Part shown: in pieces, positions 1 through 64,000 of the stretch
Numbering within the stretch: position 1 is the first letter of the stretch
Layout: each line of letters begins with the position of its first letter
NCBI GenBank assembly: GCA_002414905.1
Contig: DIAY01000212.1
Coordinates: 51,697-115,696 of the forward strand
DNA from: Holophagales bacterium UBA5066
Lineage (GTDB): Bacteria; Acidobacteriota; Thermoanaerobaculia; UBA5066
DNA length: 64,000 nucleotides
Reading direction: 5' to 3'
Notes under the pieces: model-generated
Database searches by the model: none
What the model was told of the DNA's origin: nothing
What the model saw: the letters and a program-made list of their open reading frames with translations, nothing else
Made by a program: the position numbers and the translations under genes

Positions 1-859
1 GGAAGACGCGGCTCCAGAGGTCGATCGCCTCCTGCAGGTGGCCTCGCGCCGCGGCATCGTCGCCCTGCCGGAGGAACTGCGAGATCCGCGGGTCCACGGT
101 GGCTGCGGGACCCGGGGCGGCCGCCCGGTCAGGGAACGAAAGGACGTTCGCGGCGGGAGCGAACGGATCGGCCGGGGGCTCGGCGGAGCCGAAGAGGTCG
201 GACGGGGGTTCCGATAGCGCGAAAGGGTTCGCCGGGGGTGCGATTTCGGGCTGGCCGGCCGAAGGGGCGGGCGATGCAAACGGATCGCCGGCGGGAAGCG
301 GAGCTCCGGAGAACGAGAGCTCGGGAGCGGGTGCACTGAAGGCGTCGGCTCCGGGTGTGTCGACACTGAAGCCTGGGGAGGAGAAGGGCGCCAGAGGAGT
401 GGACGGCGGCGGGGCGACCGGGGCGGCGGGCGCGAACGGGTTGGGACCCAGGTCCTCGAAGCCGAGGTCGTCGAGTCCGGAGCCGCTGGCCCCGAACGCA
501 TCGGGGGCGGGAGACGGGGCTGCGGGAACGGCCCAACCGGCGGCGGGCGTGGCCGGGCCGGGAGCCGAGGGTGCTGCCGGAGCGGGCGCCGGATGCGAAG
601 GTGCCGGCGCCGAGCCGAAGGCGTCGAACTCCGCGAGGTCGACCACGGTTCCTGCGGCGACGCCTCGAAGGGACGACAGGAGGCGCCGCGCGGGCGCGAA
701 ACGCGCGTCCATCTTCAGGATGAAGTCACAGCCGAGCAGAGCGTCCTCGTTGCGGCCCGCCCGCGCCATGTCGAGCGTGTGACGGAACGTCTGGAGGACC
801 TTCTCGCGGGCCTCGGCGGAGAGGGAGGGACTCCCCTGGTAGGAAACGGGCTCGGGCAT
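1..859 (-). CDS. hypothetical protein, N-terminal 286 codons (Pro/Ala-rich linker with DPF/NPF/LF motifs, TPR-like C-terminal region runs off the window start)
   Basis: Minus-strand ATG at 859..857 translates to MPEPVSYQGSPSLSAEAREKV... and stays open to position 1. It is divergent from the formiminotransferase gene with ~100 bp between them. It is absent from the ORF track only because it runs off the edge. Confidence 0.45.
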   Translation of the reverse strand, partial: MPEPVSYQGSPSLSAEAREKVLQTFRHTLDMARAGRNEDALLGCDFILKMDARFAPARRLLSSLRGVAAGTVVDLAEFDAFGSAPAPSHPAPAPAAPSAPGPATPAAGWAVPAAPSPAPDAFGASGSGLDDLGFEDLGPNPFAPAAPVAPPPSTPLAPFSSPGFSVDTPGADAFSAPAPELSFSGAPLPAGDPFASPAPSAGQPEIAPPANPFALSEPPSDLFGSAEPPADPFAPAANVLSFPDRAAAPGPAATVDPRISQFLRQGDDAAARGHLQEAIDLWSRVF

Positions 860-961
860 GGGAACCTCTTCGAACCCAGCGTAACAAGGCGCCTTTCCGG
901 CGGCAAGCGCCGTGCGCCCCCCGCGGTAAGATCTTCGGTCCGGAAGCGGGGAGGAAATCCG

Positions 962-1882
962 ATGACCACACTGATCGAATGCATCCCGAACATCAGCGAA
1001 GGACGCCGCCCGGAAGTGGTCGCGGCCATCTCGAGCGCCGCGGTTTCGTCCGGTCCGGGAGTTCTCCTTCTCGACTGGACGTCCGATGCCGACCACAACC
1101 GCTCCGTCCTGACCTTCCTCGGGGACGGTCCGGCCCTGGTTCGGGCGATGGAGGCGATGGTCGCCGAGACCCTCGTCCACGTCGACCTGACGAAGCACGA
1201 GGGGGCTCACCCGCGGCTCGGGGCCGTCGACGTCATCCCGTTCGTCCCCATTCGGAACGCAACCACCGCCGACTGCGTCGCCCTGGCGAAGGAGCTCGGC
1301 GCCCGGCTCGCACAGAAGCACGGCCTGCCGATCTACCTTTACGAGGACGCCGCTTCGAGCGAGGTCCGCCGGAACCTCGCCACGATCCGCAAGGGCGAGT
1401 TCGAGGGGCTCGGCGAGAAGATGAAGAACCCCGAGTGGAAGCCCGACTTCGGGCCCGACGCCCCGCACCCGACGGCGGGTGCGACCGTAATCGGGGCACG
1501 CTCGCCTCTCATCGCCTACAACATCAACCTCGGGACGGCCGACCTCTCGATCGCTGACCGGATCGCGAGGTCGATCCGCCACCTCTCCGGCGGCTACCGG
1601 TTCGTCAAGGCGATGGGCGTCAAGCTCGAAGCGCGCGGCATCGTCCAGGTCTCCATCAACATGACGAACTACGAGAAGACGCCGCTCCACCGCGTCTTCG
1701 AGACGGTGCGCTCGGAGGCCGAGCGCTTCGGCGTGCCGGTCGTCGGCTCCGAGATCGTCGGTCTCGTCCCGCAGGCGGCCCTCGTCGGCACTGCCGAGCA
1801 CTACCTGAGGCTGGAGTCGCCCGCTTCGCCGCAGGTCCTCGAGAACAAGCTTCTCGACGTCGCCTTCGCCTCTAAAGATTAG
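962..1882 (+). CDS. glutamate formimidoyltransferase (FtcD N-terminal domain family)
   Basis: The internal ATG in ORF 593..1882 gives a 306-aa protein MTTLIECIPNISEGRR...SVLTFLGDGPALV...NINLGTADLSIADRIARSIR, which is typical formiminotransferase sequence. The upstream part of the ORF is Arg-rich junk. Confidence 0.85.
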   Translation: MTTLIECIPNISEGRRPEVVAAISSAAVSSGPGVLLLDWTSDADHNRSVLTFLGDGPALVRAMEAMVAETLVHVDLTKHEGAHPRLGAVDVIPFVPIRNATTADCVALAKELGARLAQKHGLPIYLYEDAASSEVRRNLATIRKGEFEGLGEKMKNPEWKPDFGPDAPHPTAGATVIGARSPLIAYNINLGTADLSIADRIARSIRHLSGGYRFVKAMGVKLEARGIVQVSINMTNYEKTPLHRVFETVRSEAERFGVPVVGSEIVGLVPQAALVGTAEHYLRLESPASPQVLENKLLDVAFASKD

Positions 1883-1939
1883 AGGATCAGGGAGCCGGTC
1901 AGGCGGTTCGGGGACCCCGGGCGCGAGCCCGGGGATGCC

Positions 1940-2836
1940 TCAGCGGAACTGACGGAGCAGGACCCACGCCCCGGCGGCGATGAGGAGCGCGAAACCGAGG
2001 AGTCCAGAGCGGCCTCCTGCAGGAATCGCTGCAGCGCCGTCGACAAGGAGTCCAGCGGCTGCAGAGGCGTCCTGTGCAGCCAGGATGGTGCCGTCAGGAG
2101 CGAGAAGAAGCAGATCGTAGGCGCCGGGACCCGGGGCCGCGCCAAGCAGGACACCCGAAAAAGCATTCGTCGCGGTGCTGAACGGCTGCGAGAGGACGCA
2201 CGGGCCAGTGTATGCGCCGCCGATAAGGGCCGCCGTCGAGGGGGCGGAGCCGGGCAGCTGAGGACGGGGGGGAAGCGGAGTGCTCGTCATGACAGCCGGG
2301 GGCGTGTCCGTCGGGGTACTGACGGGCGTGAACGTCGGGGTGTCGGTGGGGGTGTTCGTCGGGGTGCTGGGGATGGACGTCGGGGTGTTGGGGATGGACG
2401 TCGGGGTGTTGGGGATGGACGTCGGGGTGCTGGGGATGGACGTCGGGGTGCTGGGGATGGACGTCGGGGTGTTGGGGATGGACGTCGGGGTGCTGGCGGG
2501 CGTGAACGTCGGCGTCGGAGTGGGAGTCAGGCCTCCGATCGTCCAGATGCCGTTGGGGACGAGGCAAAGCGTGTAGGTGAGCGCCACGTCGGGCACCGTA
2601 CCTGCCGCGACGAGGGGCTGCCCGGGGATTGCTGTCGTCACGTTCAGCCCGACGGCAGCCGGCGGGGCCGGAGCCAGGGCCTTGATCGGGGCTTCCGCCC
2701 GCACGTTCGGCACAGGTGCCCTCGCGGAGTCGCGATCCTTCGCCGCGGCGGGGAGGAGCGCGACGAGGAGCACCGCCAGTACGGCGGAACCACACATCCG
2801 AACGCTCCCTTGCGTACCAGAGACTCTCGCAGTCAT
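1940..2836 (-). CDS. secreted Pro/Thr-repeat protein with a C-terminal hydrophobic anchor
   Basis: ATG at 2836 has GGAGGG 6 nt upstream. The product has a signal-peptide-like N-terminus (MCGSAVLAVLLVALLPAAA), about 7 tandem TPTSIP[N/S] heptads and a C-terminal TM-like tail ending LLRQFR. Confidence 0.55.
   Translation of the reverse strand: MTARVSGTQGSVRMCGSAVLAVLLVALLPAAAKDRDSARAPVPNVRAEAPIKALAPAPPAAVGLNVTTAIPGQPLVAAGTVPDVALTYTLCLVPNGIWTIGGLTPTPTPTFTPASTPTSIPNTPTSIPSTPTSIPSTPTSIPNTPTSIPNTPTSIPSTPTNTPTDTPTFTPVSTPTDTPPAVMTSTPLPPRPQLPGSAPSTAALIGGAYTGPCVLSQPFSTATNAFSGVLLGAAPGPGAYDLLLLAPDGTILAAQDASAAAGLLVDGAAAIPAGGRSGLLGFALLIAAGAWVLLRQFR
2361..2486. repeat. 21-bp tandem repeat (GGGGTG[C/T]TGGGGATGGACGTC), 6 near-perfect copies with degenerate flanking copies, coding for the TPTSIP[N/S] heptads
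   Basis: Direct reading of 2341-2520. The copies differ only at one C/T position. Confidence 0.7.
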
Positions 2837-2888
2837 CGTCCCCTCCGGGCGGTTCTGATTTCCAATTTCGAAATCCCGTCTCGAAATC

Positions 2889-4214
2889 TTAGTCACCGCC
2901 GCACTCTTTTGCAACATAGGTGAGTTCGACGAGGAGGGCCTCGTTTCTTGAGATCGACACTTCAAGCGCGAAGAGCCTCGCGACGCGCACCGGGTCTGGA
3001 CGCAGCTCGGCCCGCCGGGCGAGAGCCTGGGCGAGAGTCCGCGCGAGGGCCTCCGGTGATCCGCTCTCGCAGAGGAGGCCGTAGCCGGTTTCGCGGACGA
3101 CGACGCGGGCTCCCGGTATGTCGGTCGCCACCACGGGCGTTCCGGCGAGCATCGCCTCCACCTGGACGAGAGCCATCATCTCGGAGCGGCTCGGCAGAAC
3201 GAAGACGTCGCACATCGCGTGGAAGTCGGCAATCCGCTGCGGATCGCGCAGGAGGCCGAGGAGGACGAGCCGGTCCCCCGCGGCGGAGACGAGCGGACGG
3301 CACTTCTCGAAGAAACGTTCGTAGTGGACGTTCGCTTCGCCCGCGAAGACGAGGTGGACGTCGGGGACGAGGGTGCGAAGGAGCGGGAGGGCCTGGAGGA
3401 GGACGTCGAAGCCCTTTTCCGCCACGAACCGGCCGGCAAAGCCGACGACCGTCTTTCCCGTGAGACCGAGATCGGCCCTCCAGCGGGCCGAGGCGGCACG
3501 GTCCGGCTCAGGGAGGGTGACCGGGGGTGCGATCGCCCGGACCTTCTCGCGGACGCCGCCAAGGAGGCGTGACGAGGCGGCGTAGTCGTCGCTGTAGGTC
3601 GTGACCGCGTTCGCGAGCCGGGCCGCGCCCGCGAGGACGACGAAGGCGGCCGCCTCGATTGCCTTCTCGTGAAGGCTCGGCGGCATGACGACGTCCCCGT
3701 GATGGGTCATCAGGACGGGGACGCCGAGCGCCCGGGCCAGCCCCGCGACGAGAAGCGCCTCGGGGAGAGGCGTGTGGATCTGGACCACGTCGGTCTCGCA
3801 GAGGAGCCGCGCGAGGGCGAAGGGGAGGCCGGGAACGATCATCCCGCGATTGAAGCCGGCAAGCGGCCGGAGCCTCACCACACGGACCCCGTCGACGACT
3901 TCCTCGCGAGAAAGCGACGGCTCGTGACGCGTCGTCAGGACGGTCACCGTGTGTCCCCTCCGGGCCAGACCTTCAGCCAGCCTTACTGCGTGGACGGTGA
4001 GGCCCGTCCAGTGCGGGCGGTAATAGGTGAGGACGGAGAGGATGCGGATGGCGCGCCTCGAAGTGCCGGGAGGGTAGCAGGCGGGCGGACCCGTTACTCT
4101 CTGCGCGTTGAAGAACGATCCCTTGCCCGGACCCGGACCTGGGCACGACAGCGGGTACGGCCACGGGCTCGATCGCGAACGCCTCGAGGCGTTCCTCGCG
4201 GACGACCTCGACAT
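2889..4214 (-). CDS. glycosyltransferase family 4 (GT4)
   Basis: ORF 2889..4415 contains RILSVLTYYRPHWTGL...GHTVTVLT and a C-terminal EX7E-like region FVLPSRSEMMALVQVEAMLAGTPVV. The start is uncertain: ATG at 4214 (MSRSS) leaves a ~55-aa N-terminal extension, and no canonical start codon lies just before the conserved RILSVL. Confidence 0.75.
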   Translation of the reverse strand: MSRSSARNASRRSRSSPWPYPLSCPGPGPGKGSFFNAQRVTGPPACYPPGTSRRAIRILSVLTYYRPHWTGLTVHAVRLAEGLARRGHTVTVLTTRHEPSLSREEVVDGVRVVRLRPLAGFNRGMIVPGLPFALARLLCETDVVQIHTPLPEALLVAGLARALGVPVLMTHHGDVVMPPSLHEKAIEAAAFVVLAGAARLANAVTTYSDDYAASSRLLGGVREKVRAIAPPVTLPEPDRAASARWRADLGLTGKTVVGFAGRFVAEKGFDVLLQALPLLRTLVPDVHLVFAGEANVHYERFFEKCRPLVSAAGDRLVLLGLLRDPQRIADFHAMCDVFVLPSRSEMMALVQVEAMLAGTPVVATDIPGARVVVRETGYGLLCESGSPEALARTLAQALARRAELRPDPVRVARLFALEVSISRNEALLVELTYVAKECGGD

Positions 4215-5013
4215 GGCCTTCCGGCGCCGGGTCCTCTGGCTCCTCGACGCCCTCGCCCTGCGGCCGGGGCTCTCCCTGCTCGACCTCGGCTGCGGGCCGG
4301 GGGTCCTCCTCAGGGCGCTCGCCGCGTCGACGTCCGGCGTGAAAGCCGTGGGCCTGGATGCGGGAATGGATCGTCTGCTCCAGGCTCGGGCAGCTCCCAC
4401 GCCCGCGCCGCTCACGCGAGGTGATGCGCTTCGTCTGCCATTTCACGATTCCACTTTCGACCGGGTTCTCGCCGCGGAAGTCCTCGAGCACATTGCCGAC
4501 GACGCGGGAGCGCTCGGTGAGCTCCACCGGGTCCTCGTGCCGGGCGGCCTCCTCGCGCTCTCCGTCCCGCACGAGGACTACCCCTTCCTCTGGGACCCCA
4601 TCAACCGGACCTGGACGGCGCTCGGAGGCGCTCCTTTCCGGACGGGTCCTCTCGTCGGGATCTGGACGGGACATGAACGGCTCTATCGGCCGAGCGACCT
4701 CACCGCGCGCGTCACCGCGGCAGGATTCGAGGTCCTTCGGGTAGAGGAGGCGACGCACCACTGCCTCCCGCTCTCCCATTTCCTCCTCTACGGCGTCGGC
4801 CGGCCCCTCGTCGAGCGGGGTCCCCTCCCGGAGGCGCTGCGTCGGCGCCTGGGCCGCCTCCCGGCAGCGCCGAACTCCTCCCGTCGCGGGGTGGACCTCC
4901 TGGCACCCCTGCGTGCCCTGCTTGCGGCCGTGGACCGAAGAAACGACGCCGAGGCGGTAAAGAAGAGGAAGACCTTCGTGAACGTCCTGCTCCTCGCGCG
5001 CCGCTCCCCGTGA
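4108..5013 (+). CDS. class I SAM-dependent methyltransferase
   Basis: Motif I LDLGCGPG and motif post-II LAAEVLEHIADD are present. An alternative start MAF at ~4213 would remove the antisense overlap with the GT4 gene. Confidence 0.8.
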   Translation: MKNDPLPGPGPGHDSGYGHGLDRERLEAFLADDLDMAFRRRVLWLLDALALRPGLSLLDLGCGPGVLLRALAASTSGVKAVGLDAGMDRLLQARAAPTPAPLTRGDALRLPFHDSTFDRVLAAEVLEHIADDAGALGELHRVLVPGGLLALSVPHEDYPFLWDPINRTWTALGGAPFRTGPLVGIWTGHERLYRPSDLTARVTAAGFEVLRVEEATHHCLPLSHFLLYGVGRPLVERGPLPEALRRRLGRLPAAPNSSRRGVDLLAPLRALLAAVDRRNDAEAVKKRKTFVNVLLLARRSP

Positions 5014-5053
5014 AGAGGACGAGGCCTGGTCCGGTATCGTCCCGCGGACTTCC

Positions 5054-8000
5054 TTGAACGAGCCCTCGCTCCTCGATCTCGTACGCAGCCTCGCGACGCG
5101 CAAGCGCCTTCTTCGCCTGCTCCTCGTCGCGGTGGCCTTTGGCTCGCTCGCCATGGCGGCGAGCCTTCTCCTTTCGCCGGGCGTCTCTCTCTTGAGGCCC
5201 CTCGCCTGGGTCGTCTCCGCAGTCGCGCTGGGCGAGGCCGCTCGCCTCGCGGGGCGGACGAAGGTCGGGGAGACTCCGGTCGCAACGCCCGTCGAGGTCC
5301 TCCGGCGCCGGCCGTCGGCCCGGACCTTCGCCCTTCTGGCGGTCGTCCTCGTCGGCATCGGCTTTCGGGTGTCGTGGCTCAGCTGGGACGAGGGAGCGCT
5401 CCTTCACCCCGACGAATACGGGCTCACCGGCACGCTGACCAGACTCTCCTTTCCGAAGAACGCGGCCGAGTGGTTCGACACGCGCCTCTCCCCGATGAGC
5501 CCCTATCCGCACTACGACGTAGACGGACAGCGGCTTCCCGGCAAGGCACCAGACGAGGCGATGCGCTGGGGGCAGTGGCCCCAGTTCCTGATTCGCGGCA
5601 CGGCCGAGCTTCTGAGCGGGCGGCCCGAAGCGCCTGGAGAGGACTTCACCCGCTTCGCCGACCTCAGACTCCTCGGACGAAGGCTCTCGGCGGTCACGAG
5701 TGTCCTGACTCTTGGGCTGCTTTTCCTGCTCGCTCGCCGGCTCACAAGCCCTCCTACGGCCCTCCTCGCAACGGCTCTAGCGGCGCTCGCACCGCTCGCG
5801 CTCCAGCAGTCGCGATTCCTGACGGTCGACGGCTTCGCCGCGCTCTTCGCCACGGCGGCCCTCCTGCCGGTCGTTCGCATCGCCGCCCCCCGAGACGGGG
5901 AGCGCGGGCCGAAGGCCCCGGCGGCGCTCTTCGGACTCCTCGCGGCGATGGCGGTCGCATCCCGCCTCAACCTCGCTCCGATCGTTCTCCTCCTGCCACT
6001 GGCCCTCCTTCTGCGGGAACGGGGCGTCCCTCTTTCCGCTCTCCTTCGGCGTGCCGCCGGCCCGGTGTTTCTCGGCGCGATCGTCTTTCTGGCCACGTTC
6101 CGCGTCACGCAACCGATGTCCTTCCGCGCGCCCCGCGGAGAGACGACCCCGTTCACGCTCACTCTCAACGCCGACTGGCTCCGCAACGTCGAGCTGGCCC
6201 GCTCGGAGTCGGCCCTCGAGACCTCCGCTCCCCCCGCCGAGCAGTGGGCCGGCCGCACCCGCCTTCTCTTCCCCTCGCTCAACACGTTCCTCTGGGGCCT
6301 CGGAATTCCGGGCGGTCTTCTCGCCCTCGCGGGTCTCGGTCTCTCCCTCGCGGCAATCGCGAAGGGGAGCGCCCGCGCGGGGCCCGGGACGCTCGTCCTC
6401 CTCGCCTGGACCGTCGCGTTCTTTCTCTTCATGGCGATGCGCCCGGTCTCCTCGGTCCGCTACTTTCTCCCGCTCTATCCCCTCTTCGCGTTCTTCGGTG
6501 CGCTCGCCCTGGAGCGGCTCGAGGAGAGGCTTCGCACGAGAGGGGCCCGCCTCGCGGCGGTCGTCCCCGCGGCGGCCGTCCTTTTCGCCCTCGCCTGGGC
6601 GTGGGGATTCACGGGCATCTGGAGGCGGCCCAACACGCGGATCGCCGCGTCCCGCTATCTCTACGCGAATCTTCCGGCGGCGGCGAACGTCGTTCTCGAC
6701 GGGGGCGAGGGTCCCCGACGAATCCCGCTTCGCGATGGACGCTCGCGCGTCGTGTCGGAGGAAGCGACCGGCCTTCCCATTCCTGCTGGAACAGTTGGCG
6801 CTCTTCGTCGCGTCGAGTTCCCGCACGTCTGGGGTCCCCCCGGCTCGGAGATTCGGATCGCGATCCGAAAGAGCGGCAGTTCAGCCCCTCTGGCAGAAGG
6901 GACTTTCCCCGTTCCCCCGACCCGGCACCATCCGCTCGGAGACGCGGCTGCCGTTTCCGTCGGGCCTCTCGCGTTGCAGCCCGGCCAGGACTACGAGGTC
7001 GTCCTCTCGGCGCGCGGCGGGAGCGTCACGATCACCTCCTCCGTCCTCCTCAGCGAGACCTGGGACGAGGTTTTGCCGTGCGCTCTCGCCGGCCTCGACG
7101 GCCGTCTCTACGACGGACGCCTCCTCGCCGTTCGGGGCCCCGACAACGCCGTCAAGAGGGACGCTGTCCTTGCTGCGGTCGCCGAGGCCGACGCGATCGT
7201 CCTCTCGAGCCCCCGATCGCTCTGGGTCGTTCCCCGCCTTCCGCTGAATCACCCGTTCACGATGGCCTACTACCGCGCCCTCTTCGACGGAAGGCTCGGC
7301 TTCGCCGCCGCTCCCGCAAGTCCGTTCCAGGCGCCCCTGCGCCTCGGACCTCTCTGGATCTCGGACGTGGCGGGCGCGATGTCGTGGCGGCGTCCGCCGG
7401 TCCTGCCGCTTGCGGCCCCGGGCCCGTTCGCGGCGGAGGAGGCCTTCTTCGTCTACGATCACGCCCCGGTCTGGGTCTTCACGCGCGTGGCGCAACGAAG
7501 CCCGGCCGAGCTGGATGCGATCCTCCCCGCATCGCTCCTTCTCGACGTCGTCCCGCAGACGCCGCTCCAGGCGAGCGCGGCGCCCGACGGGCTGATGCTC
7601 CCGCCCGATCGTCTCGCGCGCGACGCGGCCGGTGAAGGGAGGAACGACGCGCCCTCTCCGGATTCCCGCCTGAACCGCTCCCCCGCGCTCACGATCCTGG
7701 CGTGGCTTGCGCTTCTGGCGCTCCTCGGCCTCGCAGGCCTGCCGTTCACGGCGGCGGCTTTCAGCCGCCTCCCTTCGGCGGCCTTTGCCTTCGCGCGCTT
7801 CGCCGGCCTCCTCCTGTCCGCCTGGCTGTCGTGGCTTCTCGCCTCGCTCCGGGTCGTCCCCTTCGGACGCGGCGCGATTCTCGTCGCGCTCTTCTTCGTT
7901 CTCCTCGCTTCGGGAACGCTGGCCTGGCGAAACCGGGTGTCTCTCCTCGAGCTCCTGCGGCGCGAGCGGCGGACGCTGCTCGCCACGGAGCTTCTCTTTT

Positions 8001-10183
8001 ACGCTCTCCTTGCTCTCGGCCTGCTTCTGCGCTTCGGGAACCCCGACCTCTGGCACCCCTCGTTCGGAGGCGAGAAGCCGATGGCGTTCGCCTTCCTCAA
8101 CACCCTGCTCCGGACGACTGAATTCCCGCCGCAGCACCCCTGGTTCGCGGGCGGGACGCTGAACTACTACTACTTCGGCTACGTCCTTTCGGCCCTGCCG
8201 GCGCGCCTCCTCGGCATCGTCCCCGCTGTGGCCTACAACCTCGCCGTCCCGATGTTCTTCGCTCTGGCCGGGGTGGGCGCGTTCGCGGTGGGGCACTCTC
8301 TCGTGAGGTCCGCCTCCGCCCGGGGTGAAACGCGTGCGGCGGGGCGGCCTCTTCTCGCCGGCCTTCTCTCCACCGCGCTGCTCGTCCTTCTCGGAAACCT
8401 CGGGCAGGTCCGGCTCCTCCTGCGCGCGCTTCAGGCGCTCGGGGGAGGTACCACCTCTCGCTTCGACCCGCTCATGGCCGCCGTCGGCGCACTGAGGGCG
8501 CTGCTCGGCGCCCCCCTCCCGATCCGGCCCGAGGAGTGGTACTGGAATGCGACGAGGCTCATTCCCGCCGTCGCCGGTCGCGGGAACGAGATCACCGAGT
8601 TTCCCTTCTTCACATTCCTCTTCGCGGACCTTCACCCACACCTGATGGCGCTCCCACTCGGCCTCTTCCTCCTCGCGTGGGGCCTCGCGGTCTACGGCGG
8701 GAGCCCGAAAGGACGCGCGGGGTGGATTGCCGCACTGGCGCTCGGGGCGCTCGCGCTCGGTGCCGTCCGCGCGACGAACCCCTGGGACGGACCGATCCTG
8801 ACCGTCGTCGTCGTGGCAGCTGCCGCCGCAGCGGGTTTCGCCCGGGCGCCGGGAGCCGGGCGACAGCGCAGGTTCAGCCTCGCCGGCGCGTGGGCGCTTG
8901 CACCGGTGTTCTTCTCCTTCGTCCTCTTCAGGCCGTTCGGCGCCTCCTACGCAGCTCCTTACACCGACGTCCTGCGATTCACCGGAGAAGCGACGCCCCT
9001 CGCCGCGTGGCTCTGGCTCTGGGGTGTGCCGGCATTCGCCGTGGCCGGTCTCATCGCCTATGAGCTGGCCCGCCGCCTCGCCGAGACACCGGCGTCCGTC
9101 CTCGGTGAGGCCGCCTTCTGGCGGGGTCCGGTCGTTCTCGGGTTCGCGGCCTCGGCCGTCGTCCTCGCCACATTGCTCGTGGCCGGCGTCCCGGCGGCAC
9201 TCGTCGCCTGGCCGCTCGCCGCGGCCGCGCTCGCGGCAGCCGTCCGGCGCGACGCGGGGCTCGGCCCCGAGCGCCGGGCCGTGCTTCTCCTGGCCGCGAC
9301 TGCGTTTCTCGTCACGATCGGCGTCGACCGCTTCGCCGTTGGCGGCGATCGGATGAACACCGTCTTCAAGCTTTCCTTCCAGGCCTTCGCGATTCTGGCC
9401 GTCGTGTCGGGGCCCGCCCTCGCGTGGACCGTCGCGGCCTTGCGCGCCAGCTCCGCTCCGAGATTCGGCGGGTGGCACGCCATGGTCGCTCTCCTCCTTC
9501 TCGGGGCCGCGCTCTATCCGCTGACGGCGACGCCCGCACGCCTGGCTCAGCGCTTCCCGCGCGTTCAGCCCGGCAGCGGATGCGTGCCGTTTTTGGACGT
9601 CCCCACACCGCCTTCCGCACCACCCGGCGCGGACGTGGAAGGTCCTCCCCACGGTCTCGATGGCACCGCGTTCCTCCGAGGTGCGGCGCTCTGCGAGTCG
9701 GGGCGGTTCATCCCTCTTCGCTGGGATGGGGAGGCGATTGCATGGCTCCAAGCTCACGAGAAGGGTTCGCCCGCCCTTCTCGAGGCGGTCCTGACGGAAT
9801 ACCGCTGGGGTTCGCGTTTCAGCAGCGAGACCGGGATTCCGGCGTTCGCCGGCTGGAGCTGGCACGTTCGTCAGCACCGTGCCTCCGTACCGGGGGACGT
9901 CGTGACGAAGAGGATCGAGGAGGTGGCTGCTTTCTATTGCAAACGCCTCTCGCTTCCGGGGGAGGTCCCCGCCGAGGGCTTCATCACCGTGGACGAGGCG
10001 CGCCGTTTCCTCGCGCACAACCGCGTCCGCTGGGTCGTCGCGGGTCTCCTCGAACGAGCCGTCTACCCGGAGGAAGGGCTGGCAAAGCTTCCCCAGCTCG
10101 AGCGGCTGGGAATTCTCGAGGTGGCCTACCGCAACCCGGGGGTCACGCTCTACCGCGTCCGCGTCGACCAGAGCTCACGGTAG
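5054..10183 (+). CDS. giant polytopic membrane protein: N-terminal GT39/ArnT-like (GT-C) domain fused to a DUF2298 / Chlor_Arch_YYY domain, putative glycosyltransferase
   Basis: 1709 aa. There are many predicted TM helices, an HPDEYG loop motif near the N-terminus, and the diagnostic LNYYYFGYV and WYWNATRLIP...EFPFFTFLFADLHPH motifs of the YYY family. Confidence 0.75.
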   Translation: MNEPSLLDLVRSLATRKRLLRLLLVAVAFGSLAMAASLLLSPGVSLLRPLAWVVSAVALGEAARLAGRTKVGETPVATPVEVLRRRPSARTFALLAVVLVGIGFRVSWLSWDEGALLHPDEYGLTGTLTRLSFPKNAAEWFDTRLSPMSPYPHYDVDGQRLPGKAPDEAMRWGQWPQFLIRGTAELLSGRPEAPGEDFTRFADLRLLGRRLSAVTSVLTLGLLFLLARRLTSPPTALLATALAALAPLALQQSRFLTVDGFAALFATAALLPVVRIAAPRDGERGPKAPAALFGLLAAMAVASRLNLAPIVLLLPLALLLRERGVPLSALLRRAAGPVFLGAIVFLATFRVTQPMSFRAPRGETTPFTLTLNADWLRNVELARSESALETSAPPAEQWAGRTRLLFPSLNTFLWGLGIPGGLLALAGLGLSLAAIAKGSARAGPGTLVLLAWTVAFFLFMAMRPVSSVRYFLPLYPLFAFFGALALERLEERLRTRGARLAAVVPAAAVLFALAWAWGFTGIWRRPNTRIAASRYLYANLPAAANVVLDGGEGPRRIPLRDGRSRVVSEEATGLPIPAGTVGALRRVEFPHVWGPPGSEIRIAIRKSGSSAPLAEGTFPVPPTRHHPLGDAAAVSVGPLALQPGQDYEVVLSARGGSVTITSSVLLSETWDEVLPCALAGLDGRLYDGRLLAVRGPDNAVKRDAVLAAVAEADAIVLSSPRSLWVVPRLPLNHPFTMAYYRALFDGRLGFAAAPASPFQAPLRLGPLWISDVAGAMSWRRPPVLPLAAPGPFAAEEAFFVYDHAPVWVFTRVAQRSPAELDAILPASLLLDVVPQTPLQASAAPDGLMLPPDRLARDAAGEGRNDAPSPDSRLNRSPALTILAWLALLALLGLAGLPFTAAAFSRLPSAAFAFARFAGLLLSAWLSWLLASLRVVPFGRGAILVALFFVLLASGTLAWRNRVSLLELLRRERRTLLATELLFYALLALGLLLRFGNPDLWHPSFGGEKPMAFAFLNTLLRTTEFPPQHPWFAGGTLNYYYFGYVLSALPARLLGIVPAVAYNLAVPMFFALAGVGAFAVGHSLVRSASARGETRAAGRPLLAGLLSTALLVLLGNLGQVRLLLRALQALGGGTTSRFDPLMAAVGALRALLGAPLPIRPEEWYWNATRLIPAVAGRGNEITEFPFFTFLFADLHPHLMALPLGLFLLAWGLAVYGGSPKGRAGWIAALALGALALGAVRATNPWDGPILTVVVVAAAAAAGFARAPGAGRQRRFSLAGAWALAPVFFSFVLFRPFGASYAAPYTDVLRFTGEATPLAAWLWLWGVPAFAVAGLIAYELARRLAETPASVLGEAAFWRGPVVLGFAASAVVLATLLVAGVPAALVAWPLAAAALAAAVRRDAGLGPERRAVLLLAATAFLVTIGVDRFAVGGDRMNTVFKLSFQAFAILAVVSGPALAWTVAALRASSAPRFGGWHAMVALLLLGAALYPLTATPARLAQRFPRVQPGSGCVPFLDVPTPPSAPPGADVEGPPHGLDGTAFLRGAALCESGRFIPLRWDGEAIAWLQAHEKGSPALLEAVLTEYRWGSRFSSETGIPAFAGWSWHVRQHRASVPGDVVTKRIEEVAAFYCKRLSLPGEVPAEGFITVDEARRFLAHNRVRWVVAGLLERAVYPEEGLAKLPQLERLGILEVAYRNPGVTLYRVRVDQSSR

Positions 10184-12265
10184 GCCGACGCGGGCGGCCC
10201 GGCCGCCAGGCGTTTCGGCAGGCGCCTCGACGCGGAGGAAGCCGTGGTCGGGCCCTGCGGCGGCGACACGCAGGACGTTCGCCCGCGGGAAGAGGCGCAG
10301 GAGCTCGTCGAGGCCCCCTTCGTCTCGCGGTGACAGGAGGAAGAGGAGTGCGCCGTCCGGATCGAAGTCCTTGCGTCGCTCATCAACTCCACCAAACGCC
10401 GGCCCGAGCGCCTTGACGAGCGGGCGCTCCGCAGGGCCGAGGCCCGGGGAACGCCCTGCGAGACCCGCTTCCATGGCCACGGCCCGGTCGTCGGCCCCAT
10501 GAGGCACGCCGACGACGAAGACGTTTCCCGCCCGCCCTCCGTTGTGAACGAACGCAGCGACCTCCGCCGCCATTTCGCGATGAGGGTGAGCCGCGGCGGC
10601 GTAGGCAGGGAGCCAGGCCTCGAGGAGAACGGCGCGCGCAGACAGGGCCGGTCCGATCAGGAGGAGCGCGGCAACGGCGGCCGATGCGGCTTTGCATCCG
10701 CGCGCGCGGGACGTTCGCACGGCCCACGCGAGCCCCGAGCCGGCGACGAGAATTACCGGCGCGAGAGCGCCGCTGGCGCGCGTCGTGCTCGGGTTCTCGA
10801 TTGGATGGGCCGCAGCGACCGCGGAGGGGAGGAGAAGAAGGACGACCGAGGCGGGGACGAGGAGGGCGGCCCGGTCACGCCTCCGGAGCGCGCCCGCCAG
10901 GATGAGCCCGACCCCGGCAGCGAAGAGGCTGCCCGTGACGGGATCGAGGAAGGGTCGTCCTGGGGCACCCTGGAACCAGCCTCGGTCTCCGGCAACGTGG
11001 AGAGCGGCCAGCGCTGGCTGCACTCCGTGAAGAAGATCCGGGACGCGCCGGAGGAGGGCGCCCGAGGGGTCCGACGCGTCGGTGTCGCCCAGGACCCGGG
11101 TCCGGGCGCGAGCCCAGAACTCCCGGGGGTACTCCGCCGCATAGCGGGCGAGCGGCACGACGCAGGCGCCGGCGACGAGCACCAGGGCGAAGAGGCCGCG
11201 CCGGAGGCGATCCCGGGCCGGGCGGGTATCACGAACGGCCAGCAGCGCCGCGGCTGCGACGAGGAAGGGGAGGAAGCGTACGGACTGGTACGTGTAGAAA
11301 CCGAGACCGAGGACGACTCCGGCCGCGAGGAAATCGCGTCTCCTGCCCTCCCGTGCGGCGCGCAGGAGAAATGTGAGAAGGAGGAGAGTCACCGCGGGCA
11401 GCAGGACGATTCGCAGGCCGAGACGGGAGAGGACGAGGTGCCACCCGGAGACGGCGGCGAGCCCCGCGGAAGCGAGGCCAGCGGCCTGGGCCGCACGGCG
11501 TCCGCGTGGCCGGGCCAGCTCGTGGGCTGCCAGGAAGAAGAGAGGGATCGTGAGCGTCCCTTCGAGCGCGGTCAGGAAGGTCAGCTCCGAGAGGCCGAAG
11601 CCGAACCCGGGAAGCAGCGCGAGAAGGGCGAGGAGGTACATCTGGAGAGGCTCGCGCCCCCCGTTCGTGGCGCAGAAGACGGGGCGGGCGCCGTCGGCGA
11701 TGCGGACCGCATCGAGAGCCTTCTCCACGTGATCGCTCGTCGGCTCGGGGGGGACTGCGGAGAAGGCGCCGAACCGCAGGGCGCCGCCGGCCAGCGTGAG
11801 AGCGAGGAGCGTCAGAAGGGCTGCTCGCGACGGGAGCGCGAAATTCGGTCTTCTTGCCTCCTCTGGAGCCGAGAGACCCCGGAGGAGCGAAGCGATCGAG
11901 GCTCCCCAGGCGAAGAGCCCGAGGAGAGTGAAGCGGTTCTGTCCGTTCCAGAGGGCGGCGCCGACGGCCAGGAGAAGTCCCGAAACGACCCAGGCCGGGC
12001 GGCTCGCGAAGGCAGGGGCGGGAGAGTAGTCCGTCGCGGGCCTGAGGACGCCCCCCGCGGGCGACTTCGAGAAGGAACCGACCCACCTTCGTCCGAAGGC
12101 CGGGAGCCCGCCGGGAATCGTCGCGAGCGCGGCTGCCACCGCCGCCGCCGCGAGGAATGCCGTGCCGAGGCCGGGCGCGCCTCGCGGCGCGAGAGAGGCG
12201 CCGGCGAAGGCGAGCGCGAGGGCGACACCCGCGTGAACGCTCGCTCTCCCGCGGTCGAGGGTCAA
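10175..12265 (-). CDS. GT39/PMT_2-like (ArnT-family) membrane glycosyltransferase-like protein
   Basis: This is the C-terminal 697 codons of minus ORF 10175..13870. The product is polytopic (FYTYQSVRFLPFLVAAAALLAVRD). The proposed TTG start at 12265 overlaps the symporter stop as TTGA. The upstream part of that ORF lies antisense-shifted inside the symporter gene and is rejected. Confidence 0.55.
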   Translation of the reverse strand: MTLDRGRASVHAGVALALAFAGASLAPRGAPGLGTAFLAAAAVAAALATIPGGLPAFGRRWVGSFSKSPAGGVLRPATDYSPAPAFASRPAWVVSGLLLAVGAALWNGQNRFTLLGLFAWGASIASLLRGLSAPEEARRPNFALPSRAALLTLLALTLAGGALRFGAFSAVPPEPTSDHVEKALDAVRIADGARPVFCATNGGREPLQMYLLALLALLPGFGFGLSELTFLTALEGTLTIPLFFLAAHELARPRGRRAAQAAGLASAGLAAVSGWHLVLSRLGLRIVLLPAVTLLLLTFLLRAAREGRRRDFLAAGVVLGLGFYTYQSVRFLPFLVAAAALLAVRDTRPARDRLRRGLFALVLVAGACVVPLARYAAEYPREFWARARTRVLGDTDASDPSGALLRRVPDLLHGVQPALAALHVAGDRGWFQGAPGRPFLDPVTGSLFAAGVGLILAGALRRRDRAALLVPASVVLLLLPSAVAAAHPIENPSTTRASGALAPVILVAGSGLAWAVRTSRARGCKAASAAVAALLLIGPALSARAVLLEAWLPAYAAAAHPHREMAAEVAAFVHNGGRAGNVFVVGVPHGADDRAVAMEAGLAGRSPGLGPAERPLVKALGPAFGGVDERRKDFDPDGALLFLLSPRDEGGLDELLRLFPRANVLRVAAAGPDHGFLRVEAPAETPGGRAARVGLP

Positions 12266-13815
12266 CCTTTCGTCCGCTCCCCGGTCCAGTACGGCGTCTC
12301 GATGCCGATGTCCCGGACGGAGACGAACCCTTCCTTCCCCCCGGTCCTCTCGTAGTGCCGAAGCGCCGCGAAGACGTGTTTGCCCCCGATCAGGATGATC
12401 GGGACGTTGGCGGAGGCGACGAGGATGTTCACGAGATCGGTGACGTACCAGATGTTGCCGAGCTGGAGGTCGGCGAGGACCGTCAGGACTCCGAACGGCA
12501 CGAAGACGAGGGCTCCGACGGCGCGGAGGCCGAGGATGAAGCGCCTCTCCCGCGAGAGCATGTTCGCGCTGATCTCGGCGAAGACGATCATCCCGATGAG
12601 CGTCGTGAAAGCGAAGAGGGCGTAGCTGACGGAGAGGAGCACCTGGACCGTCGCGTCGAAGGACGTTCCCGGGACGAGGTGGCGCGCCGAGGACATGAAG
12701 ACGAGGAGCTTGTCGGCCTTCTTCGCCTCCCACGCGAAGGCGTCCGGGACGGTCCAGAGCCGCGCCATGACCGTCACGAAGCCGGCCATCGAGCAGATGA
12801 TCACGGTGTCGAAGAAGACGCCCATCGACTGGACGAGCCCCTGCTCGACGGGGTGCCGGTTGTCGGCGGCGGCGGCGGCCATCGTGATCGTTCCTTGCCC
12901 CGCCTCGTTCACCATCAGGCCGCGCTTGATCCCCTGCTGGAGGGCGACGCCGAAGGCCCCGCCGAAAATCGCCTCGGGCGCAAAAGCTCCCGCGAAGACG
13001 GACGCGAAGAAGTAGGGCACGAGCCGCCAGTTGACGACGACGAGGACGAAGACGACCCCGCAGTAGAGGACGGCCATGAACGGGACGCAGAGGTCGGTGA
13101 AGCGGATGACGCGCTTGAGCCCCCCGAGGACGAGGGCGGCGACCGAGACGATCAGGAGCGCCCCGATTACGAAGTAGACGGGGGAGGTCCTCCCGTACGG
13201 CGTTCCGGCGATCGTGCTCGCGACCGAGCCGAGCGCCGTGAAGAGGTGAAAGGTCTGGCTCGGGACGTTCAGGAGGGCGTAGGTGATGAAGAGCGCCGCG
13301 AGCGTGACGCCGATCCAGCGGCGGCTTCCGAGGATGCGCATGCCGTAGAACGGCAGCCCGCCGACGAACTCGCTCTCCTTCTTCTCCTTGAAGAGCTGGG
13401 CGAGGGTCGCCTCGACGAAGCCGGTCGCCATGCCGAACGTACCCGCGACCCACATCCAGAAGAGCGCGCCCGGTCCCCCGACCGTCACCGCGCCGGTGAC
13501 CCCCATGATGTTTCCCGGGCCGGCGCGCATGGCCGAGCTGAGCATGAAGGCGGCAAACGGGCTGATTCCGGTCTCCGTCGCCTTGCGGTCCATCACGATC
13601 CGGACGCTCTCGCCGAAGCGCCGGAGCTGGACGCCGCCCGTCCGGATGGTGAACCAGACGCCCGTCCCGATGAGCATGAGCATCGCGAGCGAGAACTCGC
13701 CGAGGATCGGGATTGCCGCCCACGCGGCGACGTTCTTCGGGAAGTCCCACAGGAGGTCCGAGATCGGGACGAAGAACGCGAAGAGGTTGTTGACGACCTC
13801 GAAGATGTGGTTCAT
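12262..13815 (-). CDS. alanine/glycine:cation symporter (AGCS family)
   Basis: 517 aa. Sequence is typical AGCS: ...GGPGALFWMWVAGTFGMATGFVEATLAQLFKEK... Confidence 0.9.
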   Translation of the reverse strand: MNHIFEVVNNLFAFFVPISDLLWDFPKNVAAWAAIPILGEFSLAMLMLIGTGVWFTIRTGGVQLRRFGESVRIVMDRKATETGISPFAAFMLSSAMRAGPGNIMGVTGAVTVGGPGALFWMWVAGTFGMATGFVEATLAQLFKEKKESEFVGGLPFYGMRILGSRRWIGVTLAALFITYALLNVPSQTFHLFTALGSVASTIAGTPYGRTSPVYFVIGALLIVSVAALVLGGLKRVIRFTDLCVPFMAVLYCGVVFVLVVVNWRLVPYFFASVFAGAFAPEAIFGGAFGVALQQGIKRGLMVNEAGQGTITMAAAAADNRHPVEQGLVQSMGVFFDTVIICSMAGFVTVMARLWTVPDAFAWEAKKADKLLVFMSSARHLVPGTSFDATVQVLLSVSYALFAFTTLIGMIVFAEISANMLSRERRFILGLRAVGALVFVPFGVLTVLADLQLGNIWYVTDLVNILVASANVPIILIGGKHVFAALRHYERTGGKEGFVSVRDIGIETPYWTGERTKG

Positions 13816-13909
13816 CCGTCCCTTTCCGTACGCGACTCGCGATCAGGTGCGCCGCGTCCGCGGGCGGCATTCTCCCCCAGGGGCGCGCCCCGCCCGCGAG
13901 GGGCCGGCT

Positions 13910-15766
13910 TCAGCCGGACAGCTCGGCCCAGCGCGCGTAGAGCCGGTCGACCTCGGCCTGAGACTCCTCGATCTCCCGGGCGAGAGCGACGAGGCGGGGC
14001 CCGTCGCTGACGACCTCGGGCCGATGACACTCGGACTTCAGCGCCTCGAGCTTCTCCTCGGCCGTAAGGATTCTCGGTTCGATTCCACCCAGCTCGCGCT
14101 GTTCGAGGTAGCCGAGCCGGCGCTTCCCGGTCTTCCCCGGTGGGGCGGCCGCGTCCGGGGCGGATTCCTGCCGCGCGTCGCGTCCCTTCTCCGCCTTCGT
14201 GACCGCCGCCGCGCTCTCGCGTCTCTCCTTGCGCCAGCGCTCCCACTGGTCGAGGCCGGCCAGAGCCGTCACCCCGCTGCCTCCCTCGGGGTCGAAGGCG
14301 AGGAGCGAGTCCGTGGCGCGGTCGAGGAAGGCGCGATCGTGGGAGACGAGGAGAAGCGCGCCGGGAAAGTCGGAAAGGCTCTCCTCGAGGACGTTCAGCG
14401 TCGCGAGGTCGAGGTCGTTCGTCGGCTCGTCCAGGACGAGGAGCTGTGCCGGGCTGAGCATGAGCCGCGCTACGAGGAGGCGACTCTGCTCGCCGCCCGA
14501 GAGGCGCGAGACCTTCATCTCCGCCTGCTCGGGTGAGAAGAGGAAGCGGTCGAGCCAGCTGCGGACGTGGATGAAGCGCCCGCGGTACTCCACCTGGTCC
14601 CCCTCCGGGCAGACCGTCTCCTTCACCGTCGCGTCCGGATCGAGCGAGTCGCGCCCCTGCTCGAAGAGGGCGACCGAGACGCCTTCGGCGCGCGTCACCG
14701 TTCCCGTGTCGGGCCGCTCCGTACCGAGGAGGACGCGCAAGAGCGTCGACTTGCCACAGCCGTTCGGCCCGATGAGGCCGAGGCGGCTGCCCGGCCGCAG
14801 GAGGAGGTCGAGTCCCGAGAAGAGCGTCCGCCCGCCGTAGCCTTTCGAGATCCCCTCGGCGACGAGAAGCCGCTTCGGCGCACGCCCTGCCCCGGTGAAG
14901 TCGATCTTCGCCGTCCTCGCGACGTTCCGTTCGGCGATCGACTCGATCTCGTCTCCGAGGGCCTCGGCCCTTTCGATGCGGGCCTTCTGCTTGGTGGCCC
15001 GAGCTTTCGGGCCGCGCCTCAGCCACTCCGTCTCGCGCCTCAGGACGTTGCGCAGGGACGACTCCCGGCTCTCCTGGGCGGCCAGGAGCACCTCCTTGGC
15101 CTCGAGCCACTTCTCGAAGCCGCCGGGTACCGAGAGGAGGCCGCCGGGGTTGCGCCGGTCGAGCTCGAGGATCCGTGTCGCCACCCGGGTCAGGAAGAGT
15201 CGATCGTGTGTGACCGTCACCGTCGCGAACGGTGCGCGCGAGAGAAGTTCTTCGAGCCAGACGATGCTCTCGACGTCGAGGTGGTTCGTCGGTTCGTCCA
15301 GCAGGAGAAGGTCGGGCTGCCGCACGAGCTCGCGGGCGAGGGCGACTCGCTTCTTCTGCCCTCCCGAGAGCGTGGACACGAGACTGTCGGGTCCGATGCC
15401 GCCGGTCGTCAGCGAGAGCTTCGCGAGCGCCTCGTCGGTTTTCAGCTCGGCCTCCCACGCCACGTCCTCGCCGTGGGAGACGTGGGCCTGCGCCCCCTCG
15501 AGGACGACGGACCTCACGGTCGCCCCTTCCGCAAAGCTCGGGATCTGGGGGACGAGGCCGACGGAGACGCCTCCCTGGAAGATGACGGTGCCGTCGTCGG
15601 GCGGGATCTCCTGGGCGAGGATCGTCAAAAGTGTCGATTTCCCCGCGCCGTTCGGCCCGATCAGCCCGATGCGCTCGTCGCGCTCGATCCCGAACGAGAG
15701 GCCGGAAAAGAGAGTTCGGGTGCCAAACGCCTTCGACAGGCGCTGCGCGGCGACGAGAGGTGGCAC
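13910..15766 (-). CDS. ABC-F family ATP-binding cassette protein (two tandem ABC domains, no TMD)
   Basis: Two Walker A motifs (GPNGAGKST, GPNGCGKST) and two signature motifs (LSGGQKKR, LSGGEQSR) are separated by a charged linker. Confidence 0.9.
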   Translation of the reverse strand: MPPLVAAQRLSKAFGTRTLFSGLSFGIERDERIGLIGPNGAGKSTLLTILAQEIPPDDGTVIFQGGVSVGLVPQIPSFAEGATVRSVVLEGAQAHVSHGEDVAWEAELKTDEALAKLSLTTGGIGPDSLVSTLSGGQKKRVALARELVRQPDLLLLDEPTNHLDVESIVWLEELLSRAPFATVTVTHDRLFLTRVATRILELDRRNPGGLLSVPGGFEKWLEAKEVLLAAQESRESSLRNVLRRETEWLRRGPKARATKQKARIERAEALGDEIESIAERNVARTAKIDFTGAGRAPKRLLVAEGISKGYGGRTLFSGLDLLLRPGSRLGLIGPNGCGKSTLLRVLLGTERPDTGTVTRAEGVSVALFEQGRDSLDPDATVKETVCPEGDQVEYRGRFIHVRSWLDRFLFSPEQAEMKVSRLSGGEQSRLLVARLMLSPAQLLVLDEPTNDLDLATLNVLEESLSDFPGALLLVSHDRAFLDRATDSLLAFDPEGGSGVTALAGLDQWERWRKERRESAAAVTKAEKGRDARQESAPDAAAPPGKTGKRRLGYLEQRELGGIEPRILTAEEKLEALKSECHRPEVVSDGPRLVALAREIEESQAEVDRLYARWAELSG

Positions 15767-15949
15767 CGCCTGACGTTAGCAGAGGCCCGGGCCTGGCGCG
15801 GAGACTCGGCAGCCCGGGGCTTCGGGATCGCCCGAAGCGACCGGGTGCCGGCGGAAATCTCCGGGCTTTACGAAACCGTGGATTCCGTCGTATACGCTTC
15901 GGCCCGGATGCGCCCGGCCGCGCCCGGCCGCACCGCAAGGAGACAATCC

Positions 15950-16999
15950 ATGATCAAAAGCCTCGGCTACGGAACCACCGCCCCTGCCGCCCCTCTCGGC
16001 CGCCTCGAGATCGACCGTCGCGACCCCGGCCCGAAGGACGTGAGGATCGAGATCCTCTTCTGTGGCATCTGCCACTCCGACCTCCATACCGTTCGCAACG
16101 AGTGGCACGGCACGACCTACCCCTGCATTCCCGGCCACGAGATCGTCGGCCGCGTTTCGGCCGTCGGCGCCGAGGTGAAGCGCTTCAAGGTCGGCGAGAC
16201 CGCCGGTGTCGGCTGCATGACCGACTCCTGTCGCACCTGCCCGAGCTGCAAGGACGGCTTCGAGCAGTTCTGCCACAAGGGCTGCGAGTTCACCTACAAC
16301 AGCCCCGACCCGCACCTGGGCGGGATGACCTACGGTGGCTACACGAACGTCATCGTGGTCGACGAGGCCTTCGTTCTTCGCGTCCCTGAAGGGCTCGACC
16401 CCGCGGCCGCCGCGCCGCTGATGTGCGCCGGCATCACGACCTACTCGCCGCTGCGCCATTGGGGCACCGGTCCCGGCAAGAAGGTCGGCATCGTCGGCCT
16501 CGGCGGTCTCGGCCACATGGGAGTCAAGCTCGCGCACGCGATGGGAGCGCACGTCGTCCTCTTCACGACGTCGGCCGGGAAGGTCGCCGACGCAAAGCGC
16601 CTCGGTGCCGACGAGGTCGTCCTCTCGAAGGACGAGAACGCGATGAAGTCGCACGCCGGAAGCTTCAACTTCATCCTCGACACGGTCGCGGCGTCGCACA
16701 ACCTCGACGCCTACACCAGCCTCCTCGGTCGCGACGGCACGCTCTGTCTCGTCGGGGTGCCCGAGCTTCCGCACCCGTCCCCCGCCGTCTTCAACCTCAT
16801 CTTCGGGCGGAAGAGTCTTGCCGGCTCGCTCATCGGAGGCATCGCCGAGACGCAGGAGATGCTCGACTTCTGTGCGGCCAAGAAGACCCCGGCCGACATC
16901 GAGCTGATCCCGATCCAGAAGGTGAACGAGGCCTACGAGCGGATGTTGAAGTCGGACGTGAAGTACCGCTTCGTCATCGACATGTCCTCGCTGAAGTAG
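15950..16999 (+). CDS. NAD(P)-dependent zinc alcohol dehydrogenase (cinnamyl-alcohol/YahK-like)
   Basis: The product MIKSLGY... contains GICHSDLH, GHEIVGRV and GLGGLGHMGVKLA. AAGGAG lies 7 nt upstream of the ATG. The upstream part of ORF 14567..16999 is antisense junk. Confidence 0.9.
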   Translation: MIKSLGYGTTAPAAPLGRLEIDRRDPGPKDVRIEILFCGICHSDLHTVRNEWHGTTYPCIPGHEIVGRVSAVGAEVKRFKVGETAGVGCMTDSCRTCPSCKDGFEQFCHKGCEFTYNSPDPHLGGMTYGGYTNVIVVDEAFVLRVPEGLDPAAAAPLMCAGITTYSPLRHWGTGPGKKVGIVGLGGLGHMGVKLAHAMGAHVVLFTTSAGKVADAKRLGADEVVLSKDENAMKSHAGSFNFILDTVAASHNLDAYTSLLGRDGTLCLVGVPELPHPSPAVFNLIFGRKSLAGSLIGGIAETQEMLDFCAAKKTPADIELIPIQKVNEAYERMLKSDVKYRFVIDMSSLK

Positions 17000-17061
17000 A
17001 AAGCTCCATTCGCCCGGCGCCGCCGCTCCCCGCGGCGGCGGGCCGGGCGGAGAATCCCGTC

Positions 17062-17430
17062 ATGCCGCACCTCGTCCTGGAGTATTCCGCCAACGTTCTC
17101 GACGAGCCGGATCTCAGGCGCGTCCTCCTCGACCTGCACGAGGCGGTGATGGCCTCGGGCCTCTTCGAGAGGAAGGACATCAAGAGCCGCGCCGTGAGGC
17201 ACGACGTCTTCGCCGTCGCGGATGGCGCCGAGGACCGGGCCTTTGTGGCTCTGTCCATCGCCATCCTCGACGGGCGTCCCGACGACGTGAAGGCGGCGCT
17301 CGCAGAAGCCGCCCTCGAGGTCCTCGTGGGCTCCTACCCGAAGCTCGTCGCCGGCGGACGCGGGGCGATCAGCGTGGAGATCCGCGACCTGCACCGAGCG
17401 AGCTATCGGAGGGTGCAGGTCCGGGACTAA
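17062..17430 (+). CDS. 5-carboxymethyl-2-hydroxymuconate isomerase-like (tautomerase superfamily) protein
   Basis: 122 aa starting MPHLVLEYSANV. Both size and N-terminus are typical of the CHMI family. Confidence 0.7.
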   Translation: MPHLVLEYSANVLDEPDLRRVLLDLHEAVMASGLFERKDIKSRAVRHDVFAVADGAEDRAFVALSIAILDGRPDDVKAALAEAALEVLVGSYPKLVAGGRGAISVEIRDLHRASYRRVQVRD

Positions 17431-17461
17431 TAGCCTGGTGGGAAGCTCGGACGCTCCCGGC

Positions 17462-18301
17462 TCAGAGGAGCGCGAGGATTCGATCGCGCGGCGGGATTCC
17501 CCCGCACTCGACCGCACACGTTCCCCACGCCACCGCCGTGACGAGGGCCGTCTCCATCGAGGACCCCGCGGCGAGCGCATGCAGGAGCCCCGCGGCGAAG
17601 ACGTCGCCGGCCCCCGTGCTGTCGACGGGGGACGCCTCCCTTGCCGGGACGTGGAAGCGCCGGTCGGCGGAATGGGCCTCGGCTCCGCCCGCTCCTCGCG
17701 TCACGACCATCCAGCTCAGCGCCTCGCCTGCCGCCCTCCGTCCCGTTTCCCACGGTGCGAGTCTCTCCTCGTCCGGGAGGTCCGCCGCGGAGGCGACGAG
17801 GACGTGCGCGGGGCGGATGCCGGGTCCGGACGGCGGCACGTGTGCCACGACGAGGGCCGAATCGAGCCGTGCGGCCAGGATCGGCGCGAGGTCGAGCTCG
17901 CGGCTCCTCACGTAGATCACGTCGGCCGGGATCGTCTGCAGCCGCCGGGGTGGGCCCTCCTCGCGGCAGCGGTGGAGGTTCACGACGGTCCTCTCGCCGT
18001 CGGGCTCGACGAGGACGAGGGAGCGTGTGCTCGGACCGGCGCGACGGATCACCTGCGACGTGTCGACCCCGGCGTCAGAGAGTCGCGCGAGGATGATGCT
18101 TCCCTCGGGATCGGTCCCGACGGAGGAGACGACCGTCACCGCGTGCCCGGCGAAGGAGAGCGGGATCGCCGTATTCGCCGCACCGCCGCCGACGCGCCGG
18201 CCCCGCTCGCGTCCGTCGAGGTGCATCCCCGCGCGCAGCGGCTGGCGCAGTGTGACGACCTCGTCGATCGAGATGGAGCCGACGACGACGATACGGGACA
18301 T
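17462..18301 (-). CDS. PfkB-family carbohydrate kinase (ribokinase-like)
   Basis: N-terminal MSRIVVVGSISIDEV and C-terminal DSTGAGDVFAAGLL kinase signature. Confidence 0.85.
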   Translation of the reverse strand: MSRIVVVGSISIDEVVTLRQPLRAGMHLDGRERGRRVGGGAANTAIPLSFAGHAVTVVSSVGTDPEGSIILARLSDAGVDTSQVIRRAGPSTRSLVLVEPDGERTVVNLHRCREEGPPRRLQTIPADVIYVRSRELDLAPILAARLDSALVVAHVPPSGPGIRPAHVLVASAADLPDEERLAPWETGRRAAGEALSWMVVTRGAGGAEAHSADRRFHVPAREASPVDSTGAGDVFAAGLLHALAAGSSMETALVTAVAWGTCAVECGGIPPRDRILALL

Positions 18302-18345
18302 TTCGAGAGCCTAGGCTACGCCTATCGGGCCCGGCGCCCCTCGCT

Positions 18346-18888
18346 TCAGACCTCGCACTCCAGCATCGCGCGGAAGTACGACTGCGGGTGCGCGCAGACG
18401 GTGCAGACCTTCGGTGCCTCCAGCCCCTTTTCGATGTGTCCGCAGTTCGTGCAGTACCAGTAGACCTCGGTCCCCTTCTTGAAGACGGCACCGGCCTTGA
18501 GGTCCTCGAGGGCCTTGCGGAACCGCATCTCGTGGTGCTTCTCGACATCGGCGAGCTGAGTAAAGAAGTGGGCGATCGGGACGAAGCCTTCCTCCCCGGC
18601 CTCCTTCGCCATCCTCACGTACATGTCGGTCCACTCCATGTTCTCTGCCGCGATGCACGTCTCGAGGTTCGCGTCCGTCGCGGCGAGCATGTCGAGGAAC
18701 TTGAACATCCGCTTGGCGTGCTCTTTCTCCTCCTCGGCCGTCGTCTCGAAGACCTTCGCGATCTCGAGGAGGCCCGACTTGCGGGCCTCGCTCGCGAAGA
18801 AGGTGTACTTGTTGCGGGCCATCGATTCGCCGGCAAAGGCTTCCTTCAGGTTCTTCTCGGTCTTCGTTCCGGTCAGCTTTCCAGCCAT
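18346..18888 (-). CDS. rbr: rubrerythrin
   Basis: Ferritin-like EEEKEHAKRM and FTQLADVEKHHE motifs plus a C-terminal rubredoxin CTNCGH...CTVCAH. Confidence 0.9.
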   Translation of the reverse strand: MAGKLTGTKTEKNLKEAFAGESMARNKYTFFASEARKSGLLEIAKVFETTAEEEKEHAKRMFKFLDMLAATDANLETCIAAENMEWTDMYVRMAKEAGEEGFVPIAHFFTQLADVEKHHEMRFRKALEDLKAGAVFKKGTEVYWYCTNCGHIEKGLEAPKVCTVCAHPQSYFRAMLECEV

Positions 18889-19011
18889 GGTTCTGCTCCT
18901 TCGTGTCCGGTATCCGTCGCCTCCATGGCGCCGTCATCGGGCCAACGGGCAAGCTTAGCGCGAATGGAGCTCGCGCGCGTCCGGGGTCGGCGCGGGTAAC
19001 ATCGGCGCCTG

Positions 19012-19782
19012 ATGACGAAGACGATTCCTCGTGGCCCGGACGGTCGGCGCGTCCGGCAGCTTCTCTCGCAGGCCAGACCGCACCGCACCGTCCCGGCGCG
19101 GGTGGAAGTGCTCTCGGCGAGCCTCGTCGGCTGCCCCTACGAAGCCAACGGGCTGGCAGGCTCGGCGGAGACGCCCGAGGTCTTCACCGCCTCCCTCGAC
19201 CGCTTCGACTGCGTGACCTACGTCGAGACGGTCCTCGCGCTGGCTCGCGCCTCCGGGCCCGACGGTTTCGCCGGGGAGCTGCGCCGGATCCGGTATGACG
19301 GCGGCGAGGTCGAGTGGGCCCGCCGGAACCACTACATGACCGACTGGGTCCGGCGGAACGCGAAGGCCGGACTCGTGAAGCCCGTCCCGCCGGGAGCGCT
19401 CGGCACGAAAAGGGCGCGGCTCCTCGACGCGGTCGAGGGCCTCCCGCCACGGCGGACGCGCTTTTCCTGCGTCCCGAAGGCGGGGTGGCCGGCGTTCGCT
19501 CCCCGCGTGAGAAACGGGGACGTGATTCTTTTCGCCAGTACGAACCCTCGACTCGACGTCTTCCACTGCGGCCTCCTCGTTCTCGCGGGCGGACGCTGGA
19601 ATCTCCGCCACGCCTCGCGCAGCCAGGGCCGGGTCGTGGAAGAGGAGCTTTCGGGTTTCCTCGCGGGCAACAGGATGGCCGGCGTGATCGTCGTGAGGCC
19701 GCTCGAGGTGGCCGGCCCGCCGGTTCCTCCCGCCCGCTCGTCGCCCGTGGTAAAGGGCGGCGGGGCGAAAGGGAAGGCGTGA
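19012..19782 (+). CDS. DUF1460-like (N-acetylmuramoyl-L-alanine amidase-like) protein
   Basis: Contains FDCVTYVETVLALA and ends DVFHCGLLVLAGGRWNLRHAS. The fold assignment comes from family resemblance only. Confidence 0.55.
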   Translation: MTKTIPRGPDGRRVRQLLSQARPHRTVPARVEVLSASLVGCPYEANGLAGSAETPEVFTASLDRFDCVTYVETVLALARASGPDGFAGELRRIRYDGGEVEWARRNHYMTDWVRRNAKAGLVKPVPPGALGTKRARLLDAVEGLPPRRTRFSCVPKAGWPAFAPRVRNGDVILFASTNPRLDVFHCGLLVLAGGRWNLRHASRSQGRVVEEELSGFLAGNRMAGVIVVRPLEVAGPPVPPARSSPVVKGGGAKGKA

Positions 19783-21068
19783 GCGTCCTCCACCCGATGC
19801 CCCCTTCCTCCGGGGCCCTCGCCGCCCTCCTGGAGACGGCGGGCCAGGACGTCCTCTTCCTCGCCGACCCGCGCGTCACGGTGCATCCCGGGCCCAGGAT
19901 GTTCGAACGGATGGCACAGGTGCTGAGGGACACGGGTGCGGGCTGGGTCTACTCGGACGCCACCGGCCACCCGCGGATCGATTACCGTCCCGGGAGCCTG
20001 CGCGACACGTTCGAGTTCGGGCCGGTCGTCGCCCTCGCGGTGAACGCGGCGCGAGAGGCGGGCGCCGAGCCGGACCTTCGCTGGGGAGCCCTCTATGACC
20101 TCCGGCTCCGCCTCTCGGAGAGATGGCCGGTCGTCAGGATCCCGGAACCGCTCTACATGGCGAGCCTTGCCGAGGTGAGGCCCTCGAACGAGGCCCAGTT
20201 CGACTACGTCGATCCTCGCCACCGCGACTTCCAGGTCGAGATGGAGCGCGTCGCGACGGAACACCTCCGGCGGATCGGCGCGCTCCTCCCTCCGCGGTTC
20301 GAGGCGGTGTCGAGGTCGGACGGGAGCTTTCCGGTCGAAGCGAGCGTCGTCATTCCCGTCCGCAACCGCGAGCGGACGATCCTCGACGCCGTCGGCAGCG
20401 CGCTCTCGCAGCAGGCGCCGTTCCCGTTCAACGTCCTCGTCGTCGACAACCACTCCACCGACGGGACGACGGAGATGCTCCGCGGCGTCCGCGACCCGCG
20501 GCTCGTCCACGTCATTCCGGAACGGCGCGACCTCGGAATCGGCGGCTGCTGGGACGAGGCGGTCTTCCATCCGCGCTGCGGCCGCTTCTCGGTCCAGCTC
20601 GACTCGGACGACCTCTACCTCGACGAGAACGTCCTCGCCCGCATCGTCGGGGGGCTGGAACGGGGGCCGTACGCGATGGTCGTCGCGTCGTACACGATGG
20701 TCGACTTCGCGCTGAACGAGATTCCGCCCGGCCTCGTCGACCACCGCGAGTGGACTCGCGAGAACGGCCGCAACAACGCCCTTCGCGTGAACGGTTTCGG
20801 CGCGCCGCGGGCCTTCGACACCGCGGTCCTCCGGCGCGTCGGCTTCCCGAACGTCAGCTACGGCGAGGACTACGCCGTCGCCCTCCGGATGAGCCGCGAG
20901 TACGAGATCGGCCGCATCTACGAGTCGGTCTACCTCTGCCGCCGCTGGGAAGGGAACTCCGACAGCGCCCTCCCGCTCGAGACGCAGAACCGCTACGACG
21001 CCTACAAGGACTGGCTCCGGACGGTGGAGATCGCCGCCCGGCAGCGAACGCCGGGAGCCCGGCCCTGA
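19779..21068 (+). CDS. family 2 glycosyltransferase with a ~180-aa N-terminal extension
   Basis: The GT2 core ASVVIPVRNRERTILDAVGS...VLVVDNHSTDGT...QLDSDD lies in the second half of the protein. The start is either the GTG at 19779 overlapping the upstream stop or the ATG at 19797. Confidence 0.8.
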   Translation: MSVLHPMPPSSGALAALLETAGQDVLFLADPRVTVHPGPRMFERMAQVLRDTGAGWVYSDATGHPRIDYRPGSLRDTFEFGPVVALAVNAAREAGAEPDLRWGALYDLRLRLSERWPVVRIPEPLYMASLAEVRPSNEAQFDYVDPRHRDFQVEMERVATEHLRRIGALLPPRFEAVSRSDGSFPVEASVVIPVRNRERTILDAVGSALSQQAPFPFNVLVVDNHSTDGTTEMLRGVRDPRLVHVIPERRDLGIGGCWDEAVFHPRCGRFSVQLDSDDLYLDENVLARIVGGLERGPYAMVVASYTMVDFALNEIPPGLVDHREWTRENGRNNALRVNGFGAPRAFDTAVLRRVGFPNVSYGEDYAVALRMSREYEIGRIYESVYLCRRWEGNSDSALPLETQNRYDAYKDWLRTVEIAARQRTPGARP

Positions 21069-21973
21069 AGGTCGACCTCCCGCGGGACGTCGAGGCGCTC
21101 TTCCGGCAACAGCGGGAGGAGTGGCCCCTGCTTCGGAAGGGCCTGGCGGGCCTCGCCGAAGCCCTCACGCGTCCCCTGATCTCAGATGGGGTCGAGGTCC
21201 TGCTGCGCCACATTCCGCACCGCGTCGCGAGCACGACGGCGGCCGTGGATCGCGAGTCGATCGCGAGGCGCCCCTGCTTCCTCTGTGTCGCGAACCTTCC
21301 CCCGGAGCAGAGGGGCCTCGCGTGGGGCGAGGGCTTCACGCTCCTCTGCAACCCGTTCCCCATCGTGGAACGGCACCTCACCATCGTCCACCGGGAGCAT
21401 CGCCCACAGCAAATCGAGGGACAGGTCGGAACGATGCTCGACCTCGCGGCGGCGCTTCCCGGCTTTTTCACCGTCTACAACGGCCCGCAGTGCGGCGCCT
21501 CTGCACCCGACCACCTGCACCTGCAGGCCGGATTGCGGGACGAGCTCCCGATCGTGAGGGAAACGGCCGGGAAAGCGGGGCCGGCGATCGAGACATACGG
21601 GGTAAGGGCGCTGCTCTTGCGCGGGCCGGACCGGTCGCAAGTCGTGGACGAGACGGAACGGGCCCTCGCGCTCCTCTCCGCCGTGACCGGGAAGGAGCCG
21701 GAGCCGTGGTGCAACGTCGCGGCCTGGGCGGAGCCGGAGTCCGGCTTCTCGCTGGTGCTGTACCCCCGAAGCAGGCACCGGCCCGACGCCTTTCACACGG
21801 GCGAGCTGGCAGTCAGCCCGGCCACGATCGATATGTCGGGAATTCTCGTGGCGCCCTTTGCGAGGGATTTCGAGTGTCTCTCCGGCGACGACGCGGCGGC
21901 CGTCTACCGCGAAGTCACGATTCCCCAGGACCAGTTCCGGGACGTTCTGGCCCGGCTGGAGAGCCGATGCTGA
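21065..21973 (+). CDS. DUF4922-like protein (HIT/GalT-like nucleotidyltransferase fold, HLHLQ motif)
   Basis: This is the C-terminal ~300 codons of ORF 20123..21973. It contains LLCNPFPIVERHLTIVHREH and DHLHLQAG. No ATG, GTG or TTG occurs in frame between the GT2 stop and residue ~115, so the start is unresolved. It lies in the -1 frame relative to GT2. Confidence 0.6.
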   Translation: MKVDLPRDVEALFRQQREEWPLLRKGLAGLAEALTRPLISDGVEVLLRHIPHRVASTTAAVDRESIARRPCFLCVANLPPEQRGLAWGEGFTLLCNPFPIVERHLTIVHREHRPQQIEGQVGTMLDLAAALPGFFTVYNGPQCGASAPDHLHLQAGLRDELPIVRETAGKAGPAIETYGVRALLLRGPDRSQVVDETERALALLSAVTGKEPEPWCNVAAWAEPESGFSLVLYPRSRHRPDAFHTGELAVSPATIDMSGILVAPFARDFECLSGDDAAAVYREVTIPQDQFRDVLARLESRC

Positions 21974-23190
21974 ACGTCGCGGTCGGCCTGATGGAGGGTC
22001 TCCCGGCGGTCGAGGTCGAGCTGCTCGGGGAGTTCACCGACCCGGCCGGCGTCCGGCTCACGCCCGGGCGGCGCCGGCTCGAGGCGGAAACGACGCTCGT
22101 TCCCTCCGACCCGGCCTCGTCCGCCTTCGCCTTCGACCACGTCACGATCGGCATCGGTTTCCACTGGGAGCGGAAGGAACGGCAGGTGTTTCGCGGAACC
22201 CTCCGCGTCCTTCGCCGTCTCGCGGGGCTGACGGTCGTCAACGACGTGACGCTCGAGGCGTACGTCGCGAGCGTGATCTCCTCGGAGATGAGCGCGACGT
22301 GCCCGGTCGAGCTCCTGAAAGCCCATGCCGTCATCTCGCGCAGCTGGCTGAAAGGGCCGGCCGCGGCCGGGGTCGCGTCGCCGCCGACAACCGCGTCCGG
22401 CGAGATCCTTCGCTGGTACGGCCGCGAGGCGCACCCCGACTTCGAGGTCTGTGCCGACGACCACTGCCAGCGCTACCAGGGGATCACAAAGGCCGTCTCG
22501 CCCGCCGTCGCCGCCGCCGTTGACGCCACCGCGGGCGAGATGCTCCGCTTCGGCGGTGCGATCTGCGACACGCGCTTCTCCAAGTGCTGCGGCGGACTCA
22601 CCGAACGCTACGACACGGCGTGGGACGACCAGGAGATTCCCTACCTCGTCTCGTTCTCCGACGGCCTGACGGAGCCGGTCCCCGCGGATCTCGACCGTTT
22701 CATTCGCTCGAGTCCGCCGGCTTTCTGCAACACGACCGACGCGGCCCTCCTCGCCCGCATCCTTCCCGGCTTCGACCAGGAAACCCGCGACTTCTTCCGT
22801 TGGACCGTCTCGTACGAGGGGGAGGAGCTGGGCGAGCTCGTCGCCTCCCGTCTCGGCGTTGACCTCGGGCCAGTCGTGGCCCTGGAGCCCCTCGCGCGCG
22901 GCCCCTCGGGACGGATCTTCCGCCTCCGGATCACGGGCGAGCGCGGCACGCTCGTCGTCGGCAAGGAGCTCGAGATCCGGCGCTCTCTCTCCCGCTCGCA
23001 CCTCTACAGCTCGGCGTTCGTCGTCGACCGCGACGCGGCCGGCCGCTTCGTCCTGACCGGCGCGGGCTGGGGGCACGGCGTCGGCCTCTGCCAGATCGGG
23101 GCGGCGGTGATGGCGGAGCGGGGATACGGCTACCGCGAGATCCTCGCGCACTACTACCCGGGGACGATGGTCGGACGACAGGAATACTGA
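21967..23190 (+). CDS. SpoIID/LytB domain protein
   Basis: Contains MLNVAVGLMEG...EAYVASVISSEM...KAHAVISRSW and a C-terminal GWGHGVGLCQIGAAVMAERGY. Its ATG overlaps the DUF4922 stop as ATGCTGA. Confidence 0.85.
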   Translation: MLNVAVGLMEGLPAVEVELLGEFTDPAGVRLTPGRRRLEAETTLVPSDPASSAFAFDHVTIGIGFHWERKERQVFRGTLRVLRRLAGLTVVNDVTLEAYVASVISSEMSATCPVELLKAHAVISRSWLKGPAAAGVASPPTTASGEILRWYGREAHPDFEVCADDHCQRYQGITKAVSPAVAAAVDATAGEMLRFGGAICDTRFSKCCGGLTERYDTAWDDQEIPYLVSFSDGLTEPVPADLDRFIRSSPPAFCNTTDAALLARILPGFDQETRDFFRWTVSYEGEELGELVASRLGVDLGPVVALEPLARGPSGRIFRLRITGERGTLVVGKELEIRRSLSRSHLYSSAFVVDRDAAGRFVLTGAGWGHGVGLCQIGAAVMAERGYGYREILAHYYPGTMVGRQEY

Positions 23191-23378
23191 TTTCGGCCGA
23201 AGGCTTGCGGAGAGCCAGGAAGAGATCCGAGTACGGTATTCGGCCTTCGCGATCAGGAAGAAGTGGGAAAGCGGGAATCTCGTCGGCAGCGGGAGGCGGG
23301 GCGCTTCCCGATTCGCCGTGCACCGCGGGCCAGGAGGCGCGATCGGAGGGTCCTCCGCTCCTGAGCGTCGGCCGGCCC

Positions 23379-24170
23379 TCAGGCCTGAAGGTGCGCGGGC
23401 AGCTCCCGTGCGACCCGGCGGGTCGCTTCGCGGCGAGCCGTCAGCGTGGCGGCGGCATAGGGGTCGTCGTAGAACGCGGCCCACAGGCCCAGAGCGGTTT
23501 CGGAAGCGTCCGGGTCGTCGGGCTTCATGGCGTCGAGGTCGACGACGAGATGCTCGGAGGTGTCGTCGTCGGAGGCGAGGAAGTCGAGGGCGACCTGGGA
23601 GCAGGGGCAGTCCGGCGCCAGGCACCAGAAATCGACGATCCAGTACTTTCTCCCTCCGACGAGGACCGACAGGTCCCACCGGCTCGGGAAGATCTCGAGA
23701 AAGGGGACCATCGCCTCCAGGTCGATGCTGCTCCAGTCGGATTCCTTCCACTCGTCCTGGTCTTCCTGTTTCCGCCCGCGTCGCCATCTCTCCTGGAGCA
23801 GCTCGAGCGTCTCGCCCTGGACGAGCCGGCGGAGCCGGGCGAGAAGGGTCTCTGCCTCGCTTCCGGGCTCGGGGGCGGTCTCGACGGCGAGCTCGCCCGA
23901 CTCGACGTCGAGCAGGGCCTGCAGCGGTTCGCCTTCTCCTTCTTCAATCTGGCCGTCGACGAGATAGAGCGGCTGGGCGAGCAGCTCCACCTCGTGGCAA
24001 GGGCATTCGGTCCCGGTGCAGCTGGCCGTGTCGAGGGCGACGATCGCGGCCGGCGTGCCGTCCGCCGGCTTCTCGCGCAGGACAAGCCTCTCCCCGTCGT
24101 CGAACGTTCGTTCGAAGCCGATCGTCTCTTCGGAATCCACGGACGGCGCGTTCTCTTCGTGGGTCGTCAT
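23379..24170 (-). CDS. acidic hypothetical protein with an internal duplication, each half carrying C-x5-C-P-C
   Basis: Start MTTHEENAP. The two halves carry IVALDTASCTGTECPCHEVELL and WIVDFWCLAPDCPCSQVALDF, and the protein is strongly Asp/Glu-rich. Confidence 0.5.
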   Translation of the reverse strand: MTTHEENAPSVDSEETIGFERTFDDGERLVLREKPADGTPAAIVALDTASCTGTECPCHEVELLAQPLYLVDGQIEEGEGEPLQALLDVESGELAVETAPEPGSEAETLLARLRRLVQGETLELLQERWRRGRKQEDQDEWKESDWSSIDLEAMVPFLEIFPSRWDLSVLVGGRKYWIVDFWCLAPDCPCSQVALDFLASDDDTSEHLVVDLDAMKPDDPDASETALGLWAAFYDDPYAAATLTARREATRRVARELPAHLQA

Positions 24171-24291
24171 CTCGCTGTTCCTCTGTTTCTGCAAGCCGCG
24201 GCCGGCGTTTCCGCAATCCAGGACGTGGGGACCTTCGCCGTCGCGCCGCGTGAAGGATAGATCCACGCCGCGGTGAGAGGGTCTCCCGGGG

Positions 24292-25125
24292 TCAGGCCCC
24301 GGTCAGGCTCACGGCGATCAGCGTCTGGCCGAGGTAGTACGCGGGGAGGCCGACGAGCTTGTTGGCGAAGGAGGGGCGGGAGAACCGTTCCCGTGCCACC
24401 AGAAGGTCGGACGCGGCGACGAGAGTGACTCCGGCGGCGAGCGACCAGCTTGAGGAGGTGGCTCCGGCCGCGATTCCGGAGGCGGACATCGTCACCAGAA
24501 CGAGGACGTAGGTGGCGACCGGCAGACGAAGTCCCTCCGGCAGGCGCGGTCGAAGCGCGTGCCAGGCAGCCAGGCCCGCGAGGCCGAAAAGGCCGCCCGA
24601 GACGAGGATCGCCGGACCCGTGCCCGCTCCGTGCAGGAGGAAGGCCACGGAATAGCAGGCGTGGGCAGCGGCGAAGCATGCGAGGCCGGCGAGAAAGGAG
24701 CGCGGGAGCGGGAGGGACAGGGCGATGTCTCCCGCGGCCGAAAGCAGGAGGGCGGCGAGAGCGAGGCGGGTCCAGGACGAGCCGGTGGCGCCGGCTGCCA
24801 GGGCCGTCCCGACGAAGGCGAGCGAGGCCACGGCCTTGCTGGCGAGGTAGGCGCGTGGCGCCGCTCTGCGGTAGGAGAAGAGCGCCCCCGCCAGGCCGAT
24901 ACCGGTGAACGCAACGAAGACCGTGAGCGCAGCGGGCTTCTGTCGTGAGGCTCCGGCCGCGCCCGCAAGCGCGTCCCGGTTCCGACGGTCGGCAGGCGTC
25001 ACCTGGTTGCGTGCGTCCGGGAGGCCCGCCGTCGGGTGAGCGATCACGCGATCCGTGGCGTTCGCGGAGGCACACGTGGAGAGCACCCAGAGAGCCAGGA
25101 GGCAAACGAGACGCTTCACCCGCAT
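24292..25125 (-). CDS. YhhN-family (lysoplasmalogenase-like) membrane protein
   Basis: Polytopic, with the C-terminal motif VGLPAYYLGQTLIAVS and an N-terminal signal-like segment. Confidence 0.6.
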   Translation of the reverse strand: MRVKRLVCLLALWVLSTCASANATDRVIAHPTAGLPDARNQVTPADRRNRDALAGAAGASRQKPAALTVFVAFTGIGLAGALFSYRRAAPRAYLASKAVASLAFVGTALAAGATGSSWTRLALAALLLSAAGDIALSLPLPRSFLAGLACFAAAHACYSVAFLLHGAGTGPAILVSGGLFGLAGLAAWHALRPRLPEGLRLPVATYVLVLVTMSASGIAAGATSSSWSLAAGVTLVAASDLLVARERFSRPSFANKLVGLPAYYLGQTLIAVSLTGA

Positions 25126-25288
25126 CGCGTCGCGGATCGTCTCATCGACCGTTCCCCTCCCTTGTGAGTTCGGCGCTCGCGGCTCTGTCGCGTGGGCCTG
25201 GGCGCGTTCCTCGGCTTGCCGCGCACGACGTTGGAACGGGCGCCGTAGTCGCCCGGGCTCTGCCGGCGGGAGAAGAAGTGGGTCGTCC

Positions 25289-26185
25289 CTAGGCTCGAGC
25301 CGCGTTTCTCCAGTAGCGCATCAGCCCGGTCACGTTCATCGCGAACGGCAGCGCGTAGCCGTACTCCGCAAGGCCCTCCTCCGAGACACCCGCCGCGCGG
25401 AGCCGCCCCGTGAGCCACGCCACGAACTCGGGAACGATCGCGGCCTCGTCCTTTCCCTCGTCCATCCGGGACTTCACCCACTCCGCCCAGGCCGCCAGCT
25501 CGACCTCGAGGGCATCGAGGTGCTCCTCCACGTCGTCGAACCGGTCGAAGTGCGTCGGGTAGAGCGCCGCGGGTTTCAGCTCGCGTAGCCGTGCGAGCGA
25601 AGCCCGCCAGACCGGGAGGTCGATGTCGGGAGGAGGCGTCGGCGGGAGGACCGGCCCGCCCGCGACCCTCACCCCGCCGACGTCGCCCGTGAAGGCGAGG
25701 CCATCGACGACATAGGCGTTGTGGTGGATCGCGTGCCCGGGTGTCGCGACGACGAGAACCTCGGCACCTCCGACGCGAAGGACCTGGCCATCTTCCGTCA
25801 CCCGAAGCCTCTCGGGAGGAATCGGCTCCAGCGTCCCCCAGAGCTCGTCCATCTTCTCCGCGTAGATTCGCGTCGCCGAGGCGAGGAGCTTCGACGGGTC
25901 GGCCAGGTGCGGCGCCCCCCTCGGGTGAACGTGGACCGTCGCACCTTCCATCGCCATCCGCCACGCCCCGCCGGCGTGGTCGAGGTGGATGTGGGTGAGA
26001 AAGACCGTCTTCACGTCCCGCGGCGAGAGGCCGTGCCGGGCGAGGCCGGAGACGAGGTTCGGGAAGGTCGAGTCGGGTCCCGTCTCGACGAGCGCGGCCT
26101 CGCCGTTGGACTCGATGAGATAGGACGCCGTCGTCCGCTGCCGGCCGAGACCGAGGTCGAGCGTGTGGATCTTCGTCGTGCTCAC
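25289..26185 (-). CDS. MBL-fold metallo-hydrolase
   Basis: Contains THIHLDHAGG and GHAIHHNAY. The overlapping 501-aa ORF 25116..26621 is in another frame and is Arg/Gly junk. Confidence 0.85.
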   Translation of the reverse strand: MSTTKIHTLDLGLGRQRTTASYLIESNGEAALVETGPDSTFPNLVSGLARHGLSPRDVKTVFLTHIHLDHAGGAWRMAMEGATVHVHPRGAPHLADPSKLLASATRIYAEKMDELWGTLEPIPPERLRVTEDGQVLRVGGAEVLVVATPGHAIHHNAYVVDGLAFTGDVGGVRVAGGPVLPPTPPPDIDLPVWRASLARLRELKPAALYPTHFDRFDDVEEHLDALEVELAAWAEWVKSRMDEGKDEAAIVPEFVAWLTGRLRAAGVSEEGLAEYGYALPFAMNVTGLMRYWRNAARA

Positions 26186-26242
26186 GTCCCGATACTGCTC
26201 GAACCCGGCCTCCTCCGCCAGACGGCGGACGGAGCCCGTCCT

Positions 26243-26545
26243 TTACTCGAGGCGAACACTTCCCTCGCCCTTCAGGTCGACCCGGATTCGCAGGTCGCTG
26301 GCGGGGCGTCCGCCGGTTCCGTCGTACGTGCTGCACGGCAGGATGAGCAGCAATCCCCGGCTGGCGTCGTAGCTCGCCTTCAGCTTCGCCCAGTCGATTC
26401 CGTAGAACCCCATGGGGCTGCCCCCTTCCGGAGCGCTCGCCCGGCTCACCGCCACACATCTCGAGCCGATGGATTCCTCGGGAAGGAACACGAGGACGTG
26501 CAGGCTGCCCGAGACCGGCTCGCCGTCGGTGTCGACGAGCGGCAA
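26243..26545 (-). CDS. small hypothetical protein (100 aa)
   Basis: An open frame between the MBL and NAGS-like genes with plausible composition (MGFYGIDWAKLKASYD...) but no recognisable domain. Confidence 0.25.
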   Translation of the reverse strand: MPLVDTDGEPVSGSLHVLVFLPEESIGSRCVAVSRASAPEGGSPMGFYGIDWAKLKASYDASRGLLLILPCSTYDGTGGRPASDLRIRVDLKGEGSVRLE

Positions 26546-26734
26546 GGAGTTCTGTCGTGATCTTCAGCGGCAAGGAGGCAGGCTTCGGTCTTCCATCCTG
26601 CGAACAGCGAGCGGAGCGCAAAATGCAAATCAGACCCCATCCCTGACGAGTTGCGCGTGGGGACGGTGCGACTCATCCATCGCGGGCTGGCCGCGTTCTC
26701 CCCGGGGAGGACCGCGACCTGCGCGTGAGCGCGG

Positions 26735-27928
26735 TCAGTCGTCGTCGTGCGGAATGTCGACCGGCTGGGCGGTCGCCCATCCGATCGCGGCGGGGATCGC
26801 CTCCGGTGAGAGGCCCTTCCAGTAGACGGTCCAGGCGGGGACGCGCATGAGGCCTTCGCAGAGCTTCGCGTACCACTCGCTGATCGGGTTCAGACGCCGG
26901 GCGCGCCAGAAGACGACGGGGACCTCGGGGATGACGGCCTCCCAGAGGTCGCGTGCGATCCCCTCCCCCTGCGCCTCCGCGGAGACGGCGAACTTCGTCA
27001 GATAGGCGCCGAGCGGAGTTTCCTCGAGGATGACGCAGCCGCGGTAACCCTCCTCGACGTAGACGCGGCTCGGCGTCCTCCCGAAGAAGGCGTCGGCCGG
27101 CGGCCGTCCGAAGCTCGACGCGAGGAGCCCGCGGAGCCTCGGCACGTCGACGCCCGCCCAGCCGTCGTGACGGGTGATTCGCGCCCCACGGCGCAGGAGC
27201 GTGCCGGCCCCCTTCACCGTGAAGAGTTCCCGGAGGACGTTCAGGGGCGACGTGACGGCGACCGTGAACGACGGGGGAGCGGCCTCTTCGCAGAGCCGTC
27301 GGGCGCCCTCGAGGATGAGGGCCTCCTTCCGCGAGAGCTCCCCGCTCGAAAGGAGCGCGGGGACGTCCGTCGTCAGGTTGACGATCGGGACGAGGATGCC
27401 TCTCTGGCGAAGGCCGCCCGGGCGGTGGAGGAAGAGGAGCTTGCGGGCCTGAAGCTCGCCGAGGAGAGTCCCGAGCCGGTCGAGCCGGTCGCCCGGGGCC
27501 TCGCTGCCGGCCGGCTCGAAGACGACGACGGGAACCGCGCCGCTCCTCACGCAGAGGGTGACGCGGGTGGCGAGGTTGCGCCTCCTCGCGCGGAGCACCT
27601 CGACGCGGAGCCCCTCGTTCTCGAGGTGCCGTCTTAGCGAACGGGCGTGGAGCACGGCGTCGGCGGGCTGGAATATGCCGAGGACGACGGTGGGGAAGAG
27701 GTCGAGCGCCGCGAGGAACTTCAGGTCCTGGACGACGGCGTCGGCCGCACCGGCCATGACGTTCGCGTCGATCGCGATCGCTGCGAACTGCTCCCGCGGT
27801 CGCGCGCGGAACAGATCGAGGTAGAGCCGCGCTTCCGAGGGACGGCCGGTGCTCTCCAGGAAGCGGAGGACGACGTCCTGGGGTGCGAGTTTCGCGGGAA
27901 GGGCGGGCGTTGGGTGGTCGAGGGGCAT
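26735..27928 (-). CDS. N-acetylglutamate synthase-like protein (amino-acid kinase fold + C-terminal GNAT)
   Basis: Start MPLDHPTPAL. It has a kinase-like central region and a GNAT-like C-terminus (GCVILEETPLGAYLTKFAVSAEAQGEGIARDLW). Confidence 0.7.
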   Translation of the reverse strand: MPLDHPTPALPAKLAPQDVVLRFLESTGRPSEARLYLDLFRARPREQFAAIAIDANVMAGAADAVVQDLKFLAALDLFPTVVLGIFQPADAVLHARSLRRHLENEGLRVEVLRARRRNLATRVTLCVRSGAVPVVVFEPAGSEAPGDRLDRLGTLLGELQARKLLFLHRPGGLRQRGILVPIVNLTTDVPALLSSGELSRKEALILEGARRLCEEAAPPSFTVAVTSPLNVLRELFTVKGAGTLLRRGARITRHDGWAGVDVPRLRGLLASSFGRPPADAFFGRTPSRVYVEEGYRGCVILEETPLGAYLTKFAVSAEAQGEGIARDLWEAVIPEVPVVFWRARRLNPISEWYAKLCEGLMRVPAWTVYWKGLSPEAIPAAIGWATAQPVDIPHDDD

Positions 27929-27965
27929 GGAGACGGGAGGATACGGAGTTTCGGAACCGGCCGGT

Positions 27966-29192
27966 TCAGCCCTTGACGCAGACGACCTGGTGGAGCGTGT
28001 GGAGGATCTCCACGAGGTCCCTCTGCGCTGCCATGACGGCGTCGATCGACTTGTAGGCGCCGGGCGTCTCGTCGAGCACGTCGGCGTCCTTGCGGCATTC
28101 CACGCCCGCCGTCGCTCGCGCGTGATCCTCGAGCGTGAAGCGGCGCCGGGCCTCGGAGCGCGACATCGCCCTCCCCGCACCGTGGCTGCAGCTGCAGAAG
28201 CTCTCGGGGTTTCCGAGGCCGCGGACGATGTACGAGCGGGCGCCCATGCTGCCGGGGATGACGCCGAGGTCTCCCACCCGCGCCCTCACCGCCCCCTTGC
28301 GTGTCACGAAGACGTCCCGGCCGTAGTGGTGCTCGCGCTCGACGTAGTTGTGGTGGCAATTCACCGCGACGAGCCCCGCCTCGAATGGCCGGAGGCCTGG
28401 CACCGAGCGCAGCGCGGCGAGGATGCTGTCCATCATGAGCCGCCGGTTGCACAGCGCGAACTCCTGCGCCCACCCGACCGCCTCGACATAGTCGTCGAAG
28501 TGCACCGTCCCCTCGGGGAGATAGGCGAGGTCGGCGTCGGGGAGGTTGATGAAGTGACTGCGCATCTCCTCTTTTGCGAGGTCGATGAAGTAGGTCCCGA
28601 TCCGGTTGCCGATTCCGCGCGACCCGCTGTGGAGGACGACCCAGACCGACCCGGTCTCGTCGAGGCAGACCTCGATGAAGTGGTTGCCGGTGCCAAGCGT
28701 CCCGAGGTGCGAGACGTGGTTCGCCTTCCGGACGGCGGGGTGACGGTCGGCGAGCGACTCGTATCGCGGGGAGAGCGCGGCCCACGCCTGAAGGACGCGC
28801 TCCGGTGGATCGCCCCAGGCGCCCTGGTCGTTCCTCCCACCCCTCTCGGTGCGGCCGTGCGGGACCGCCGCCTCGATCGCGAGGCGCACGGCGTGGAGGT
28901 TGTCCGGGAGATCGTTTCCGGTCAGGTCCGTCCTGATCGCCATCATCCCGCAGCCGATGTCGACGCCGACGGCGGCCGGGATGATCGCGCCGAACGTCGG
29001 AATGACGCTCCCGATCGTGGCCCCTTTCCCGAGGTGGACGTCGGGCATCGCCGCCACCCATTTGTGGATGAACGGCAGGCTGCCGAGGTTCTGGAGCTGC
29101 TTGCGGGCCTCGGGCTCGAACGGCACGCCCCGCGTCCAGGCCTTGATGGGGACGCCCTTCGTTTCGATGACGTCGTAGTGGCGTTCGGTCAT
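27966..29192 (-). CDS. rtcB: RNA-splicing ligase RtcB
   Basis: Contains MPDVHLGKGATIGSVIPT, NCHHNY and SCSHGAGR (the metal and GMP histidine motifs). Confidence 0.9.
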   Translation of the reverse strand: MTERHYDVIETKGVPIKAWTRGVPFEPEARKQLQNLGSLPFIHKWVAAMPDVHLGKGATIGSVIPTFGAIIPAAVGVDIGCGMMAIRTDLTGNDLPDNLHAVRLAIEAAVPHGRTERGGRNDQGAWGDPPERVLQAWAALSPRYESLADRHPAVRKANHVSHLGTLGTGNHFIEVCLDETGSVWVVLHSGSRGIGNRIGTYFIDLAKEEMRSHFINLPDADLAYLPEGTVHFDDYVEAVGWAQEFALCNRRLMMDSILAALRSVPGLRPFEAGLVAVNCHHNYVEREHHYGRDVFVTRKGAVRARVGDLGVIPGSMGARSYIVRGLGNPESFCSCSHGAGRAMSRSEARRRFTLEDHARATAGVECRKDADVLDETPGAYKSIDAVMAAQRDLVEILHTLHQVVCVKG

Positions 29193-29479
29193 GGCGATCC
29201 TCGACCTCGGCGGACAGGCTGCCGCCGGGGTCAGCTCAGTTTCTCCGGAAACAGGGGCGAGGTCTCATCACTTGGCAGGTGTTGTGAATTTCACCGGCCC
29301 CGACACCTTGATCTTCAGACTCTCTGTACGGGTATAACCATTTTGTTGTCAGTGGTTTAGTCGGCATTGCTCGCATATTCCGGTCGTTGAGGAGTTCACC
29401 AGCGCGCGTCCTGTCATAACGAACATTCGGATGAGCTAAAACACTATAAACAATAGGTTTATGTGCATTTTCGGGTGTG

Positions 29480-29496
29480 TGGCAACGACCTTGCAA
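29480..29496 (+). promoter_or_regulatory. sigma-54 (RpoN) -24/-12 promoter TGGCAA-cgacc-TTGCAA
   Basis: GG at 29481-82 and GC at 29493-94 give the canonical 12-nt register and a near-consensus TGGCAC-N5-TTGCA. The downstream gene has AGGAGG plus an ATG at 29554. It sits in a ~50% GC AT-rich intergenic region that carries IHF-like A/T tracts. Confidence 0.6.
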
Positions 29497-29553
29497 TGTC
29501 TTCTGGTGAAACGGGGCCGAGAGAAACCGGACGCACCCCGCAGGAGGTTCCAA

Positions 29554-30237
29554 ATGGTCGCACTTCTCGTAATCCTCACCATCGTTCTGGCGCTCACCGT
29601 CGACAGCTTCGTTCTGGCCCGCCAGCGCCGGACGGCTCCCGTCGAGGCGCTTGCGCCGATCGTGGCGATGAAGGTGCCCCAGCCTCCCCAGGGCGTCTTC
29701 CTCGATACGGCCCACACCTGGCTGCGCATCACCAGCGACGGCCGCCTCCGCGTCGGCATCGACGACTTCCTCGCCGAGGCCGTCGGACAGATCGACCGGG
29801 TCGAAGTCCCACCGCAGGGGACGACGATCGAGCGCGGCAGCCCCCTTCTCACCCTCTTCGTAAAGGGCCGCAAGCTCGTCATCCCCTCTCCCGCCAGCGG
29901 TACCGTCATGTCGGCCAACGACAAGACCCAGCGCGACCCCTCCGCCGTCCTGCGCGACCCCTACGGCGCCGGCTGGCTCGCCTCGATCTGGACCCGCGAC
30001 CACCACGCCGCGATCAGCTCTCTTCGCATCGGTGCCGCCGCGACCCACTTCCTGCGCGACGAGCTCCACCGCCTCGCCGACTTCATGGTCCCCTCCCAGG
30101 AGATGGCCAGCGTCCCCGTCATGGCCGACGGCGGCCTCCCCGGTCAGGGCGCCGCAGCCCGCCTCGACGACAAGGCCTGGGAGAGCTTCTCCCGCGAGTT
30201 CGTCAACGCCCCCGAAGAGAAGACCCCGAACGCCTGA
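29554..30237 (+). CDS. membrane-anchored glycine-cleavage H-protein-like (GcvH-like, lipoyl/biotinyl-type hybrid barrel) protein
   Basis: An N-terminal TM helix (MVALLVILTIVLALTV) is followed by AHTWLRITSDGRLRVGIDDFLAEAVGQIDRVEVPPQG...LRDPYGAGWL. This aligns with GcvH EHEWV..GITDFAQ..LGDIVFVELPEVG and NEDPYGEGWL. A candidate lipoyl-Lys lies in LFVKGRK. Confidence 0.65.
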   Translation: MVALLVILTIVLALTVDSFVLARQRRTAPVEALAPIVAMKVPQPPQGVFLDTAHTWLRITSDGRLRVGIDDFLAEAVGQIDRVEVPPQGTTIERGSPLLTLFVKGRKLVIPSPASGTVMSANDKTQRDPSAVLRDPYGAGWLASIWTRDHHAAISSLRIGAAATHFLRDELHRLADFMVPSQEMASVPVMADGGLPGQGAAARLDDKAWESFSREFVNAPEEKTPNA

Positions 30238-30338
30238 ACCTCCTCCTGCCCGTTTCAGGCCCCGGCCGCCGAGAGGCGTCCGGGGCCTTTTGCTTCCTCC
30301 GCGATCTCCGGCAGCTGCGCGCGCCGCCGCTCTGCTTT

Positions 30339-31979
<1,641 letters not shown>

Positions 31980-32493
31980 GGGCACCCTCCGACGAGGCAC
32001 CGTATGCGCAGGCGCCGAGGGAGTCAACGGGAGGAGGGGCTGCCCCGCGGGTTCGCCAGGAGTGTTCCGTCGCCGGCTCCAAGCGAAGCAGAGCGGTGCA
32101 GGCACGCCGGGTCAGGCCGCCGCCGCGGCTGGCGCGATGTCGGCGCGTGGGTCGCTGATCGACTGGAACGGCGCTGGGAACCCGAGGGACGACACGGCTC
32201 GACGTGACGTCAGACGAGTCAGAGACCGGGAACCGATGCCAGGAGGGGATGCGGGGTCCGCGGAGCAATGGTGCGGCGGATTCTCGGAAGACGCGGGGTT
32301 TACGCTCTCTCACCTCACCGTCACGCGGAACCACACGGGGTGGACGGGCGGCGGCATCACGTTGCCTCCCCCACCTCATAGGAAGCGAAGCGGTTCTCAC
32401 CCATGCCTTCGCACTCGCCAACGGGCGTAATCTACAGGGTGCCGCGGGAGCCGCGGACCGACTCTCGTCGAGCACATTCGGCGGAGGGTTCAG

Positions 32494-33378
32494 ATGACTC
32501 AACTCGCCGGCCCGACTCGCTCTTCAAACCTGAGGGTCCTCTCCACGACGGTCGTCGTCCTTCTGGGGCTCCTCGCCGGCGAGGCGAGCGGCAACGTCCA
32601 GAAGACGGGCTCGATGTCCGTAACGCGCTGGGGGCATACCGCCATGTTCGTCGGAACGGGGCGCGTCCTCGTCGCGGGTGGTTACGGCCCATCGGGGCAT
32701 CTCGCGACCGCCGAGCTCCTCGATCCCTTGACGGGCCTCTTCTCGTCCACCGGCTCGATGCCGGAGGCGCGGACCGGGCACACGGCGACGCTCCTGCGGA
32801 CCGGGAAGGTCCTCGTCGCGGGCGGGCAGACAAACGTCATTTCCGCCCAGTGCACGAGCTCGGCAACGATCTACGACTCGACGACCGGCGGCTGGACCGG
32901 GACCGGGTCGATGGGAACGGCCCGCAGGGACTTCACGCTGACGGTCCTGCCGACGGGCCTCGTCGTGGCGGCCGGGGGAGACAACGGGAGCGCCGTCTCC
33001 ACCGCGGAGCGATACAACATCTCGAACGGCGGCTGGGGTGGGGCGGGCGACCTCGGAGCGGGACGGTCCGGCCACGCGGCGGCGCTCTTTCCCGACGCGA
33101 GGATTCTCGTGGTGGGAGGACTGAACGCGGGCGGTGGATTCTCGTCGATCGTCGAGTACGACCCGGTCGGCAACTCCTGGTCCGCCGTCGAGACGGGTAC
33201 GCCCCGGTACTCGCACGCGGCGACGCTCCTCCCCGACGGGCGGATGCTCGTCGTTGGCGGCCTCGCCGACGGCACCACCCGGCTCGCGACCGCCGAGTTC
33301 GTGAAGAGGAAGCCGGCGACGGTCCTCGGCGTTTCGCTCGTCGTCGCCACGCCCACCGGTCAGTACAGCTCGGAGTAG
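32494..33378 (+). CDS. secreted Kelch-repeat beta-propeller protein
   Basis: A signal peptide is followed by six repeats of GG..G...A.LLP.G.VLV.GG.... Confidence 0.8.
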   Translation: MTQLAGPTRSSNLRVLSTTVVVLLGLLAGEASGNVQKTGSMSVTRWGHTAMFVGTGRVLVAGGYGPSGHLATAELLDPLTGLFSSTGSMPEARTGHTATLLRTGKVLVAGGQTNVISAQCTSSATIYDSTTGGWTGTGSMGTARRDFTLTVLPTGLVVAAGGDNGSAVSTAERYNISNGGWGGAGDLGAGRSGHAAALFPDARILVVGGLNAGGGFSSIVEYDPVGNSWSAVETGTPRYSHAATLLPDGRMLVVGGLADGTTRLATAEFVKRKPATVLGVSLVVATPTGQYSSE

Positions 33379-33830
33379 CTCGTGAACCTCGGCGCCAACC
33401 GTTAGGCCTTCAAGCCCGAGGTCGGCGTCTCCCACCCGATCGGGAAGCGCTGGCTCCTCGACGCTTATGCCGGCGTCTGGCTCTTCACGCCAAACGACGA
33501 CTTCTACGGCGGCGTAAAGAGGACCCAGGACCCGCTCGCCACGTTCCAGATGAACGTCAGCTACACCGTCCGTCCGAGACTCCGGCTCGCCTTCAACGCG
33601 ACCTTCTACTCGGGCGGACGCTCGTACGTCGGGGACACCGCGAAGCAGGACTTCCAGAGCAACAGCCGCATCGGCCTGACGGCCTCGATTCCCCTGGCAC
33701 GGGGCACTCGGTCAAGCTCTCCTCCGCGACGGGCGCGTCGACCCGGATCGGACAGGATTTCGACACCATCGGGCTCGCGTACCAGTTCATCTGGCTCGAC
33801 AAGCCGCAGGTTCGGAGACGCGCCCGGAGA
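33379..33830 (+). pseudogene. remnant of an outer-membrane beta-barrel gene (phenol-MetA-degradation-like porin family), 5'-truncated and frameshifted
   Basis: Directly after the Kelch TAG, and in frame with it: LVNLGANR, a second TAG, then AFKPEVGVSHPIGKRWLLDAYAGVWLFTPNDDFYGG...NATFYSGGRSYVGDTAKQDFQSNSRIGLTASIPLARG. The sense then moves to the -1 frame (SVKLSSATGASTRIGQDFDTIGLAYQFIW) and degenerates. This reads as an alternating beta-strand pattern. Confidence 0.45.
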
Positions 33831-34008
33831 CCGGCACACGGCCTCCGGGCCAGGCGTTCGAGGTCGAACCTTCCCGTCCCGGTCCTTGCCCTCGCCCGGC
33901 CGACGCACTATCTTCTCGACGCTTGAAGATGAAAGGTGAGGCCCGAGAATGCCGCGGCGGCCGAGGCCGCCTGGCTCCTCGCGCCGGCGGGACCGCCGGG
34001 GTGAGTGC

Positions 34009-34359
34009 GTGAGCCCGCTCGGGACGCACCTCCTTCTCGACGTGGCGGGTGCCCCGTTCGCGACGCTCGATGACCCGGCTGTCGTAAGGGCTGCGCTCGT
34101 CGACACCGTCGCCGCGATGGGGGCACAGGTCCTCGGTGTCCACCTGCACCGGCTCACACCCCAGGGGATCTCGGGCGTCGTCGTCATCTCCGAGTCGCAC
34201 CTGACGATCCACACGTGGCCCGAACGGGGCGAGGCCGCCGTCGACCTCTTCACCTGCGGCGATGCGGCCCGCGCGAGGGGCGCGGTTGCGGCGCTCGTCG
34301 AACGCCTAGGGGCCACGGTATCGACCCTGCGCGAGATCCGCCGGGGCGCCGCCGGCTGA
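34009..34359 (+). CDS. speH: S-adenosylmethionine decarboxylase proenzyme, small bacterial (SpeH-type)
   Basis: Contains the GVVVISESHLTIHTWPE autoprocessing motif and DLFTCG. A GTG start gives VSPLGTHLLLDV, which parallels the canonical N-terminus. The ORF track starts 20 codons further upstream. Confidence 0.8.
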   Translation: MSPLGTHLLLDVAGAPFATLDDPAVVRAALVDTVAAMGAQVLGVHLHRLTPQGISGVVVISESHLTIHTWPERGEAAVDLFTCGDAARARGAVAALVERLGATVSTLREIRRGAAG

Positions 34360-34388
34360 CGGCGGCGCCCGCCAAGGCCGATCCGAAG

Positions 34389-34700
34389 ATGGCACAGACG
34401 GTCGAGAAGTCGACCGACATGGCCGCAGCCGGGATCGCCCAGGTGCGCGCCGACATCCAGAAGGACCGTAACTCGATCATCGGGGCCGCGATGGACCTCA
34501 CCGACGCGCAGGCCGGCATGCTCCTGGACGAGATGCTCGCGATCCAGAAGACCAAGGCCGCGACGAAGGCGGACTGGGCCACGAAGTTCAAGGCGAAGCT
34601 CCCGGGGAAGGTCGTCGCCCGCTTCTTCCAGGTCGACAACAAGCTCGACGTCATCGTCCACTTCCAGCTCGCCGCCGCCGTGACCCCGGTCGCCGCGCCG
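34389..34700 (+). CDS. small hypothetical protein (about 100 aa, 3' end uncertain)
   Basis: An ATG after speH gives MAQTVEKSTDMAAAGIAQVRADIQKD...KLDVIVHFQ. The frame stays open to 35366, running through the kefB-like start, and turns Arg-rich after ~34690. This suggests either a frameshift or a real end that cannot be seen. Confidence 0.3.
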
Positions 34701-34833
34701 CTCCGCCTCACCGCGGGGCGGCGCGGCCACCGGGGCACCGCATCGGCTAACCTTCGACGGAATGCCGAGACACGCCGGGCCCTTCGTGCCGTCCCTCCTG
34801 CCGGTCGCACCTGCGACGGTGAGGCCCTAGACG

Positions 34834-36819
34834 GTGGGGGAGAGCCCCTTCCTGCGCGACCTCGTCATCGTCCTCGCGGCGTCGCTGCCGATCCTCTTCG
34901 TCTTCCAGAAGCTGCGCGTGCCGGCGATCGTGGCGTTCCTCTTCACGGGGATCCTGATCGGGCCGCACGCCCTCGGGCTCGTCGGCGACCCCGACCAGGT
35001 TCGCAGGATCGCCGAGCTCGGCGTCGTCCTGATCCTCTTCTACGTCGGTCTCGGTTTCTCGCTCCCCCGGCTGACGGAGCTGGGGAGAACGGCCGTCGTG
35101 AGCGGCATCCTGCAGATGACCCTGGCCGTCCTCGTCACCACCGGGGTGCTCCTCTTCCTCGGGCAGGACCTCCGCCCGGCGATCTTCGGAGGGCTTCTCG
35201 TCGCGGGCTCCTCGACCGCGGTCGTTCTGCCCGTCCTATCCGCGCGGGACGAGCTCGACGCCCCGTTTGCCCGCCAGTTCCTCGGGACCTCGCTCTTCCA
35301 GGACCTCGGCGTGATCCCGCTCATCCTCCTCCTTCCGGCGCTCGCCGGCGGAACACGGGCGGGTGAGGGGCCGTCGCTCCTCGCCGTCCTCGGCCGGGTG
35401 GGCCTCGCCGTCGCAAGCGTCACGCTCCTCGTCGTGGTGGCGCGCTTCGTCGTCCCGCCGCTCCTGGACCGGCTCGTCCGAGTCGCCGGCCGGGAGACGT
35501 TCACGGCCGGCGTCGTCGTCGTGATCCTCGGGATGGTCGCGATCGCGGTCGAGGCGGGGGTCTCGGCCGCAATGGGGGCTTTCGCGGCCGGAATCGTCGT
35601 CGCCGAGAGCGAGTCGATGGCCGACGTGAGCGCGACCTTCGTGCCGTTTCGCGACATCCTGTCGAGCCTCTTTTTCGTCTCGATCGGGATGCTCCTCGAC
35701 CCGGGGTTCGTCCTCTCCCGGCCGGCGCTCGTCCTCGGAACGGTCGCGGCCGTCGTCCTCCTGAAGGTCGTTACGGCCTACCCGGCTCTCCGGGCGGCCC
35801 GCGCCGTGCCGCGGGTCGCCATCCGGGCCGCCTTCTCTCTGGCGACAGTCGGGGAGTTCTCCTTCGTCCTGGCCCTCGCAGGGATCGGCTACGGCCTCCT
35901 CGGCGAGCGCCCACAGCAGCTCTTCGTCGCCGTTTCCGTCCTGACGATGCTCTCGGCGCCGCTCCTCGTCGCGGCGGGCGCTCGCCTCGTCGGCTTCCTT
36001 CCGGATTACCTCGAAGGCGCGGGCGAGGCGCCGAGCGCCTCGGTCCTCCGGTCGGGCCACGTCGTGGTCGTTGGCTACGGCCTGAACGGGAGCAACGTCG
36101 CCCGGGTGCTCGGGGAGATCGGGATCCCGTACGTCGTCGTCGACGCCGAGGCGGACCGCGTCCTGCGCGCCCGGGCCGCGGGGGTGGAGGCGCTCCTGGC
36201 CGACGCGACCTCGCCGGCCGCGCTCGAGATCGCCGGGATCGCCCGCGCGCGGGCGATTGTCATCACCGTTCCCGACCCGGCGGCGAGCCGGAAGATCGTC
36301 CGGCTGGCGCGTTCCCGCAACCCGATGGCGAAGACGATCGTGAGGACGCGGTACATCCGGGAGGTCGACGAGCTCCGGCGCTCCGGTGCCGACGAGGTGA
36401 TCCCGGAGGAGTTCGAGACCTCGATCGAGATCGTCGCGCGACTCCTGCGCTCCTTCCACGTCCCGGGGAACCTCGTTGCGGCGCAGATCCGCATCCTGCG
36501 CGACGCGGCCTACCGCAAGCTCCGCGACCCGCTCGCACGGCCCGAGGCGGGCCGGCGGCTGTCGGCGCTCATGGCCGCGGGGACGTCGGAACTCGTCCTG
36601 ATCCTTCCGGAGATGGCGGCCGTGGGACAGACGCTCGGCCAGCTCCACCTCGAGGTGGATCACGTCGCGGTGCCCGCGCTCCTTCGCGACGGAGCCCCGC
36701 TCGCGCCGCCCCCGCTCGACGTGCCGATCGAGGAGGGAGACACGCTCCTGCTCGTCGGCGCGCACGAGGACCTCGTCCGCGCCACGAAGCGGCTCGAGGG
36801 GACGGCGCCGGAGGAATAG
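34834..36819 (+). CDS. CPA2-family monovalent cation:proton antiporter with C-terminal RCK (TrkA-N/TrkA-C) domains (KefB/KefC-like)
   Basis: GTG start. The N-terminus VPAIVAFLFTGILIGPHALG is typical, and the RCK domain carries VVVVGYGLNGSNVARVL. Confidence 0.9.
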   Translation: MGESPFLRDLVIVLAASLPILFVFQKLRVPAIVAFLFTGILIGPHALGLVGDPDQVRRIAELGVVLILFYVGLGFSLPRLTELGRTAVVSGILQMTLAVLVTTGVLLFLGQDLRPAIFGGLLVAGSSTAVVLPVLSARDELDAPFARQFLGTSLFQDLGVIPLILLLPALAGGTRAGEGPSLLAVLGRVGLAVASVTLLVVVARFVVPPLLDRLVRVAGRETFTAGVVVVILGMVAIAVEAGVSAAMGAFAAGIVVAESESMADVSATFVPFRDILSSLFFVSIGMLLDPGFVLSRPALVLGTVAAVVLLKVVTAYPALRAARAVPRVAIRAAFSLATVGEFSFVLALAGIGYGLLGERPQQLFVAVSVLTMLSAPLLVAAGARLVGFLPDYLEGAGEAPSASVLRSGHVVVVGYGLNGSNVARVLGEIGIPYVVVDAEADRVLRARAAGVEALLADATSPAALEIAGIARARAIVITVPDPAASRKIVRLARSRNPMAKTIVRTRYIREVDELRRSGADEVIPEEFETSIEIVARLLRSFHVPGNLVAAQIRILRDAAYRKLRDPLARPEAGRRLSALMAAGTSELVLILPEMAAVGQTLGQLHLEVDHVAVPALLRDGAPLAPPPLDVPIEEGDTLLLVGAHEDLVRATKRLEGTAPEE

Positions 36820-36938
36820 GAACCCCACCCTGCCGCGCAGACCCGGCGGAATGTCACGAACGGGCGTTCCGTGGACTGGACGCAGCAAGCGCAGACGGAG
36901 ACCGAAACCCGCCCCGGGCCCCGGCCGTACTTCACTCC

Positions 36939-39900
36939 ATGCAGCGTCTTCTCGCGACAGCTCTGTCCGCGGGTCTCCTCGCGGTCCTCCCCGTAATGCG
37001 CGCGTCCGCCCAGGGTCCCGCCGACGTCACGACCGGCCCGGACGTCACCCGGGACGCCCGCCTCCTCCGTTTCCCCGACGTCCACGGCGAAACGATCGTC
37101 TTCTCCCACGCGGGAGACCTCTGGACCGTCCCCGCCGCCGGTGGTACGGCCCGCCGCCTGACGACCGGAGACGGCCTCGAGCTCTTCCCCCGCTTCTCGC
37201 CCGACGGGAAGTGGATCGCCTTCACCGGCCAGTACGACGGGACGACCGACGTCTACGTCATGCCGGCCACCGGCGGCGAGCCGCGCCGCCTCACCTGGTA
37301 CCCGTCGACGGACCAGAGCGAGCGGATGGGACCCGACAACCTCGTCCTCGGCTGGACGCCGGACGGAAAGATTCTCTTCCGGGGCCTGCGCGGGCCGATC
37401 CGGGGCTTCGTCGGCGAGCCGTACGTCGTCTCGCCCGAGGGCGGCCCCATCGAGCGCTTCCCGCTTCCCGAGTCGGGGGCCATCAGCTTCTCGCCGGACG
37501 GCAGGAGAATCGCCTACAACCGGATTTTTCGGGACTTCCGCCCCTGGAAGCGCTACGAGGGTGGAATGGCCCAGGACGTCTGGCTGTACGACCTGGGAAC
37601 GAAAGCGATCGAGAGGCTGACCGACTGGCCCGGCACCGACACGCAGCCGATGTGGATCGGCGGCGCGGTCTACTTCCTCTCCGACCGCGACGGCTGGAAG
37701 GGGAACCTCTGGAAGTACGACCTGACGACGAAGGCGACGACGCGCGTCACGTCGTTCACCGGGTACGACGTGAAGTGGCCGCACGGAGGCGGAGGTGGCG
37801 GCGACTCGATCGCCTTCGAGAACGGCGGGTATCTCTACCTCCTCGACACGAAGAGCGGGCAGAGCCGCAAGGTGACGGTCGACCTCCCCGACGACCGGAA
37901 GTGGGCGCGGCCGCGCTGGGTGAAGGTGGACGACCAGATCACCGACTTCGCCCTCGCCCCGGGTGGGAAGCGGGCCGTCCTCACCGCCCGCGGCGACGTC
38001 TTCACCGTGCCCGTGGAGAACGGCAACACGAGGGACCTGACCCTCACGAACGGCGCACGGGAGCGCAACACCGTCTGGTCGCCCGACGGCAAGCAGATCG
38101 CGTACTGGTCCGACGCCTCCGGCGAGGAGGAGCTCTTCGTCGCGCCGCAGGACGGCAGGGGCAAGCCGGTGATGGTCGCCCCCGCGACGGGCACCTGGCA
38201 CTTCCCGCCCGTCTGGTCGGGCGACTCCAGGAAGCTCGCGTATTCCGACCGGGCGATGCGCCTCTGGGTCGTCGACATCTCCGAGAAAAAGCCCCTCCTC
38301 GTCGACACCGCGACGATCCTCGAAATCTCCAGCTACGCCCTCTCGCCCGACGGGCAGTGGCTCGCGTACGTGAAGACCGTCGAGAACGATTTCCCGGTCG
38401 TCTTTCTCCGCTCGCTCGCCACCGGGAAGACCGTCCCCGTCACTTCGGCCGCCTCCCATGCCGCCGAGCCGGTCTTCGACCCCGAAGGGAAGTACCTCTA
38501 CCTCCTCTCCGGCCGGGACCTCCACCCGACGCTCGGCGCCTTCGAGGCGTCGTACACCGTGAACAAGGCGACGCGTCCGTACGCGCTGCTTCTCGCCGCG
38601 GCGACGCCGTCACCCTTCGCCCCGCAGAGCGACGAGGCGAAGCTGGCCGGATCGAAGAACGAAGCCAGGGGTGAGAAGAAGCCCGACGCGGGCAAGGACG
38701 GGAAGAGGGACGGCGACGAGAAGGACGCCCCGAAGGCCGTGACGGTCAAAGTCGACCTCGAGGGCCTCGAAAGCCGGCTCGTCGCCTTCCCCGTCCCACC
38801 GGGCAACTACTTCGGCCTGAAGGCCGCGAAGGATCAGCTCTTCTGGCTTTCAGCACCGACGCTCGCGCTGACCGAGGGGGACGGCCCGCCGATGTCCGCC
38901 CTCCAGATGTACGACCTCGAGAAAAGGAAGGTCACCGACCTCTTCCCGGCCGTCGAGAACTACGACCTCGCCCCGGACGGCACCCGGCTCATCGTGAAGT
39001 CCGACGCGAAGACCTACCAGGTCGTCGAGCCGAAAGAAGGGCTCAAGCCGGGAGAAGGCAAGCTCGACCTCTCCGGCCTCCGGATGGAGCTCGATCCGCA
39101 GGCCGAGTGGCGGCAGATCTTTCTCGAAACGTGGCGCCTCTACCGCGACTTCTTCTACCTCCCCGACATGGGGAAGATCGACTGGGACGGCATCCGGAAG
39201 CGCTACGAGCCGCTCGTCGCACACGTCTCGCACCGCTACGACCTGACCTACGTCCTCTCCGAGGTCGCCGCCGAGCTCGGCTCGGGCCACGCCTACGTCG
39301 GCGGCGGTGACGCGCCGAAGGTGGAGAAGGTCCCCGTCGGGCTCCTGGGCGCCGATCTCGCGCTCGATGCGAAGGCGGGGCGCTGGAAGATCGCCCGCAT
39401 CATCCCCGGGCAGAACTGGAACGAGGCCCGGCGCTCGCCCCTGACCGAGCCGGGCGTGAACGTGAGGGAAGGCGAGTACCTCCTCGCGATCGACGGCCAC
39501 GACCTCACCGCGAAGGACGAGCCGTACCGGTTCCTGGCGGGCCTCTGGCCCGCGACGTCGGCCTCCGGCCCGACACCGCGCACGATCACGCTCCTCGTCA
39601 ACGCCCAGGCCGCGGCGGCCGGCGCCCGCGAGGTCGTCGTGAGGCCGATCGGAAACGAGGAGGAGCTGCGCTACGTCGACTGGGTCGAAACGAACCGAAA
39701 GAAGGTCGAAGCCGCCACGAACGGCCGCGTCGGCTACGTCCACATTCCGAACATGGGTGCCGACGGCCTCCAGGAGTTCATCCGGCAGTTCTACCCGCAG
39801 CTGCGCAAGGAGGCCCTCGTCGTCGACGTGCGTGCCAATGGCGGCGGCTTCGTCTCCGAGATGATCCTCGAGCGGCTCGCCCGCACCGTGAAGGGAATGG

Positions 39901-40349
39901 GCAATATGCGCAATGCCCGCCCCGGCCCGTACCCCACCGCCGCGTTCAACGGCCCGATGGTCGCCCTCATCAGCCCCTACTCCGCCTCGGACGGCGACAT
40001 CTTCCCCTACTACTTCCGCAAGTATGGTCTCGGGCCGCTCATCGGGAAGAGGACCTGGGGCGGTGTCGTCGGGATCCGAGGCCTGGGTGGCGGGATGGTC
40101 GACGGCGGCTACACGTTCGTCCCCGAGTTCGGCACATACGACCTGAAATCGCATTGGATCATGGAGAACGAAGGGGTCGCCCCCGACATCGAGGTCGACA
40201 ACCTGCCGGCCGACGAGCTGGCCGGAAAGGACGCCCAGCTCGAGCGCGGGATCGCCGAGGTGATGAAGCGGCTCGAGGCACACCCGCCGGTGTGGGCACC
40301 GGTACCGCCGTCGAGGGATCTGGCGAATCCGAAGGTGCCGGAGAAATAG
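36939..40349 (+). CDS. tricorn protease homolog (beta-propellers + PDZ + S41 peptidase domain)
   Basis: 1136 aa with a signal peptide. Contains [40 protein letters not shown] and the C-terminal S41 motifs. Confidence 0.85.
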
Positions 40350-40389
40350 GCCTTCAGAGCCCCCGAGAGCTCTCCCGAAAACGTCACGC

Positions 40390-40409
40390 GGCCGGCGGAA
40401 ACGCCGGCC
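40390..40409 (+). terminator. GC hairpin GGCCGGCG-GAAA-CGCCGGCC after the tricorn gene (intrinsic-terminator-like, no U-tract)
   Basis: An 8-bp stem with a GAAA loop. The same 16-nt core CCGGCGGAAACGCCGG recurs in the two tRNA-fragment repeats at ~49572 and ~52117. Confidence 0.4.
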
Positions 40410-40417
40410 GACCGGCT

Positions 40418-42520
40418 ATGCTCGCCGTCCGAGACGACGCGACGATGAGCGGCGAAATGGCCCCGATTTCCCGGATTCCCCTCGAAGAGCGCTACCGGCT
40501 CCTCCTCGGGATCTCGAACGTCCTCGGCGTGATCCGCGATCCGGAAGAGCTCATCGCCGCACTCGCCCGCGAGCTCCACCGGATCGTCCCGTTCGACTTT
40601 CTGAGCCTCTACCTCGTGGACGCTTGCGGCGAGGGTCCGATCTGGCACGTCTGGCGGGTCGACGAGCAGTCCGTCGTCCGCCTCCCGGAGGGTATCCCCC
40701 TCGAAGAGACCGTCGAAGCGTGGGTCACGACAAACCGGCGGACGGCCTCCTGGCCGGCCGGGGCAGAGCAACCGGCATTTCCGAGGCTCGAGGAGGCGCT
40801 CGCCCGGCACGGCGTCCGTTCGCTCTTTGCGACTCCCCTCTGTACGGTGAACCGGCCGCTCGGAGCGATGACGTTCGCCAGTCTCGGCGAGGGCGCCTAC
40901 CCGGCCGAGGAGACGCGTTTTCTGTCGGTCGTCGCCGACCACCTCGCCCTCACGATCGACGGGGCCGCGACCTTCGCGCGCCTCAGGGTCGCGCACGAGC
41001 AGCTCGCCCGGAACAGCGAGCGGCGCAAGCTCGTCATCGAGGTCGGACGGAGCGTCCTTTCGATCCTCGACCTGCAGGAGCTCCTCCGCGCCATCTCGTC
41101 AAACGTCCGAAAGGTCCTGCGGTGTGACCTCGCGAGCGTCGTTCTCGTCGATGCGGACCGGACCCAGGCCCAGCTCTACGTTCTCGACTTTCCCGAGAGC
41201 CGTGGCTTCTTCCGGGAAGGGGCCGTCGTCCCGGTAGAGGGGAGGGAGATGGAGGAGTTCCTCCGGGCCGGCCAGCCTCGCGAGGTGTCCTTCGACGGGC
41301 TGACGGGGCCGGGGATGGAGGGCGTGAGGCAGGAAGGCTTCCGGACCGGGATCGTCCTTCCCCTCCTCAGCCGGGGACGCGCCGTCGGCCTCTTCACGGT
41401 CATGAGACGCGGCGACGGGCGGTTCGACAGGGATGAGGTCGAGCTCGCCGTTCTCGTCGGGGGGCAGATCGCGACCGCGCTCGACAACGCGCTCGCCTAC
41501 CGCGAGATCGCCCAGCTCAGGGACAAGCTCGCCGAGCAGAAGCTCTATCTCGAGGACGAGATCCGCAGCGAGCTCAACTTCGAGGAGATCGTCGGGCGGA
41601 GCGAGCCGCTCCGACGCGTCCTGAGGCAGGTCGAGACCGTCGCCCCGACCGGCTCGACCGTCCTGATCCACGGCGAGACCGGCTCGGGGAAGGAGCTGAT
41701 CGCGCGCGCCATCCACGACCGCGGCGCCAGGAGCGGCCGGACGTTCGTCAAGCTGAGCTGCGCAGCGATCCCCGCGGGGCTCCTCGAGAGCGAGCTCTTC
41801 GGCCACCAGAAGGGGGCGTTCACCGGCGCGATCGCGGACCGCGTGGGGCGGTTCGAGCTCGCGAACGGGGGGACCGTCTTCCTCGACGAGATCGGGGAGA
41901 TCCCTCTCGAGCTCCAGCCCAAGCTCCTCCGCGTCCTGCAGGAACGCGAGTTCGAGAGGCTCGGGAGCTCGAAGACGCTCCGGACCGACGCGCGGCTCAT
42001 CGCGGCGACGAACCGGGACCTCGCCGCGATGGTCGACGCGGGGACGTTTCGCGCGGACCTCTTCTACCGCCTGAACGTCTTTCCCATCCTCGTTCCCGCG
42101 CTTCGCGAGCGGCCCGAGGACATTCCGCTCCTCGTGCGCCACTTCGTCCAGCAGCTCGGACGCCGGATGAACCGGGTCGTCGAGACGATTCCGGCCGGGA
42201 CGATGTCGGCCCTCTGCCGCTACGACTGGCCCGGGAACATCCGCGAGCTCCAGAACCTGATCGAGCGCGCGATGATCCTGACGACCGGCCCCGTCCTGCG
42301 GGTTCCCCTCGACGACCTGAAGTCGCGCGGGACGCCGGGAGCGGCCAACGGCCGCCTGCCGACCCTCGAGGAAGCGGAGCGCGAGCACATCGTCTCCGCG
42401 CTCGAGGAGACCAGGTGGGTCGTCGGCGGCCCGAACGGTGCAGCCGTACGGCTCGGCCTGAAGCGGTCCACGCTCCAGTTCCGGATGAAGAAGCTCGGAA
42501 TCGACCGCCCTGCACGCTAA
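40418..42520 (+). CDS. sigma-54-dependent transcriptional activator (bEBP) with N-terminal GAF domains, AAA+ domain and C-terminal HTH
   Basis: Contains GETGSGKE (Walker A), the GAFTGA motif ([10 protein letters not shown]), ELFGH and a C-terminal Fis-type HTH. The start is [12 protein letters not shown]. Confidence 0.9.
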
Positions 42521-42557
42521 GTCCTCTTCATCGGAAACAGGCCCGCCTCCCTCGCCG

Positions 42558-42597
42558 TGGCGCCAGCATGTTGGCGCGTGCCAACATGCTGGCGCCA
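42558..42597. promoter_or_regulatory. perfect 18-bp inverted repeat TGGCGCCAGCATGTTGGC-gcgt-GCCAACATGCTGGCGCCA, 38 nt after the bEBP stop and ~100 bp upstream of sigma-54-like promoters
   Basis: Read directly from the sequence and checked base by base. The position fits either a bEBP enhancer (UAS) or a U-less terminator hairpin for the bEBP gene. Confidence 0.5.
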
Positions 42598-42662
42598 AAT
42601 GATTGGCACCGCCGGGATGGGTTCTGTCTTAGAATTAAGTTAAGTTGTTCTATTAGAACAAC

Positions 42663-42708
42663 TTGGCGTGTCGTTCGCCGACTTGCCCGTCGCGGCATTC
42701 TCCTTGCT
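42663..42708 (+). promoter_or_regulatory. two candidate sigma-54 -24/-12 elements: TGGCGT-gtcgt-TCGC (42663-78) and CGGCAT-tctcc-TTGCT (42693-708)
   Basis: Both have GG and GC in the 12-nt register. The second has a perfect TTGCW -12 box and lies 29 nt upstream of the STAS ATG, with GAGGAGG between them. A low-GC tract (ttagaattaagttaagttgttctattagaac) lies between the palindrome and these elements. Confidence 0.45.
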
Positions 42709-42735
42709 CACCCACCTTGCGCGAGGAGGCCGCCC

Positions 42736-43077
42736 ATGCTGAAGATCACGACCTGGACCGAGCATGAAGAAGTCTGTCTGAAGCTCGAGGGCGACCTGGT
42801 CGGTACCTGGGTTCGCGATCTCGAAGAGTGCTGGCGGTCGAACCGTTCGAAGGGCGGCGGCTCGGGGGTCTGCCTCGACCTCACGGGCGTCACGCGCGTG
42901 GACGACGCGGGTCGCTATCTCCTCGCGCTGATCCAGGAGACCGGGGCTCGGATGGTCTCGACCGGTGTCGCGATGAAGGACCTGCTCGAGTCGATCGCCC
43001 GCGACTGGCCGCGGGCGCGGACCGAGAGCAAGGGTTGGGTTGCCCTCCCCACGGCCCGTGCGGCCGATGCGGGATGA
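42736..43077 (+). CDS. STAS-domain protein (anti-sigma-factor-antagonist / SpoIIAA-like fold)
   Basis: 113 aa. Contains CLKLEGDLVG...VCLDLTGVTRVDDAGRYLLALIQETGARMVSTGV. It is the first gene of the RND operon. Confidence 0.7.
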   Translation: MLKITTWTEHEEVCLKLEGDLVGTWVRDLEECWRSNRSKGGGSGVCLDLTGVTRVDDAGRYLLALIQETGARMVSTGVAMKDLLESIARDWPRARTESKGWVALPTARAADAG

Positions 43078-43112
43078 AGCACCCGGAACCAGACCACGAG
43101 AAGAACAGCCGA

Positions 43113-44324
43113 ATGAGCTCGATGGAGAAACAGATGAGTGAACGCCGTCCCCTTTTCCCGGCCTTTCCGATTCTCGCCACCGCCACCGTCGTCGCGGTGC
43201 TGACCGCCGCGTGCGGCAAGGGCCCGGCTCAGCCGCCGCAGGGGCCGGCCGAGGTCGGTGTCGTCACGATGACGACCGAGAAGGTCATCCTGACGACGGA
43301 GCTCCCGGGCCGTACGTCGCCTTTCCTCGTCGCCGAGGTCCGCCCGCAGGTGAACGGTCTCCTTCGTGAGAGGAGCTTCGAAGAAGGCTCCAGCGTGAAG
43401 GCGGGCGCGCTCCTCTACCAGATCGACCCGGCTCCCTACCAGGCCGCGTTCGAACAGGCGAAGGCGTCGCTCGCGATGGCCGAAGCGAACCTCCCGGCCG
43501 CTCGTGCGCGCGCCGCACGACTCAAGGGGCTGGTCGAGATTCGCGCCGTCGGGCAGCAGGACTACGACGACGCCGCAGCGGCGGCGATGCAGGCCGAGGC
43601 GGGCGTCGCGGCCGCGAAGGCGACCGTGGAGAGCGCGCGGATCAACCTGTCCTACACGCCGATCCGCGCACCGATCTCCGGCCGGACGGGCAAATCGAGC
43701 GTGACCGTCGGCGCGCTCGTGACGGCGTACCAGCCGGTTCCCCTCACGGTCGTCCAGCAGCTCGACCCGATCTACGTCGACGTGACGCAGTCCTCCGTCG
43801 AGCTCCTCCACCTTCGGGAAGGATTCAGGAGCGGAGGCCTCACCCGGAACGACGCCTCATGGAGCAAGGTCAAGCTCGTCCTGGAGGACGGGACGACCTA
43901 CCCGCGGGAAGGGAAGCTCAAGTTCCGCGACGTGACGGTCGACCCGACGACCGGGTCCGTCAGCCTCCGCATGGTCTTTCCGAACCCCGACGACCTTCTC
44001 CTTCCGGGGATGTTCGTCCGCGCGATCGTCGAAGAAGGTGTGATCAAGGACGCGATCCTCGTTCCCCAGCAGGGCGTCACCCGCGATCAGAAGGGACACC
44101 CCTACGCCCTCGTCGCCGGCAAGGACGGGAAGGCCGAGCAGCGGATGCTGACGCTCGACCGGGCTATGGGCGACCGCTGGCTCGTCACGAAGGGGCTCGC
44201 CACGGGCGACCAGGTCATCGTCGACGGTCTGCAGCGGATACGCCCCGGAGCCGACGTGAAGACGGTGCCGTTCACGGCGCCGGCCAGCTCCGGGCCCGGC
44301 ACGGCAGCCCCGGCGGCGAAGTAG
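43113..44324 (+). CDS. RND efflux periplasmic adaptor (membrane fusion protein) lipoprotein
   Basis: Has a lipobox LTAAC and HlyD-like coiled-coil and barrel regions (INLSYTPIRAPISGRTG). Confidence 0.9.
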   Translation: MSSMEKQMSERRPLFPAFPILATATVVAVLTAACGKGPAQPPQGPAEVGVVTMTTEKVILTTELPGRTSPFLVAEVRPQVNGLLRERSFEEGSSVKAGALLYQIDPAPYQAAFEQAKASLAMAEANLPAARARAARLKGLVEIRAVGQQDYDDAAAAAMQAEAGVAAAKATVESARINLSYTPIRAPISGRTGKSSVTVGALVTAYQPVPLTVVQQLDPIYVDVTQSSVELLHLREGFRSGGLTRNDASWSKVKLVLEDGTTYPREGKLKFRDVTVDPTTGSVSLRMVFPNPDDLLLPGMFVRAIVEEGVIKDAILVPQQGVTRDQKGHPYALVAGKDGKAEQRMLTLDRAMGDRWLVTKGLATGDQVIVDGLQRIRPGADVKTVPFTAPASSGPGTAAPAAK

Positions 44325-44333
44325 GGAGGCGCG

Positions 44334-47300
44334 ATGTCTCGATTTTTCCTCGAGCGCCCCGTCTTCGCCTGGGTTATCGCGATCGCGATGATGCTGGCGG
44401 GCGGCATGGCGATCGTGAACCTTCCGATCTCCCAGTACCCGCCCATCGCGCCGCCCTCGATCGGGATCCGGGCCATCTACCCCGGGGCGTCCGCGAAAAC
44501 CGTCGAGGATTCCGTCGTCCAGATCATCGAGCAGAAGATGACCGGGCTCGACCGGATGCTCTACATGTACTCCACCGCCGACTCGTCGGGCAGCACGCAG
44601 ATCACGTTGACGTTCGCACCGGGGACCGATCCCGACATCGCCTGGTCGAAGGTCCAGAACAAGCTCCAGCTCGCGATGCCGGCCCTCCCCGACGTCGTCC
44701 AGCAGGCGGGTGTGACCGTCAGCAAGGCGACACGGAATTACCTCCTCATCGCCGGCGTCGTCTCCGAGGACGGCAGCCTCGACAACGCGGACCTCAACGA
44801 CTACACCTCCTCGAAGATCGAGTCGGTCATCGGCCGGGTCCCCGGCGTCGGTGAAGTCGAGGTCTTCGGAACCTCCTATTCGATGCGGGTCTGGTTCGAC
44901 CCGGACAAGCTGACGAAGTACGGGATGACGTCGGACGACGTCGTCGCCGCCCTGAGGGCTTACAACGTCGAGGTCTCCGCCGGTCAGCTCGGCGGTGCGC
45001 CGGCCGTCCCCGGACAACGCCTCAACGCTTCGATCCTCGTCCAGTCGCTCCTGAAGACACCGGAGGAATTCGCGTCGGTCCCGCTCCGGACGAACACCGA
45101 CGGGTCGGTCGTGACGGTGAAGGACATCGGCCGGGCCGAGCTGGGCACCGAAGCTCCCGACGTGGCGTTCCGGTTCAACGGAAAGCCGGCGGGCGTCTTC
45201 GCGGTCCGTCAGGAGGCGGGGGCGAACGCCCTCGACACCGCTCGCCGGGTCAAGGAGAAGATGGAGGAGCTCTCGCACTTCTTCCCGCCCGGGATGAAGC
45301 CGGTCTACATCTACGACACGACCCCGTTCGTGAAGGTGGCCATCGACGACGTCTTCAAGACGCTCTTCGAGGCGATCATCCTCGTCTTCCTCGTCATGTA
45401 TCTGTTCCTCGGAAACCTCCGGGCGACGCTCATCCCGACGATCGCCGTCCCGGTCGTCATTCTCGGGACGTTCGGCGTCCTCGGCTTCCTCGGCTACTCG
45501 ATCAACATGCTGACGATGTTCGCCATGGTGCTCGCCATCGGGCTCCTCGTCGACGATGCGATCGTCGTCGTCGAGAACGTCGAGCGGATCATGAGCGAGG
45601 AAGGACTCTCCCCGCTCGAGGCGACCCGGAAGTCGATGGACGAGATCACGAGCGCCCTCGTCGGGATCGGCCTCGTCCTCTCGGCGGTCTTCGGGCCGAT
45701 GGTCTTCTTCCCGGGCTCCACCGGCGTCATCTACCGGCAGTTCTCGGTCACCGTCATCGCTTCGATGCTCCTCTCCGTCGCCGTCGCCCTCATCCTGACG
45801 CCCGTTCTCTGCGCGACGCTCCTCCAGCCCGTCGCCAAGGGGCACGAGACGGCGGAGACGGGCAGCAGCTTCCTGCGGCCGTTTTTCCTCTGGTTCGACC
45901 GGCTCTTCAACCGGTTGAGGGACCATTACACGCGGTCGGTCGGCCAGATCCTCGGAAAGAGAAGCCTCTTTGCCGTCGTCTTCGCCGTGATCGTCGGTGT
46001 GATGGTGCTTCTCTACCTCCGGATGCCGACCGGCTACCTTCCGGACGAAGACCAGGGGACGCTGATGGCGATGGTCCAGCTCCCGGTCGGCTCGACGCTC
46101 GAGCAGACGCAGGCCGTCATGGCTGATGTCGAGCACCACTTCCTCGTCGACCAGAAGGACGCCGTGAAGTCGTGCGGCGCGGTATCGGGGTCGGGTTTCG
46201 GCGGGCGAGGCCAGAACATGGGGATGATCTTCGTCCAGCTCAAGGACTGGAAGCTGCGCAACCGCCCCGGCCTGCGCGCCAAAGACGTCGCTGGCAAGGC
46301 GATGCAGGCGCTCTCGGGCCAGCGCGGCGCCATCGTCTTCGCCTTCCCGCCCCCCGCCGTCGTCGAGCTCGGTACGGCGACCGGATTCGACCTGATGCTC
46401 CAGGACCGGGGCGACCTCGGGCACGATGGCCTCACGGGCGCGATGGGTCAGCTCCTCGGGCTTGCCGCAAAGGATCCCCGCCTCGCCCGCGTCAGGCCGA
46501 ACGGGATGCCGGACGTCCCGCAGTACAAGGTCGACATCGACTGGGAGAAGGCGGGTGCCTTCGGCGTCCCGGTCAGCTCGATTCAGAGCTATCTCTCGGC
46601 GGCGTTCGGCAGCGCGTACGTCGGAAACTTCGTTCAGGGAGGACGGGTCAAGCGCGTCTACGCCCAGGCCGACGCCCCGTTCCGGATGCTCCCGGGGGAC
46701 TTCCACCGCCTCCAGGTCCGCAACCGCAAGGGCGGACTCGTCCCCCTGTCAGCCGTGACCTCGGGCCGGTGGATCTATGGTTCGCCGCGGCTCGAGCGAT
46801 ACAACAGCTTCCCCGCGATGAACATCCAGGGGGAGCCCGCGCCCGGACACAGCTCCGGCGAGGCGATGCTCGCCATGGAGGAGCTCATCGGCAAGCTCCC
46901 GGCCGGAGTCGGCTACGAGTGGACGGGACTCTCCTACCAGCAACGGATGTCGGAGTCGCAGACGGGGCTCCTCTACTCCTTCTCGATCCTCGTGATCTTC
47001 CTCGTCCTGGCGGCGCTCTACGAGAGCTGGACGGTCCCGATCTCGATCGTCCTCGCCCTCCCGCTCGGCGTCATCGGCGGCGTCATCGCCTCCTCCATGC
47101 GCGGCATGACGAACGACGTCTACTTCCAGATCGGTCTTCTCGCCGTCCTCGGCCTGACGACGAAGAACGCGATCCTCATCGTCCAGTTCGCCGTGGCAAA
47201 CCGCGAGAAGGGGATGGGCCTCGTCGACGCGACCCTCGAGGCGGCCAAGACCCGGCTCCGCCCGATCGTGATGACCTCGTTGGCGTTCGGTTTCGGTGTC

Positions 47301-47507
47301 CTGCCGCTCACGCTCGCGAGCGGAGCCGGGGCCGGCGCGCAGAAGGCGATCGGCACGAGCGTCCTCGGTGGCATGCTGAGCGGCACGTTCCTCGCCGTCA
47401 TCTTCATCCCGCTCCTCTACGTCCTCGTCGTTCGGCTCTTCGAGGGCAGGAAGGCCGAAGCGGCGCAACCCGCCCCCGAGGCGCCGCTCCCGGCGGAGGG
47501 AAAGTGA
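44334..47507 (+). CDS. RND multidrug efflux permease (HAE1/AcrB family)
   Basis: 1057 aa with 12 TM segments and two large periplasmic loops. AcrB-like motifs are present throughout. Confidence 0.95.
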   Translation: MSRFFLERPVFAWVIAIAMMLAGGMAIVNLPISQYPPIAPPSIGIRAIYPGASAKTVEDSVVQIIEQKMTGLDRMLYMYSTADSSGSTQITLTFAPGTDPDIAWSKVQNKLQLAMPALPDVVQQAGVTVSKATRNYLLIAGVVSEDGSLDNADLNDYTSSKIESVIGRVPGVGEVEVFGTSYSMRVWFDPDKLTKYGMTSDDVVAALRAYNVEVSAGQLGGAPAVPGQRLNASILVQSLLKTPEEFASVPLRTNTDGSVVTVKDIGRAELGTEAPDVAFRFNGKPAGVFAVRQEAGANALDTARRVKEKMEELSHFFPPGMKPVYIYDTTPFVKVAIDDVFKTLFEAIILVFLVMYLFLGNLRATLIPTIAVPVVILGTFGVLGFLGYSINMLTMFAMVLAIGLLVDDAIVVVENVERIMSEEGLSPLEATRKSMDEITSALVGIGLVLSAVFGPMVFFPGSTGVIYRQFSVTVIASMLLSVAVALILTPVLCATLLQPVAKGHETAETGSSFLRPFFLWFDRLFNRLRDHYTRSVGQILGKRSLFAVVFAVIVGVMVLLYLRMPTGYLPDEDQGTLMAMVQLPVGSTLEQTQAVMADVEHHFLVDQKDAVKSCGAVSGSGFGGRGQNMGMIFVQLKDWKLRNRPGLRAKDVAGKAMQALSGQRGAIVFAFPPPAVVELGTATGFDLMLQDRGDLGHDGLTGAMGQLLGLAAKDPRLARVRPNGMPDVPQYKVDIDWEKAGAFGVPVSSIQSYLSAAFGSAYVGNFVQGGRVKRVYAQADAPFRMLPGDFHRLQVRNRKGGLVPLSAVTSGRWIYGSPRLERYNSFPAMNIQGEPAPGHSSGEAMLAMEELIGKLPAGVGYEWTGLSYQQRMSESQTGLLYSFSILVIFLVLAALYESWTVPISIVLALPLGVIGGVIASSMRGMTNDVYFQIGLLAVLGLTTKNAILIVQFAVANREKGMGLVDATLEAAKTRLRPIVMTSLAFGFGVLPLTLASGAGAGAQKAIGTSVLGGMLSGTFLAVIFIPLLYVLVVRLFEGRKAEAAQPAPEAPLPAEGK

Positions 47508-48955
47508 TGAACGGCAAGCTGATCCCGCGTGGCCTCGCACTCCTCTCCGCAGCGCTCCTGGCAAGCGGCTGCACCATGATCCCGAAGTATGAACAGCCGC
47601 CTCTGCCGGTGGCGGACTCCTTCGAAGCGGCGGCCGGTGCCGGAAGCGGCACGGCACCCGCCCCGGGCGAGGCTGACCCCGTCCCCGCTGCGCCCGTCCC
47701 CGCGGCGAAGGACGTTCCCTGGCAGGAGTACATCACCGACGCACGCCTGAGGTCGGTCATCGACCTCGCGCTCGCGAACAACCGCGACCTGAGAGTCGCG
47801 ACGCTCAACATCGAGAGGGCCGCGGCTCTCTACCGGATCCAGCGCTCCGACCTGTTCCCGACGATCGGCGTCCAGGCGACGGGCAACAAGTACCGGATTC
47901 CGGAAAGCCTCGGGGAGAACGGGAAGGCGAGCACCGTCTCGACCTACACCGTCGGCCTCGGGATGGCCTCGTGGGAGATCGATCTCTTCGGGCGTATCCA
48001 GAGCCTGAACGCACGCGCCCTCGAGCAGTACCTCGCAACGGAGCAGGTCCGGCGCGGTGCGCAGACCTCGCTCATCGCGGCGGTCGCCCAGAGCTGGCTG
48101 CAGCTCGCGGCTGACGAGGAGAACCTCCGGCTCTCGAGGGAGACGCTCGCCGCGCAGCAGAACTCGTACGAGCTGATCCGGATGAGCCGGGACGCGGGGA
48201 TCGGCTCCGACGTCGAGCTTCGCCAGTCGCAGAGCCAGGTGGAGGCGTCCCGCGCGAGCGTCGCCGCCTTCACGGGCGCGGTCGGCGTCTCGCGCAACGC
48301 GCTCGACCTCCTCGCCGGAACACCGGTCCCGGCCGACCTGCTTCCCGACCGCCTCGTCGCAGTGACGGACCCGAAGGGGCTCTCCTCCGGCCTCCCGTCG
48401 GAGGTTCTCCTGCGCCGGCCCGACATCCTCGCCGCCGAGCATCTCCTCCGCGGCGCGAACGCGAACATCGGTGCGGCCCGAGCCGCCTTCTTCCCGCGCA
48501 TCTCCCTCACCGCCGGCTTCGGCACGTCGAGCCCCGACCTCGACGGCCTCTTCAAGGCCGGGACGAGCGTCTGGAGCTTCGTGCCCCAGATCGTCTCACC
48601 GCTCTTCGCGAGCGGCTCCCTCCTCGCGAACCTGAAGGTCTCGAAGGTCGACCGCGAGATCGCGGTAGCGACCTACGAGAAGGCGATCCAGACCGCGTTC
48701 GCCGAGGTCAACGACGCCCTGACGCTCCGGACGACGCTGGTCGCCCAGAAGGAGGCGCAGGACGCCCTCGTCGAGGCGCTCGACGCAACGCTGTTCCTCT
48801 CCGACGCGCGCTTCAAGGCCGGGCTCGACGGGTATCTCGGCGTCCTCGTTGCCCAGCAGGCGATCATCAACGCCCAGCGCGCAGCGGTCGGCGTCCGCCT
48901 CGCCGAGCAGGCGAACCTCGTGGCTCTCTACAAGGTCCTCGGCGGAGGGGTGTGA
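47507..48955 (+). CDS. RND efflux outer membrane factor lipoprotein (NodT/OprM family)
   Basis: The start overlaps the permease stop. It has a lipobox LASGCT and duplicated alpha-barrel repeats. Confidence 0.9.
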   Translation: MNGKLIPRGLALLSAALLASGCTMIPKYEQPPLPVADSFEAAAGAGSGTAPAPGEADPVPAAPVPAAKDVPWQEYITDARLRSVIDLALANNRDLRVATLNIERAAALYRIQRSDLFPTIGVQATGNKYRIPESLGENGKASTVSTYTVGLGMASWEIDLFGRIQSLNARALEQYLATEQVRRGAQTSLIAAVAQSWLQLAADEENLRLSRETLAAQQNSYELIRMSRDAGIGSDVELRQSQSQVEASRASVAAFTGAVGVSRNALDLLAGTPVPADLLPDRLVAVTDPKGLSSGLPSEVLLRRPDILAAEHLLRGANANIGAARAAFFPRISLTAGFGTSSPDLDGLFKAGTSVWSFVPQIVSPLFASGSLLANLKVSKVDREIAVATYEKAIQTAFAEVNDALTLRTTLVAQKEAQDALVEALDATLFLSDARFKAGLDGYLGVLVAQQAIINAQRAAVGVRLAEQANLVALYKVLGGGV

Positions 48956-48989
48956 TTCTCCGGCCGTTCCTGGCTTCGCCCGTCCTCGC

Positions 48990-49011
48990 GGCCGCCTCGA
49001 TCGGGGCGGCC
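48990..49011 (+). terminator. GC hairpin GGCCGCC-N8-GGCGGCC after the efflux operon
   Basis: A 7-bp stem, 35 nt after the outer membrane factor stop, with no U-tract. Confidence 0.3.
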
Positions 49012-49082
49012 GCGCTGGGTGTCTCTGCGTCCACCGGGCCGGACTCGAGGCCCGCGCGTACACTTGAACCAAAGGAGCCAGC

Positions 49083-49466
49083 ATGGCAAGACCGATTTCA
49101 GTGATCATCGATGACATCGTCGCGAACCTCCGGGAGTTGAAGGACGCTGTCGGCCCCTTCGCAAGGCTGGCCTCTGTTTTCAAGGGAGCCGACGAACCCT
49201 CTCCGGTCAGGAAGGCCGGCAGGAAGCCGGGACCGGCGAAGAACTCCCCGGCTGTCGTGAAGGCTGCTGCAACTCCTGTGAAGCCACCTGCGGCTGCAAA
49301 GGAGGCCCGGAAGCCGAGCCCGGCGCTTCAGGCGCAGGGCCGCTACATGTCGGCGATTCGTCGCCTCTCGAAGACCCAGAAGGCCGAGATCAAGAAGATC
49401 CGGGCCGAGAAGGGCGTAGAAGAGGCGATCAGGATCGCCCTGGCAAAGCCTTCCAGAAGGAAATAG
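49083..49466 (+). CDS. small Lys/Ala/Pro-rich basic protein (histone-H1-like tail, possible nucleoid-associated/DNA-binding)
   Basis: 127 aa. Locally low GC at the 5' end with AAAGGAG before the ATG. Contains KAAATPVKPPAAAKEARKP. It lies immediately left of the first tRNA-fragment repeat. Confidence 0.45.
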   Translation: MARPISVIIDDIVANLRELKDAVGPFARLASVFKGADEPSPVRKAGRKPGPAKNSPAVVKAAATPVKPPAAAKEARKPSPALQAQGRYMSAIRRLSKTQKAEIKKIRAEKGVEEAIRIALAKPSRRK

Positions 49467-49556
49467 GCCGGCCAGGTCTCTCAGGCGGCTTCTGCACGTC
49501 GATCCGTGCTCGCCGTTGGCTTTCTCAAAGCACAGACAGAACACGGACAAAAAGGC

Positions 49557-49668
49557 CCGAAAACGAAGAACCCGGCGTTTCCGCCGGGTCGTCGTGACCG
49601 CTTGCATCTCGCGGACTTATGTATGGTTGCGAGGGCAAGATTTGAACTTGCGACCTTTGGGTTTTGAG
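49557..49668. repeat. direct repeat copy 1 (~112 bp): terminator hairpin plus the 3' part of a minus-strand tRNA
   Basis: Near-identical to 52104..52216, with about 5 mismatches. On the minus strand it reads ...ctca[a/t]aa CCCAA AGGTC GCAAG TTCAAAT CTTGC CC[T/C]CGCA A CCA followed by CCCGGCGGAAACGCCGGG TTCTTCGTTTT. Identity stops inside the anticodon loop. Confidence 0.7.
49624..49668 (-). tRNA. partial tRNA (anticodon-loop-to-CCA 3' portion only), in repeat copy 1
   Basis: Has a T-arm GCAAG-TTCAAAT-CTTGC, a 7-nt acceptor 3' strand, a discriminator A and an encoded CCA. No complementary 5' acceptor strand or D-arm was found upstream, so it is not an intact gene. Confidence 0.4.
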
Positions 49669-49829
49669 TGAATGGGTCAAGCGGAATCGAACGCGATCAA
49701 GGTATCAAGCTACCAAATCGGTCCCCTCGCCAAATCCGCTGGCGCCGGCCGGCGATTCCATCTGCGGCGCTAGCCCGGTCGGTCGTGACCGAGCATCAGG
49801 ATGGAGACCGCAGGCAGCCAATCCAATCC

Positions 49830-50399
49830 TCAACAGCGGCGACGGCTGCGGGGCTTCTGGTCACGCCATCGTGCGACGCGCCCTCGATGAGGACCGTCCT
49901 GCCGTTCCGGTGAAGCGCGATGACTGCCGGGTAGGCGCCGGGCGCCATGCTCGCGACGCAGCGTGCCGACGACGTCCGCCACGTCGTCCTCGTACTGGCC
50001 GATGTGGTCGACGTCTCCGGGCCTGCCCGCCGAGAGTCCGTGGCCGCGGAGGTAGAGGCGAATGACGCTCGCTCCGGTCGACTCGTGCAGCAGGCGAGCG
50101 GTCTCTTCGAGCTCGGAAGAGGAGCCGAGGACGCCGTGCAGCAAGAGCACCGTCAGCTCGCCCGTGCCGGTGCGCTGACGCGCCGCGAGCCTCACTCCAT
50201 CCCGCGCCTGGAAGGTGCGGAGGCCGGCGTCATCGCGGCGGGGCACGCCGAGAGACGGGCTCGAAGCCGAGACGGCGAGGTCGACGGGCGGCCTCGAGAA
50301 CCTGGGCGCGGGCGCCAGGGCGAGCGCGGCGCCTGCCAGCAACCAGAGCGCGGCGACACTCCCGACAACGAATAGGGTGTTCCGAAGGATACGGGGCAT
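49830..50399 (-). pseudogene. alpha/beta-hydrolase gene fragment (N-terminal part intact, distal part degenerate)
   Basis: A signal-like N-terminus and an oxyanion-hole LLLHGVLGSS are present. After ~130 aa the sequence becomes Arg-rich nonsense (LPGSHRASPERQDG) where the GxSxG nucleophile should be. Confidence 0.4.
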
Positions 50400-50497
50400 G
50401 GACGTCCCTCCTGGCCTGCGAGCAAGCAGGCATTCTTGCTGTTGATCGAACAGGTGATTCCTGGGCGTGCGTCGGCCGCGCCGACAGGATCAAGCGA

Positions 50498-51175
50498 TCA
50501 GGTGCGGCGCTCGTCTTCCTCGAACTGCGAGAGCGAGCCGAGGAAGGATTCCGCTGTTGTCAGGCTCTGGCCGGCGAGCGCCCGCATAAGGCGCTGCACG
50601 ATGGGAGAACCGCCCATCCGGTCCGCGTAGCGCCGTGAGAGCCAGACGGCGAGCACGATCACCACGAGACCGAAGAGCACGTTAGCGATCAGCCAGCGAG
50701 CGCCGAACATCGTGTAGGCATCGACACCGAAGAGACCCTTCAGCGCCACGATCAGGAGCGGCGTCCAGGCGAGCGGCGCGAGAACGAACGTCCACTTCAC
50801 GGTTCGGATCCGCAAGACCCGGAGCGATGCCAGCCGCTTCTGAATCGAGAGGATCGGCGCGCCGTAGTCGATCGCCCGGAGGACCACGAGCTGGCGGATA
50901 CCGGAGACGAGGAGGGCGATCACTCCGAGGTGGAGTCCTAGAGCCGGGAAGAAGAAGCGTGCCTCCCCGACGTGTTCCGCGAGGAACGAGCCGATCAAGA
51001 GGACGGCCGGGACGGCGAAGAGCAGCTCGAACCAGAGCAAACGGGAGAGTGGTCTCGTCGCCGCTTCGGCCTTACCCATTACCGACTCCCGCACCAGGCG
51101 CGTGTTCAACCGAATCCCGGCATCCAGTTTCTCGTCCTGCTCGGCCCAGAGTCGCTGCAGTTCCTCGATTTCCAT
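50498..51175 (-). CDS. membrane protein, putative anti-sigma factor partner of the adjacent ECF sigma
   Basis: Starts MEIEELQRLWAEQDEKL, lies 13 nt downstream of the ECF sigma gene, and has 4 predicted TM helices. Confidence 0.45.
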   Translation of the reverse strand: MEIEELQRLWAEQDEKLDAGIRLNTRLVRESVMGKAEAATRPLSRLLWFELLFAVPAVLLIGSFLAEHVGEARFFFPALGLHLGVIALLVSGIRQLVVLRAIDYGAPILSIQKRLASLRVLRIRTVKWTFVLAPLAWTPLLIVALKGLFGVDAYTMFGARWLIANVLFGLVVIVLAVWLSRRYADRMGGSPIVQRLMRALAGQSLTTAESFLGSLSQFEEDERRT

Positions 51176-51188
51176 GTTGGCCTCCGTG

Positions 51189-51692
51189 TCAGTCCGTGCG
51201 CGGCAGGTCGCGGCGGAGCCGCTGTTTGAGCCGGCTGAGCTTCGTCCCAACGTTGGTTTGGGAAATGCCGAGGATCTCGGCGATCGTGTCGTAGGTGTTC
51301 CCGTCCAGATGGAGGAGCAAGAGCGCGCGGTCGAGCTCGGCGAGCCGTGCCATCGCCTCGTACAGGAGTCGGACGTCCTCGTTCGCCAGCGCGGGCGCTA
51401 CTGCCGCGATCTCGAGGATGGAGTCCTCGGCCGGCACGAGGTAGCGCGACCGCCGGGCCTCGCTCCGATGGAAGGAGATCGCGACGTTGAGCGCTACCCG
51501 GTACATCCAGGTGGAGAAGCGGTAGCGGTCGTCGTAGGTGCCGAACGACCGCCAGAGCTGCACGACCATCTCCTGCACGAGGTCCTGCCGATCCGCTGCG
51601 GTGCGCCCGTAGGAGCCAGCGATCTTGTGGAGGATTCTCTTGTGCTGATCCAGCAGGATGAGGAGCTCGTCCTGCTTTGCCGGGTTCGACAT
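51189..51692 (-). CDS. ECF-type RNA polymerase sigma-70 factor
   Basis: Has region 2 (DLVQEMVVQLWRSFGTYDDRYRFSTWMYRVALNVAIS) and region 4 (YDTIAEILGISQTNVGTKLSRLKQRL). Confidence 0.85.
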   Translation of the reverse strand: MSNPAKQDELLILLDQHKRILHKIAGSYGRTAADRQDLVQEMVVQLWRSFGTYDDRYRFSTWMYRVALNVAISFHRSEARRSRYLVPAEDSILEIAAVAPALANEDVRLLYEAMARLAELDRALLLLHLDGNTYDTIAEILGISQTNVGTKLSRLKQRLRRDLPRTD

Positions 51693-52103
51693 CGGGCTCC
51701 TTCCTTCGGTCCGCGGCAGCGCGACCATGCCGCATTCACCCTATGATTCGCTCCAGGCCTCGAAAGATCACACCGACGGGTCGGCTTCCGAAGACGGAAA
51801 CGCTCGACCGACCCTGGCAGGGAAAGCTCGGGCGCCTGACCCCGGACCTCATCCCCGTCGATCGTGTTCTCGCCGACCTTCCGGGGATCGTGGCCGACCT
51901 TCTCGGCCTCGGACGGTCGCTTGTGACCGAGACGTAGCCTCCCCTCCGCGCGAATCGGACCGGCTCCGGCCCGAGAGTTCCTATCTCACGACCGACGTCG
52001 TGAAGCCGGTCGACCCAGACGACTTCGAAGCGGATTGGCGATACGTCGAGACCCGTCGAGATCTATCCAGGGGCGTTCAACCTGGAAGGAACTTCGACAT
52101 CGA

Positions 52104-52216
52104 GCGAAAAACGAAGAACCCGGCGTTTCCGCCGGGCTCACGTAACCGCTTGCATCTCGCGGACTTATGTATGGTTGCGGGGGCAAGATTTGAACTTGCG
52201 ACCTTTGGGTTATGAG
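52104..52216. repeat. direct repeat copy 2 (~113 bp): terminator hairpin plus tRNA 3' portion; anticodon-loop remnant reads CTCATAA (CAU)
   Basis: See copy 1. It ends ~155 bp from the integrase stop codon. Confidence 0.7.
52172..52216 (-). tRNA. partial tRNA (3' portion only), in repeat copy 2
   Basis: Same T-arm and acceptor as copy 1, with the encoded CCA at 52174..52172. No intact cloverleaf could be completed upstream. Confidence 0.4.
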
Positions 52217-52366
52217 CCCGTTCGAGGACCTTTAGACGTATCAGGATCGTTATCGAAACACATGGATGAAGTGCTTAATGATCAACGTATTACGGGCTGT
52301 TGTCGGGGTGGGTATCTCGATCCGTTTCGAGGAAGTTTGAGCGATCTTTACGCCTCTAACCTAGGG

Positions 52367-53650
52367 ATGACCTAGGACTTCTCAGACGCGCCGAACGCAC
52401 CGTTCACGTACTCCTTCGCCTGGTCCGGGCGATCCTCGAGGAAGTGAACGTACTGCCGATAAGTGAAGGCGGGAGAACTGTGGCCGAGCTGGTCGGCCGC
52501 GAAGGCGACGGGTGCTCCCTGCGTCAGAAGGCGCGAGGCGTAGAGGTGGCGGAGGGCATGCGGCGTGAAGTCGGCCCCTTCGACGGCCTTGAGTGCGGGG
52601 ACCCAGTGGCGCTGGACGAAGTTCCGATCGTTTAGGACCGGAGGTCGTTCGGCCCGCGGCTCCTTCGTCGTCGGGTCCTGCGCCAATGCAGCGTCCGTCT
52701 CCTTCCTAAGGGTGCGGGCCACCGGGAAGACCCATGGATCCGAACGAACAGTCTTCCCCGATACCTGTTGAGCGCGATAGGCCTTGAGTCTCTCGGCGAG
52801 GCCGTCCGGAATCACGATGCTCCGTCTTCCGCGCTCCGTCTTCGGCGTGCCGAGCTTCCCCGTCACCTGGTCGATTGACCGCGCTACGGTGATGCGACGG
52901 CCATCGAGGTCAACATCGTCCCATTGAAGCGCGAGGCATTCGTTGAGCCGCATTCCCGTAAAGAGCAGAACCTCTGCCGCGGCCCGCGGACCGGGGGCCT
53001 TGATGGCCCCGACCACCTTGCAGGCCGCTTCGTAAGAAGGGACTCGGACTGGATTCGAACGCTTCGGCGGGAGCTCGAGGAGGGTCGCCGGATTCTGGGC
53101 GAGGATCCCTCGCTTCACGGCGTCCTGAAGGACTGAACGAAGGAGGAGAAGCGCCTCGCGCTTCGTCTGGCCCGAAACCTTCCGCTCGATGAGCGTGGCC
53201 CGAAGGCGGCTCAGGCGTTCGTAGGTGACATCGCGGAGGGGCCATTCGCCGAGGGCGGGAGCGAGATGCTGGCGGTAGCGCGACCGCGCGGCTCGTATCG
53301 TCGAATCCTTTCGTCCGACCATTGCTTCGGGGAAGTAGACCTTCTCGACGAATTCCGTGAAGCTGACTCGCGACGCAGAGCGGTCCACGAGGGGTGCGCC
53401 CCCGTCGAGTTCGAGGCTCCGTTTCTCCCGCGCCTTTACAGCCTCTTCGATGGTAGAGAAGGCTCCGACGAAGGCGCTCTTACCGTGGTGGTAGACGAAC
53501 GTGTCGAAGGTTCCGTGCGGCGTCATCCAGACGCCGGTCGCAACCTTTATCCGTCTGAGCGGGGCCTCCTTCGGGAGCTTCTGCGCGAGTTTCCAGCCAA
53601 CCTTCTGACCTCTCGGCATGCCCCGATTCTATCGTAAATCCCTAGGTCAT
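52367..53650. repeat. 10-bp inverted repeat ATGACCTAGG (52367-76, overlapping the int stop) / CCTAGGTCAT (53641-50, 22 nt upstream of the int ATG) bracketing the integrase gene
   Basis: Both copies were read directly. Each one is embedded in CCTAGG palindromes. Confidence 0.4.
52372..53619 (-). CDS. tyrosine-type site-specific recombinase (phage integrase family)
   Basis: 415 aa. An N-terminal SAM-like/AP2-like region is followed by a catalytic domain carrying the R...HALRH...R...Y motifs (HALRHLYASRLLTQGAPVAFAADQLGHSSPAFTYRQYVHF). Confidence 0.9.
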   Translation of the reverse strand: MPRGQKVGWKLAQKLPKEAPLRRIKVATGVWMTPHGTFDTFVYHHGKSAFVGAFSTIEEAVKAREKRSLELDGGAPLVDRSASRVSFTEFVEKVYFPEAMVGRKDSTIRAARSRYRQHLAPALGEWPLRDVTYERLSRLRATLIERKVSGQTKREALLLLRSVLQDAVKRGILAQNPATLLELPPKRSNPVRVPSYEAACKVVGAIKAPGPRAAAEVLLFTGMRLNECLALQWDDVDLDGRRITVARSIDQVTGKLGTPKTERGRRSIVIPDGLAERLKAYRAQQVSGKTVRSDPWVFPVARTLRKETDAALAQDPTTKEPRAERPPVLNDRNFVQRHWVPALKAVEGADFTPHALRHLYASRLLTQGAPVAFAADQLGHSSPAFTYRQYVHFLEDRPDQAKEYVNGAFGASEKS

Positions 53651-53699
53651 ACCCAAAGCTCGGGTGCGGAGCCCGTCTCGCCGGAGCAGCAGGGAGGGG

Positions 53700-54212
53700 C
53701 TAACTCTTCGGGGTCGGCAGCGCAGCGGGCGAAGCCGTTCGAGTAACTGGCGGAGGGGACACAATGAAGATCGTTGGCTTCCCTGAGATCGACGCATCGA
53801 GCGCTTGGTATCCGTTCCCGACGTCTCGGAGGGGGGCGACCCGAACCCAAGACAGCTGATCAGGCAAGAGACCCACCGTCTTCGTCCACCGCGTTCCTGC
53901 CTCCGTCTGGAGGTAGCGAAGGATGTCTTCCCGGCTATGGAAGAACTCGCGAGACCACTCGGTCGGCTCCTCCTTCGCTCCGATCCTCCCGAGATAGGCG
54001 CCCTCCGCAGCACGAACGCGCGCCTTCTCATCCTCCTGCCAGCGGAGAGTGTCGAGGATCGGAGAAGAGCCTTCAGGAATCGGTACGGTTCGCGGAGCAG
54101 CAGAGGCGTGGGCAGCGGCCGGCGAAGGCCTCTTGGCACTGACCGTCGTTCCGACGCCGACTCCGACTCCCAGGGCGGCAAGCACCCACGCTACGACCTC
54201 TCGTCCTTGCAT
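53700..54212 (-). CDS. hypothetical secreted protein
   Basis: 170 aa with an N-terminal hydrophobic signal. The overlapping ORF 53642..54181 is Arg-rich junk. Confidence 0.4.
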   Translation of the reverse strand: MQGREVVAWVLAALGVGVGVGTTVSAKRPSPAAAHASAAPRTVPIPEGSSPILDTLRWQEDEKARVRAAEGAYLGRIGAKEEPTEWSREFFHSREDILRYLQTEAGTRWTKTVGLLPDQLSWVRVAPLRDVGNGYQALDASISGKPTIFIVSPPPVTRTASPAALPTPKS

Positions 54213-54324
54213 CGTCTCCTCCTCACGCCGTCCTTCGCTCGACAGGAGCGGCGACCGCTGATTGTGACTGACGGTGCCTGACTGAACCCGGACACGCAGG
54301 CGCGAGTGAGACTGTCGGGGGCGG

Positions 54325-55077
54325 CTATGCGGCTGAGAGCGTTCTCGCCGCCCGGCGAATCAATCCGCCAAACGACTCATTCTGGACGTAGTCCTCGAGT
54401 GCATGGCCGCCGGGAAGCTGTCGATAGCAGGCGGCGCGGCGTCCGTTCTCCAATGCACGGATCGTCGCCACGTTCGAGTGAAACACATTGTCGTTTCGGT
54501 TGTAGTAGAGCGTGATCGGCTCGGGCCAGGAAGCAGGGACGGCGACAGCCTGGTCGAGGCCGTCCGCTCCGAGAAGACCGGCGCCGAAGCACTCCGCGTC
54601 GGAATGGTGTCCGGCGAGTGCGAGCGGGGCGCCCCCGGAGTACCCGGCGGTATAGCGCGGCAGGCCCCGCATGGCGGGAAGTGACTCGAACACGGCAGAG
54701 AGAAGCTCGATTCGAACATGCGTGTTCCAGCGATCCGCGGCGGCAGGGTCTACCGGGAAGCGAAGGAACGGGACATCAAAGGGAGCCGTGACGTACACGA
54801 ACCCAAACGAGTGCGTCCGCTCGAGGGATTCGAGAGTGCGATCGAAGATGGGGACGATCGTATTGAGGCGTTCCAAGTAGACCGACTCCGAAACGCCGGA
54901 ACCCCCGAAGAAGAGCATCAGGAAGGTGGGCTTCGGGCCGGCCACGAACGCGTCGGCGTGAAAAGGTCGTCCAAGAACCAGGCTCTCGTTGCGGATCTTC
55001 TGTCGCTCCACGAACGAAGCGTAGCAGCGAATGCCAGCTACCGCCTGTAGCCGGAGCCGACCGCGGCCGAAGCGCAT
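54325..55077 (-). CDS. alpha/beta-hydrolase-fold esterase-like protein
   Basis: A GxSxG-like nucleophile GYSGGAPLALAGH lies in an a/b-hydrolase-like context, with a C-terminal GGHALEDY. Confidence 0.5.
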   Translation of the reverse strand: MRFGRGRLRLQAVAGIRCYASFVERQKIRNESLVLGRPFHADAFVAGPKPTFLMLFFGGSGVSESVYLERLNTIVPIFDRTLESLERTHSFGFVYVTAPFDVPFLRFPVDPAAADRWNTHVRIELLSAVFESLPAMRGLPRYTAGYSGGAPLALAGHHSDAECFGAGLLGADGLDQAVAVPASWPEPITLYYNRNDNVFHSNVATIRALENGRRAACYRQLPGGHALEDYVQNESFGGLIRRAARTLSAA

Positions 55078-55080
55078 ATG

Positions 55081-55863
55081 TCAGTCGCCACCGTTGTCGC
55101 CGGGCGTGGCGGGTGTGGGCGGCCTGTAGACAGGCTGACGATAGGAACGTCGCTCGTAGTGCGGCATCGCGAAATGCGGCATCGTGAAGTGCGGCCGCGT
55201 GTAATGAAATCTTGAGTAGCGCGGCCCATCGGGCTCTGCCGCCTGTTGTCCTGAGACGCCTGACGTCGAGTCGGACCACGAGCGCGGATGATCGACGCGA
55301 GAAGGCGCCTCGGGAATATCGACGCTGGGACGGACGGTCTGGCGCACCTCGTCCCTGACCGCCTCGGCCCGCCGCGCTCCCTCGGAGATGGTGTCGTCGT
55401 AGACCGTTCGGCGAGGGTCGGGGCGTGGCGAGGCGGGTCGCTGGCGCTGAGCGGCGCGGGCGCGCCGGAGTACTTCAGAGATGTCGATGAAGGGCTCGTC
55501 GGTTTCCGAAGGAGCACTCGAGCGCGGTCTGCTCGGCGCGGGTGGCGCCGCTGCGGCTCGGCGAGCGCGGGCATCAAGATAGGCGACGCGGTTCGGTCCG
55601 GTGAGCATCTGCCGGGCACGAACGAGTAGCTCGAGCGTCTCCCGATCACCCTTCCCGTCATTCAGATCCGGATGTACTGCGCGAATCCGCTTCCGGAAAG
55701 CGGAGAGGATGTCTGCATGGGAGGCGGTCTCAGGAACGCCGAGCACAGTGAAGTAGTCGGCGCCCCTGCGGAGATCGTCGTGGTATTCGGGAGTCTTCGT
55801 AGGACGGAGAGGGGAGTGGAGGGGGGAGGCAAGAAGGTACGGCGAATCGAGCGGCGACGTCAA
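55081..55863 (-). CDS. J-domain (DnaJ-like) protein with a low-complexity C-terminal PHF/PHY-repeat tail
   Basis: The J-domain is DYFTVLGVPETASHADILSAFRKRIRAVHPDLNDG with the HPD motif. The C-terminus reads RFHYTRPHFTMPHFAMPHYERRSYRQPVYRPP. Confidence 0.65.
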   Translation of the reverse strand: MTSPLDSPYLLASPLHSPLRPTKTPEYHDDLRRGADYFTVLGVPETASHADILSAFRKRIRAVHPDLNDGKGDRETLELLVRARQMLTGPNRVAYLDARARRAAAAPPAPSRPRSSAPSETDEPFIDISEVLRRARAAQRQRPASPRPDPRRTVYDDTISEGARRAEAVRDEVRQTVRPSVDIPEAPSRVDHPRSWSDSTSGVSGQQAAEPDGPRYSRFHYTRPHFTMPHFAMPHYERRSYRQPVYRPPTPATPGDNGGD

Positions 55864-56087
55864 GCCGCACTGGAACGGAGTGCGCCTCGCGGTCGTTTAG
55901 GAATGACGAATCCAGATGCGTCGAAACGAATCAACACGACATTTCGTCGCCGGCGAGATCAGGGGTCGCAGGTCGCCCCGCATCGCGAGAAAGTCCCGGA
56001 TGAGGCTGGGCAAAGCCTGTGGTCACACCCCCGCGGCGGGGCTCGGGACGCCGATCTTTCTCAACTGAATCCTTGACCCATACGGCC

Positions 56088-56504
56088 ATGACGATCCATC
56101 AATACGCTCTCCACGAGCGGCTCGAACGGATGTTCGGGCGAACTCCGGAGTGGTCCGCCCTACACGCTGCGCGGCAGTCGTGCGGGCAACTCTCGCCGGA
56201 GGACGCGTATGTCCATCTTTCGCGGCTCTTCGTCGCTTTCCAAGGGTGGCGCTTCACGCGTCTCCCGAGAACTGCGGGGCTCCCGCAGACGCCAGAAGAA
56301 CGGCGAGAGAGCTTCTTCCGAGCGCTCGATGAAGAGCGCCACGCCCGGGAGGTCGTCCCGGAAACCTACGAGCCATCGCTCGATGAGCGGCCGTCGGCAG
56401 TGGGCGAAATGGCGCCATACCTCGAGCTCAACCCCGAACTGGAAGAAGCCCTGGAAATTGACTACCCGGGCCTCTCCCATCGGCGGACTGCTCGCGTCGT
56501 ATGA
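56088..56504 (+). CDS. hypothetical protein
   Basis: An open frame with plausible composition (MTIHQYALHERLERMFG...). There is no domain call. Confidence 0.3.
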   Translation: MTIHQYALHERLERMFGRTPEWSALHAARQSCGQLSPEDAYVHLSRLFVAFQGWRFTRLPRTAGLPQTPEERRESFFRALDEERHAREVVPETYEPSLDERPSAVGEMAPYLELNPELEEALEIDYPGLSHRRTARVV

Positions 56505-56815
56505 GCGGCCGTTTTGCAGAGGTGCCCTCGCGCCGTTCCTGTCCGGAGTGCACCGGAGCAGGGCGAGGCGAAAACCCTCTCTACTATTACGTATCGGACG
56601 AGGGAGATCTTTCATTCTTCCAGGTTCGATGCTCGAACCGACGGGACTGCGGGTACGTCGAAACCCGCGCAGGGGCATTCGGACTCGCGACGAGGAGCGC
56701 GCTCCTTAAGTCGCGCAAGACCGTCCGCCGCCTCGTCGTCGCGGCCGTCGCCGAGGTGATCGCTCTGATCACCATCGGGATGACCCTCACGGTCGTCCTC
56801 GCGCAGGGTCGCTAG
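56501..56815 (+). CDS. small zinc-ribbon protein with a C-terminal TM helix
   Basis: CPEC...C..C cysteines plus a hydrophobic tail VVAAVAEVIALITIGMTLTVVLA. Its start overlaps the upstream stop. Confidence 0.35.
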   Translation: MSGRFAEVPSRRSCPECTGAGRGENPLYYYVSDEGDLSFFQVRCSNRRDCGYVETRAGAFGLATRSALLKSRKTVRRLVVAAVAEVIALITIGMTLTVVLAQGR

Positions 56816-56927
56816 AACAGAAACAGAAACACACCCACCGGGAGGCTTGCCCAGCTCTCCCCCTTCCCTCTCGGAGCGTCCACCCCGAGAGCAGATCAGC
56901 TGCCGTCACGGCAGAAGGAGGTGCAAC

Positions 56928-57848
56928 GTGCGTCCAGTCGAACCCACCTGGGACGAAATCGCCGTCCGCTACCGCCTCACGCTCCGGCTCCAGGGAAGGC
57001 AGCTCCGCGGCCGATGCCCGCTCCACGGCGGGCAGAACCCGACGGCGTTCGTCGTCGAGCCTACAGGGGGCGTCTTCTTCTGCCACGCCTGCGGACAGGG
57101 GGGCGGCATCGGGACGTTCGTTCGCCTCATGGAGGGCGACACCGGCGCCGATCGAGGCGCCCGGGTCCCTGAGGATCTGCGCACACGTCGGCTCGGGCCA
57201 AGCCCCCTCGAGCTCCGCCGACTGGCTCGTCTTCGAGACGTCCTCCTCCATGGCCTCCCCGAAGTCGAGCCGGTCTACCCGCGCGACGGCACGCACCCGT
57301 ACTTCGCCTCGCGCGGCGCTGCCTCGTCGACAGTTTCGGCCCTCGGGGGAGGCGTCTACACGGGACCTGGCCCCTACCACCGTCGCGCGGTCTTCCCTGT
57401 CTGGACCCCCGAGGGAAAGCTCGTCGGTCACATCGGACGCGCCATCGATTCTGGCGTCGAGCCGCGGTACCTCTGCGAGCGGGGCTTTCGGAAATCGCTC
57501 CTGCTCTACAACGAGCAGTCGGGCCAGGCGACGGACACGGTGTTCGTCGTCGAGGGGATCTTCGACGCCCTCGCAGTGATCCAGGCCGGCTTCGCGAACG
57601 TCGTGGCCCTCCTCGGGGCGGTGGCCTCGCCGTACCAGCTCGCGGCGCTGTCCTCTTCCCGGCACGTCGTCTCGCTCCTCGATGCCGACGATGCTGGTCG
57701 CCGTGGGGCGACGCTGCTCCGGGAAGTCCTCGGGAGGAACGTGACGGTATGCGATCTCGTGCATGGCGATCCCGGGGACGCGATGGCGGATCGTATTCGG
57801 TACGCGCTCGCGGGAGCCGTCACCGGTTCGCCTCTGCGCCCCGGTTGA
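56928..57848 (+). CDS. DNA primase-like protein (CHC2 zinc finger + Toprim), no helicase domain
   Basis: A GTG start with AAGGAGG upstream. The zinc finger is CPLHGGQNPTAFVVEPTGGVFFCHACGQGG and the Toprim motifs are VFVVEGIFDALAV...LLDADDAG. Confidence 0.75.
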   Translation: MRPVEPTWDEIAVRYRLTLRLQGRQLRGRCPLHGGQNPTAFVVEPTGGVFFCHACGQGGGIGTFVRLMEGDTGADRGARVPEDLRTRRLGPSPLELRRLARLRDVLLHGLPEVEPVYPRDGTHPYFASRGAASSTVSALGGGVYTGPGPYHRRAVFPVWTPEGKLVGHIGRAIDSGVEPRYLCERGFRKSLLLYNEQSGQATDTVFVVEGIFDALAVIQAGFANVVALLGAVASPYQLAALSSSRHVVSLLDADDAGRRGATLLREVLGRNVTVCDLVHGDPGDAMADRIRYALAGAVTGSPLRPG

Positions 57849-58046
57849 AGATCGGCCTCTCTCTGGACGACCACACTCGGCGCTGGCACAATGCTCTTTC
57901 GACTTCGTGCCTGACGCACTCGTCAGGCCCCGTTCGAAGAGGCGTTCACGCGATCCCGGTCATCAGCCGCTCACATGCCTCCACACTCTCGGGATCTGGC
58001 TTCGATATTCGGCGAGGATTGACCACGAGAGACCAGGGCCGAGGAG

Positions 58047-61000
58047 ATGTTCATGTCAATCGGAACCCCCGTCCGCTTCGCCGCTACGCGCGTGCGAGGT
58101 CTCCTTTCCTGCGGCCTAGCCCTCGCCCTTCTGGCAGCAGGGGACGCTCGCGGAGCGTGCACCCTGACCTGCTCCGGGAGCATCGTCATGAATGCCGTTG
58201 CCGGAGATCAGGTCCCTTTCGAAGCCATCGCTACCGCGACCGGCTGCACCGGCTCCCCTTCGTTCCAGTGGAACTTCGGCGACGGCACAACCTCAACCCT
58301 CCGGACCGGAACGCATGTCTTCGCGAACCCCGGTCTCTATCCCGTCACCCTGTCGGTCTCGGTTCCCGGCGCGAGCACCTGCACCAAGGCGGGAACCGTC
58401 TCCGTCAGCTACGTCCCGCTTCCCGGGGACGATGTGACTGTCAGCACCTTCGCAGGCAGGACCGGGGTGGTTGGAAAGGACGACGGTCCAGCCGAGTTTG
58501 CGACCTTCAGCGACATCTACGGGGTCGCTCCTGACGCAGTGGGAAACATCTTCGTGGCCGATTTCAACAACACGATTCGAAAGATCAGCACCGCGGGGGT
58601 CGTGACGACGGTCGCAGGGAGGGCTGGGTCCAGCGGATACGCTGACGGTCCAGCGACGCAGGCCAGGTTCCACAACCCGCGCGGCATGGTTTTCGACGTC
58701 AACGGGATCCTCCTCGTCGCCGACTACTTCAACTGCACGATACGGAAAGTTACGCCTGATGGACAAGTGTCGACCTTCGTCGGCACCGGGAAGAGCTGCG
58801 GGGCCAAGGATGGATGGAACAGCGAGGCCCGCTTCAACAACCCCAATGGACTCGCGCTCGGTCGCAACGGATTCCTCTACGTGGCTGATTCCGGGAGTCA
58901 CACTATTCGCGTCGTCTCCCCCGACGGCAAGGTCATGACCCTCGCGGGGCAGGCTGGGGTATCCGGCAACGCCGACGGCTCCGCCTTCTCCGCCCGTTTC
59001 AACTACCCGCACAGCCTGTCGTTTGACGACGCGGGGAATCTCTACGTCTCCGAGGGTACCGGGCGCCGCATCCGAAGGATCTCCCCCGATGGGGTCGTCA
59101 GTACCGTCATCGACATGAGCACGAGCCGCTACGGGGAGTTTGCCGCATACCCCGAGGGAATCACCGTGGCTCCCGACGGCGCCCTCTACATCGTCGACTG
59201 GGCCAGGTACGCCGTCTTCAAGCTGCCGCTCGGCGACACACTTCGTGTCCTCGCCGGCCTCCCCGGCAGCCGGGGCACCAGCGACGGGACCGGTCCAGCC
59301 GCCCGGTTCTACATGCCGACCGCCATCACCTGGAGCCCCAAGCACGGCGCACTCTTCGTCGCCGACGCCTCGAACCACACGATTCGCAAAATCGCTCCGC
59401 CGCCGTCGCCGGTCGCCGACCTCGTCGTACGAGGCGGTGCGAACCCCGGCCCGCGTCTCGTGGGCTCCGAGACGACCTGGATGCTGACGGTGACGAACGA
59501 CGGCCCGACGTCCGCCACGGAGTCCACCCTCGAGGTGGAGGTGCCCTCGCTCTTCACGGGCGTGTCCGGTCGGGTATCGACGAGCGGAAGCTGTACCGGC
59601 GCCCCTTCCCTCCGGTGCACCCTCGGCGCGCTTGAGCCCGGGGCTTCGGCGACGGTCACGGTCGGCGGCATCGCGAGCGCCGCCGGGGTGGCTCGCCTCC
59701 GGGCACGTGCGCAGAGTTCCACGACCGAGAGTGACCCGGCCACCAACGTCTTCGAGTCCATCGTTGAGGTGCTCTCGAGTACCCCCGGGCAGATGCGGCG
59801 CGACTTCTTCGTCCCGGTGGTCCTCTCGTCCTCGGGGGCGAACGGTTCGTACTTCACGACTGAGCTCACCGTCACGAACCGGGGCACGCGCGCGGTCACG
59901 GCGCTCTTCAGCTACACCGCCGCCGCCGGAGGCGGGTCCGGAGCCACCACCATCCCCGAGGTTGTCGGCGCCGGCCTCCAGACGGTCGTGCCGGATGCCA
60001 TCACGTTCCTGGCCGAACGCGGCCTGCCGATTCCGACATCGGGGAATCGGGTCGGAACGCTCCGGGCCTCGTTCGACGGACTGGACGATCCGCTGTCCGT
60101 CTCCGTGACGGCGCGGACCACCACCGCGGTCTCGAGCCCGGCCGGCCGCGCTGGGCTGGCGTACAGCGGCGTACCGCCGAGCCGACTCCTCACCGGCACG
60201 GCGATCATCCCCGGTCTCCGCTACGACGCGGCGAACCGCAGCAACCTCGCGATCCAGAACGCTGGAGATCCCGCCGACGGTCCCGCGACGTTCTCGGTCA
60301 CGGTCACGTCCGGCGACCCCGCCGTTCCCTTCGAGAAGGTGCTCCCGCCGCTCGTCCTCGAGCCGGGCGGGTTCCAGCAGTACTCCCCGGGTGACATGGG
60401 GCTGGCCTCCGGCTTCCAGGGCGTCGCGCGAGTGGACCGCGTCTCCGGGACCGCCCCGTTCTTCGCGTACGGCGTTGTGAACGACCAGGGCACGTCCGAC
60501 GGGTCCTTCATTCTCCCGATCGTCACGAACCGTGCCGGAGATGTCACGGGGTTCACTGTCCCCGTCGCGGTTGAGACCGCGGCCTTCTCGACCGAACTCG
60601 TGCTCTCGAACCGCGGGACTTCCGCCCTGGCGATCACGATTCGGCTCGCCTCGACGTCGGGGGTCGACGTCTCTGCGAACTTCCAGCTGCTCCCGAAGGA
60701 GCAGCGGATCTTGCCGAAGGTCGTGGATGCACTCCGTCAAGCCGGCGCCTCGATCCCTGGGCAGTCGATCGTCGGACCGCTCTTCGTGACGCGAACGGGA
60801 GGCGGCAGCCTCTCATCGCTTTCGGTCGGCGCTCGCACCTCGTCGGCCGGCGGTGCCGGGCGCTTCGGCCTCTACTACGAGGCGATTCCGTATGGGACCG
60901 CCGCAACCGGGTCGCTCTCCCTCAGTGCCCTTCGGCAGGACGCAGACAACCGAACGAACCTCGCCTGCGTGAACACGGGGGAGCACGATGGTGGCCCGAT

Positions 61001-61262
61001 CGACCTCAAGCTCGAGATCTTCGACGGCACCACCGGCACCCTGACCGCGACCGATCAGAAAGGCTTCCTCGGCATGTCCGCGCAGGGCTTCGTGCAGCTC
61101 GATTCCGTCCTGAAGACGCTCGCGCCGTCAGCCTCGAACGGGTATGCCCGCGTGACACGGACGAGTGGCGGCAACCCATTCCTCTGTTACGCGGTTATCA
61201 ACGACGGCGGGATTCCGCGGTCGCGCACTGACGACGGTGCCTTCATCGCGGCCGACGAGTAG
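58047..61262 (+). CDS. large secreted surface protein: N-terminal NHL-repeat beta-propeller, central DUF11-like domain, and three copies of an uncharacterised ~150-aa C-terminal repeat
   Basis: 1071 aa with a signal peptide. NHL-type repeats such as GVAPDAVGNIFVADFNNTIRKIS occur about 6 times. The C-terminal repeats are DFFVPVV...TELTVTNRGT, SFILPIV...TELVLSNRGT and NRTNLACVNTG. Confidence 0.75.
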   Translation: MFMSIGTPVRFAATRVRGLLSCGLALALLAAGDARGACTLTCSGSIVMNAVAGDQVPFEAIATATGCTGSPSFQWNFGDGTTSTLRTGTHVFANPGLYPVTLSVSVPGASTCTKAGTVSVSYVPLPGDDVTVSTFAGRTGVVGKDDGPAEFATFSDIYGVAPDAVGNIFVADFNNTIRKISTAGVVTTVAGRAGSSGYADGPATQARFHNPRGMVFDVNGILLVADYFNCTIRKVTPDGQVSTFVGTGKSCGAKDGWNSEARFNNPNGLALGRNGFLYVADSGSHTIRVVSPDGKVMTLAGQAGVSGNADGSAFSARFNYPHSLSFDDAGNLYVSEGTGRRIRRISPDGVVSTVIDMSTSRYGEFAAYPEGITVAPDGALYIVDWARYAVFKLPLGDTLRVLAGLPGSRGTSDGTGPAARFYMPTAITWSPKHGALFVADASNHTIRKIAPPPSPVADLVVRGGANPGPRLVGSETTWMLTVTNDGPTSATESTLEVEVPSLFTGVSGRVSTSGSCTGAPSLRCTLGALEPGASATVTVGGIASAAGVARLRARAQSSTTESDPATNVFESIVEVLSSTPGQMRRDFFVPVVLSSSGANGSYFTTELTVTNRGTRAVTALFSYTAAAGGGSGATTIPEVVGAGLQTVVPDAITFLAERGLPIPTSGNRVGTLRASFDGLDDPLSVSVTARTTTAVSSPAGRAGLAYSGVPPSRLLTGTAIIPGLRYDAANRSNLAIQNAGDPADGPATFSVTVTSGDPAVPFEKVLPPLVLEPGGFQQYSPGDMGLASGFQGVARVDRVSGTAPFFAYGVVNDQGTSDGSFILPIVTNRAGDVTGFTVPVAVETAAFSTELVLSNRGTSALAITIRLASTSGVDVSANFQLLPKEQRILPKVVDALRQAGASIPGQSIVGPLFVTRTGGGSLSSLSVGARTSSAGGAGRFGLYYEAIPYGTAATGSLSLSALRQDADNRTNLACVNTGEHDGGPIDLKLEIFDGTTGTLTATDQKGFLGMSAQGFVQLDSVLKTLAPSASNGYARVTRTSGGNPFLCYAVINDGGIPRSRTDDGAFIAADE

Positions 61263-61349
61263 CGAGGGAAACGCTTCCTCGTACCTCCGGGTCGGAGAGG
61301 TCGGGTCCCGAACAGCGGCGGCAGGCCTGGGCGAGGGGAGTCTGCGTCG

Positions 61350-62864
61350 CTATGAGCGGTTGACTCCGGTGCCACGTTCATCGAGCACAATCGCGCCCTC
61401 AGCTTTCACCCGTCTGCGCTTCTCGTGCTCCACCGACCGGAGCCCCTCGCAGCAGTAGAGGATTGCGGCCCGAACCAGACGGAGCAACTGGAATGTCCGG
61501 CGCTCCAGGTCGTCGTCCGCGATCGTGTCCCACGGCCACCCGCGTCCACCTTCAAGCGTCCCGTGGAGGACGAGCGAGTGTTGAAGATCATTGCGCGATG
61601 CACGCAGATCGTTGAACCGGCCATTGTCCCTCTCGAAGCTCGCGGACAGGTACATGAGCGCGCGGAGGCCGACCGAGTCTGGCCAGGCCACGCTCGAGCG
61701 GAAGGCCAGCACCTTGTTCGCCTTCGTGAAGAACAACTTGTCGAAGTAGAGGCCAGCCGCATCGATGCCGAGGCGGGCGTTCCACAGGTCGGCGATGCGG
61801 TCGAGAACGCCATACGACTCCCGAAATGCTGCAGCGAGGAACGCGGAGCGCCGCGAGAAGGCCAACCCAGTGACGGGCCAGCTCAGGATTTCGACGGGAG
61901 CGGTCGCCTGCGCGCGCGAGAGCCAGAGGAGGCTCCGTGCGCCGATAAAGCCCTGAAGCAGGACGTTTACCTCGGCCGGGGTGCGGTCGGCCTGCTCCTT
62001 CGCTTCGGGACCCACGAGAATTCCGGCGAGCGGGTACCGGTCGTAGGCCATCGGGCTCTCAACGCGGCAGCCTGAGCAGAGGTTGAGGCCAAGTCCCGAC
62101 TTCCAGACGAACGCCTCTAGCTGCTCGTCCCACGGGTCGTGTTCCAGAAGCAGGCTCTCGACCGTGCGCGCGGGGTCCATGTCGGGGTGCGGGTGGGGCC
62201 TCACCTCGTCGAGAAGTCGCTGTGCCCGCGTGATGTTGCTCGCGAGCCGATCGCGGAACGGAAGGTCGTCGACTTCGAACACGAGCGCTCGCTGGTACGC
62301 GGCGACTGCGTCCTGGAGCAGGTCGGGGTAGCGGTTGTAAAACGCCCAGACTCCCCAGAGCATGTCGCCCAGGGCGGCCCAGCCCCTCCCGTGTTCGGGG
62401 TGTCGGGTGAGCGTCTCGCGGGCGAGGTCGAGTCCCTCAATCGCACGCCCGGCGCGGAGGAGCGCGGAGGCGAAGTTGAAGGACGGCTCGGGCCGCACGT
62501 CTCCCGCGGCATCGATCGCCTCGTAGTACAGCGAGAGTACTTCGCTCAGCGCTGGATCGGGGGTAACTGTAGTGACCACCTCGGGGGAGTCAGGGAGGAG
62601 CCGCGAAAGCCCGTTGGCGAGGTTGTAGGTCAGCGAGGTGCCGGGTGCCAGCCCGCGGGCCTGGCGTGTCAGGATGACACCCTCTTCGACGAGGCCCAGC
62701 GCACCGGTGTAGCTGCCGATGTCGATGAAGACGGCCCCGACCTTCCCGAGAACGGCCGCTTCTGGCCCAGGGGAGACGAGCCATCGGCGTGCTTCCTCCT
62801 CGGCGGTTGTTTGATCGCCTCGGCTAACGAGGTCCGTGATCTCCCGGAACGACAGGTAGCTCAT
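61350..62864 (-). CDS. TPR-repeat + C-terminal HEPN-domain (Rx4H; LA2681-like) protein, putative defence RNase/toxin
   Basis: 504 aa. The helical N-terminal part is TPR-like, and the C-terminus carries RASRNDLQHSLVLHG (R-x4-H). Its start codon overlaps the hsdR stop by 4 nt. Confidence 0.6.
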   Translation of the reverse strand: MSYLSFREITDLVSRGDQTTAEEEARRWLVSPGPEAAVLGKVGAVFIDIGSYTGALGLVEEGVILTRQARGLAPGTSLTYNLANGLSRLLPDSPEVVTTVTPDPALSEVLSLYYEAIDAAGDVRPEPSFNFASALLRAGRAIEGLDLARETLTRHPEHGRGWAALGDMLWGVWAFYNRYPDLLQDAVAAYQRALVFEVDDLPFRDRLASNITRAQRLLDEVRPHPHPDMDPARTVESLLLEHDPWDEQLEAFVWKSGLGLNLCSGCRVESPMAYDRYPLAGILVGPEAKEQADRTPAEVNVLLQGFIGARSLLWLSRAQATAPVEILSWPVTGLAFSRRSAFLAAAFRESYGVLDRIADLWNARLGIDAAGLYFDKLFFTKANKVLAFRSSVAWPDSVGLRALMYLSASFERDNGRFNDLRASRNDLQHSLVLHGTLEGGRGWPWDTIADDDLERRTFQLLRLVRAAILYCCEGLRSVEHEKRRRVKAEGAIVLDERGTGVNRS

Positions 62865-64000
62865 GGGGCTGCTTCCGCGGCACTTGGTCCCGGATCGCCT
62901 CCTCCCCGGATTCGGTCGTACACGTCCTTGAGGAGCGTCTTCGCGACGAGCTTCTGGAAGTCGGCGTCGCCCATGAATCGGCCGAAGAGTTCCTCGTTCT
63001 GGTCCATCCGGTCGATGAAGATGCCCTCGAGCGCCTTCTCGAACACGAAGCGGAAGTCGTCGAGGTTGTTGACCTTCGCGGCCTCCTGGAGATCCTCGCG
63101 GGAGGAGGCCTCCTCGCGGATCTGGTCGAAGAAGAGTTCATCTGCCGGACGGAAGGTCGTTCCGAATCGCTCGTTCAGGACGTCGATGAGGCGCGAGAGT
63201 TCGACCTCCTCGTCCTTCGCCTTTCCCGTCCCGACCTCGGTCGGCCCCTTGAGCACCCCGCCCCCGCCGGCGTTGAGCGCGATCGTCCCCTCGCTGATCT
63301 TCTGGAGCCGGTAGAACTTCAGCTGAACGTCGCCGTCGAAGTCGTAGACGGCGCTCCGGCGACGCGGGAGCTCCTTGGCGAGGTGGCGGAGATAGGTGTA
63401 GAGCTTCTCGAGGTCGGTGTCCTGGAACGGGATCACCTGGGAGAGGAATGCGTAGAGGTTCCGGAACGACGTGAGGAGCCCGCGGAACTCCTCTTGGCGC
63501 TCCTCGTCCAGGGCGTTGAACCGGCCCACGGCCGGGGCGAGGCAGGCGTAGATCTTCGCGAGGTCTCCGGTCGACTGGCGCTCCGTGGGCTTGAAGTACG
63601 TTCGGCAGAGCTCCTCGACCTCGGCGGTGAAGTAGACCTGGAGGGCGTCGAGGTTGGCCTGGAGCTCGTAGAGCTGGTGCGGGTCCGCCTCCTCGCCGAG
63701 GAGCGGCTGCTCGTAGTAGGGCTGGAAGGCGGCGTGGATGTCCTCCGCCTCGTTCACGAAGTCGAGGACGAAGGTGTCGTCCTTCCCGGGCGCGGTGCGG
63801 TTGAGGCGCGAGAGGGTCTGCACGGCCTGGACCCCGTCAAGGCGCTTGTCGACGTACATCGTGTGCAGGAGCGGCTGGTCGAAGCCGGTCTGGTACTTCT
63901 CGGCGACGAGGAGCACCCGGAATTCCTCTCCCGCGAAACGCTCGGGGAGCTCCCGCTCGCGGATGCCGCCGTTCATCTCGACCTCGGTGTACGTCGTCCC
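62861..64000 (-). CDS. hsdR: type I restriction enzyme R subunit (HsdR), C-terminal part; N-terminus beyond the window end
   Basis: The frame is open to the window edge. It carries helicase motif VI-like QTLSRLNR and the typical VLLVAEKYQTGFDQPLLHTMYVDKRL region. Confidence 0.75.
   Translation of the reverse strand, partial: GTTYTEVEMNGGIRERELPERFAGEEFRVLLVAEKYQTGFDQPLLHTMYVDKRLDGVQAVQTLSRLNRTAPGKDDTFVLDFVNEAEDIHAAFQPYYEQPLLGEEADPHQLYELQANLDALQVYFTAEVEELCRTYFKPTERQSTGDLAKIYACLAPAVGRFNALDEERQEEFRGLLTSFRNLYAFLSQVIPFQDTDLEKLYTYLRHLAKELPRRRSAVYDFDGDVQLKFYRLQKISEGTIALNAGGGGVLKGPTEVGTGKAKDEEVELSRLIDVLNERFGTTFRPADELFFDQIREEASSREDLQEAAKVNNLDDFRFVFEKALEGIFIDRMDQNEELFGRFMGDADFQKLVAKTLLKDVYDRIRGGGDPGPSAAEAAP

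What the first reader, a model, noticed from the sequence alone, without database searches (positions are those of the whole stretch)
19779..23190. GT2 / DUF4922 (HIT-like) / SpoIID cassette with tight coupling, and no canonical start for the DUF4922 gene
The three genes are packed. The GT2 stop is followed directly by the DUF4922 frame (-1 relative to GT2), and that frame has no ATG, GTG or TTG for ~115 codons. DUF4922 and SpoIID then overlap as ATGCTGA. Possible explanations are a non-canonical start such as CTG at 21065, a programmed frameshift giving a GT2-DUF4922 fusion, or a sequencing error. The HIT/GalT-like HLHLQ motif suggests nucleotidyl transfer feeding the glycosyltransferase, and SpoIID/LytB links it to peptidoglycan remodelling.
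Basis: partly seen in the sequence, partly recalled or inferred. Interest (0 to 1): 0.55.

Follow-up and report, generated by a model that had tools for sequence, protein, structure and literature searches.

The report
Enzyme gene starting at a CTG codon
A conserved four-gene cell-wall-related operon in an acidobacterium has one gene (DUF4922, a sugar-nucleotide enzyme) with no normal start codon; related genomes indicate that it starts at a rare CTG codon overlapping the stop of the gene before it, a small but real exception to normal start-codon rules.

Summary
The cassette is real: AmiA-like amidase (19012-19782), GT2 (19779-21068), DUF4922 (21065-21973) and SpoIID-like (21967-23190), all joined by stop/start overlaps. 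In-frame GTGs exist at codons 61 and 101 and the first ATG is codon 124, but none keeps the conserved N-terminus. It is not a sequencing error: four independent assemblies have the identical junction, and nine distinct related lineages keep CTGA plus a non-start second codon (AAG, ACG or ACC). The first 60 codons are under purifying selection and form confidently modelled structure. The CTG sits where one sister lineage (L053) and the outgroup have ATG (ATGA overlap). A GGAG ribosome-binding motif lies 6-9 nt upstream in every lineage lacking a normal start. No slippery heptamer or conserved RNA structure supports frameshifting. Best reading: a separate ~302-aa protein initiated at CUG 21065, translationally coupled to GT2. 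Prevotella encodes GT2, DUF4922 and SpoIID as one ~1280-aa protein, so the three very likely act together. DUF4922 has the fold of Ap4A and NDP-sugar phosphorylases. This is a new variant of known phenomena, of moderate interest.

The parts
19012..19782 (+).
   Evidence: Pfam PF07313, 2.7e-35. Sequence matches to PDB 2p1g, 4h4j/4q5k/4q68 and 2im9. Present directly upstream of GT2 in all 12 clade loci.
19779..21068 (+). GT2 glycosyltransferase gene (429 aa); GTG start in a GTGA overlap with the AmiA-like stop
   Evidence: Pfam PF00535, 2.2e-17, residues 189-324. GTG or TTG at the same position in 10 of the 12 loci examined. 47-60% identical across phyla.
21054..21057 (+). Shine-Dalgarno-like GGAG inside the GT2 3' end, 7 nt upstream of CTG 21065
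   Evidence: Present 6-9 nt upstream of the CTG in all 9 lineages that lack a canonical start. It shifts register in L048 and L049. The background is 6-7% of positions.
21065..21068 (+). CTGA: proposed CUG start codon of DUF4922 overlapping the GT2 TGA stop (-4 overlap)
   Evidence: CTGA in 11 of 12 clade lineages. ATGA at the same place in L053 and outgroup L012/L013.
21065..21973 (+). DUF4922 gene, full-length product about 302 aa; GalT-branch HIT-superfamily nucleotidyltransferase/phosphorylase
   Evidence: Pfam PF16269, 9e-51. Orthologues are mostly 297-301 aa. AF2 pLDDT 92.3. Foldseek top hit is yeast Apa2 4i5t, E 8.4e-11. dN/dS of codons 2-60 is 0.15-0.52 for window-versus-relative pairs.
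21245..21247 (+). GTG used by public gene callers (242-aa P0004); judged to be a mis-called, truncating start
   Evidence: It would remove two helices, a beta-hairpin and the invariant RHIPHRxxSTTA motif.
21512..21526 (+). H-L-H-L-Q (HxHxQ) nucleotidyl-transfer motif of DUF4922
   Evidence: Read directly from the sequence. H150, H152 and Q154 are invariant in 65 homologues and align to the HKHLQ of Apa2.
21967..21973 (+). ATGCTGA: SpoIID ATG start overlapping the DUF4922 TGA stop by 7 nt
   Evidence: In 11 of the 12 clade lineages this junction has a canonical ATG, GTG or TTG start. In the twelfth, L052, a minus-strand gene separates the two genes.
21967..23190 (+). SpoIID/LytB-domain gene (407 aa), no signal peptide or membrane anchor detected
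   Evidence: Pfam PF08486, 1.3e-21. TIGR02669, 2.6e-46. PDB 4rwr match with the SEM glutamate aligned. Hydropathy maximum 1.31.

Best explanation
DUF4922 is made as a separate, full-length protein of about 302 aa. Its translation starts at the CUG codon at 21065, which overlaps the UGA stop of GT2 (CUGA). A ribosome finishing GT2, or one recruited by the GGAG motif 7 nt upstream, initiates there, so DUF4922 synthesis is tied to GT2 translation. All junctions of this operon are such overlaps (GTGA, CTGA, ATGCTGA).

The ancestral junction was probably an ordinary ATGA, as in the outgroup and L053. An A-to-C change, silent for GT2, left CTGA, and this state has persisted through the diversification of a Holophagae/Thermoanaerobaculia-like clade. 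Two lineages carry an ATG at codon 2; whether that is a later gain or an ancestral retention is not resolved by the tree.

Functionally, the four cytoplasmic enzymes form one module. They are an AmiA-like muramoyl-L-alanine amidase, a GT2 glycosyltransferase, a GalT/Apa2-like sugar-nucleotide phosphorylase or transferase, and a SpoIID-like glycan-cleaving enzyme. The last three are fused into one polypeptide in Prevotella.

What is shown: the gene order, the missing canonical start, selection on the N-terminus, the fold, and the fusions. What is inferred: that CUG is the codon used, that initiation is coupled to GT2 termination, and that the module processes peptidoglycan-derived (anhydro)muropeptide sugars.
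For: (1) Four independent assemblies carry the identical junction; two of them differ from the window at 9 and 2 other positions.

(2) Twelve clade lineages were compared. The junction is CTGAAG in the window lineage, L043, L044, L045 and L046, CTGACG in L047, L048 and L049, and CTGACC in L052. It is CTGATG in L041 and L054, and ATGAAG in L053. The outgroup has ATGACC. The window, L044 and L048 have no ATG, GTG or TTG from 20 codons upstream of the CTG to codon 60.

(3) Codons 2-60 have dN/dS 0.15-0.52 between the window and its relatives, against 0.20-0.27 for the rest of the gene. Q16, W20, G26, L30, R48, H52, R53, S56 and A59 are invariant in 65 homologues, so the start must lie before about codon 12. 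In the AF2 model, residues 5-57 form two helices, a hairpin and a helix, with mean pLDDT 87-98 per 10-residue block over residues 1-50 and 80 for 51-60.

(4) Apart from the poor AAG at codon 2, CTG 21065 is the only near-cognate codon between 18 codons upstream and codon 12.

(5) GGAG lies 6-9 nt upstream of the CTG in all nine lineages lacking a canonical start, in different codon registers, against a 6-7% background. It uses the rare GGA glycine codon; A is at 2% of 4-fold sites.

(6) The SpoIID junction in 11 of the 12 lineages, and other junctions in the window, use canonical starts with GGAG-type motifs, so the genome is not generally lax.

(7) Orthologues across phyla are about 297-301-aa stand-alone proteins, usually in an ATGA overlap with GT2.

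(8) CUG supports initiation at 1-2% of AUG in E. coli (bioRxiv 10.1101/063800). Gene pairs with -4 overlaps are translationally coupled and enriched for subunits of complexes (PMC10666635).
Against: No direct evidence (N-terminal peptide, ribosome profiling) exists for any of these uncultured lineages.

The C of the CTG is not conserved beyond expectation. 31% of GT2 4-fold sites with C in the window are invariant across the same 11 lineages, so selection for CTG itself is unproven.

CUG is a weak start in E. coli (1-2% of AUG). This fits poorly with the 1:1 stoichiometry implied by the Prevotella fusions, unless reinitiating ribosomes are less selective, and that is not established.

The phylogeny of the 12 lineages is poorly resolved (bootstrap 32-86% inside the clade). 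The number and direction of start-codon changes is therefore uncertain.
Confidence: 0.65

Rival explanations
1. A programmed -1 ribosomal frameshift near the end of GT2 produces a GT2-DUF4922 fusion protein, mimicking the true fusions of Bacteroidota.
For: The DUF4922 frame is -1 and is open for 966 nt upstream of the GT2 stop. In-frame GT2-DUF4922 (806 aa, L002) and GT2-DUF4922-SpoIID (~1280 aa, L009 and at least 120 Prevotella clusters) fusions exist. Most lineages have a G_GGA tetramer, on which P-site tRNA-Gly could slip -1, followed by the stop 3 codons later (read). SD-like motifs can stimulate frameshifting, as in dnaX (own knowledge).
Against: No X_XXY_YYZ heptamer occurs in the GT2 frame within 600 nt of the stop in any of the 9 lineages scanned. 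The G_GGA tetramer is absent in L047 (C_GGA) and L049. RNA folding at the junction is no better than shuffles (z = -0.15). There is no conserved structure or covariation (-1.76 kcal/mol). The last GT2 codon varies between CCC and UCC. Sister lineages have a plain ATG at codon 1 or 2 with the same stop.
Confidence: 0.08
2. Initiation is at another non-canonical or weak site near the junction, or at several sites. Candidates are the conserved upstream CTG 21011, AAG 21068, or a downstream CTG such as 21128. NCBI annotators chose such sites for relatives.
For: NCBI records start P0017 at a CTG 18 codons upstream of the GT2 stop and P0006 at a CTG at codon 12. CTG 21128 is preceded by GGGAGGAG at 6 nt in the window.
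Against: CTG 21011 is conserved because it lies in the conserved GT2 DWLRT motif, and it has no correctly spaced SD. Starts at codon 22 or later would delete the invariant Q16 and W20. The GAGGAG before 21128 is not conserved in relatives. AAG and ACC differ from AUG at the middle base or at two bases, and codon 2 varies among AAG, ACG and ACC.
Confidence: 0.12
3. The public gene call is right: translation starts at GTG 21245 (or later) and gives a 242-aa protein, and the upstream 60 codons are untranslated.
For: It is the first canonical in-frame start after the GT2 stop and is what automated callers chose (P0004).
Against: Codons 2-60 are under purifying selection in the DUF4922 frame. They contain nine family-invariant residues, including the RHIPHRxxSTTA motif, and form high-confidence secondary structure integral to the fold. 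The Pfam domain starts at residue 12. Relatives have the first canonical start at different places (codon 17, 27, 45 or none).
Confidence: 0.05
4. It is an artefact or a decaying gene: a sequencing or assembly error at the junction, or a pseudogene that has lost its start.
For: The sequences are metagenome-assembled. One related MAG (GCA_016716705.1) shows frame breaks in its SpoIID genes.
Against: The junction is identical in four assemblies from different samples. The same state is found in nine distinct lineages with dS of about 0.4-0.8 and dN/dS of about 0.2-0.3 over the whole gene. No frame breaks occur in the window's cassette.
Confidence: 0.03

Closest known systems
-4 (NTGA) stop-start overlaps with translational coupling by termination-reinitiation (Huber et al. 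2019 and 2023, PMC6728339 and PMC10666635; review PMC12548453)
   Same: There is a four-base overlap of the downstream start with the upstream TGA, an SD motif inside the upstream gene, an operon in which every junction is an overlap, and partners that likely form a complex.
   Different: N is C. The described motif uses ATG, GTG or TTG. Here the start position carries CTG, and this is kept in 11 of 12 related lineages, nine of which have no canonical start nearby.
Rare non-canonical bacterial start codons (E. coli infC and pcnB AUU, from own knowledge; CUG at 1-2% of AUG in Hecht et al., bioRxiv 10.1101/063800)
   Same: A near-cognate codon differing from AUG at the first base, preceded by an SD motif.
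   Different: No autoregulatory logic is known here. The codon is embedded in a stop-start overlap, and its use is inferred from comparative data, not measured.
Prevotella GT2-DUF4922-SpoIID single-chain proteins (for example P0214, named 'putative glycosyltransferase [Prevotella sp. CAG:732]')
   Same: The same three domains in the same order; GT2 is 47-53% and SpoIID 46-53% identical to the window's proteins.
   Different: They are one polypeptide of about 1280 aa with in-frame linkers. The window has three ORFs in different frames joined by overlaps, plus an AmiA-like gene upstream.
GalT-branch HIT enzymes: yeast Ap4A phosphorylase Apa2 (4i5t), Arabidopsis ADP-glucose phosphorylase (2h39), GalT (1hxq), GDP-L-galactose and GDP-D-glucose phosphorylases VTC2 and GDPGP1
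   Same: A two-domain fold (Foldseek E 8.4e-11 to 1e-3) and the HxHxQ nucleotidyl-histidine motif. VTC2 and GDPGP1 carry the same DUF4922 Pfam domain (PMC9871823, PMC7041677).
   Different: Only 12-18% identity to the solved structures. The substrate is unknown. The bacterial context (GT2, SpoIID, muramoyl amidase) has no counterpart in the characterised enzymes.
Programmed -1 frameshifting (dnaX, IS elements)
   Same: Two ORFs in the 0 and -1 frames with an SD-like motif upstream of the junction.
   Different: There is no slippery heptamer and no stimulatory structure, and close relatives have a normal ATG start.

Membership tests
DUF4922 / GalT-branch HIT superfamily | Match to Pfam PF16269 above the gathering score | tested here: met
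   172.1 bits against a cut-off of 23.6; profile positions 1-145 of 146, residues 12-156
DUF4922 / GalT-branch HIT superfamily | HxHxQ nucleotidyl-histidine motif | tested here: met
   H150-L-H152-L-Q154 (21512-21526), invariant in 65 homologues; aligned to the HKHLQ of Apa2
DUF4922 / GalT-branch HIT superfamily | Two-domain GalT/Apa2-like fold | tested here: met
   AF2 pLDDT 92.3, pTM 0.91; Foldseek 4i5t E 8.4e-11, TM 0.56-0.63; also 2h39, 1z84 and 1hxq
DUF4922 / GalT-branch HIT superfamily | NDP-sugar or dinucleotide phosphorolysis or nucleotidyl-transfer activity | not testable with these tools
   Needs enzyme assays
-4 overlap translational coupling (termination-reinitiation) | Downstream start overlaps upstream stop as NTGA | tested here: met
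   CTGA at 21065-21068
-4 overlap translational coupling (termination-reinitiation) | Canonical start codon (ATG, GTG or TTG) | tested here: not met
   CTG; no canonical start from 105 codons upstream (GTG 20750) to codon 60
-4 overlap translational coupling (termination-reinitiation) | SD-like motif within the 3' end of the upstream gene | tested here: met
   GGAG at 21054-21057, 7 nt upstream; conserved in 10 of the 11 CTGA lineages, including all nine that lack a canonical start
-4 overlap translational coupling (termination-reinitiation) | Downstream translation depends on upstream translation | not testable with these tools
   Needs reporter constructs with premature stops in GT2
Programmed -1 ribosomal frameshift | Slippery heptamer X_XXY_YYZ in the 0 frame | tested here: not met
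   None within 600 nt of the stop in 9 lineages
Programmed -1 ribosomal frameshift | Downstream stimulatory hairpin or pseudoknot, conserved | tested here: not met
   z = -0.15 against shuffles; alifold -1.76 kcal/mol with no covariation
SpoIID/LytB lytic transglycosylase | SpoIID/LytB domain match | tested here: met
   PF08486 1.3e-21; TIGR02669 158.7 bits against a cut-off of 83.3
SpoIID/LytB lytic transglycosylase | Glutamate of the SEM motif (taken as the catalytic residue from own knowledge) | tested here: met
   SSEMSA aligns to ASEMNA of SpoIID 4rwr
SpoIID/LytB lytic transglycosylase | Extracytoplasmic location (membrane anchor or signal peptide) giving access to the sacculus | tested here: not met
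   No hydrophobic segment (19-residue hydropathy maximum 1.31) and no signal-like N-terminus; heuristic test only
AmiA/DUF1460 NlpC/P60 amidase | Family match and similarity to the solved DUF1460 structures 4h4j/4q5k/4q68 (4Q5K is the DUF1460 amidase structure, PMC10318531) | tested here: met
   PF07313 2.7e-35; 4h4j/4q5k 2e-16
AmiA/DUF1460 NlpC/P60 amidase | Cys-His-His catalytic triad and specificity for 1,6-anhydroMurNAc peptides | not tested
   Residue mapping not done; specificity needs assays (activity described in Xu et al. 2014, as cited in PMC4600125)
GT2 glycosyltransferase | GT-A domain match with a DxD-type motif | tested here: met
   PF00535 2.2e-17; QLDSDD read in the translation

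The most novel reading that the evidence does not exclude
The CUGA junction is a selected device rather than a tolerated defect. Free 30S subunits rarely start at CUG, so DUF4922 would be made almost only by ribosomes that have just finished GT2. That would make its synthesis obligatorily coupled and co-localised with GT2. In this reading it is the unfused equivalent of the Prevotella single-chain GT2-DUF4922-SpoIID enzyme, serving a so far undescribed cytoplasmic pathway that handles peptidoglycan-derived sugars.
Probability: 0.25. Interest if true: 0.6.

Novelty: new variant of a known kind. Interest (0 to 1): 0.42.

Why it matters
Automated annotation truncates this protein by 60 residues or places its start arbitrarily. 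In public databases the close relatives have called lengths of 242, 257, 264, 275-283, 291 and 318 aa, and the loci examined show that these differences reflect start choice. Recognising the CTG start gives the correct 302-aa enzyme.

The case is a natural, evolutionarily replicated example of a non-canonical start inside a -4 overlap. It could be used to test whether reinitiating ribosomes are less strict about start codons.

Separately, the AmiA-like/GT2/DUF4922/SpoIID module is conserved from Acidobacteriota to Bacteroidota and is fused into one protein in abundant gut Prevotella. I found no paper characterising the bacterial DUF4922 proteins or this module. It points to an unknown cytoplasmic route linked to cell-wall sugars.

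Tried and rejected
(1) Sequencing error is rejected: the junction is identical in four assemblies and conserved in relatives.

(2) Canonical -1 frameshift signals were sought and not found: heptamer scan, single-sequence fold and alignment fold.

(3) A conserved hairpin hiding the SD was considered. The window's centroid fold pairs GGGAG with CUCCC and leaves CUGAA in the loop. The outer stem is lost in L043 and others, and there is no covariation, so this is rejected.

(4) Selection on the C of CTG was tested against a 4-fold-site baseline and is not significant (31% of comparable sites are invariant).

(5) Genome-wide gene calling by GC3, to ask whether CTG starts are common in this organism, was too noisy to use. 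It was replaced by inspection of six other same-strand junctions, which look ordinary.

(6) The search for related loci with the single protein found only distant relatives in genome and metagenome collections. Close relatives had to be fetched one by one, which used all 12 look-ups.

(7) Literature: 'DUF4922' occurs only in plant GGP and animal GDPGP1 papers. The DUF1460 structure paper (PMC4255150) is not held.

(8) A sequence search of PDB with DUF4922 alone found nothing, and a profile gave only a marginal Apa2 hit. The fold search was needed.

Full report
**What is in the sequence**

The region holds four co-directional genes, not three.
- An AmiA-like (DUF1460, PF07313, 2.7e-35) amidase gene at 19012-19782.
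- A GT2 glycosyltransferase gene at 19779-21068 (PF00535, 2.2e-17). It starts at a GTG that overlaps the amidase stop (GTGA).
- The DUF4922 frame, ending at 21973 (PF16269, 9e-51).
- A SpoIID/LytB-domain gene at 21967-23190 (PF08486, 1.3e-21), whose ATG overlaps the DUF4922 stop (ATGCTGA).

The GT2 stop is TGA 21066-21068. The DUF4922 frame is -1 relative to GT2, and its Pfam domain begins 12 codons after the CTG at 21065.

In-frame GTGs lie at 21245 (codon 61) and 21365 (codon 101), and the first ATG is at 21434 (codon 124). The nearest upstream canonical codon is GTG 20750, 105 codons before the GT2 stop.

**The N-terminal 60 codons are coding**

The homologue search returned 2162 proteins with E <= 1e-5, of which the best 120 are listed. 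Most of the listed ones are stand-alone proteins of 297-301 aa that align with the window's frame from codon 1 or 2 onward.

In a 65-sequence alignment, Q16, W20, G26, L30, R48, H52, R53, S56 and A59 are invariant, and L12 is nearly so.

Pairwise Nei-Gojobori estimates between the window and nine relatives give dN/dS of 0.15-0.52 for codons 2-60. The rest of the gene gives 0.20-0.27.

An AlphaFold2 model (pLDDT 92.3, pTM 0.91) places residues 5-57 in two helices, a beta-hairpin and a helix. The mean pLDDT per 10-residue block is 87-98 over residues 1-50 and 80 for residues 51-60.

The 242-aa product called by public pipelines from GTG 21245 (P0004) would lack all of this.

**It is not an error**

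The exact protein P0004 lies on contigs from one Logan assembly and three ENA assemblies. All four have the identical 260-nt junction. Two of them differ from the window at 9 and 2 other positions in the cassette, so they are separate populations.

**Relatives**

I fetched twelve lineages of the same clade. Their DUF4922 proteins are 71-87% identical to the window's. The sources label close relatives as Holophagales or Thermoanaerobaculia bacteria. All twelve have the AmiA-like, GT2 and DUF4922 genes in that order, with the SpoIID gene following DUF4922 directly in 11 of the 12. In all of them the GT2 stop is a TGA overlapping codon 1 of the DUF4922 frame.

The six bases at the junction are as follows.

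| Junction | Lineages |
|---|---|
| CTGAAG | window lineage, L043, L044, L045, L046 |
| CTGACG | L047, L048, L049 |
| CTGACC | L052 |
| CTGATG | L041, L054 |
| ATGAAG | L053 |
| ATGACC | outgroup L012, L013 (55% identity) |

Several points follow.
- Nine lineages have no canonical start at the junction.
- The window, L044 and L048 have none from 20 codons upstream of the CTG to codon 60.
- The CTG occupies the position of the ATG of an ordinary ATGA overlap in L053 and the outgroup.
- Gene callers coped inconsistently. Called lengths of 242, 257, 264, 275-283 and 291 aa occur among close relatives. NCBI records used CTG starts at two different places, P0006 at codon 12 and P0017 18 codons upstream of the stop.
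- More distant orthologues (Planctomycetota, Bacteroidota, Blastocatellia and others) usually have ATG or GTG in an NTGA overlap with GT2, or a short gap.

**Signals at the junction**

GGAG lies 7 nt upstream of the CTG in the window (21054-21057). It lies 6-9 nt upstream in all nine lineages without a canonical start.
- In L048 and L049 it sits in a different codon register, so it is not merely inherited sequence.
- It is absent in L054 and in the outgroup, which have ATG.
- Only 6-7% of positions in the window have GGAG in that interval.
- In most lineages it uses the GGA glycine codon, although A occupies only 2% of 4-fold sites in this gene.

This junction region is variable at the protein level in both frames. 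The GT2 tails read RTPGARP, RALGARS, RVVGATP and AAGRDRS, and the DUF4922 heads read KVDLPRD, TAGLASR and TESLAAG. GGAG and CTGA are nevertheless kept.

Apart from the poor AAG at codon 2, CTG 21065 is the only codon one base away from AUG between 18 codons upstream and codon 12.

Elsewhere the same organisms behave normally. The SpoIID junction carries ATG, TTG or GTG in 11 of the 12 lineages; in L052 a minus-strand gene separates DUF4922 from SpoIID. Other junctions in the window look ordinary, for example TAGggaggcgcgATG at 44322 and ggagggaaagTGATG at 47505.

**Frameshifting**

- No X_XXY_YYZ heptamer occurs in the GT2 frame within 600 nt of the stop in any of the 9 lineages scanned.
- The junction RNA folds no better than shuffled sequence (z = -0.15).
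- The 12-lineage alignment has no conserved structure (-1.76 kcal/mol, no covariation).
- A G_GGA tetramer could allow single-tRNA slippage in most lineages, but it is absent in L047 and L049.
- CCC_UGA, which I recall as being prone to +1 shifts, would lead to the wrong frame, and the last codon is UCC in several lineages.

I therefore rate a frameshift fusion as unlikely but not excluded.

**Limits of the argument**

- The C of the CTG is not conserved beyond expectation. Among 4-fold sites of GT2 that carry C in the window, 31% are invariant across the same 11 lineages.
- The tree within the clade is poorly resolved. I cannot say how many times the canonical start was lost or regained.
- In E. 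coli, CUG initiates at only 1-2% of AUG (bioRxiv 10.1101/063800).
- Whether reinitiating ribosomes accept it more readily is not established. The coupling literature describes NTGA overlaps with canonical starts (PMC12548453, PMC10666635).

**Function**

The DUF4922 model matches these solved structures.
- Yeast Ap4A phosphorylase Apa2 (4i5t, E 8.4e-11, TM 0.56-0.63).
- Arabidopsis ADP-glucose phosphorylase.
- GalT.

Its H150-x-H152-x-Q154 motif is invariant. It is therefore a GalT-branch HIT nucleotidyl transferase or phosphorylase. The same Pfam domain is found in the plant and animal GDP-hexose phosphorylases.

The upstream gene matches the solved DUF1460 structures 4h4j/4q5k. The B. uniformis AmiA of this family cleaves GlcNAc-1,6-anhydroMurNAc-peptide (PMC4600125).

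The SpoIID-like protein keeps the SEM glutamate aligned with SpoIID 4rwr.

None of the four proteins has a detectable signal peptide or membrane segment. Unlike sporulation SpoIID, they appear to be cytoplasmic.

GT2-DUF4922-SpoIID is conserved across phyla.
- In Mangrovibacterium (L002), GT2 and DUF4922 are one 806-aa ORF.
- In Prevotella (L009), all three are one 1276-aa ORF.
- The 120 best database hits to that protein are all fusions of about 1240-1290 aa, on many long contigs.

This Rosetta-stone evidence says the three enzymes work together, probably as a complex. That fits an operon in which every junction is a coupling overlap.

My inference, at low confidence, is a cytoplasmic module acting on peptidoglycan-derived sugars. 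The amidase would strip the peptide. The SpoIID-like and GT2 domains would break or make a beta-linked GlcNAc/MurNAc bond. The HIT-like enzyme would interconvert the sugar 1-phosphate and the sugar nucleotide.

**Verdict**

The finding is real and is explained best by a clade-conserved CUG start in a CUGA overlap. It is a new variant of known things: non-canonical starts and -4 coupling. It has practical consequences for annotation, and it belongs to an uncharacterised but widespread enzyme module.

Noticed in passing
L009 2423-6253 (Prevotella sp. SUG325); L002 2507-4927 (Mangrovibacterium sp.); P0121-P0240: GT2, DUF4922 and SpoIID are fused in frame into one ~1280-aa protein in Prevotella. 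GT2 and DUF4922 are fused into an 806-aa protein in Mangrovibacterium. The 120 best database hits are all such fusions, and the only one of them that carries a name is called just 'putative glycosyltransferase'.
   Followed up: yes
window 19012-19782: An AmiA-like (DUF1460) muramoyl-L-alanine amidase gene sits directly upstream and is joined to GT2 by a GTGA overlap, so the cassette has four genes. No signal peptide is evident.
   Followed up: partly
L041, L043, L045, L047-L049, L052, L053 (upstream 1-2.2 kb of each): In most relatives a GT4 glycosyltransferase precedes the AmiA-like gene, and in six of them a B12-binding radical SAM gene precedes that. In L041 the GT4 is fused to a PagL lipid A deacylase domain. 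The window lacks these genes and has a minus-strand rubrerythrin gene (18346-18888) there instead.
   Followed up: no
L043 4340-5551 and L046 3927-5138 (both from MAG GCA_016716705.1): The SpoIID genes of this MAG are split over several frames, so indel errors are likely. The MAG also carries two diverged copies of the whole cassette on different contigs (87% and 77% DUF4922 identity to the window), which suggests a mixed bin or a duplication.
   Followed up: no
L052 4466-6097 (GCA_046331465.1): A Tricorn/PD40-repeat gene on the opposite strand is inserted between DUF4922 and SpoIID, breaking the otherwise invariant overlap of those two genes.
   Followed up: no
L044 2471 (P0006) and L052 3501 (P0017): NCBI records annotate CTG start codons for this gene at two non-homologous positions: codon 12, and 18 codons upstream of the GT2 stop. 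Annotators met the same problem and solved it inconsistently.
   Followed up: partly
L008 2688-6248 (Prevotella disiens JCM 6334): The GT2/DUF4922/SpoIID region changes frame several times. It is probably a fused gene broken by draft-sequence indels, or a pseudogene.
   Followed up: no
window 42768-48955: Three large co-directional ORFs have ordinary SD+ATG junctions (TAGggaggcgcgATG at 44322; GTGATG at 47504). The middle one starts MSRFFLERPVFAWVIAIAMML, which looks like an RND efflux pump. I used these junctions only as controls for normal start-codon use.
   Followed up: partly

Follow-up and report, generated by a model that had tools for sequence, protein, structure and literature searches.

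Genes of the locus

The locus lies on the forward strand at positions 40418-48955 of the window, the whole 64,000-nucleotide stretch of DNA that was analysed, and its host is an uncultured soil-type bacterium of the Acidobacteriota. It encodes a sigma-54 enhancer-binding protein (bEBP), a STAS-fold protein, a periplasmic adaptor, an RND permease, and a NodT-type outer-membrane factor (OMF). The bEBP-STAS-adaptor-RND-OMF order is common to every related locus with enough sequence, and the flanks are unrelated. The layout given in a preliminary description of this DNA, with a bEBP, an inverted repeat, an AT-rich tract, a -24/-12 element, and a STAS gene at the head of an RND operon, was recovered in full and in place. 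Domain content and operon order, like the promoter core and the dyad array with its fixed geometry described below, are established from sequence and conservation.

The bEBP gene (40418..42520, forward strand, stop codon 42518-42520) encodes 700 amino acids with an FhlA-like GAF-GAF-AAA+-HTH_8 architecture. The Pfam domains are two GAF, Sigma54_activat (232 bits), AAA_lid_14, and HTH_8, which bears out the earlier description of an activator with GAF sensors, and the GAFTGA loop of the AAA+ domain is readable in the translation. The top NCBIfam match is FhlA, but its 520 bits, under the cutoff of 830, rule out an FhlA ortholog. Matches in the PDB are the AAA+ cores of ZraR, NifA, NtrC, and FleQ. 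The annotated part of the window, in which a minority of the window's ORFs was scanned, showed no rpoN gene.

The STAS-fold gene (42736..43077, forward strand, 113 amino acids) is preceded by a ribosome-binding site read from the sequence, GAGGAGG, at 42723..42729 on the same strand. The longest ORF of the AcrA/MexA-like adaptor lipoprotein (43074..44324, forward strand; TIGR01730, 276 bits versus a cutoff of 94.9) overlaps the STAS stop codon, and its start is likely at 43134, directly before the lipoprotein signal peptide. It is followed on the forward strand by a HAE1-type RND permease of 1057 amino acids (44334..47507; ACR_tran, 1200 bits; TIGR00915, 1525 bits versus 940) and a NodT-family OMF lipoprotein of 482 amino acids (47507..48955; OEP; TIGR01845, 354 bits versus 210). 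All three pump proteins thus exceed their NCBIfam subfamily cutoffs and resemble the components of AcrAB-TolC and MexAB-OprM. Those pumps are classically controlled by TetR/MarR-type repressors or two-component systems at sigma-70 promoters; here, in contrast, the controlling role would fall to the bEBP and a predicted sigma-54 promoter.

The predicted promoter and the tandem dyads

The predicted sigma-54 promoter, CGGCATTCTCCTTGCT, lies at 42693..42708 on the forward strand, with its GG at 42694-5 and GC at 42706-7, and the transcription start is predicted near 42719. Within the window, -24/-12 matches are not above chance (8 observed versus 9.5 expected). All 18 related Holophagales/Thermoanaerobaculia loci share the GGCA-N6-TTGC core, always 41-43 nt 5' of the STAS ATG and with variable spacer bases. 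More widely, 62 of 100 loci have a sigma-54-type promoter (score at least 9/11) ahead of the STAS gene, versus 4% of random windows. One or two such elements had been proposed earlier; one holds, and the second candidate, TGGCAC at 42604-42609, was rejected as a -24 element, being the right half of the third dyad described next.

The 18-nt arms of the inverted repeat (42558-42575 and 42580-42597) are 100% complementary around a 4-nt loop, and the repeat begins 37-38 nt past the bEBP stop codon, as had been reported. It is unique in the window, with a chance expectation of 0.03 matches. We found, however, that the "40-bp palindrome" of the preliminary description comprises two members of a tandem array of three GCCA-N6-TGGC dyads (TGCCA-N6-TGGCA in this genome), and that the perfection of the hairpin is peculiar to this genome. 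Dyad 1, GCCAGCATGTTGGC (42562..42575), is in the left arm and dyad 2, GCCAACATGCTGGC (42580..42593), in the right arm, whereas dyad 3, GCCAAATGATTGGC (42594..42607), is outside the hairpin but conserved; they lie at -132, -114, and -100 from the GG of the -24 element. In the 18 related loci the GCCA/TGGC half-sites are invariant and the N6 is variable, and the positions relative to the GG are constant, at about -132, -114/-113, and -100/-99. A GCCR-N6-YGGC dyad is present 40-220 nt upstream in 56 of 66 non-redundant promoter-bearing loci, versus 11% of random windows, and the same dyad type was found after distant bEBPs (L106, L107, and L110).

The repeat could instead be only an intrinsic terminator or stabiliser of the bEBP mRNA, as the preliminary description had allowed, with the pump under a different promoter or regulator, for example a repressor on a second palindrome in the AT-rich tract. 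Its perfect 18-bp stem, 37 nt past the stop codon, has a dG of -38 kcal/mol, and dyads 1 and 2 can fold into an RNA hairpin in all 18 loci (dG -17 to -38 kcal/mol). However, there is no U-tract, pairing in the centre of the stem is lost in 7-8 of the 18 loci while the half-sites stay invariant, and the third conserved dyad is outside the stem. The distance to the promoter, with its invariant -24/-12 core, is also kept where no bEBP gene precedes: the first dyad is at -129 to -136 where the upstream gene encodes an isoamylase or a FUSC-like protein (L056, L061, and L066). A dyad about 130 nt 5' of the promoter even without a bEBP gene upstream therefore points to an enhancer and not just a terminator. 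A search of 42300-43300 found neither a sigma-70-like promoter nor a canonical intrinsic terminator, and Rfam gave no family match. We consider a role in termination or stabilisation alone very improbable. Covariation in the stem is weak (17 double-change cells observed versus 9.4 expected); this, with the hairpin potential in all loci, makes it possible that dyads 1 and 2, besides serving as enhancer sites, contribute secondarily to termination or stability of the bEBP mRNA.

Between the dyads and the promoter, the AT-rich tract (42626..42665) has 27.5% GC, versus 68.5% for the window, and was thus correctly noted before. Inside it, at 42642-42664, lies a perfect 11-1-11 palindrome that could serve as the operator of such a repressor; this palindrome is not conserved in the relatives (alignment A1) and, by this comparison, is lineage-specific. 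IHF-like cores are enriched in the relatives at variable positions, and the tract may serve to bend the DNA, as an IHF-like region, or as an additional operator.

Fold, family, and partners of the STAS protein

The Pfam match of the 113-residue protein to STAS_2 reaches only 22.2 bits, below the cutoff of 29.2. The STAS fold is confirmed at the level of a structure model: an AF2 model with a pLDDT of 78.9 matches SpoIIAA, TM1442, and RsbV in Foldseek (E about 1e-6, TM 0.63-0.68), and TM1442 and MlaB align with it at the conserved 'LDL..V..vD.AG' motif. In the clade of the window, the phospho-serine position is Asp57 (V55-D56-D57-A58-G59); elsewhere in the family Arg, Gly, Asn, or Cys often takes its place, and Ser or Thr is present in some clades. 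Unlike SpoIIAA, RsbV, TM1442, and MlaB, the protein belongs to a clade without a phosphorylatable Ser and has neither an anti-sigma kinase or phosphatase nor an ABC ATPase as a neighbour.

The STAS gene is the first of the RND adaptor/permease/OMF operon, as first described, and this order is conserved in the related loci. The comparison of STAS-RND adjacency that had been suggested gave a broader result, in that STAS also stands before non-RND and non-pump cargo, and a STAS gene heading an RND operon is not the RND-linked oddity it was taken for. Across 81 non-redundant loci, the family heads sigma-54 operons with RND, FUSC, ABC-2, and MFS tripartite pumps and with non-pump cargo; the types after STAS include RND, OMF-YtcA-HlyD-FUSC, OMF-HlyD-ABC2, MFP-MFS, cNMP-DUF1003, PhoD/PLD, and an ECF sigma factor. 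The family tracks the bEBP: of 66 assessable loci, 48 have one directly upstream of STAS (49 with the frameshifted L005), and 17 are without an adjacent upstream bEBP; most of these 17 still have the promoter and dyad. Reciprocally, distant GAF-bEBPs were chosen by similarity of the bEBP N-terminus alone (28-40% identity within the aligned portion of the N-terminal query), and a STAS-family ORF lies immediately downstream in four of five (HMM E-values 4e-12 to 9e-22); the fifth, the GAF-GAF bEBP of L109, has no STAS gene.

These associations bear on whether STAS is an accessory of the pump or its biogenesis, co-expressed as part of the efflux machine and working either on the cytoplasmic side of the inner membrane, like MlaB with MlaF, or in OMF handling. 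Consistent with such a role, a tripartite efflux system directly follows STAS in about three quarters of the loci with assessable cargo, several loci (L056, L061, and L066) combine STAS and the pump but have no adjacent bEBP, both the fold and the sequence matches include MlaB, and several members carry the JGI label 'MlaB component'. Proteins that join STAS through a signal-peptide-like segment to a TolC-family OMF also recur (L101, P0198, P0210, P0164, P0156, P0257, P0265, and P0227), and among the top 150 representatives of the family at least 8 are N-terminal fusions of STAS with an OMF signal peptide. However, the inner-membrane partners (RND, FUSC, ABC-2 permeases, and MFS) are unrelated and have no cytoplasmic surface in common, and the adaptor and the OMF are the sole components common to the pumps and, being located in the periplasm or the outer membrane, are beyond the reach of a cytoplasmic STAS protein. 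Furthermore, an ABC ATPase is not encoded beside STAS, pump-free STAS-led operons exist (cNMP-DUF1003, PhoD/PLD, ECF sigma factor, and a tannase-like gene), and the bEBP-seeded sampling yielded STAS in its four positive cases of five irrespective of cargo. A pump accessory is thus unlikely.

Slightly less likely still is a conventional anti-sigma-factor antagonist working by partner-switching, whose kinase, phosphatase, and target are encoded elsewhere and which the sigma-54 operon merely supplies, as with SypA, the STAS protein from the first gene of the sigma-54/SypG-controlled syp locus (PMC4517449). The nearest structures are of this type, Ser or Thr is retained in some clades, the STAS homologs of L068 and L091, without a sigma-54 promoter, adjoin a SpoIIE-type PP2C phosphatase (137 bits), and sigma-70/ECF sigma genes lie near L092 and L106. 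Against this stand the Asp at the phospho-site in the window clade and the frequent Arg, Gly, Asn, or Cys elsewhere; no HATPase_c anti-sigma kinase or PP2C was seen in any bEBP-linked cassette examined, and tight, deep co-occurrence with one bEBP family would be unexpected for a generic antagonist.

Proposed regulation and comparison with known systems

The multidrug-type efflux pump appears to be switched on by a sigma-54 activator via three predicted sites beside the activator's own gene. Enhancer-dependent control of the RND operon by a GAF activator, as had been proposed, is supported because gene order, the -24/-12 core, and the dyad half-sites are conserved at fixed distances in many divergent loci. 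We regard it as quite probable that 40418-48955 forms a self-contained sigma-54 circuit in an acidobacterium of Holophagales/Thermoanaerobaculia type. From the layout we infer bEBP binding, sigma-54 dependence in vivo, and an inducing signal, as follows. The FhlA-like bEBP would bind the three tandem TGCCA-N6-TGGCA dyads just 3' of its own stop codon, at about -156, -138, and -124 relative to the predicted start of transcription, and a small-molecule signal at the GAF domains would lead to its oligomerisation. The DNA would then loop, probably aided by the bent or IHF-bound AT-rich spacer, and ATP hydrolysis would open the sigma-54 holoenzyme seated on GGCAT-N6-TTGC (42694-42707). The transcript would carry a leader of about 17 nt, then STAS, and then the AcrAB/NodT-type tripartite RND pump.

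STAS, expressed from the activated promoter, would feed back on the bEBP, most simply as an anti-activator by analogy with PspA-PspF and with HycA, whose gene opens the FhlA-activated hyc operon. Because this clade carries Asp at the phospho-serine position, STAS would do so without being phosphorylated. We give slightly less than an even chance to this reading, in which STAS serves this bEBP family as its dedicated cytoplasmic partner, is no subunit of the pump, and feeds back, in the simplest form as a non-phosphorylated anti-activator. We read the bEBP and STAS as a portable regulatory cassette in which STAS is probably a feedback modulator, and the OMF-fused or PP2C-paired relatives make other STAS roles possible. 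Nearly always travelling with this activator family, STAS may be a new kind of bEBP partner; our literature search found no paper uniting STAS, sigma-54, and efflux.

NorR requires all three of its enhancer sites. Like the present bEBP, NorR senses through GAF and acts via three tandem dyads, GT-N7-AC (PMC4987338), the sites here being predicted. However, NorR has one GAF domain and other half-sites, and norVW lacks a STAS protein and has NO reductase as cargo. In PspF-PspA, an adjacent bEBP is controlled by the small protein from the first gene of its sigma-54 operon (PMC4987338), an arrangement shared by the locus, in which the control is inferred. In contrast, PspF is without a sensor domain, and PspA is a coiled-coil, ESCRT-III-like protein instead of a STAS protein. 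SypG-SypA of Vibrio fischeri shares a single-domain STAS protein from the first gene of a bEBP/sigma-54-activated locus (PMC4517449). However, SypA is governed by SypE phosphorylation of Ser56, whereas the present locus has Asp at that position and lacks a SypE-like gene; in place of a GAF protein, the syp locus has SypG, a response regulator, and its cargo is for polysaccharide synthesis.

In the formate regulon of E. coli and Salmonella, FhlA has the same GAF-GAF-AAA+-HTH architecture of about 690-700 amino acids, and HycA antagonises FhlA. HycA is a small protein whose gene comes first in the sigma-54 operon hycABCDEFGHI (PMC4987338), the position taken here by STAS. However, HycA is without a STAS fold, the upstream site for FhlA is CATTTCGTACGAAATG instead of TGCCA-N6-TGGCA, and the cargo is a hydrogenase there and an efflux pump here.

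Gene order from the activator to the efflux pump

The plus-strand gene run at 36.9-49.0 kb of the window begins with a Tricorn-type protease (36939-40349, +) and continues with the sigma-54 activator (bEBP; 40418-42520, +), whose 700 residues contain two GAF domains, an AAA+ sigma-54 interaction domain (Sigma54_activat, PF00158, 232 bits), an AAA_lid_14 domain and a C-terminal Fis-type HTH (HTH_8, PF02954, 33.8 bits, cutoff 22). The GAFTGA loop and the Walker A and B motifs are present in its translation, in which a DEIGE motif is also legible. The best NCBIfam model for the bEBP is FhlA (NF011958), which aligns to residues 191-698 only and reaches 520 bits against an equivalog cutoff of 830; because of this score, we regard the protein as having an FhlA-like architecture and not as FhlA.

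An intergenic region of 215 nt (between 42520 and 42736) separates the bEBP from a STAS-like ORF of 113 aa (42736-43077, +), which is followed by an AcrA/MexA-like adaptor (43074-44324, +; TIGR01730, 276 bits, cutoff 94.9), an HAE1 RND permease (44334-47507, +; TIGR00915, 1525 bits, cutoff 940) and a NodT-family outer-membrane factor, OMF (47507-48955, +; TIGR01845, 354 bits, cutoff 210). All three pump components exceed their NCBIfam subfamily cutoffs and form an HAE1 RND tripartite pump. The adaptor start is ambiguous (43074-43136): the longest ORF, from 43074, overlaps the STAS stop codon (ATGA), a start at 43134 is favoured both by a GGAG placed 6 nt ahead of it and by the signal peptide of a lipoprotein (MSERRPLFPAFPILATATVVAVLTAAC), and the adaptor homologs are alignable only from about residue 10-25 on. 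STAS and the adaptor are thus separated by no more than 56 nt, and overlap by 4 nt if 43074 is the start, in keeping with co-transcription. A small ORF without a Pfam match (49083-49466, +; 121-127 aa) lies ~130 nt past the OMF; the equivalent position holds an unannotated 167-aa ORF in the related locus L006 and unrelated opposite-strand genes in the other relatives.

Contigs identical to the window are present in public metagenomes, and the relatives in genome collections are Acidobacteriota MAGs only (Holophagales, Thermoanaerobaculia and Bryobacteraceae). The adjacency of STAS and RND genes reported in the preliminary description recurs in every related locus with enough flank, always in the order bEBP, STAS, adaptor, RND permease and OMF, and this conserved cassette is flanked by unrelated genes, for example those for TRCF/rotamase, malic enzyme and PTS components.

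The predicted sigma-54 promoter and its upstream dyads

The predicted sigma-54 promoter, CGGCATTCTCCTTGCT at 42693-42708 (+), has a GG-N10-GC core that fits TGGCAC-N5-TTGCW. In 18/18 related loci, a -24/-12 core of the form GGCA(T/C)-N5-nTTGC is located 41-43 nt before the STAS ATG while the spacer bases vary freely, and in the window a GAGGAGG sequence lies between the element and the ATG. Over the wider set of loci, a sigma-54-type promoter (score of at least 9/11) occurs within 300 nt upstream of STAS in 62 of 100 cases, compared with 4% of random windows. We found no sigma-70-like promoter in 42300-43300, and the whole window gave zero matches to Rfam families or riboswitches, so that the leader was dropped as a known RNA family. 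The preliminary description had allowed for one or two -24/-12 elements, and only the element at 42693-42708 stands; the second, TGGCAC at 42604-42609, has GGATGG as a poor -12 and is the right half of a conserved dyad.

The inverted repeat behind the bEBP has exactly the structure first described, with two perfect 18-nt arms (42558-42575 and 42580-42597) and a 4-nt loop. Read as DNA, it consists of two 14-bp GCCA-N6-TGGC dyads, at 42562 and 42580, and a third copy follows at 42594-42607, outside the hairpin stem. The GCCA and TGGC half-sites are invariant and the N6 is variable in the 18 related loci. Counted from the -24 GG (42694-5), the dyads start at -132, -114/-113 and -100/-99 with a shift of at most 2 bp in nearly all 18 loci; the three dyads thus lie within the class of enhancers (UAS) ~80-150 bp upstream and are conserved together with the promoter. 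The arm sequence has a single occurrence in the 64-kb window, and a dispersed REP-like repeat was accordingly rejected.

Such a repeat behind a stop codon might instead be a transcription terminator of the bEBP gene. A hairpin is indeed present and is foldable in every locus (-17 to -38 kcal/mol), and there is weak covariation, with 17 double-change cells against 9.4 expected. The tail in the window, AAATGATTGG, lacks a U-tract and the terminator scan was negative, and we reject a canonical Rho-independent terminator. When 18 base pairs were counted over the 18-locus alignment, 83.6% of the cells were paired versus 80.2% after shuffling, so most of the pairing stems from the palindromic nature of each dyad; the two pairs at the centre of the stem are disrupted in 7-8 of the 18 loci. 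Furthermore, a GCCR-N6-YGGC dyad exists 40-220 nt upstream of the GG in 56 of 66 non-redundant promoter-bearing loci, compared with 11% of random windows, and the first dyad keeps its position (-129 to -136) where an isoamylase or FUSC-like gene takes the place of the upstream bEBP (L056, L061 and L066). The conservation of the third dyad outside the stem, the enrichment of such dyads in the wider family and the retention of the first dyad without an upstream bEBP together indicate that the dyads are part of the promoter rather than of the bEBP gene's 3' end. Dyads 1 and 2 may serve secondarily as an mRNA 3' hairpin. The same dyad type is also found behind very distant bEBPs, as TGCCGATATTTCGGCA in L106 and TGCCGAAATACCGGCA in L110.

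The conserved dyads and the -24/-12 core have the layout expected of a sigma-54 promoter with a predicted bEBP enhancer coupled to it. Judged from this arrangement, it is quite probable that a STAS-adaptor-RND-OMF transcript starting at ~42719 is activated via the three dyads in a bEBP- and sigma-54-dependent manner.

Downstream of the dyads, the AT-rich tract (27.5% GC) contains a second perfect palindrome at 42642-42664, between enhancer and promoter. It is an AT-rich 11-1-11 repeat, AAGTTGTTCTA-T-TAGAACAACTT, in a genome of 68.5% GC, the value also obtained for the window, in which the palindrome is unique. No AT-rich palindrome exists at the equivalent position in any other related locus, and a conserved operator was rejected for this reason; it may be a lineage-specific extra operator or bending site. 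IHF-like cores are enriched between enhancer and promoter (score of at least 6/9 in 16/18 loci versus a 15% background); their positions vary, which makes an IHF step only suggestive.

The STAS family and its genomic partners

The STAS protein of the window scores below the Pfam STAS/STAS_2 gathering threshold (22.2 versus 29.2 bits), and its fold was recognised from an AF2 model built with 53 homologs (pLDDT 78.9). Foldseek placed this model with 1thn_B (E 1.5e-6) and 1vc1_A (TM 0.66); it resembles SpoIIAA, TM1442 and RsbV (E ~1e-6, TM 0.63-0.68) and, more weakly, MlaB. We found 123 homologous clusters in a 90%-identity collection; a library of 50%-identity clusters contained 1,182 family representatives at E<=1e-10. 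Nearly all representatives are stand-alone proteins of 95-115 aa, and the family is largely unannotated, with a precomputed Pfam STAS_2 match (PF13466) or a JGI name for some members only.

The structural neighbours suggest two roles for STAS that differ from a partnership with the bEBP. In classical partner switching, STAS would be controlled by phosphorylation, as in SpoIIAA and RsbV. In a profile search against the PDB, the family segment LDLtgVsrVDdAG was aligned with LDLSSVSYMDSAG of TM1442, which contains MDSAG, and with VDTGG of MlaB; the position of the phosphorylatable Ser/Thr, which lies where helix 2 begins, in the D-S-x-G motif of the SpoIIAA/RsbV type, is occupied by Asp57 in the window. 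This residue is Asp in the RND clade and Ser, Thr, Arg, Gly, Asn or Cys elsewhere. The cassette of the window and the bEBP-linked loci contain neither an anti-sigma kinase (HATPase_c) nor a PP2C phosphatase. Partner switching finds some support in two distant relatives, L068 and L091, the only loci with a PP2C phosphatase beside a STAS homolog, in which a Ser-containing STAS homolog is paired with a SpoIIE-type phosphatase. In L068 (6992-8424), and in the same layout in L091, STAS (IDSAG) is followed by PP2C (PF07228, 137 bits), an adaptor and a 1146-aa RND permease. Both loci contain neither a bEBP nor a sigma-54-like promoter, and they indicate that conventional partner-switching relatives of the family also adjoin RND pumps. 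The ORF upstream of STAS in L068 (6035-6964) has a start that resembles a STAS N-terminus (…NDNPQALTFQFDGKLEGPGV…), ahead of a DUF3313 lipoprotein-like domain; it may be left over from a duplication of the STAS start.

In the second alternative, STAS would have a membrane- or pump-linked role. The gene content of the window operon does not match an MlaB-type accessory protein, as an ABC ATPase is absent. In favour of this role, natural STAS-OMF fusions exist in at least 8 of the top 150 family representatives and in L101, and three more representatives are fusions of STAS with a TM segment and a periplasmic domain. In the STAS-OMF fusions, a signal-peptide-like hydrophobic stretch with A-x-A (A-x-A/Q) at its end links an N-terminal STAS to a TolC-family OMF; single-ORF fusions, three of them with another periplasmic domain in place of the OMF, are seen in L101 (1167-2762) and in P0198, P0210, P0227, P0164, P0257, P0156 and P0265 (also P0172, P0266 and P0232). 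Their topology is odd in that a cytoplasmic domain precedes the signal peptide of an OMF; this order suggests that cleavage leaves behind a STAS remnant tethered to the membrane. We looked for Rosetta-stone fusions that join STAS to a bEBP and found none; the long proteins of the family are of the STAS-OMF or the STAS-TM-periplasmic type.

We then consider what STAS travels with. Genome collections were scanned with an alignment of 10 STAS sequences, and 105 loci (81 non-redundant) were collected. The codon log-odds gene caller trained on the window misses STAS in loci of lower GC, and STAS was located in these contexts by tblastn and HMM searches instead. A bEBP is directly upstream of STAS in 48 of 66 assessable loci (49 with the frameshifted L005). 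The other two roles draw support from the 17 of 66 loci without an adjacent upstream bEBP, most of which retain the promoter and dyad; in L084 and L096 the bEBP is downstream instead. The cargo downstream of STAS is adaptor-RND(-OMF) in 17 loci, OMF-YtcA-HlyD-FUSC in 10 (and 8 contigs end inside the OMF), OMF-HlyD-ABC2-ABC2 in 3, cNMP-DUF1003 in 2, and a DUF4956/PLD/PhoD set and an S15 peptidase in 1 each. In the cNMP-DUF1003 clade (L023 ~6760-6880; L027, L032 and L036), the sigma-54 promoter is ~230 nt before STAS, and the interval between them encodes a conserved peptide of ~40 aa with one TM segment (MALIGLIGGLILCALVFAGLRS...), whose ORF has a separate ribosome-binding site.

In the reciprocal search, the N-terminus of the bEBP alone was the query, and the gene contexts of distant matches were inspected. 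A STAS-family ORF is directly after 4 of 5 distant GAF or GAF-GAF bEBPs, which share 28-40% identity with the query where the two align. These ORFs have HMM E-values of 4e-12 to 9e-22, and the three compared by hhalign reach probabilities of 97-99%. Their cargo comprises an ECF sigma factor (L106), adaptor-MFS (L107), an unknown gene with tannase-like genes (L108) and adaptor-RND-OMF (L110); the GAF-GAF bEBP of L109 has no STAS gene. In L106 (6001-9271), the gene directly after the distant GAF-GAF bEBP and the STAS-family ORF encodes an ECF-type sigma factor of the sigma-70 family, and a DinB-like gene accompanies it; here a sigma-54 cassette would pass its output to an ECF sigma. In L111 (5001-11789), a PAS-GAF bEBP and a 177-aa ORF, which matches neither Pfam nor the STAS profile, precede an operon of OMF, adaptor and RND genes that has a TGGCATGGCGTATGCG element; RND operons linked to a bEBP thus also occur without a STAS protein.

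Across these contexts, the inner-membrane pump parts are mutually unrelated, the adaptor and OMF, which are shared between pump contexts, are outside the cytoplasm, and nearly all of them share just one cytoplasmic protein, the bEBP. This points to STAS as a partner of the bEBP that feeds back on it, a reading to which we give slightly less than an even chance; STAS made from the activated promoter would act back on the bEBP. More tentatively, the family as a whole might be an unrecognised, kinase-independent partner of FhlA-like GAF-bEBPs, acting as an anti-activator or co-activator and carried before varied cargo in a portable two-gene cassette. The order of this cassette would be bEBP, TGCCR-N6-YGGCA enhancer, sigma-54 promoter and STAS, and Acidobacteriota would have placed it before at least four mechanistically different tripartite pumps (RND, FUSC/AaeAB-type, ABC-2 and MFS) and other cargo. 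In the lineages with STAS-OMF fusions, each exported pump subunit would leave a membrane-tethered STAS able to titrate the activator.

Known systems and a further sigma-54 match

Every component of the locus is of a known class: the bEBP, the sigma-54 promoter, the dyad enhancer, the STAS fold and the HAE1 pump. The closest functional analogues of the cassette are FhlA/HycA, PspF/PspA, NorR and SypG/SypA. HycA antagonises FhlA. Its gene, hycA, is the first of the FhlA-activated hyc operon, and PspA-PspF is a precedent for a first-gene product feeding back on a bEBP (PMC4987338). Like the bEBP system of the window, NorR has three dyads and a GAF domain, and SypA is a STAS protein encoded by the first gene of a sigma-54 locus, as in the window (PMC4517449). 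We searched full-text literature for STAS with sigma-54 and efflux, bEBP with RND, and Acidobacteria with sigma-54, and found no description of the arrangement, which is also not mentioned in two broad surveys of sigma-54 regulons (PMC3162934 and PMC12316311).

From sequence comparison, a conserved acidobacterial cassette of bEBP, enhancer, promoter and STAS appears to control several classes of tripartite pump, and its predicted enhancer motif, TGCCR-N6-YGGCA, is usable for regulon mapping. TetR/MarR repressors and two-component systems are textbook regulators of AcrAB/MexAB-type pumps; a whole acidobacterial lineage appears to place such pumps, and three further pump classes with them, under a sigma-54 switch that depends on ATP and on a GAF activator sensing small molecules, giving a concrete efflux-control logic for a dominant, poorly cultured soil phylum. 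If STAS is a direct partner of the bEBP, it would be a new type of bEBP modulator, and STAS partner switching would reach beyond anti-sigma kinases and transporters.

The best match to the sigma-54 consensus in the window is elsewhere, TGGCAACGACCTTGCA at 29480-29495 (+), with one mismatch. No bEBP is present among the neighbouring genes scanned. The match is located 58 nt upstream of a GcvH-like gene (29554-30237, +), within a 361-nt gap beside a divergent RtcB RNA ligase gene (27966-29192, -), and rtc genes elsewhere are a classic sigma-54/RtcR target.

Follow-up and report, generated by a model that had tools for sequence, protein, structure and literature searches.

Two direct repeats in the window (the whole 64-kb stretch of DNA that was analysed) are very probably displaced 3′ halves of the initiator tRNA gene tRNA-fMet, left behind by successive site-specific integrations into its anticodon stem-loop. 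A repeat search of the window shows a direct repeat of 109 nt with 94% identity (positions 49560–49668 and 52108–52216), which gapped alignment widens to about 49557–49668 (copy 1) and 52104–52219 (copy 2), i.e. 110–116 nt that are 94% identical. A 32-nt probe from the repeat has two matches in the 64 kb, one in each copy, and none in 100 shuffles. The features of the region are listed below.

49531–49549, minus strand: 8-nt direct repeat pair 11 nt apart, TGTCCGTG TTC TGTCTGTG (7/8 matches at period 11)
49559–49623, minus strand: trailer (49591–49623), hairpin (49569–49590) and T-run of copy 1 (alignment, terminator scan, covariation)
49624–49668, minus strand: tRNA part of copy 1, from the first anticodon-loop nucleotide to CCA (comparison with tRNA-fMet genes)
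49669–52103, minus strand: interval between the copies, with a hydrolase pseudogene, an anti-sigma-like protein and an ECF sigma (gene search; comparison with the relative L131)
49799–50399, minus strand: alpha/beta-hydrolase pseudogene with an internal deletion of ~400 nt (sequence comparison)
50498–51175, minus strand: anti-sigma-like membrane protein
51189–51692, minus strand: ECF sigma factor
52079–52097, minus strand: degenerate 11-nt-phased repeat pair, TCGAAGTT CCT TCCAGGTT, past the copy 2 terminator (repeat phasing)
52106–52171, minus strand: trailer (52140–52171), hairpin (52116–52139) and T-run of copy 2 (alignment, terminator scan, covariation)
52172–52219, minus strand: unsubstituted tRNA part of copy 2, comprising the anticodon-stem GGG, the loop CTCATAA and everything from there to CCA
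52207–52219, minus strand: core with the putative crossover region, GGGCTCATAACCC (copy 2 boundary)
52220–52376, minus strand: P arm of island B, an AT-richer spacer with the direct repeat CCTAGGTCATCCCTAGGT at 52359–52376
52372–53619, minus strand: tyrosine integrase of island B, 415 aa (PF00589, E = 5e-20; phrog_1, E = 6e-56)
53620–64000, no strand assigned: remainder of island B within the window (gene search)

On the minus strand both copies represent the 3′ part of initiator tRNA-fMet, as seen by comparison with the E. coli tRNA-fMet, and in related Thermoanaerobaculia they likewise align to the 3′ part of tRNA-fMet genes that are intact. Both extend to the encoded CCA and are thus end fragments of the tDNA, not internal ones. 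Past the tRNA part the order is the same in the two copies: a 32-nt trailer, the hairpin CCCGGCG-GAAA-CGCCGGG and a T-run. Both hairpins are detected by the terminator scan, and the GAAA-loop hairpin displays compensatory changes among relatives. The description of the repeats in the initial annotation, as two tRNA 3′ fragments each with a GAAA-loop terminator and a T-run, is therefore borne out by repeat search, alignment and terminator scan. Visual inspection suggested a further small, covarying hairpin in the trailer, but RNAalifold did not recover it and it was rejected.

ARAGORN found no tRNA gene in the whole 64-kb window, and an Rfam search of positions 49000–53000 at a permissive threshold gave nothing beyond two chance-level matches. 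Neither copy thus has a 5′ half, in agreement with what had been claimed. A low-stringency search of the window for a third, decayed fragment found none; its sole extra match is a similar hairpin at 40391–40408. T-loop-like pieces upstream of copy 1 (49669–49760) were also considered, and these are the decayed 3′ end of the hydrolase sequence, homologous to L131 positions 11645–12015, not a second tRNA fragment.

The initial annotation had placed the break in the anticodon loop, with similarity ending 4 nt into it. Copy 1 does start at the first anticodon-loop nucleotide, as do all fragments in the relatives L131 and L135. The second part of the claim did not hold: all 7 nt of the loop (CTCA[T/A]AA, one substitution) lie within the copy-to-copy similarity, and copy 2 also retains the stem GGG, reaching position 52219.

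L139, a sequence from the same wastewater project, gives the most direct evidence. It is 100% identical to window positions 49995–52219, and beyond the anticodon-stem GGG it displays the 5′ half of tRNA-fMet, a promoter and ahpC, with no integrase there. The trailer behind its intact tRNA-fMet is identical to the copy 2 trailer. Because L139 runs on into the tRNA 5′ half, the DNA right of 52219 is an insertion into tRNA-fMet (termed island B) and copy 2 is the displaced 3′ half. L139 is an empty site, for island B only, and copy 2 is the attR of island B. Comparison with an uninterrupted relative had been suggested at the outset, and in L139 the junction falls at the fragment boundary. In assembly ERZ965221 L138, the contig from the chromosome, begins precisely at GGGCTCATAA (window position 52219), and it overlaps the island contig L009 by 127 nt at copy 2, a length equal to k. 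This overlap fits a graph branch arising from cells with and without the island; island B is absent from part of the population.

Island B is at least 14 kb long, from 52220 to beyond the window; the 14.25-kb contig L009 is 100% identical to window positions 52093–64000. The integrase is intact, with the catalytic R, HxLRH and Y motifs present, and its gene ends 152 nt from copy 2, so that an integrase gene does stand beside the second copy, as had been noted. The repeat CCTAGGTCATCCCTAGGT overlaps the integrase stop codon and occurs once in the window. The other genes of the island are three small open reading frames, a DnaJ-domain protein, a DnaG-type primase, a 1071-aa PKD/NHL protein, an HEPN_LA2681 protein and a type I restriction gene, hsdR, which runs past the window end and is followed on L009 by hsdS. 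An intact tRNA or attL of island B is absent from the window and from the 14.25-kb contig. Look-ups with the HEPN and PKD proteins returned only this contig, a search with the HsdR C-terminal protein did not return the exact full-length protein, and no contig with a circular attP junction was found. Among contigs with AhpC homologues, L182 and L185 end inside the tRNA and L183 and L184 show other contexts. IMG/VR holds only distant relatives of the integrase (23%–33% identity). Integron-integrase models score it at 45.7 and 31.9 bits, with cut-offs of 265 and 435; an integron was rejected on this ground, and the repeats are tRNA fragments, not attC sites.

The geometry at copy 2 is conserved. 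The nearest homologue of the integrase (L148, 76% aa identity) lies ~150 nt upstream of a tRNA-fMet fragment, and the junction there, GAAC followed by GGGCTCATAA, is identical to that in the window. In both cases identity begins at the anticodon stem-loop, as in attP sites centred on the anticodon. Arrays of fragments are present in other relatives. In L131 the order is an intact tRNA-fMet, AbiE genes, a fragment, AbiEii together with sigma, anti-sigma and hydrolase, and a second fragment. In L135 other genes separate two fragments. The initial annotation had held that the same repeats with unrelated DNA between them would count against integration; L135 shows this arrangement, yet the interpretation stands, because repeated integration at one attB predicts it. 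Fragments are 94%–95% identical between genomes that share only 75% identity in their sigma genes, which fits att sites carried by elements.

Direct repeats with an 11-nt phase are found past the terminators of nearly all units. Summed best matches at period 11 are 81, compared with 55.1 ± 3.5 in shuffles, and other periods give sums of 47–62. The repeats are absent behind the intact tRNAs of L038 and L071, which have diverged trailers. The repeats are likely arm-type integrase sites. Their sequences vary from one unit to the next, suggesting several integrase specificities. The pair at copy 1 starts 10 nt past the T-run, at the offset of the other units, and is a possible arm-type (P′) site. 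If so, copy 1 would itself be derived from an element, and with such repeats it may not mark where the chromosome originally ended. The degenerate pair at 52079–52097 is likely a decayed P′ arm site of the older element. L148 also shares the repeat CCCTAGGTCATCCCTAGGT with the window. The 19-mer repeat CCTAGGTCATCCCTAGGT is present at the stop codon of the L148 integrase, and the same 19-mer is found in L104 just past the terminator behind an intact tRNA-fMet.

Copy 1 differs from tRNA-fMet by two substitutions, one changing the anticodon CAT to CAA and one in the acceptor stem (C to T). It is orthologous to the second fragment of L131 (positions 11907–12016), as shown by homology of the hydrolase 3′ end that lies upstream. 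Topology and these relatives support copy 1 as an older displaced scar. The initial annotation had termed both copies att-type scars, and this holds directly for copy 2 by way of the empty site, and for copy 1 on topology and relatives.

The 2.4-kb interval between the copies is 94.6% identical to L131 positions 9363–11243. Pfam and gene searches showed no integrase, mobility or transfer gene in 49669–52103. The sigma/anti-sigma pair, with 180 homologues, is conserved in both Thermoanaerobaculia and Holophagales, where its surroundings vary, e.g. in L133 without nearby fragments and in L124 downstream of tRNA-fMet with other genes intervening. Because the pair is a clade-wide conserved module, an island origin of the interval rests on topology. 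The interval appears to be ancient and fixed, since L131 has the same module between fragments and downstream of an intact tRNA-fMet. It is also present in L143, a 98.6% identical strain, and no variant that lacks the interval or has it exchanged was found in look-ups around a 127-aa open reading frame or in L131 and L143. By these comparisons the interval is a remnant, ancient and fixed, rather than a demonstrably mobile island. All DNA from ~49.6 kb onward had been proposed to be island DNA accreted in at least two steps. L139 establishes this to the right of 52219; for the interval it is supported by topology and L131, not as far as a demonstrably mobile island. With its att-derived flanks and no integrase or transfer genes, 49669–52103 has the makeup of a cis-mobilisable element (CIME). 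It falls outside a tandem array in the strict sense, where every member has an integrase, and so do the intervals of L131 and L135.

These properties of the interval bear on an alternative, in which copy 2 alone is a scar, the sigma, anti-sigma and hydrolase genes are native, and copy 1 is a duplicated tRNA-fMet remnant or the product of an integrase-mediated rearrangement. There would then be one island and no tandem accretion. The wide conservation of the sigma/anti-sigma pair in varied contexts, its position downstream of tRNA-fMet in L124, L131 and L135, the lack of an integrase or mobility gene in the interval and the vertical sharing of the module with L131 (94.6%) all agree with a native origin. 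However, copy 1 and the orthologous fragment of L131 share their exact first nucleotide with every other att fragment, which random truncation of a duplicate would not produce. A fragment that lacks its 5′ half at this point implies that an integrase acted and that the second product lay upstream, so that the interval lies between an attL and an attR. In addition, an AbiEii-type gene is located within the same interval of L131. This alternative is considered unlikely.

The preferred reading, successive integrations into tRNA-fMet, can be outlined as follows. The attP of the element would include a tRNA copy that begins at the anticodon loop and reaches CCA, along with trailer, terminator and the 11-nt-phased arm repeat pair. 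The tyrosine integrase would exchange strands in or beside the 7-nt segment encoding the loop, which has inverted GGG/CCC on its flanks. The tRNA gene would be completed by the copy borne on the element, and the earlier 3′ half with its terminator would be displaced downstream as a scar. Copy 2 is the attR of the latest arrival, island B (52220 to beyond the window), and copy 1 would be the scar of an earlier event, with the 2.4 kb of ECF sigma/anti-sigma and decayed hydrolase left of that element. The far end of island B, read on the plus strand, is predicted to display arm repeats of the CCCTAGGT type, a terminator with its trailer, tRNA-fMet intact on the minus strand, and then ahpC; regeneration of the tRNA gene at this end is presumed in the model, and the arrangement of L131 has the order to be expected.

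A second alternative is that the units are working sites. The integrase of whichever element is resident would act in trans to capture, shuffle or co-excise modules that lack one (AbiE, PIN toxin-antitoxin, sigma/anti-sigma). Such accretion and cis-mobilisation would be loosely integron-like. L131 and L135 both have integrase-less modules of 2–4.5 kb arrayed between units. The 94%–96% identity of the units across genomes that are far more divergent elsewhere, the arm-type repeats kept by most units and the break in synteny between L131 and the window exactly at the end of copy 1 could be accounted for in this way, and cis-mobilisable members of tandem arrays have precedent (PMC3146451). The 2.4-kb module, however, is present in both L143 (98.6%) and L131, with no variant lacking or exchanging it. 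Furthermore, decay is visible in copy 1 and in the repeats that follow copy 2, the hydrolase gene has become a pseudogene, no P-arm repeats were seen upstream of copy 1, and the integrase lies far under the integron-integrase cut-offs. Such a process is very improbable here.

An assembly artifact was also considered. A 42-kb contig of another assembly (L001/L137) runs continuously from island genes through copy 2 to sigma and beyond, and four shorter contigs from other samples (L004–L007) are continuous across integrase, copy 2 and sigma. The join between integrase and copy 2 is real, because independent contigs (L001, L004–L007) span it. A chimera of island and chromosomal contigs joined through the shared repeat, which the separate L009 and L138 of ERZ965221 with their overlap of only 127 nt might suggest, is practically negligible given this continuity.

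The attP of lambda-type elements has core sites and arm-type sites, the latter bound by the N-terminal domain of the integrase. The arrangement proposed here is similar in having an inverted GGG/CCC around a 7-nt segment and direct repeats on both sides (CCTAGGTCATCCCTAGGT by the integrase in the window and in L148; the 19-mer behind the L104 terminator). It differs in that only one putative repeat pair is recognized per arm and repeat sequences differ between units.

The signature of a tDNA plus a fragment, the class of anticodon-centred attP (Islander class "A") and tandem arrays are all established (PMC4383910). The present case resembles class "A" in its direct-orientation fragment of the 3′ tDNA end, the integrase inside the island beside one att, the boundary at the anticodon stem-loop and the empty site, here in the same wastewater project. 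As in that class, the tRNA gene would be restored because the element carries the tRNA 3′ part. Unlike class "A", the target is the initiator tRNA-fMet of an uncultured member of the Thermoanaerobaculia, and the shared block extends ~65 nt past the tRNA, with the trailer and a complete terminator.

Members of tandem arrays without an integrase have been described (PMC3146451). As summarized in that source, the ICESt1/CIME elements of Streptococcus thermophilus show tandem accretion that includes cis-mobilisable elements (Pavlovic et al. 2004). The Dehalococcoides ssrA islands (PMC3146451) and ICESt1/CIME share with the present locus several direct repeats of the target 3′ end downstream of the gene, an integration module in some intervals only, and array content that varies between strains. 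The Dehalococcoides islands have a serine recombinase, a 20-bp repeat and the tmRNA T-loop as target, in contrast to the tyrosine integrase, ~110-nt units and anticodon loop found here.

No new mechanism is revealed; bacteria are well known to acquire gene islands by this route. For annotation, both tRNA-like fragments should be labelled att scars, not pseudo-tRNAs. Islands of this type could be located in genomes of Thermoanaerobaculia and Holophagales with the sequence-level attP model, which comprises the core GGGCTCATAACCC, the tRNA 3′ half, the trailer, the terminator and arm repeats in 11-nt phase. A broader proposal, speculative and itself rather improbable, is that the tRNA-fMet locus of these groups serves as a hotspot of a cassette-like kind. 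Its cassettes would be small modules without an integrase, each bounded by a conserved ~110-nt unit (tRNA half, terminator, arm repeats); besides regulators, many are defence or toxin-antitoxin genes (AbiE, PIN). Visiting elements that bear an integrase, such as island B, would bring about their gain, loss or co-mobilisation in trans. In that event the terminator of each unit would insulate the cassettes transcriptionally.

The analysis delimits horizontally acquired DNA in the genome of an uncultured wastewater Acidobacteriota, with the right boundary of the native chromosome at 52219. Island B is a carrier of defence genes (type I restriction-modification, HEPN) and is polymorphic in the population.

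A repeat search of the window shows a direct repeat pair with 94% identity over 109 nt, at positions 49560–49668 and 52108–52216, which a gapped alignment lengthens to about 49557–49668 (copy 1) and 52104–52219 (copy 2). A 32-nt repeat probe matches only at the two copies in the 64 kb and has zero matches in shuffled sequence. Comparison with E. coli tRNA-fMet and the intact tRNA-fMet genes of related genomes shows that the minus strand of both copies contains the 3′ part of an initiator tRNA-fMet: the CAT anticodon, three G-C pairs closing the anticodon stem, the T arm, and the acceptor 3′ strand with ACCA. This is followed by a 32-nt trailer and the hairpin CCCGGCG-GAAA-CGCCGGG with a T-run (together termed a unit). 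Both hairpins were scored by a terminator scan; in the related sequences L131 and L148 the hairpin has G-C to C-G exchanges at three pairs. Copy 2 has no mutations, and its first bases are the anticodon-stem GGG. Copy 1 starts with the first nucleotide of the loop and is changed at two positions: its anticodon reads CAA in place of CAT, and one base of the acceptor stem differs. A near-identical stem-loop, GCCGGCGGAAACGCCGGC, is present at 40391–40408 (plus strand) with no adjoining tRNA fragment and is probably just another GAAA-loop terminator.

Features of the locus (window positions)
30346–32030: phosphoglucomutase
32030–49559: 17.5 kb with a sigma-54 activator, RND efflux operon, outer-membrane factor and 127-aa ORF
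49557–49668, minus: copy 1
49669–52103: the interval, with genes for an ECF sigma factor and a 225-aa membrane protein (anti-sigma position) and a truncated alpha/beta-hydrolase gene
52104–52219, minus: copy 2
52372–53619, same strand as copy 2: tyrosine integrase, 415 aa (Pfam PF00589, E = 5e-20; phrog_1, E = 6e-56; R, HxLRH and Y motifs present)
Beyond the integrase: small ORFs without family matches, DnaJ-domain protein, DnaG-type primase, 1071-aa PKD/NHL protein, HEPN_LA2681 protein, type I restriction hsdR

The locus is found repeatedly in wastewater metagenomes. One metagenome contig, L139 (2840 nt), matches window positions 49995–52219 at 100% identity; past the GGG it runs into the 5′ half of tRNA-fMet, then a region resembling a promoter (TTGACT/TATCTT) and ahpC, and its tRNA is intact according to ARAGORN. 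L139 is the empty site, so that all DNA to the right of 52219 is an insertion into tRNA-fMet. The inserted island, termed island B, is polymorphic, and copy 2 is its attR. The initial annotation, which took the two tRNA 3′ parts without a 5′ half as att-type scars, is borne out by this empty site for copy 2 and by ARAGORN, which gives zero tRNAs over the entire window; Rfam shows nothing relevant there.

In assembly ERZ965221, a 74-kb chromosomal contig starts exactly at GGGCTCATAA, and a contig of the island (L009, 14.25 kb) stops after 127 nt of the copy 2 unit, 127 being the assembler's k (from contig names). This break is read as a graph branch arising from cells with and without the island. 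An artefactual join of island and chromosome is ruled out by contigs that span from the island through copy 2 to the sigma gene: one of 42 kb in another assembly and four shorter ones from other samples. Neither a tRNA nor the attL of island B is present within the window or on L009; the predicted regenerated tRNA and attL would lie beyond both. Contigs of these metagenomes that carry ahpC and the tRNA break off within the 3′ half of the tRNA (L182, 1–130; L185, 1–60), consistent with a community in which the tRNA is followed by several different sequences. No contig across an attP junction was seen.

An integrase gene had been noted beside the second copy and is confirmed, with its end 152 nt from the copy 2 fragment. 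The closest homologue found (L148, 76% aa identity) has a tRNA-fMet 3′ fragment about 150 nt downstream of its end, and the junction GAAC|GGGCTCATAACCC is common to L148 and the window. Both also display a direct repeat, CCCTAGGTCATCCCTAGGT, over the integrase stop codon (window 52359–52376). In a Thermoanaerobaculia genome (L104) with an intact tRNA-fMet, the same 19-mer directly follows the terminator of that gene, where the other arm of such an attP is expected. Integrases at 25–34% identity adjoin tRNA-Gly, tRNA-Arg or tRNA-Thr genes. The integrase family supports tRNA-fMet as the target. The palindrome CCTAGG at 53640–53647, which lies about 20 nt ahead of the start codon of the integrase and is related to the arm repeat, is a possible autoregulatory site.

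The cargo of island B is a type I restriction-modification system with an attached HEPN protein, for which PADLOC has no model. hsdR extends past the window end, and hsdS is next, on L009. The HEPN_LA2681 gene overlaps the hsdR end by 4 nt and hsdS precedes hsdR (window 61350–64000 and L009 1–3482). Diverged repeats with 165-nt spacing at 58545–59390, inside the 1071-aa ORF, are NHL/PKD protein repeat units, unrelated to the att repeats.

The left copy is older. The related genome L131, with 94.6% identity to the window over the sigma region, displays in tRNA sense ahpC, an intact tRNA-fMet, AbiEi/AbiEii, a fragment, a 282-aa ORF with AbiEii, then the same sigma and anti-sigma genes, a full-length 337-aa hydrolase, a second fragment, and GDT1 with further genes to phosphoglucomutase. 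Window positions 49560–49941 align with the 3′ end of the L131 hydrolase and the second fragment; therefore copy 1 is the orthologue of that fragment and the window hydrolase is a pseudogene that has lost about 400 nt internally. In the pseudogene (49799–50399, minus), residues 1–156 are 94% identical to the L131 protein, and after the deletion the 3′ end goes on in a different frame with 56% identity. L144 and L145, two short contigs from metagenomes, end at 49958 and 49921, adjoining the deletion junction, and may point to a variant with an intact hydrolase gene.

The interval is topologically an insertion. It is called an ancient, fixed remnant because it has no integrase (49669–52103), its sigma/anti-sigma pair shows clade-wide conservation (without fragments in L133), and it is common to the window, L131 and a 98.6%-identical strain (L143).

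The gene order shared with L131 and L135, a more distant Holophagales genome, breaks off precisely at the T-run of the copy 1 unit and is not picked up again until phosphoglucomutase. The 17.5-kb stretch stands where L131 has GDT1, PP2C, DUF5666 and SulP genes; the window has none of these. Since copy 1 also has a repeat pair (see below) and synteny ends at its unit, this stretch could be a still older accretion, or else a replacement; no further tRNA fragment was found in it.

L135 has AbiE genes, then two fragments with radical-SAM, aminotransferase and PIN genes between them, then ADH, SDR, TetR and the sigma/anti-sigma genes. The inter-fragment modules (L131 5314–9304; L135 1–1011 and 4974–5578) are mostly AbiEi/AbiEii and PIN-type toxin-antitoxin genes. 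No integrase is present within 20 kb in the arrays of L131 and L135. An alignment of all units shows that each fragment begins at the first anticodon-loop nucleotide, with GGG kept in copy 2 and L148 only. Such a fixed boundary is what integrase-made junctions would give. By analogy with the anticodon-centred attP class (PMC4383910), the overlap region is likely the 7-nt loop-coding segment flanked by inverted GGG/CCC. Units of the window and L135 are 94–95% identical, whereas the sigma genes are only 75% identical, a contrast that fits att sites travelling with elements.

GGG-including fragments are also found in Rubrivivax and Bryobacteraceae genomes. tRNA-fMet 3′ fragments without a 5′ half are present in L033, L107 and L108 (Rubrivivax) and L030 (Bryobacteraceae), and the junction TGCCTCATGGGG|CTCATAA is common to three Rubrivivax genomes. 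In the related sequence L124, positions 1889–2700, between sigma and tRNA-fMet, show a stretch of disrupted reading frames, apparently the decayed gene of a membrane protein, and a 405-aa secreted protein; its tRNA trailer is of a different type, common to L036.

A direct-repeat pair of about 8 nt, 11 nt apart, is found 7–15 nt after the T-run in 10 of 12 distinct units. The pairs are TGTCCGTG/TGTCTGTG in copy 1 and TCGAAGTT/TCCAGGTT in copy 2; other examples are CCCTAGGT (L104), GATAGGTT (L131 fragment 1) and TTTCTAGG (L135 fragment 1). The period is statistically clear: for period 11 the summed best match is 81, versus 55.1 ± 3.5 in shuffles (0 of 2000 reach 81) and 47–62 for other periods. 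The repeats are interpreted as putative arm-type integrase sites carried by elements. The pairs lie at window 49531–49549 and 52079–52097 and directly after terminators in L104, L125, L131, L135 and L148, and their sequences differ between units. The unit behind the intact tRNA of L131 has TTAAGGTC repeats instead, with a spacing of 12–14 nt. L038 and L071, with intact tRNAs and more diverged trailers, do not have the repeats and may be never-occupied sites.

An integron is rejected, as integron-integrase models score far below cut-offs. Islands with an anticodon-centred attP are a known class of tRNA-gene islands (PMC4383910), and the window locus displays the classical signature of tyrosine-integrase islands of this type. 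Tandem arrays with an integrase-less member have been described for other targets (PMC3146451), and the array in the window likewise includes one; because the older interval has no integrase, it is not a tandem array in the strict definition. The overall interpretation of the initial annotation, tandem integrations with island DNA from ~49.6 kb to the window end, is supported. The main value of the finding is in annotation and in mapping of defence-carrying islands in an uncultured lineage.
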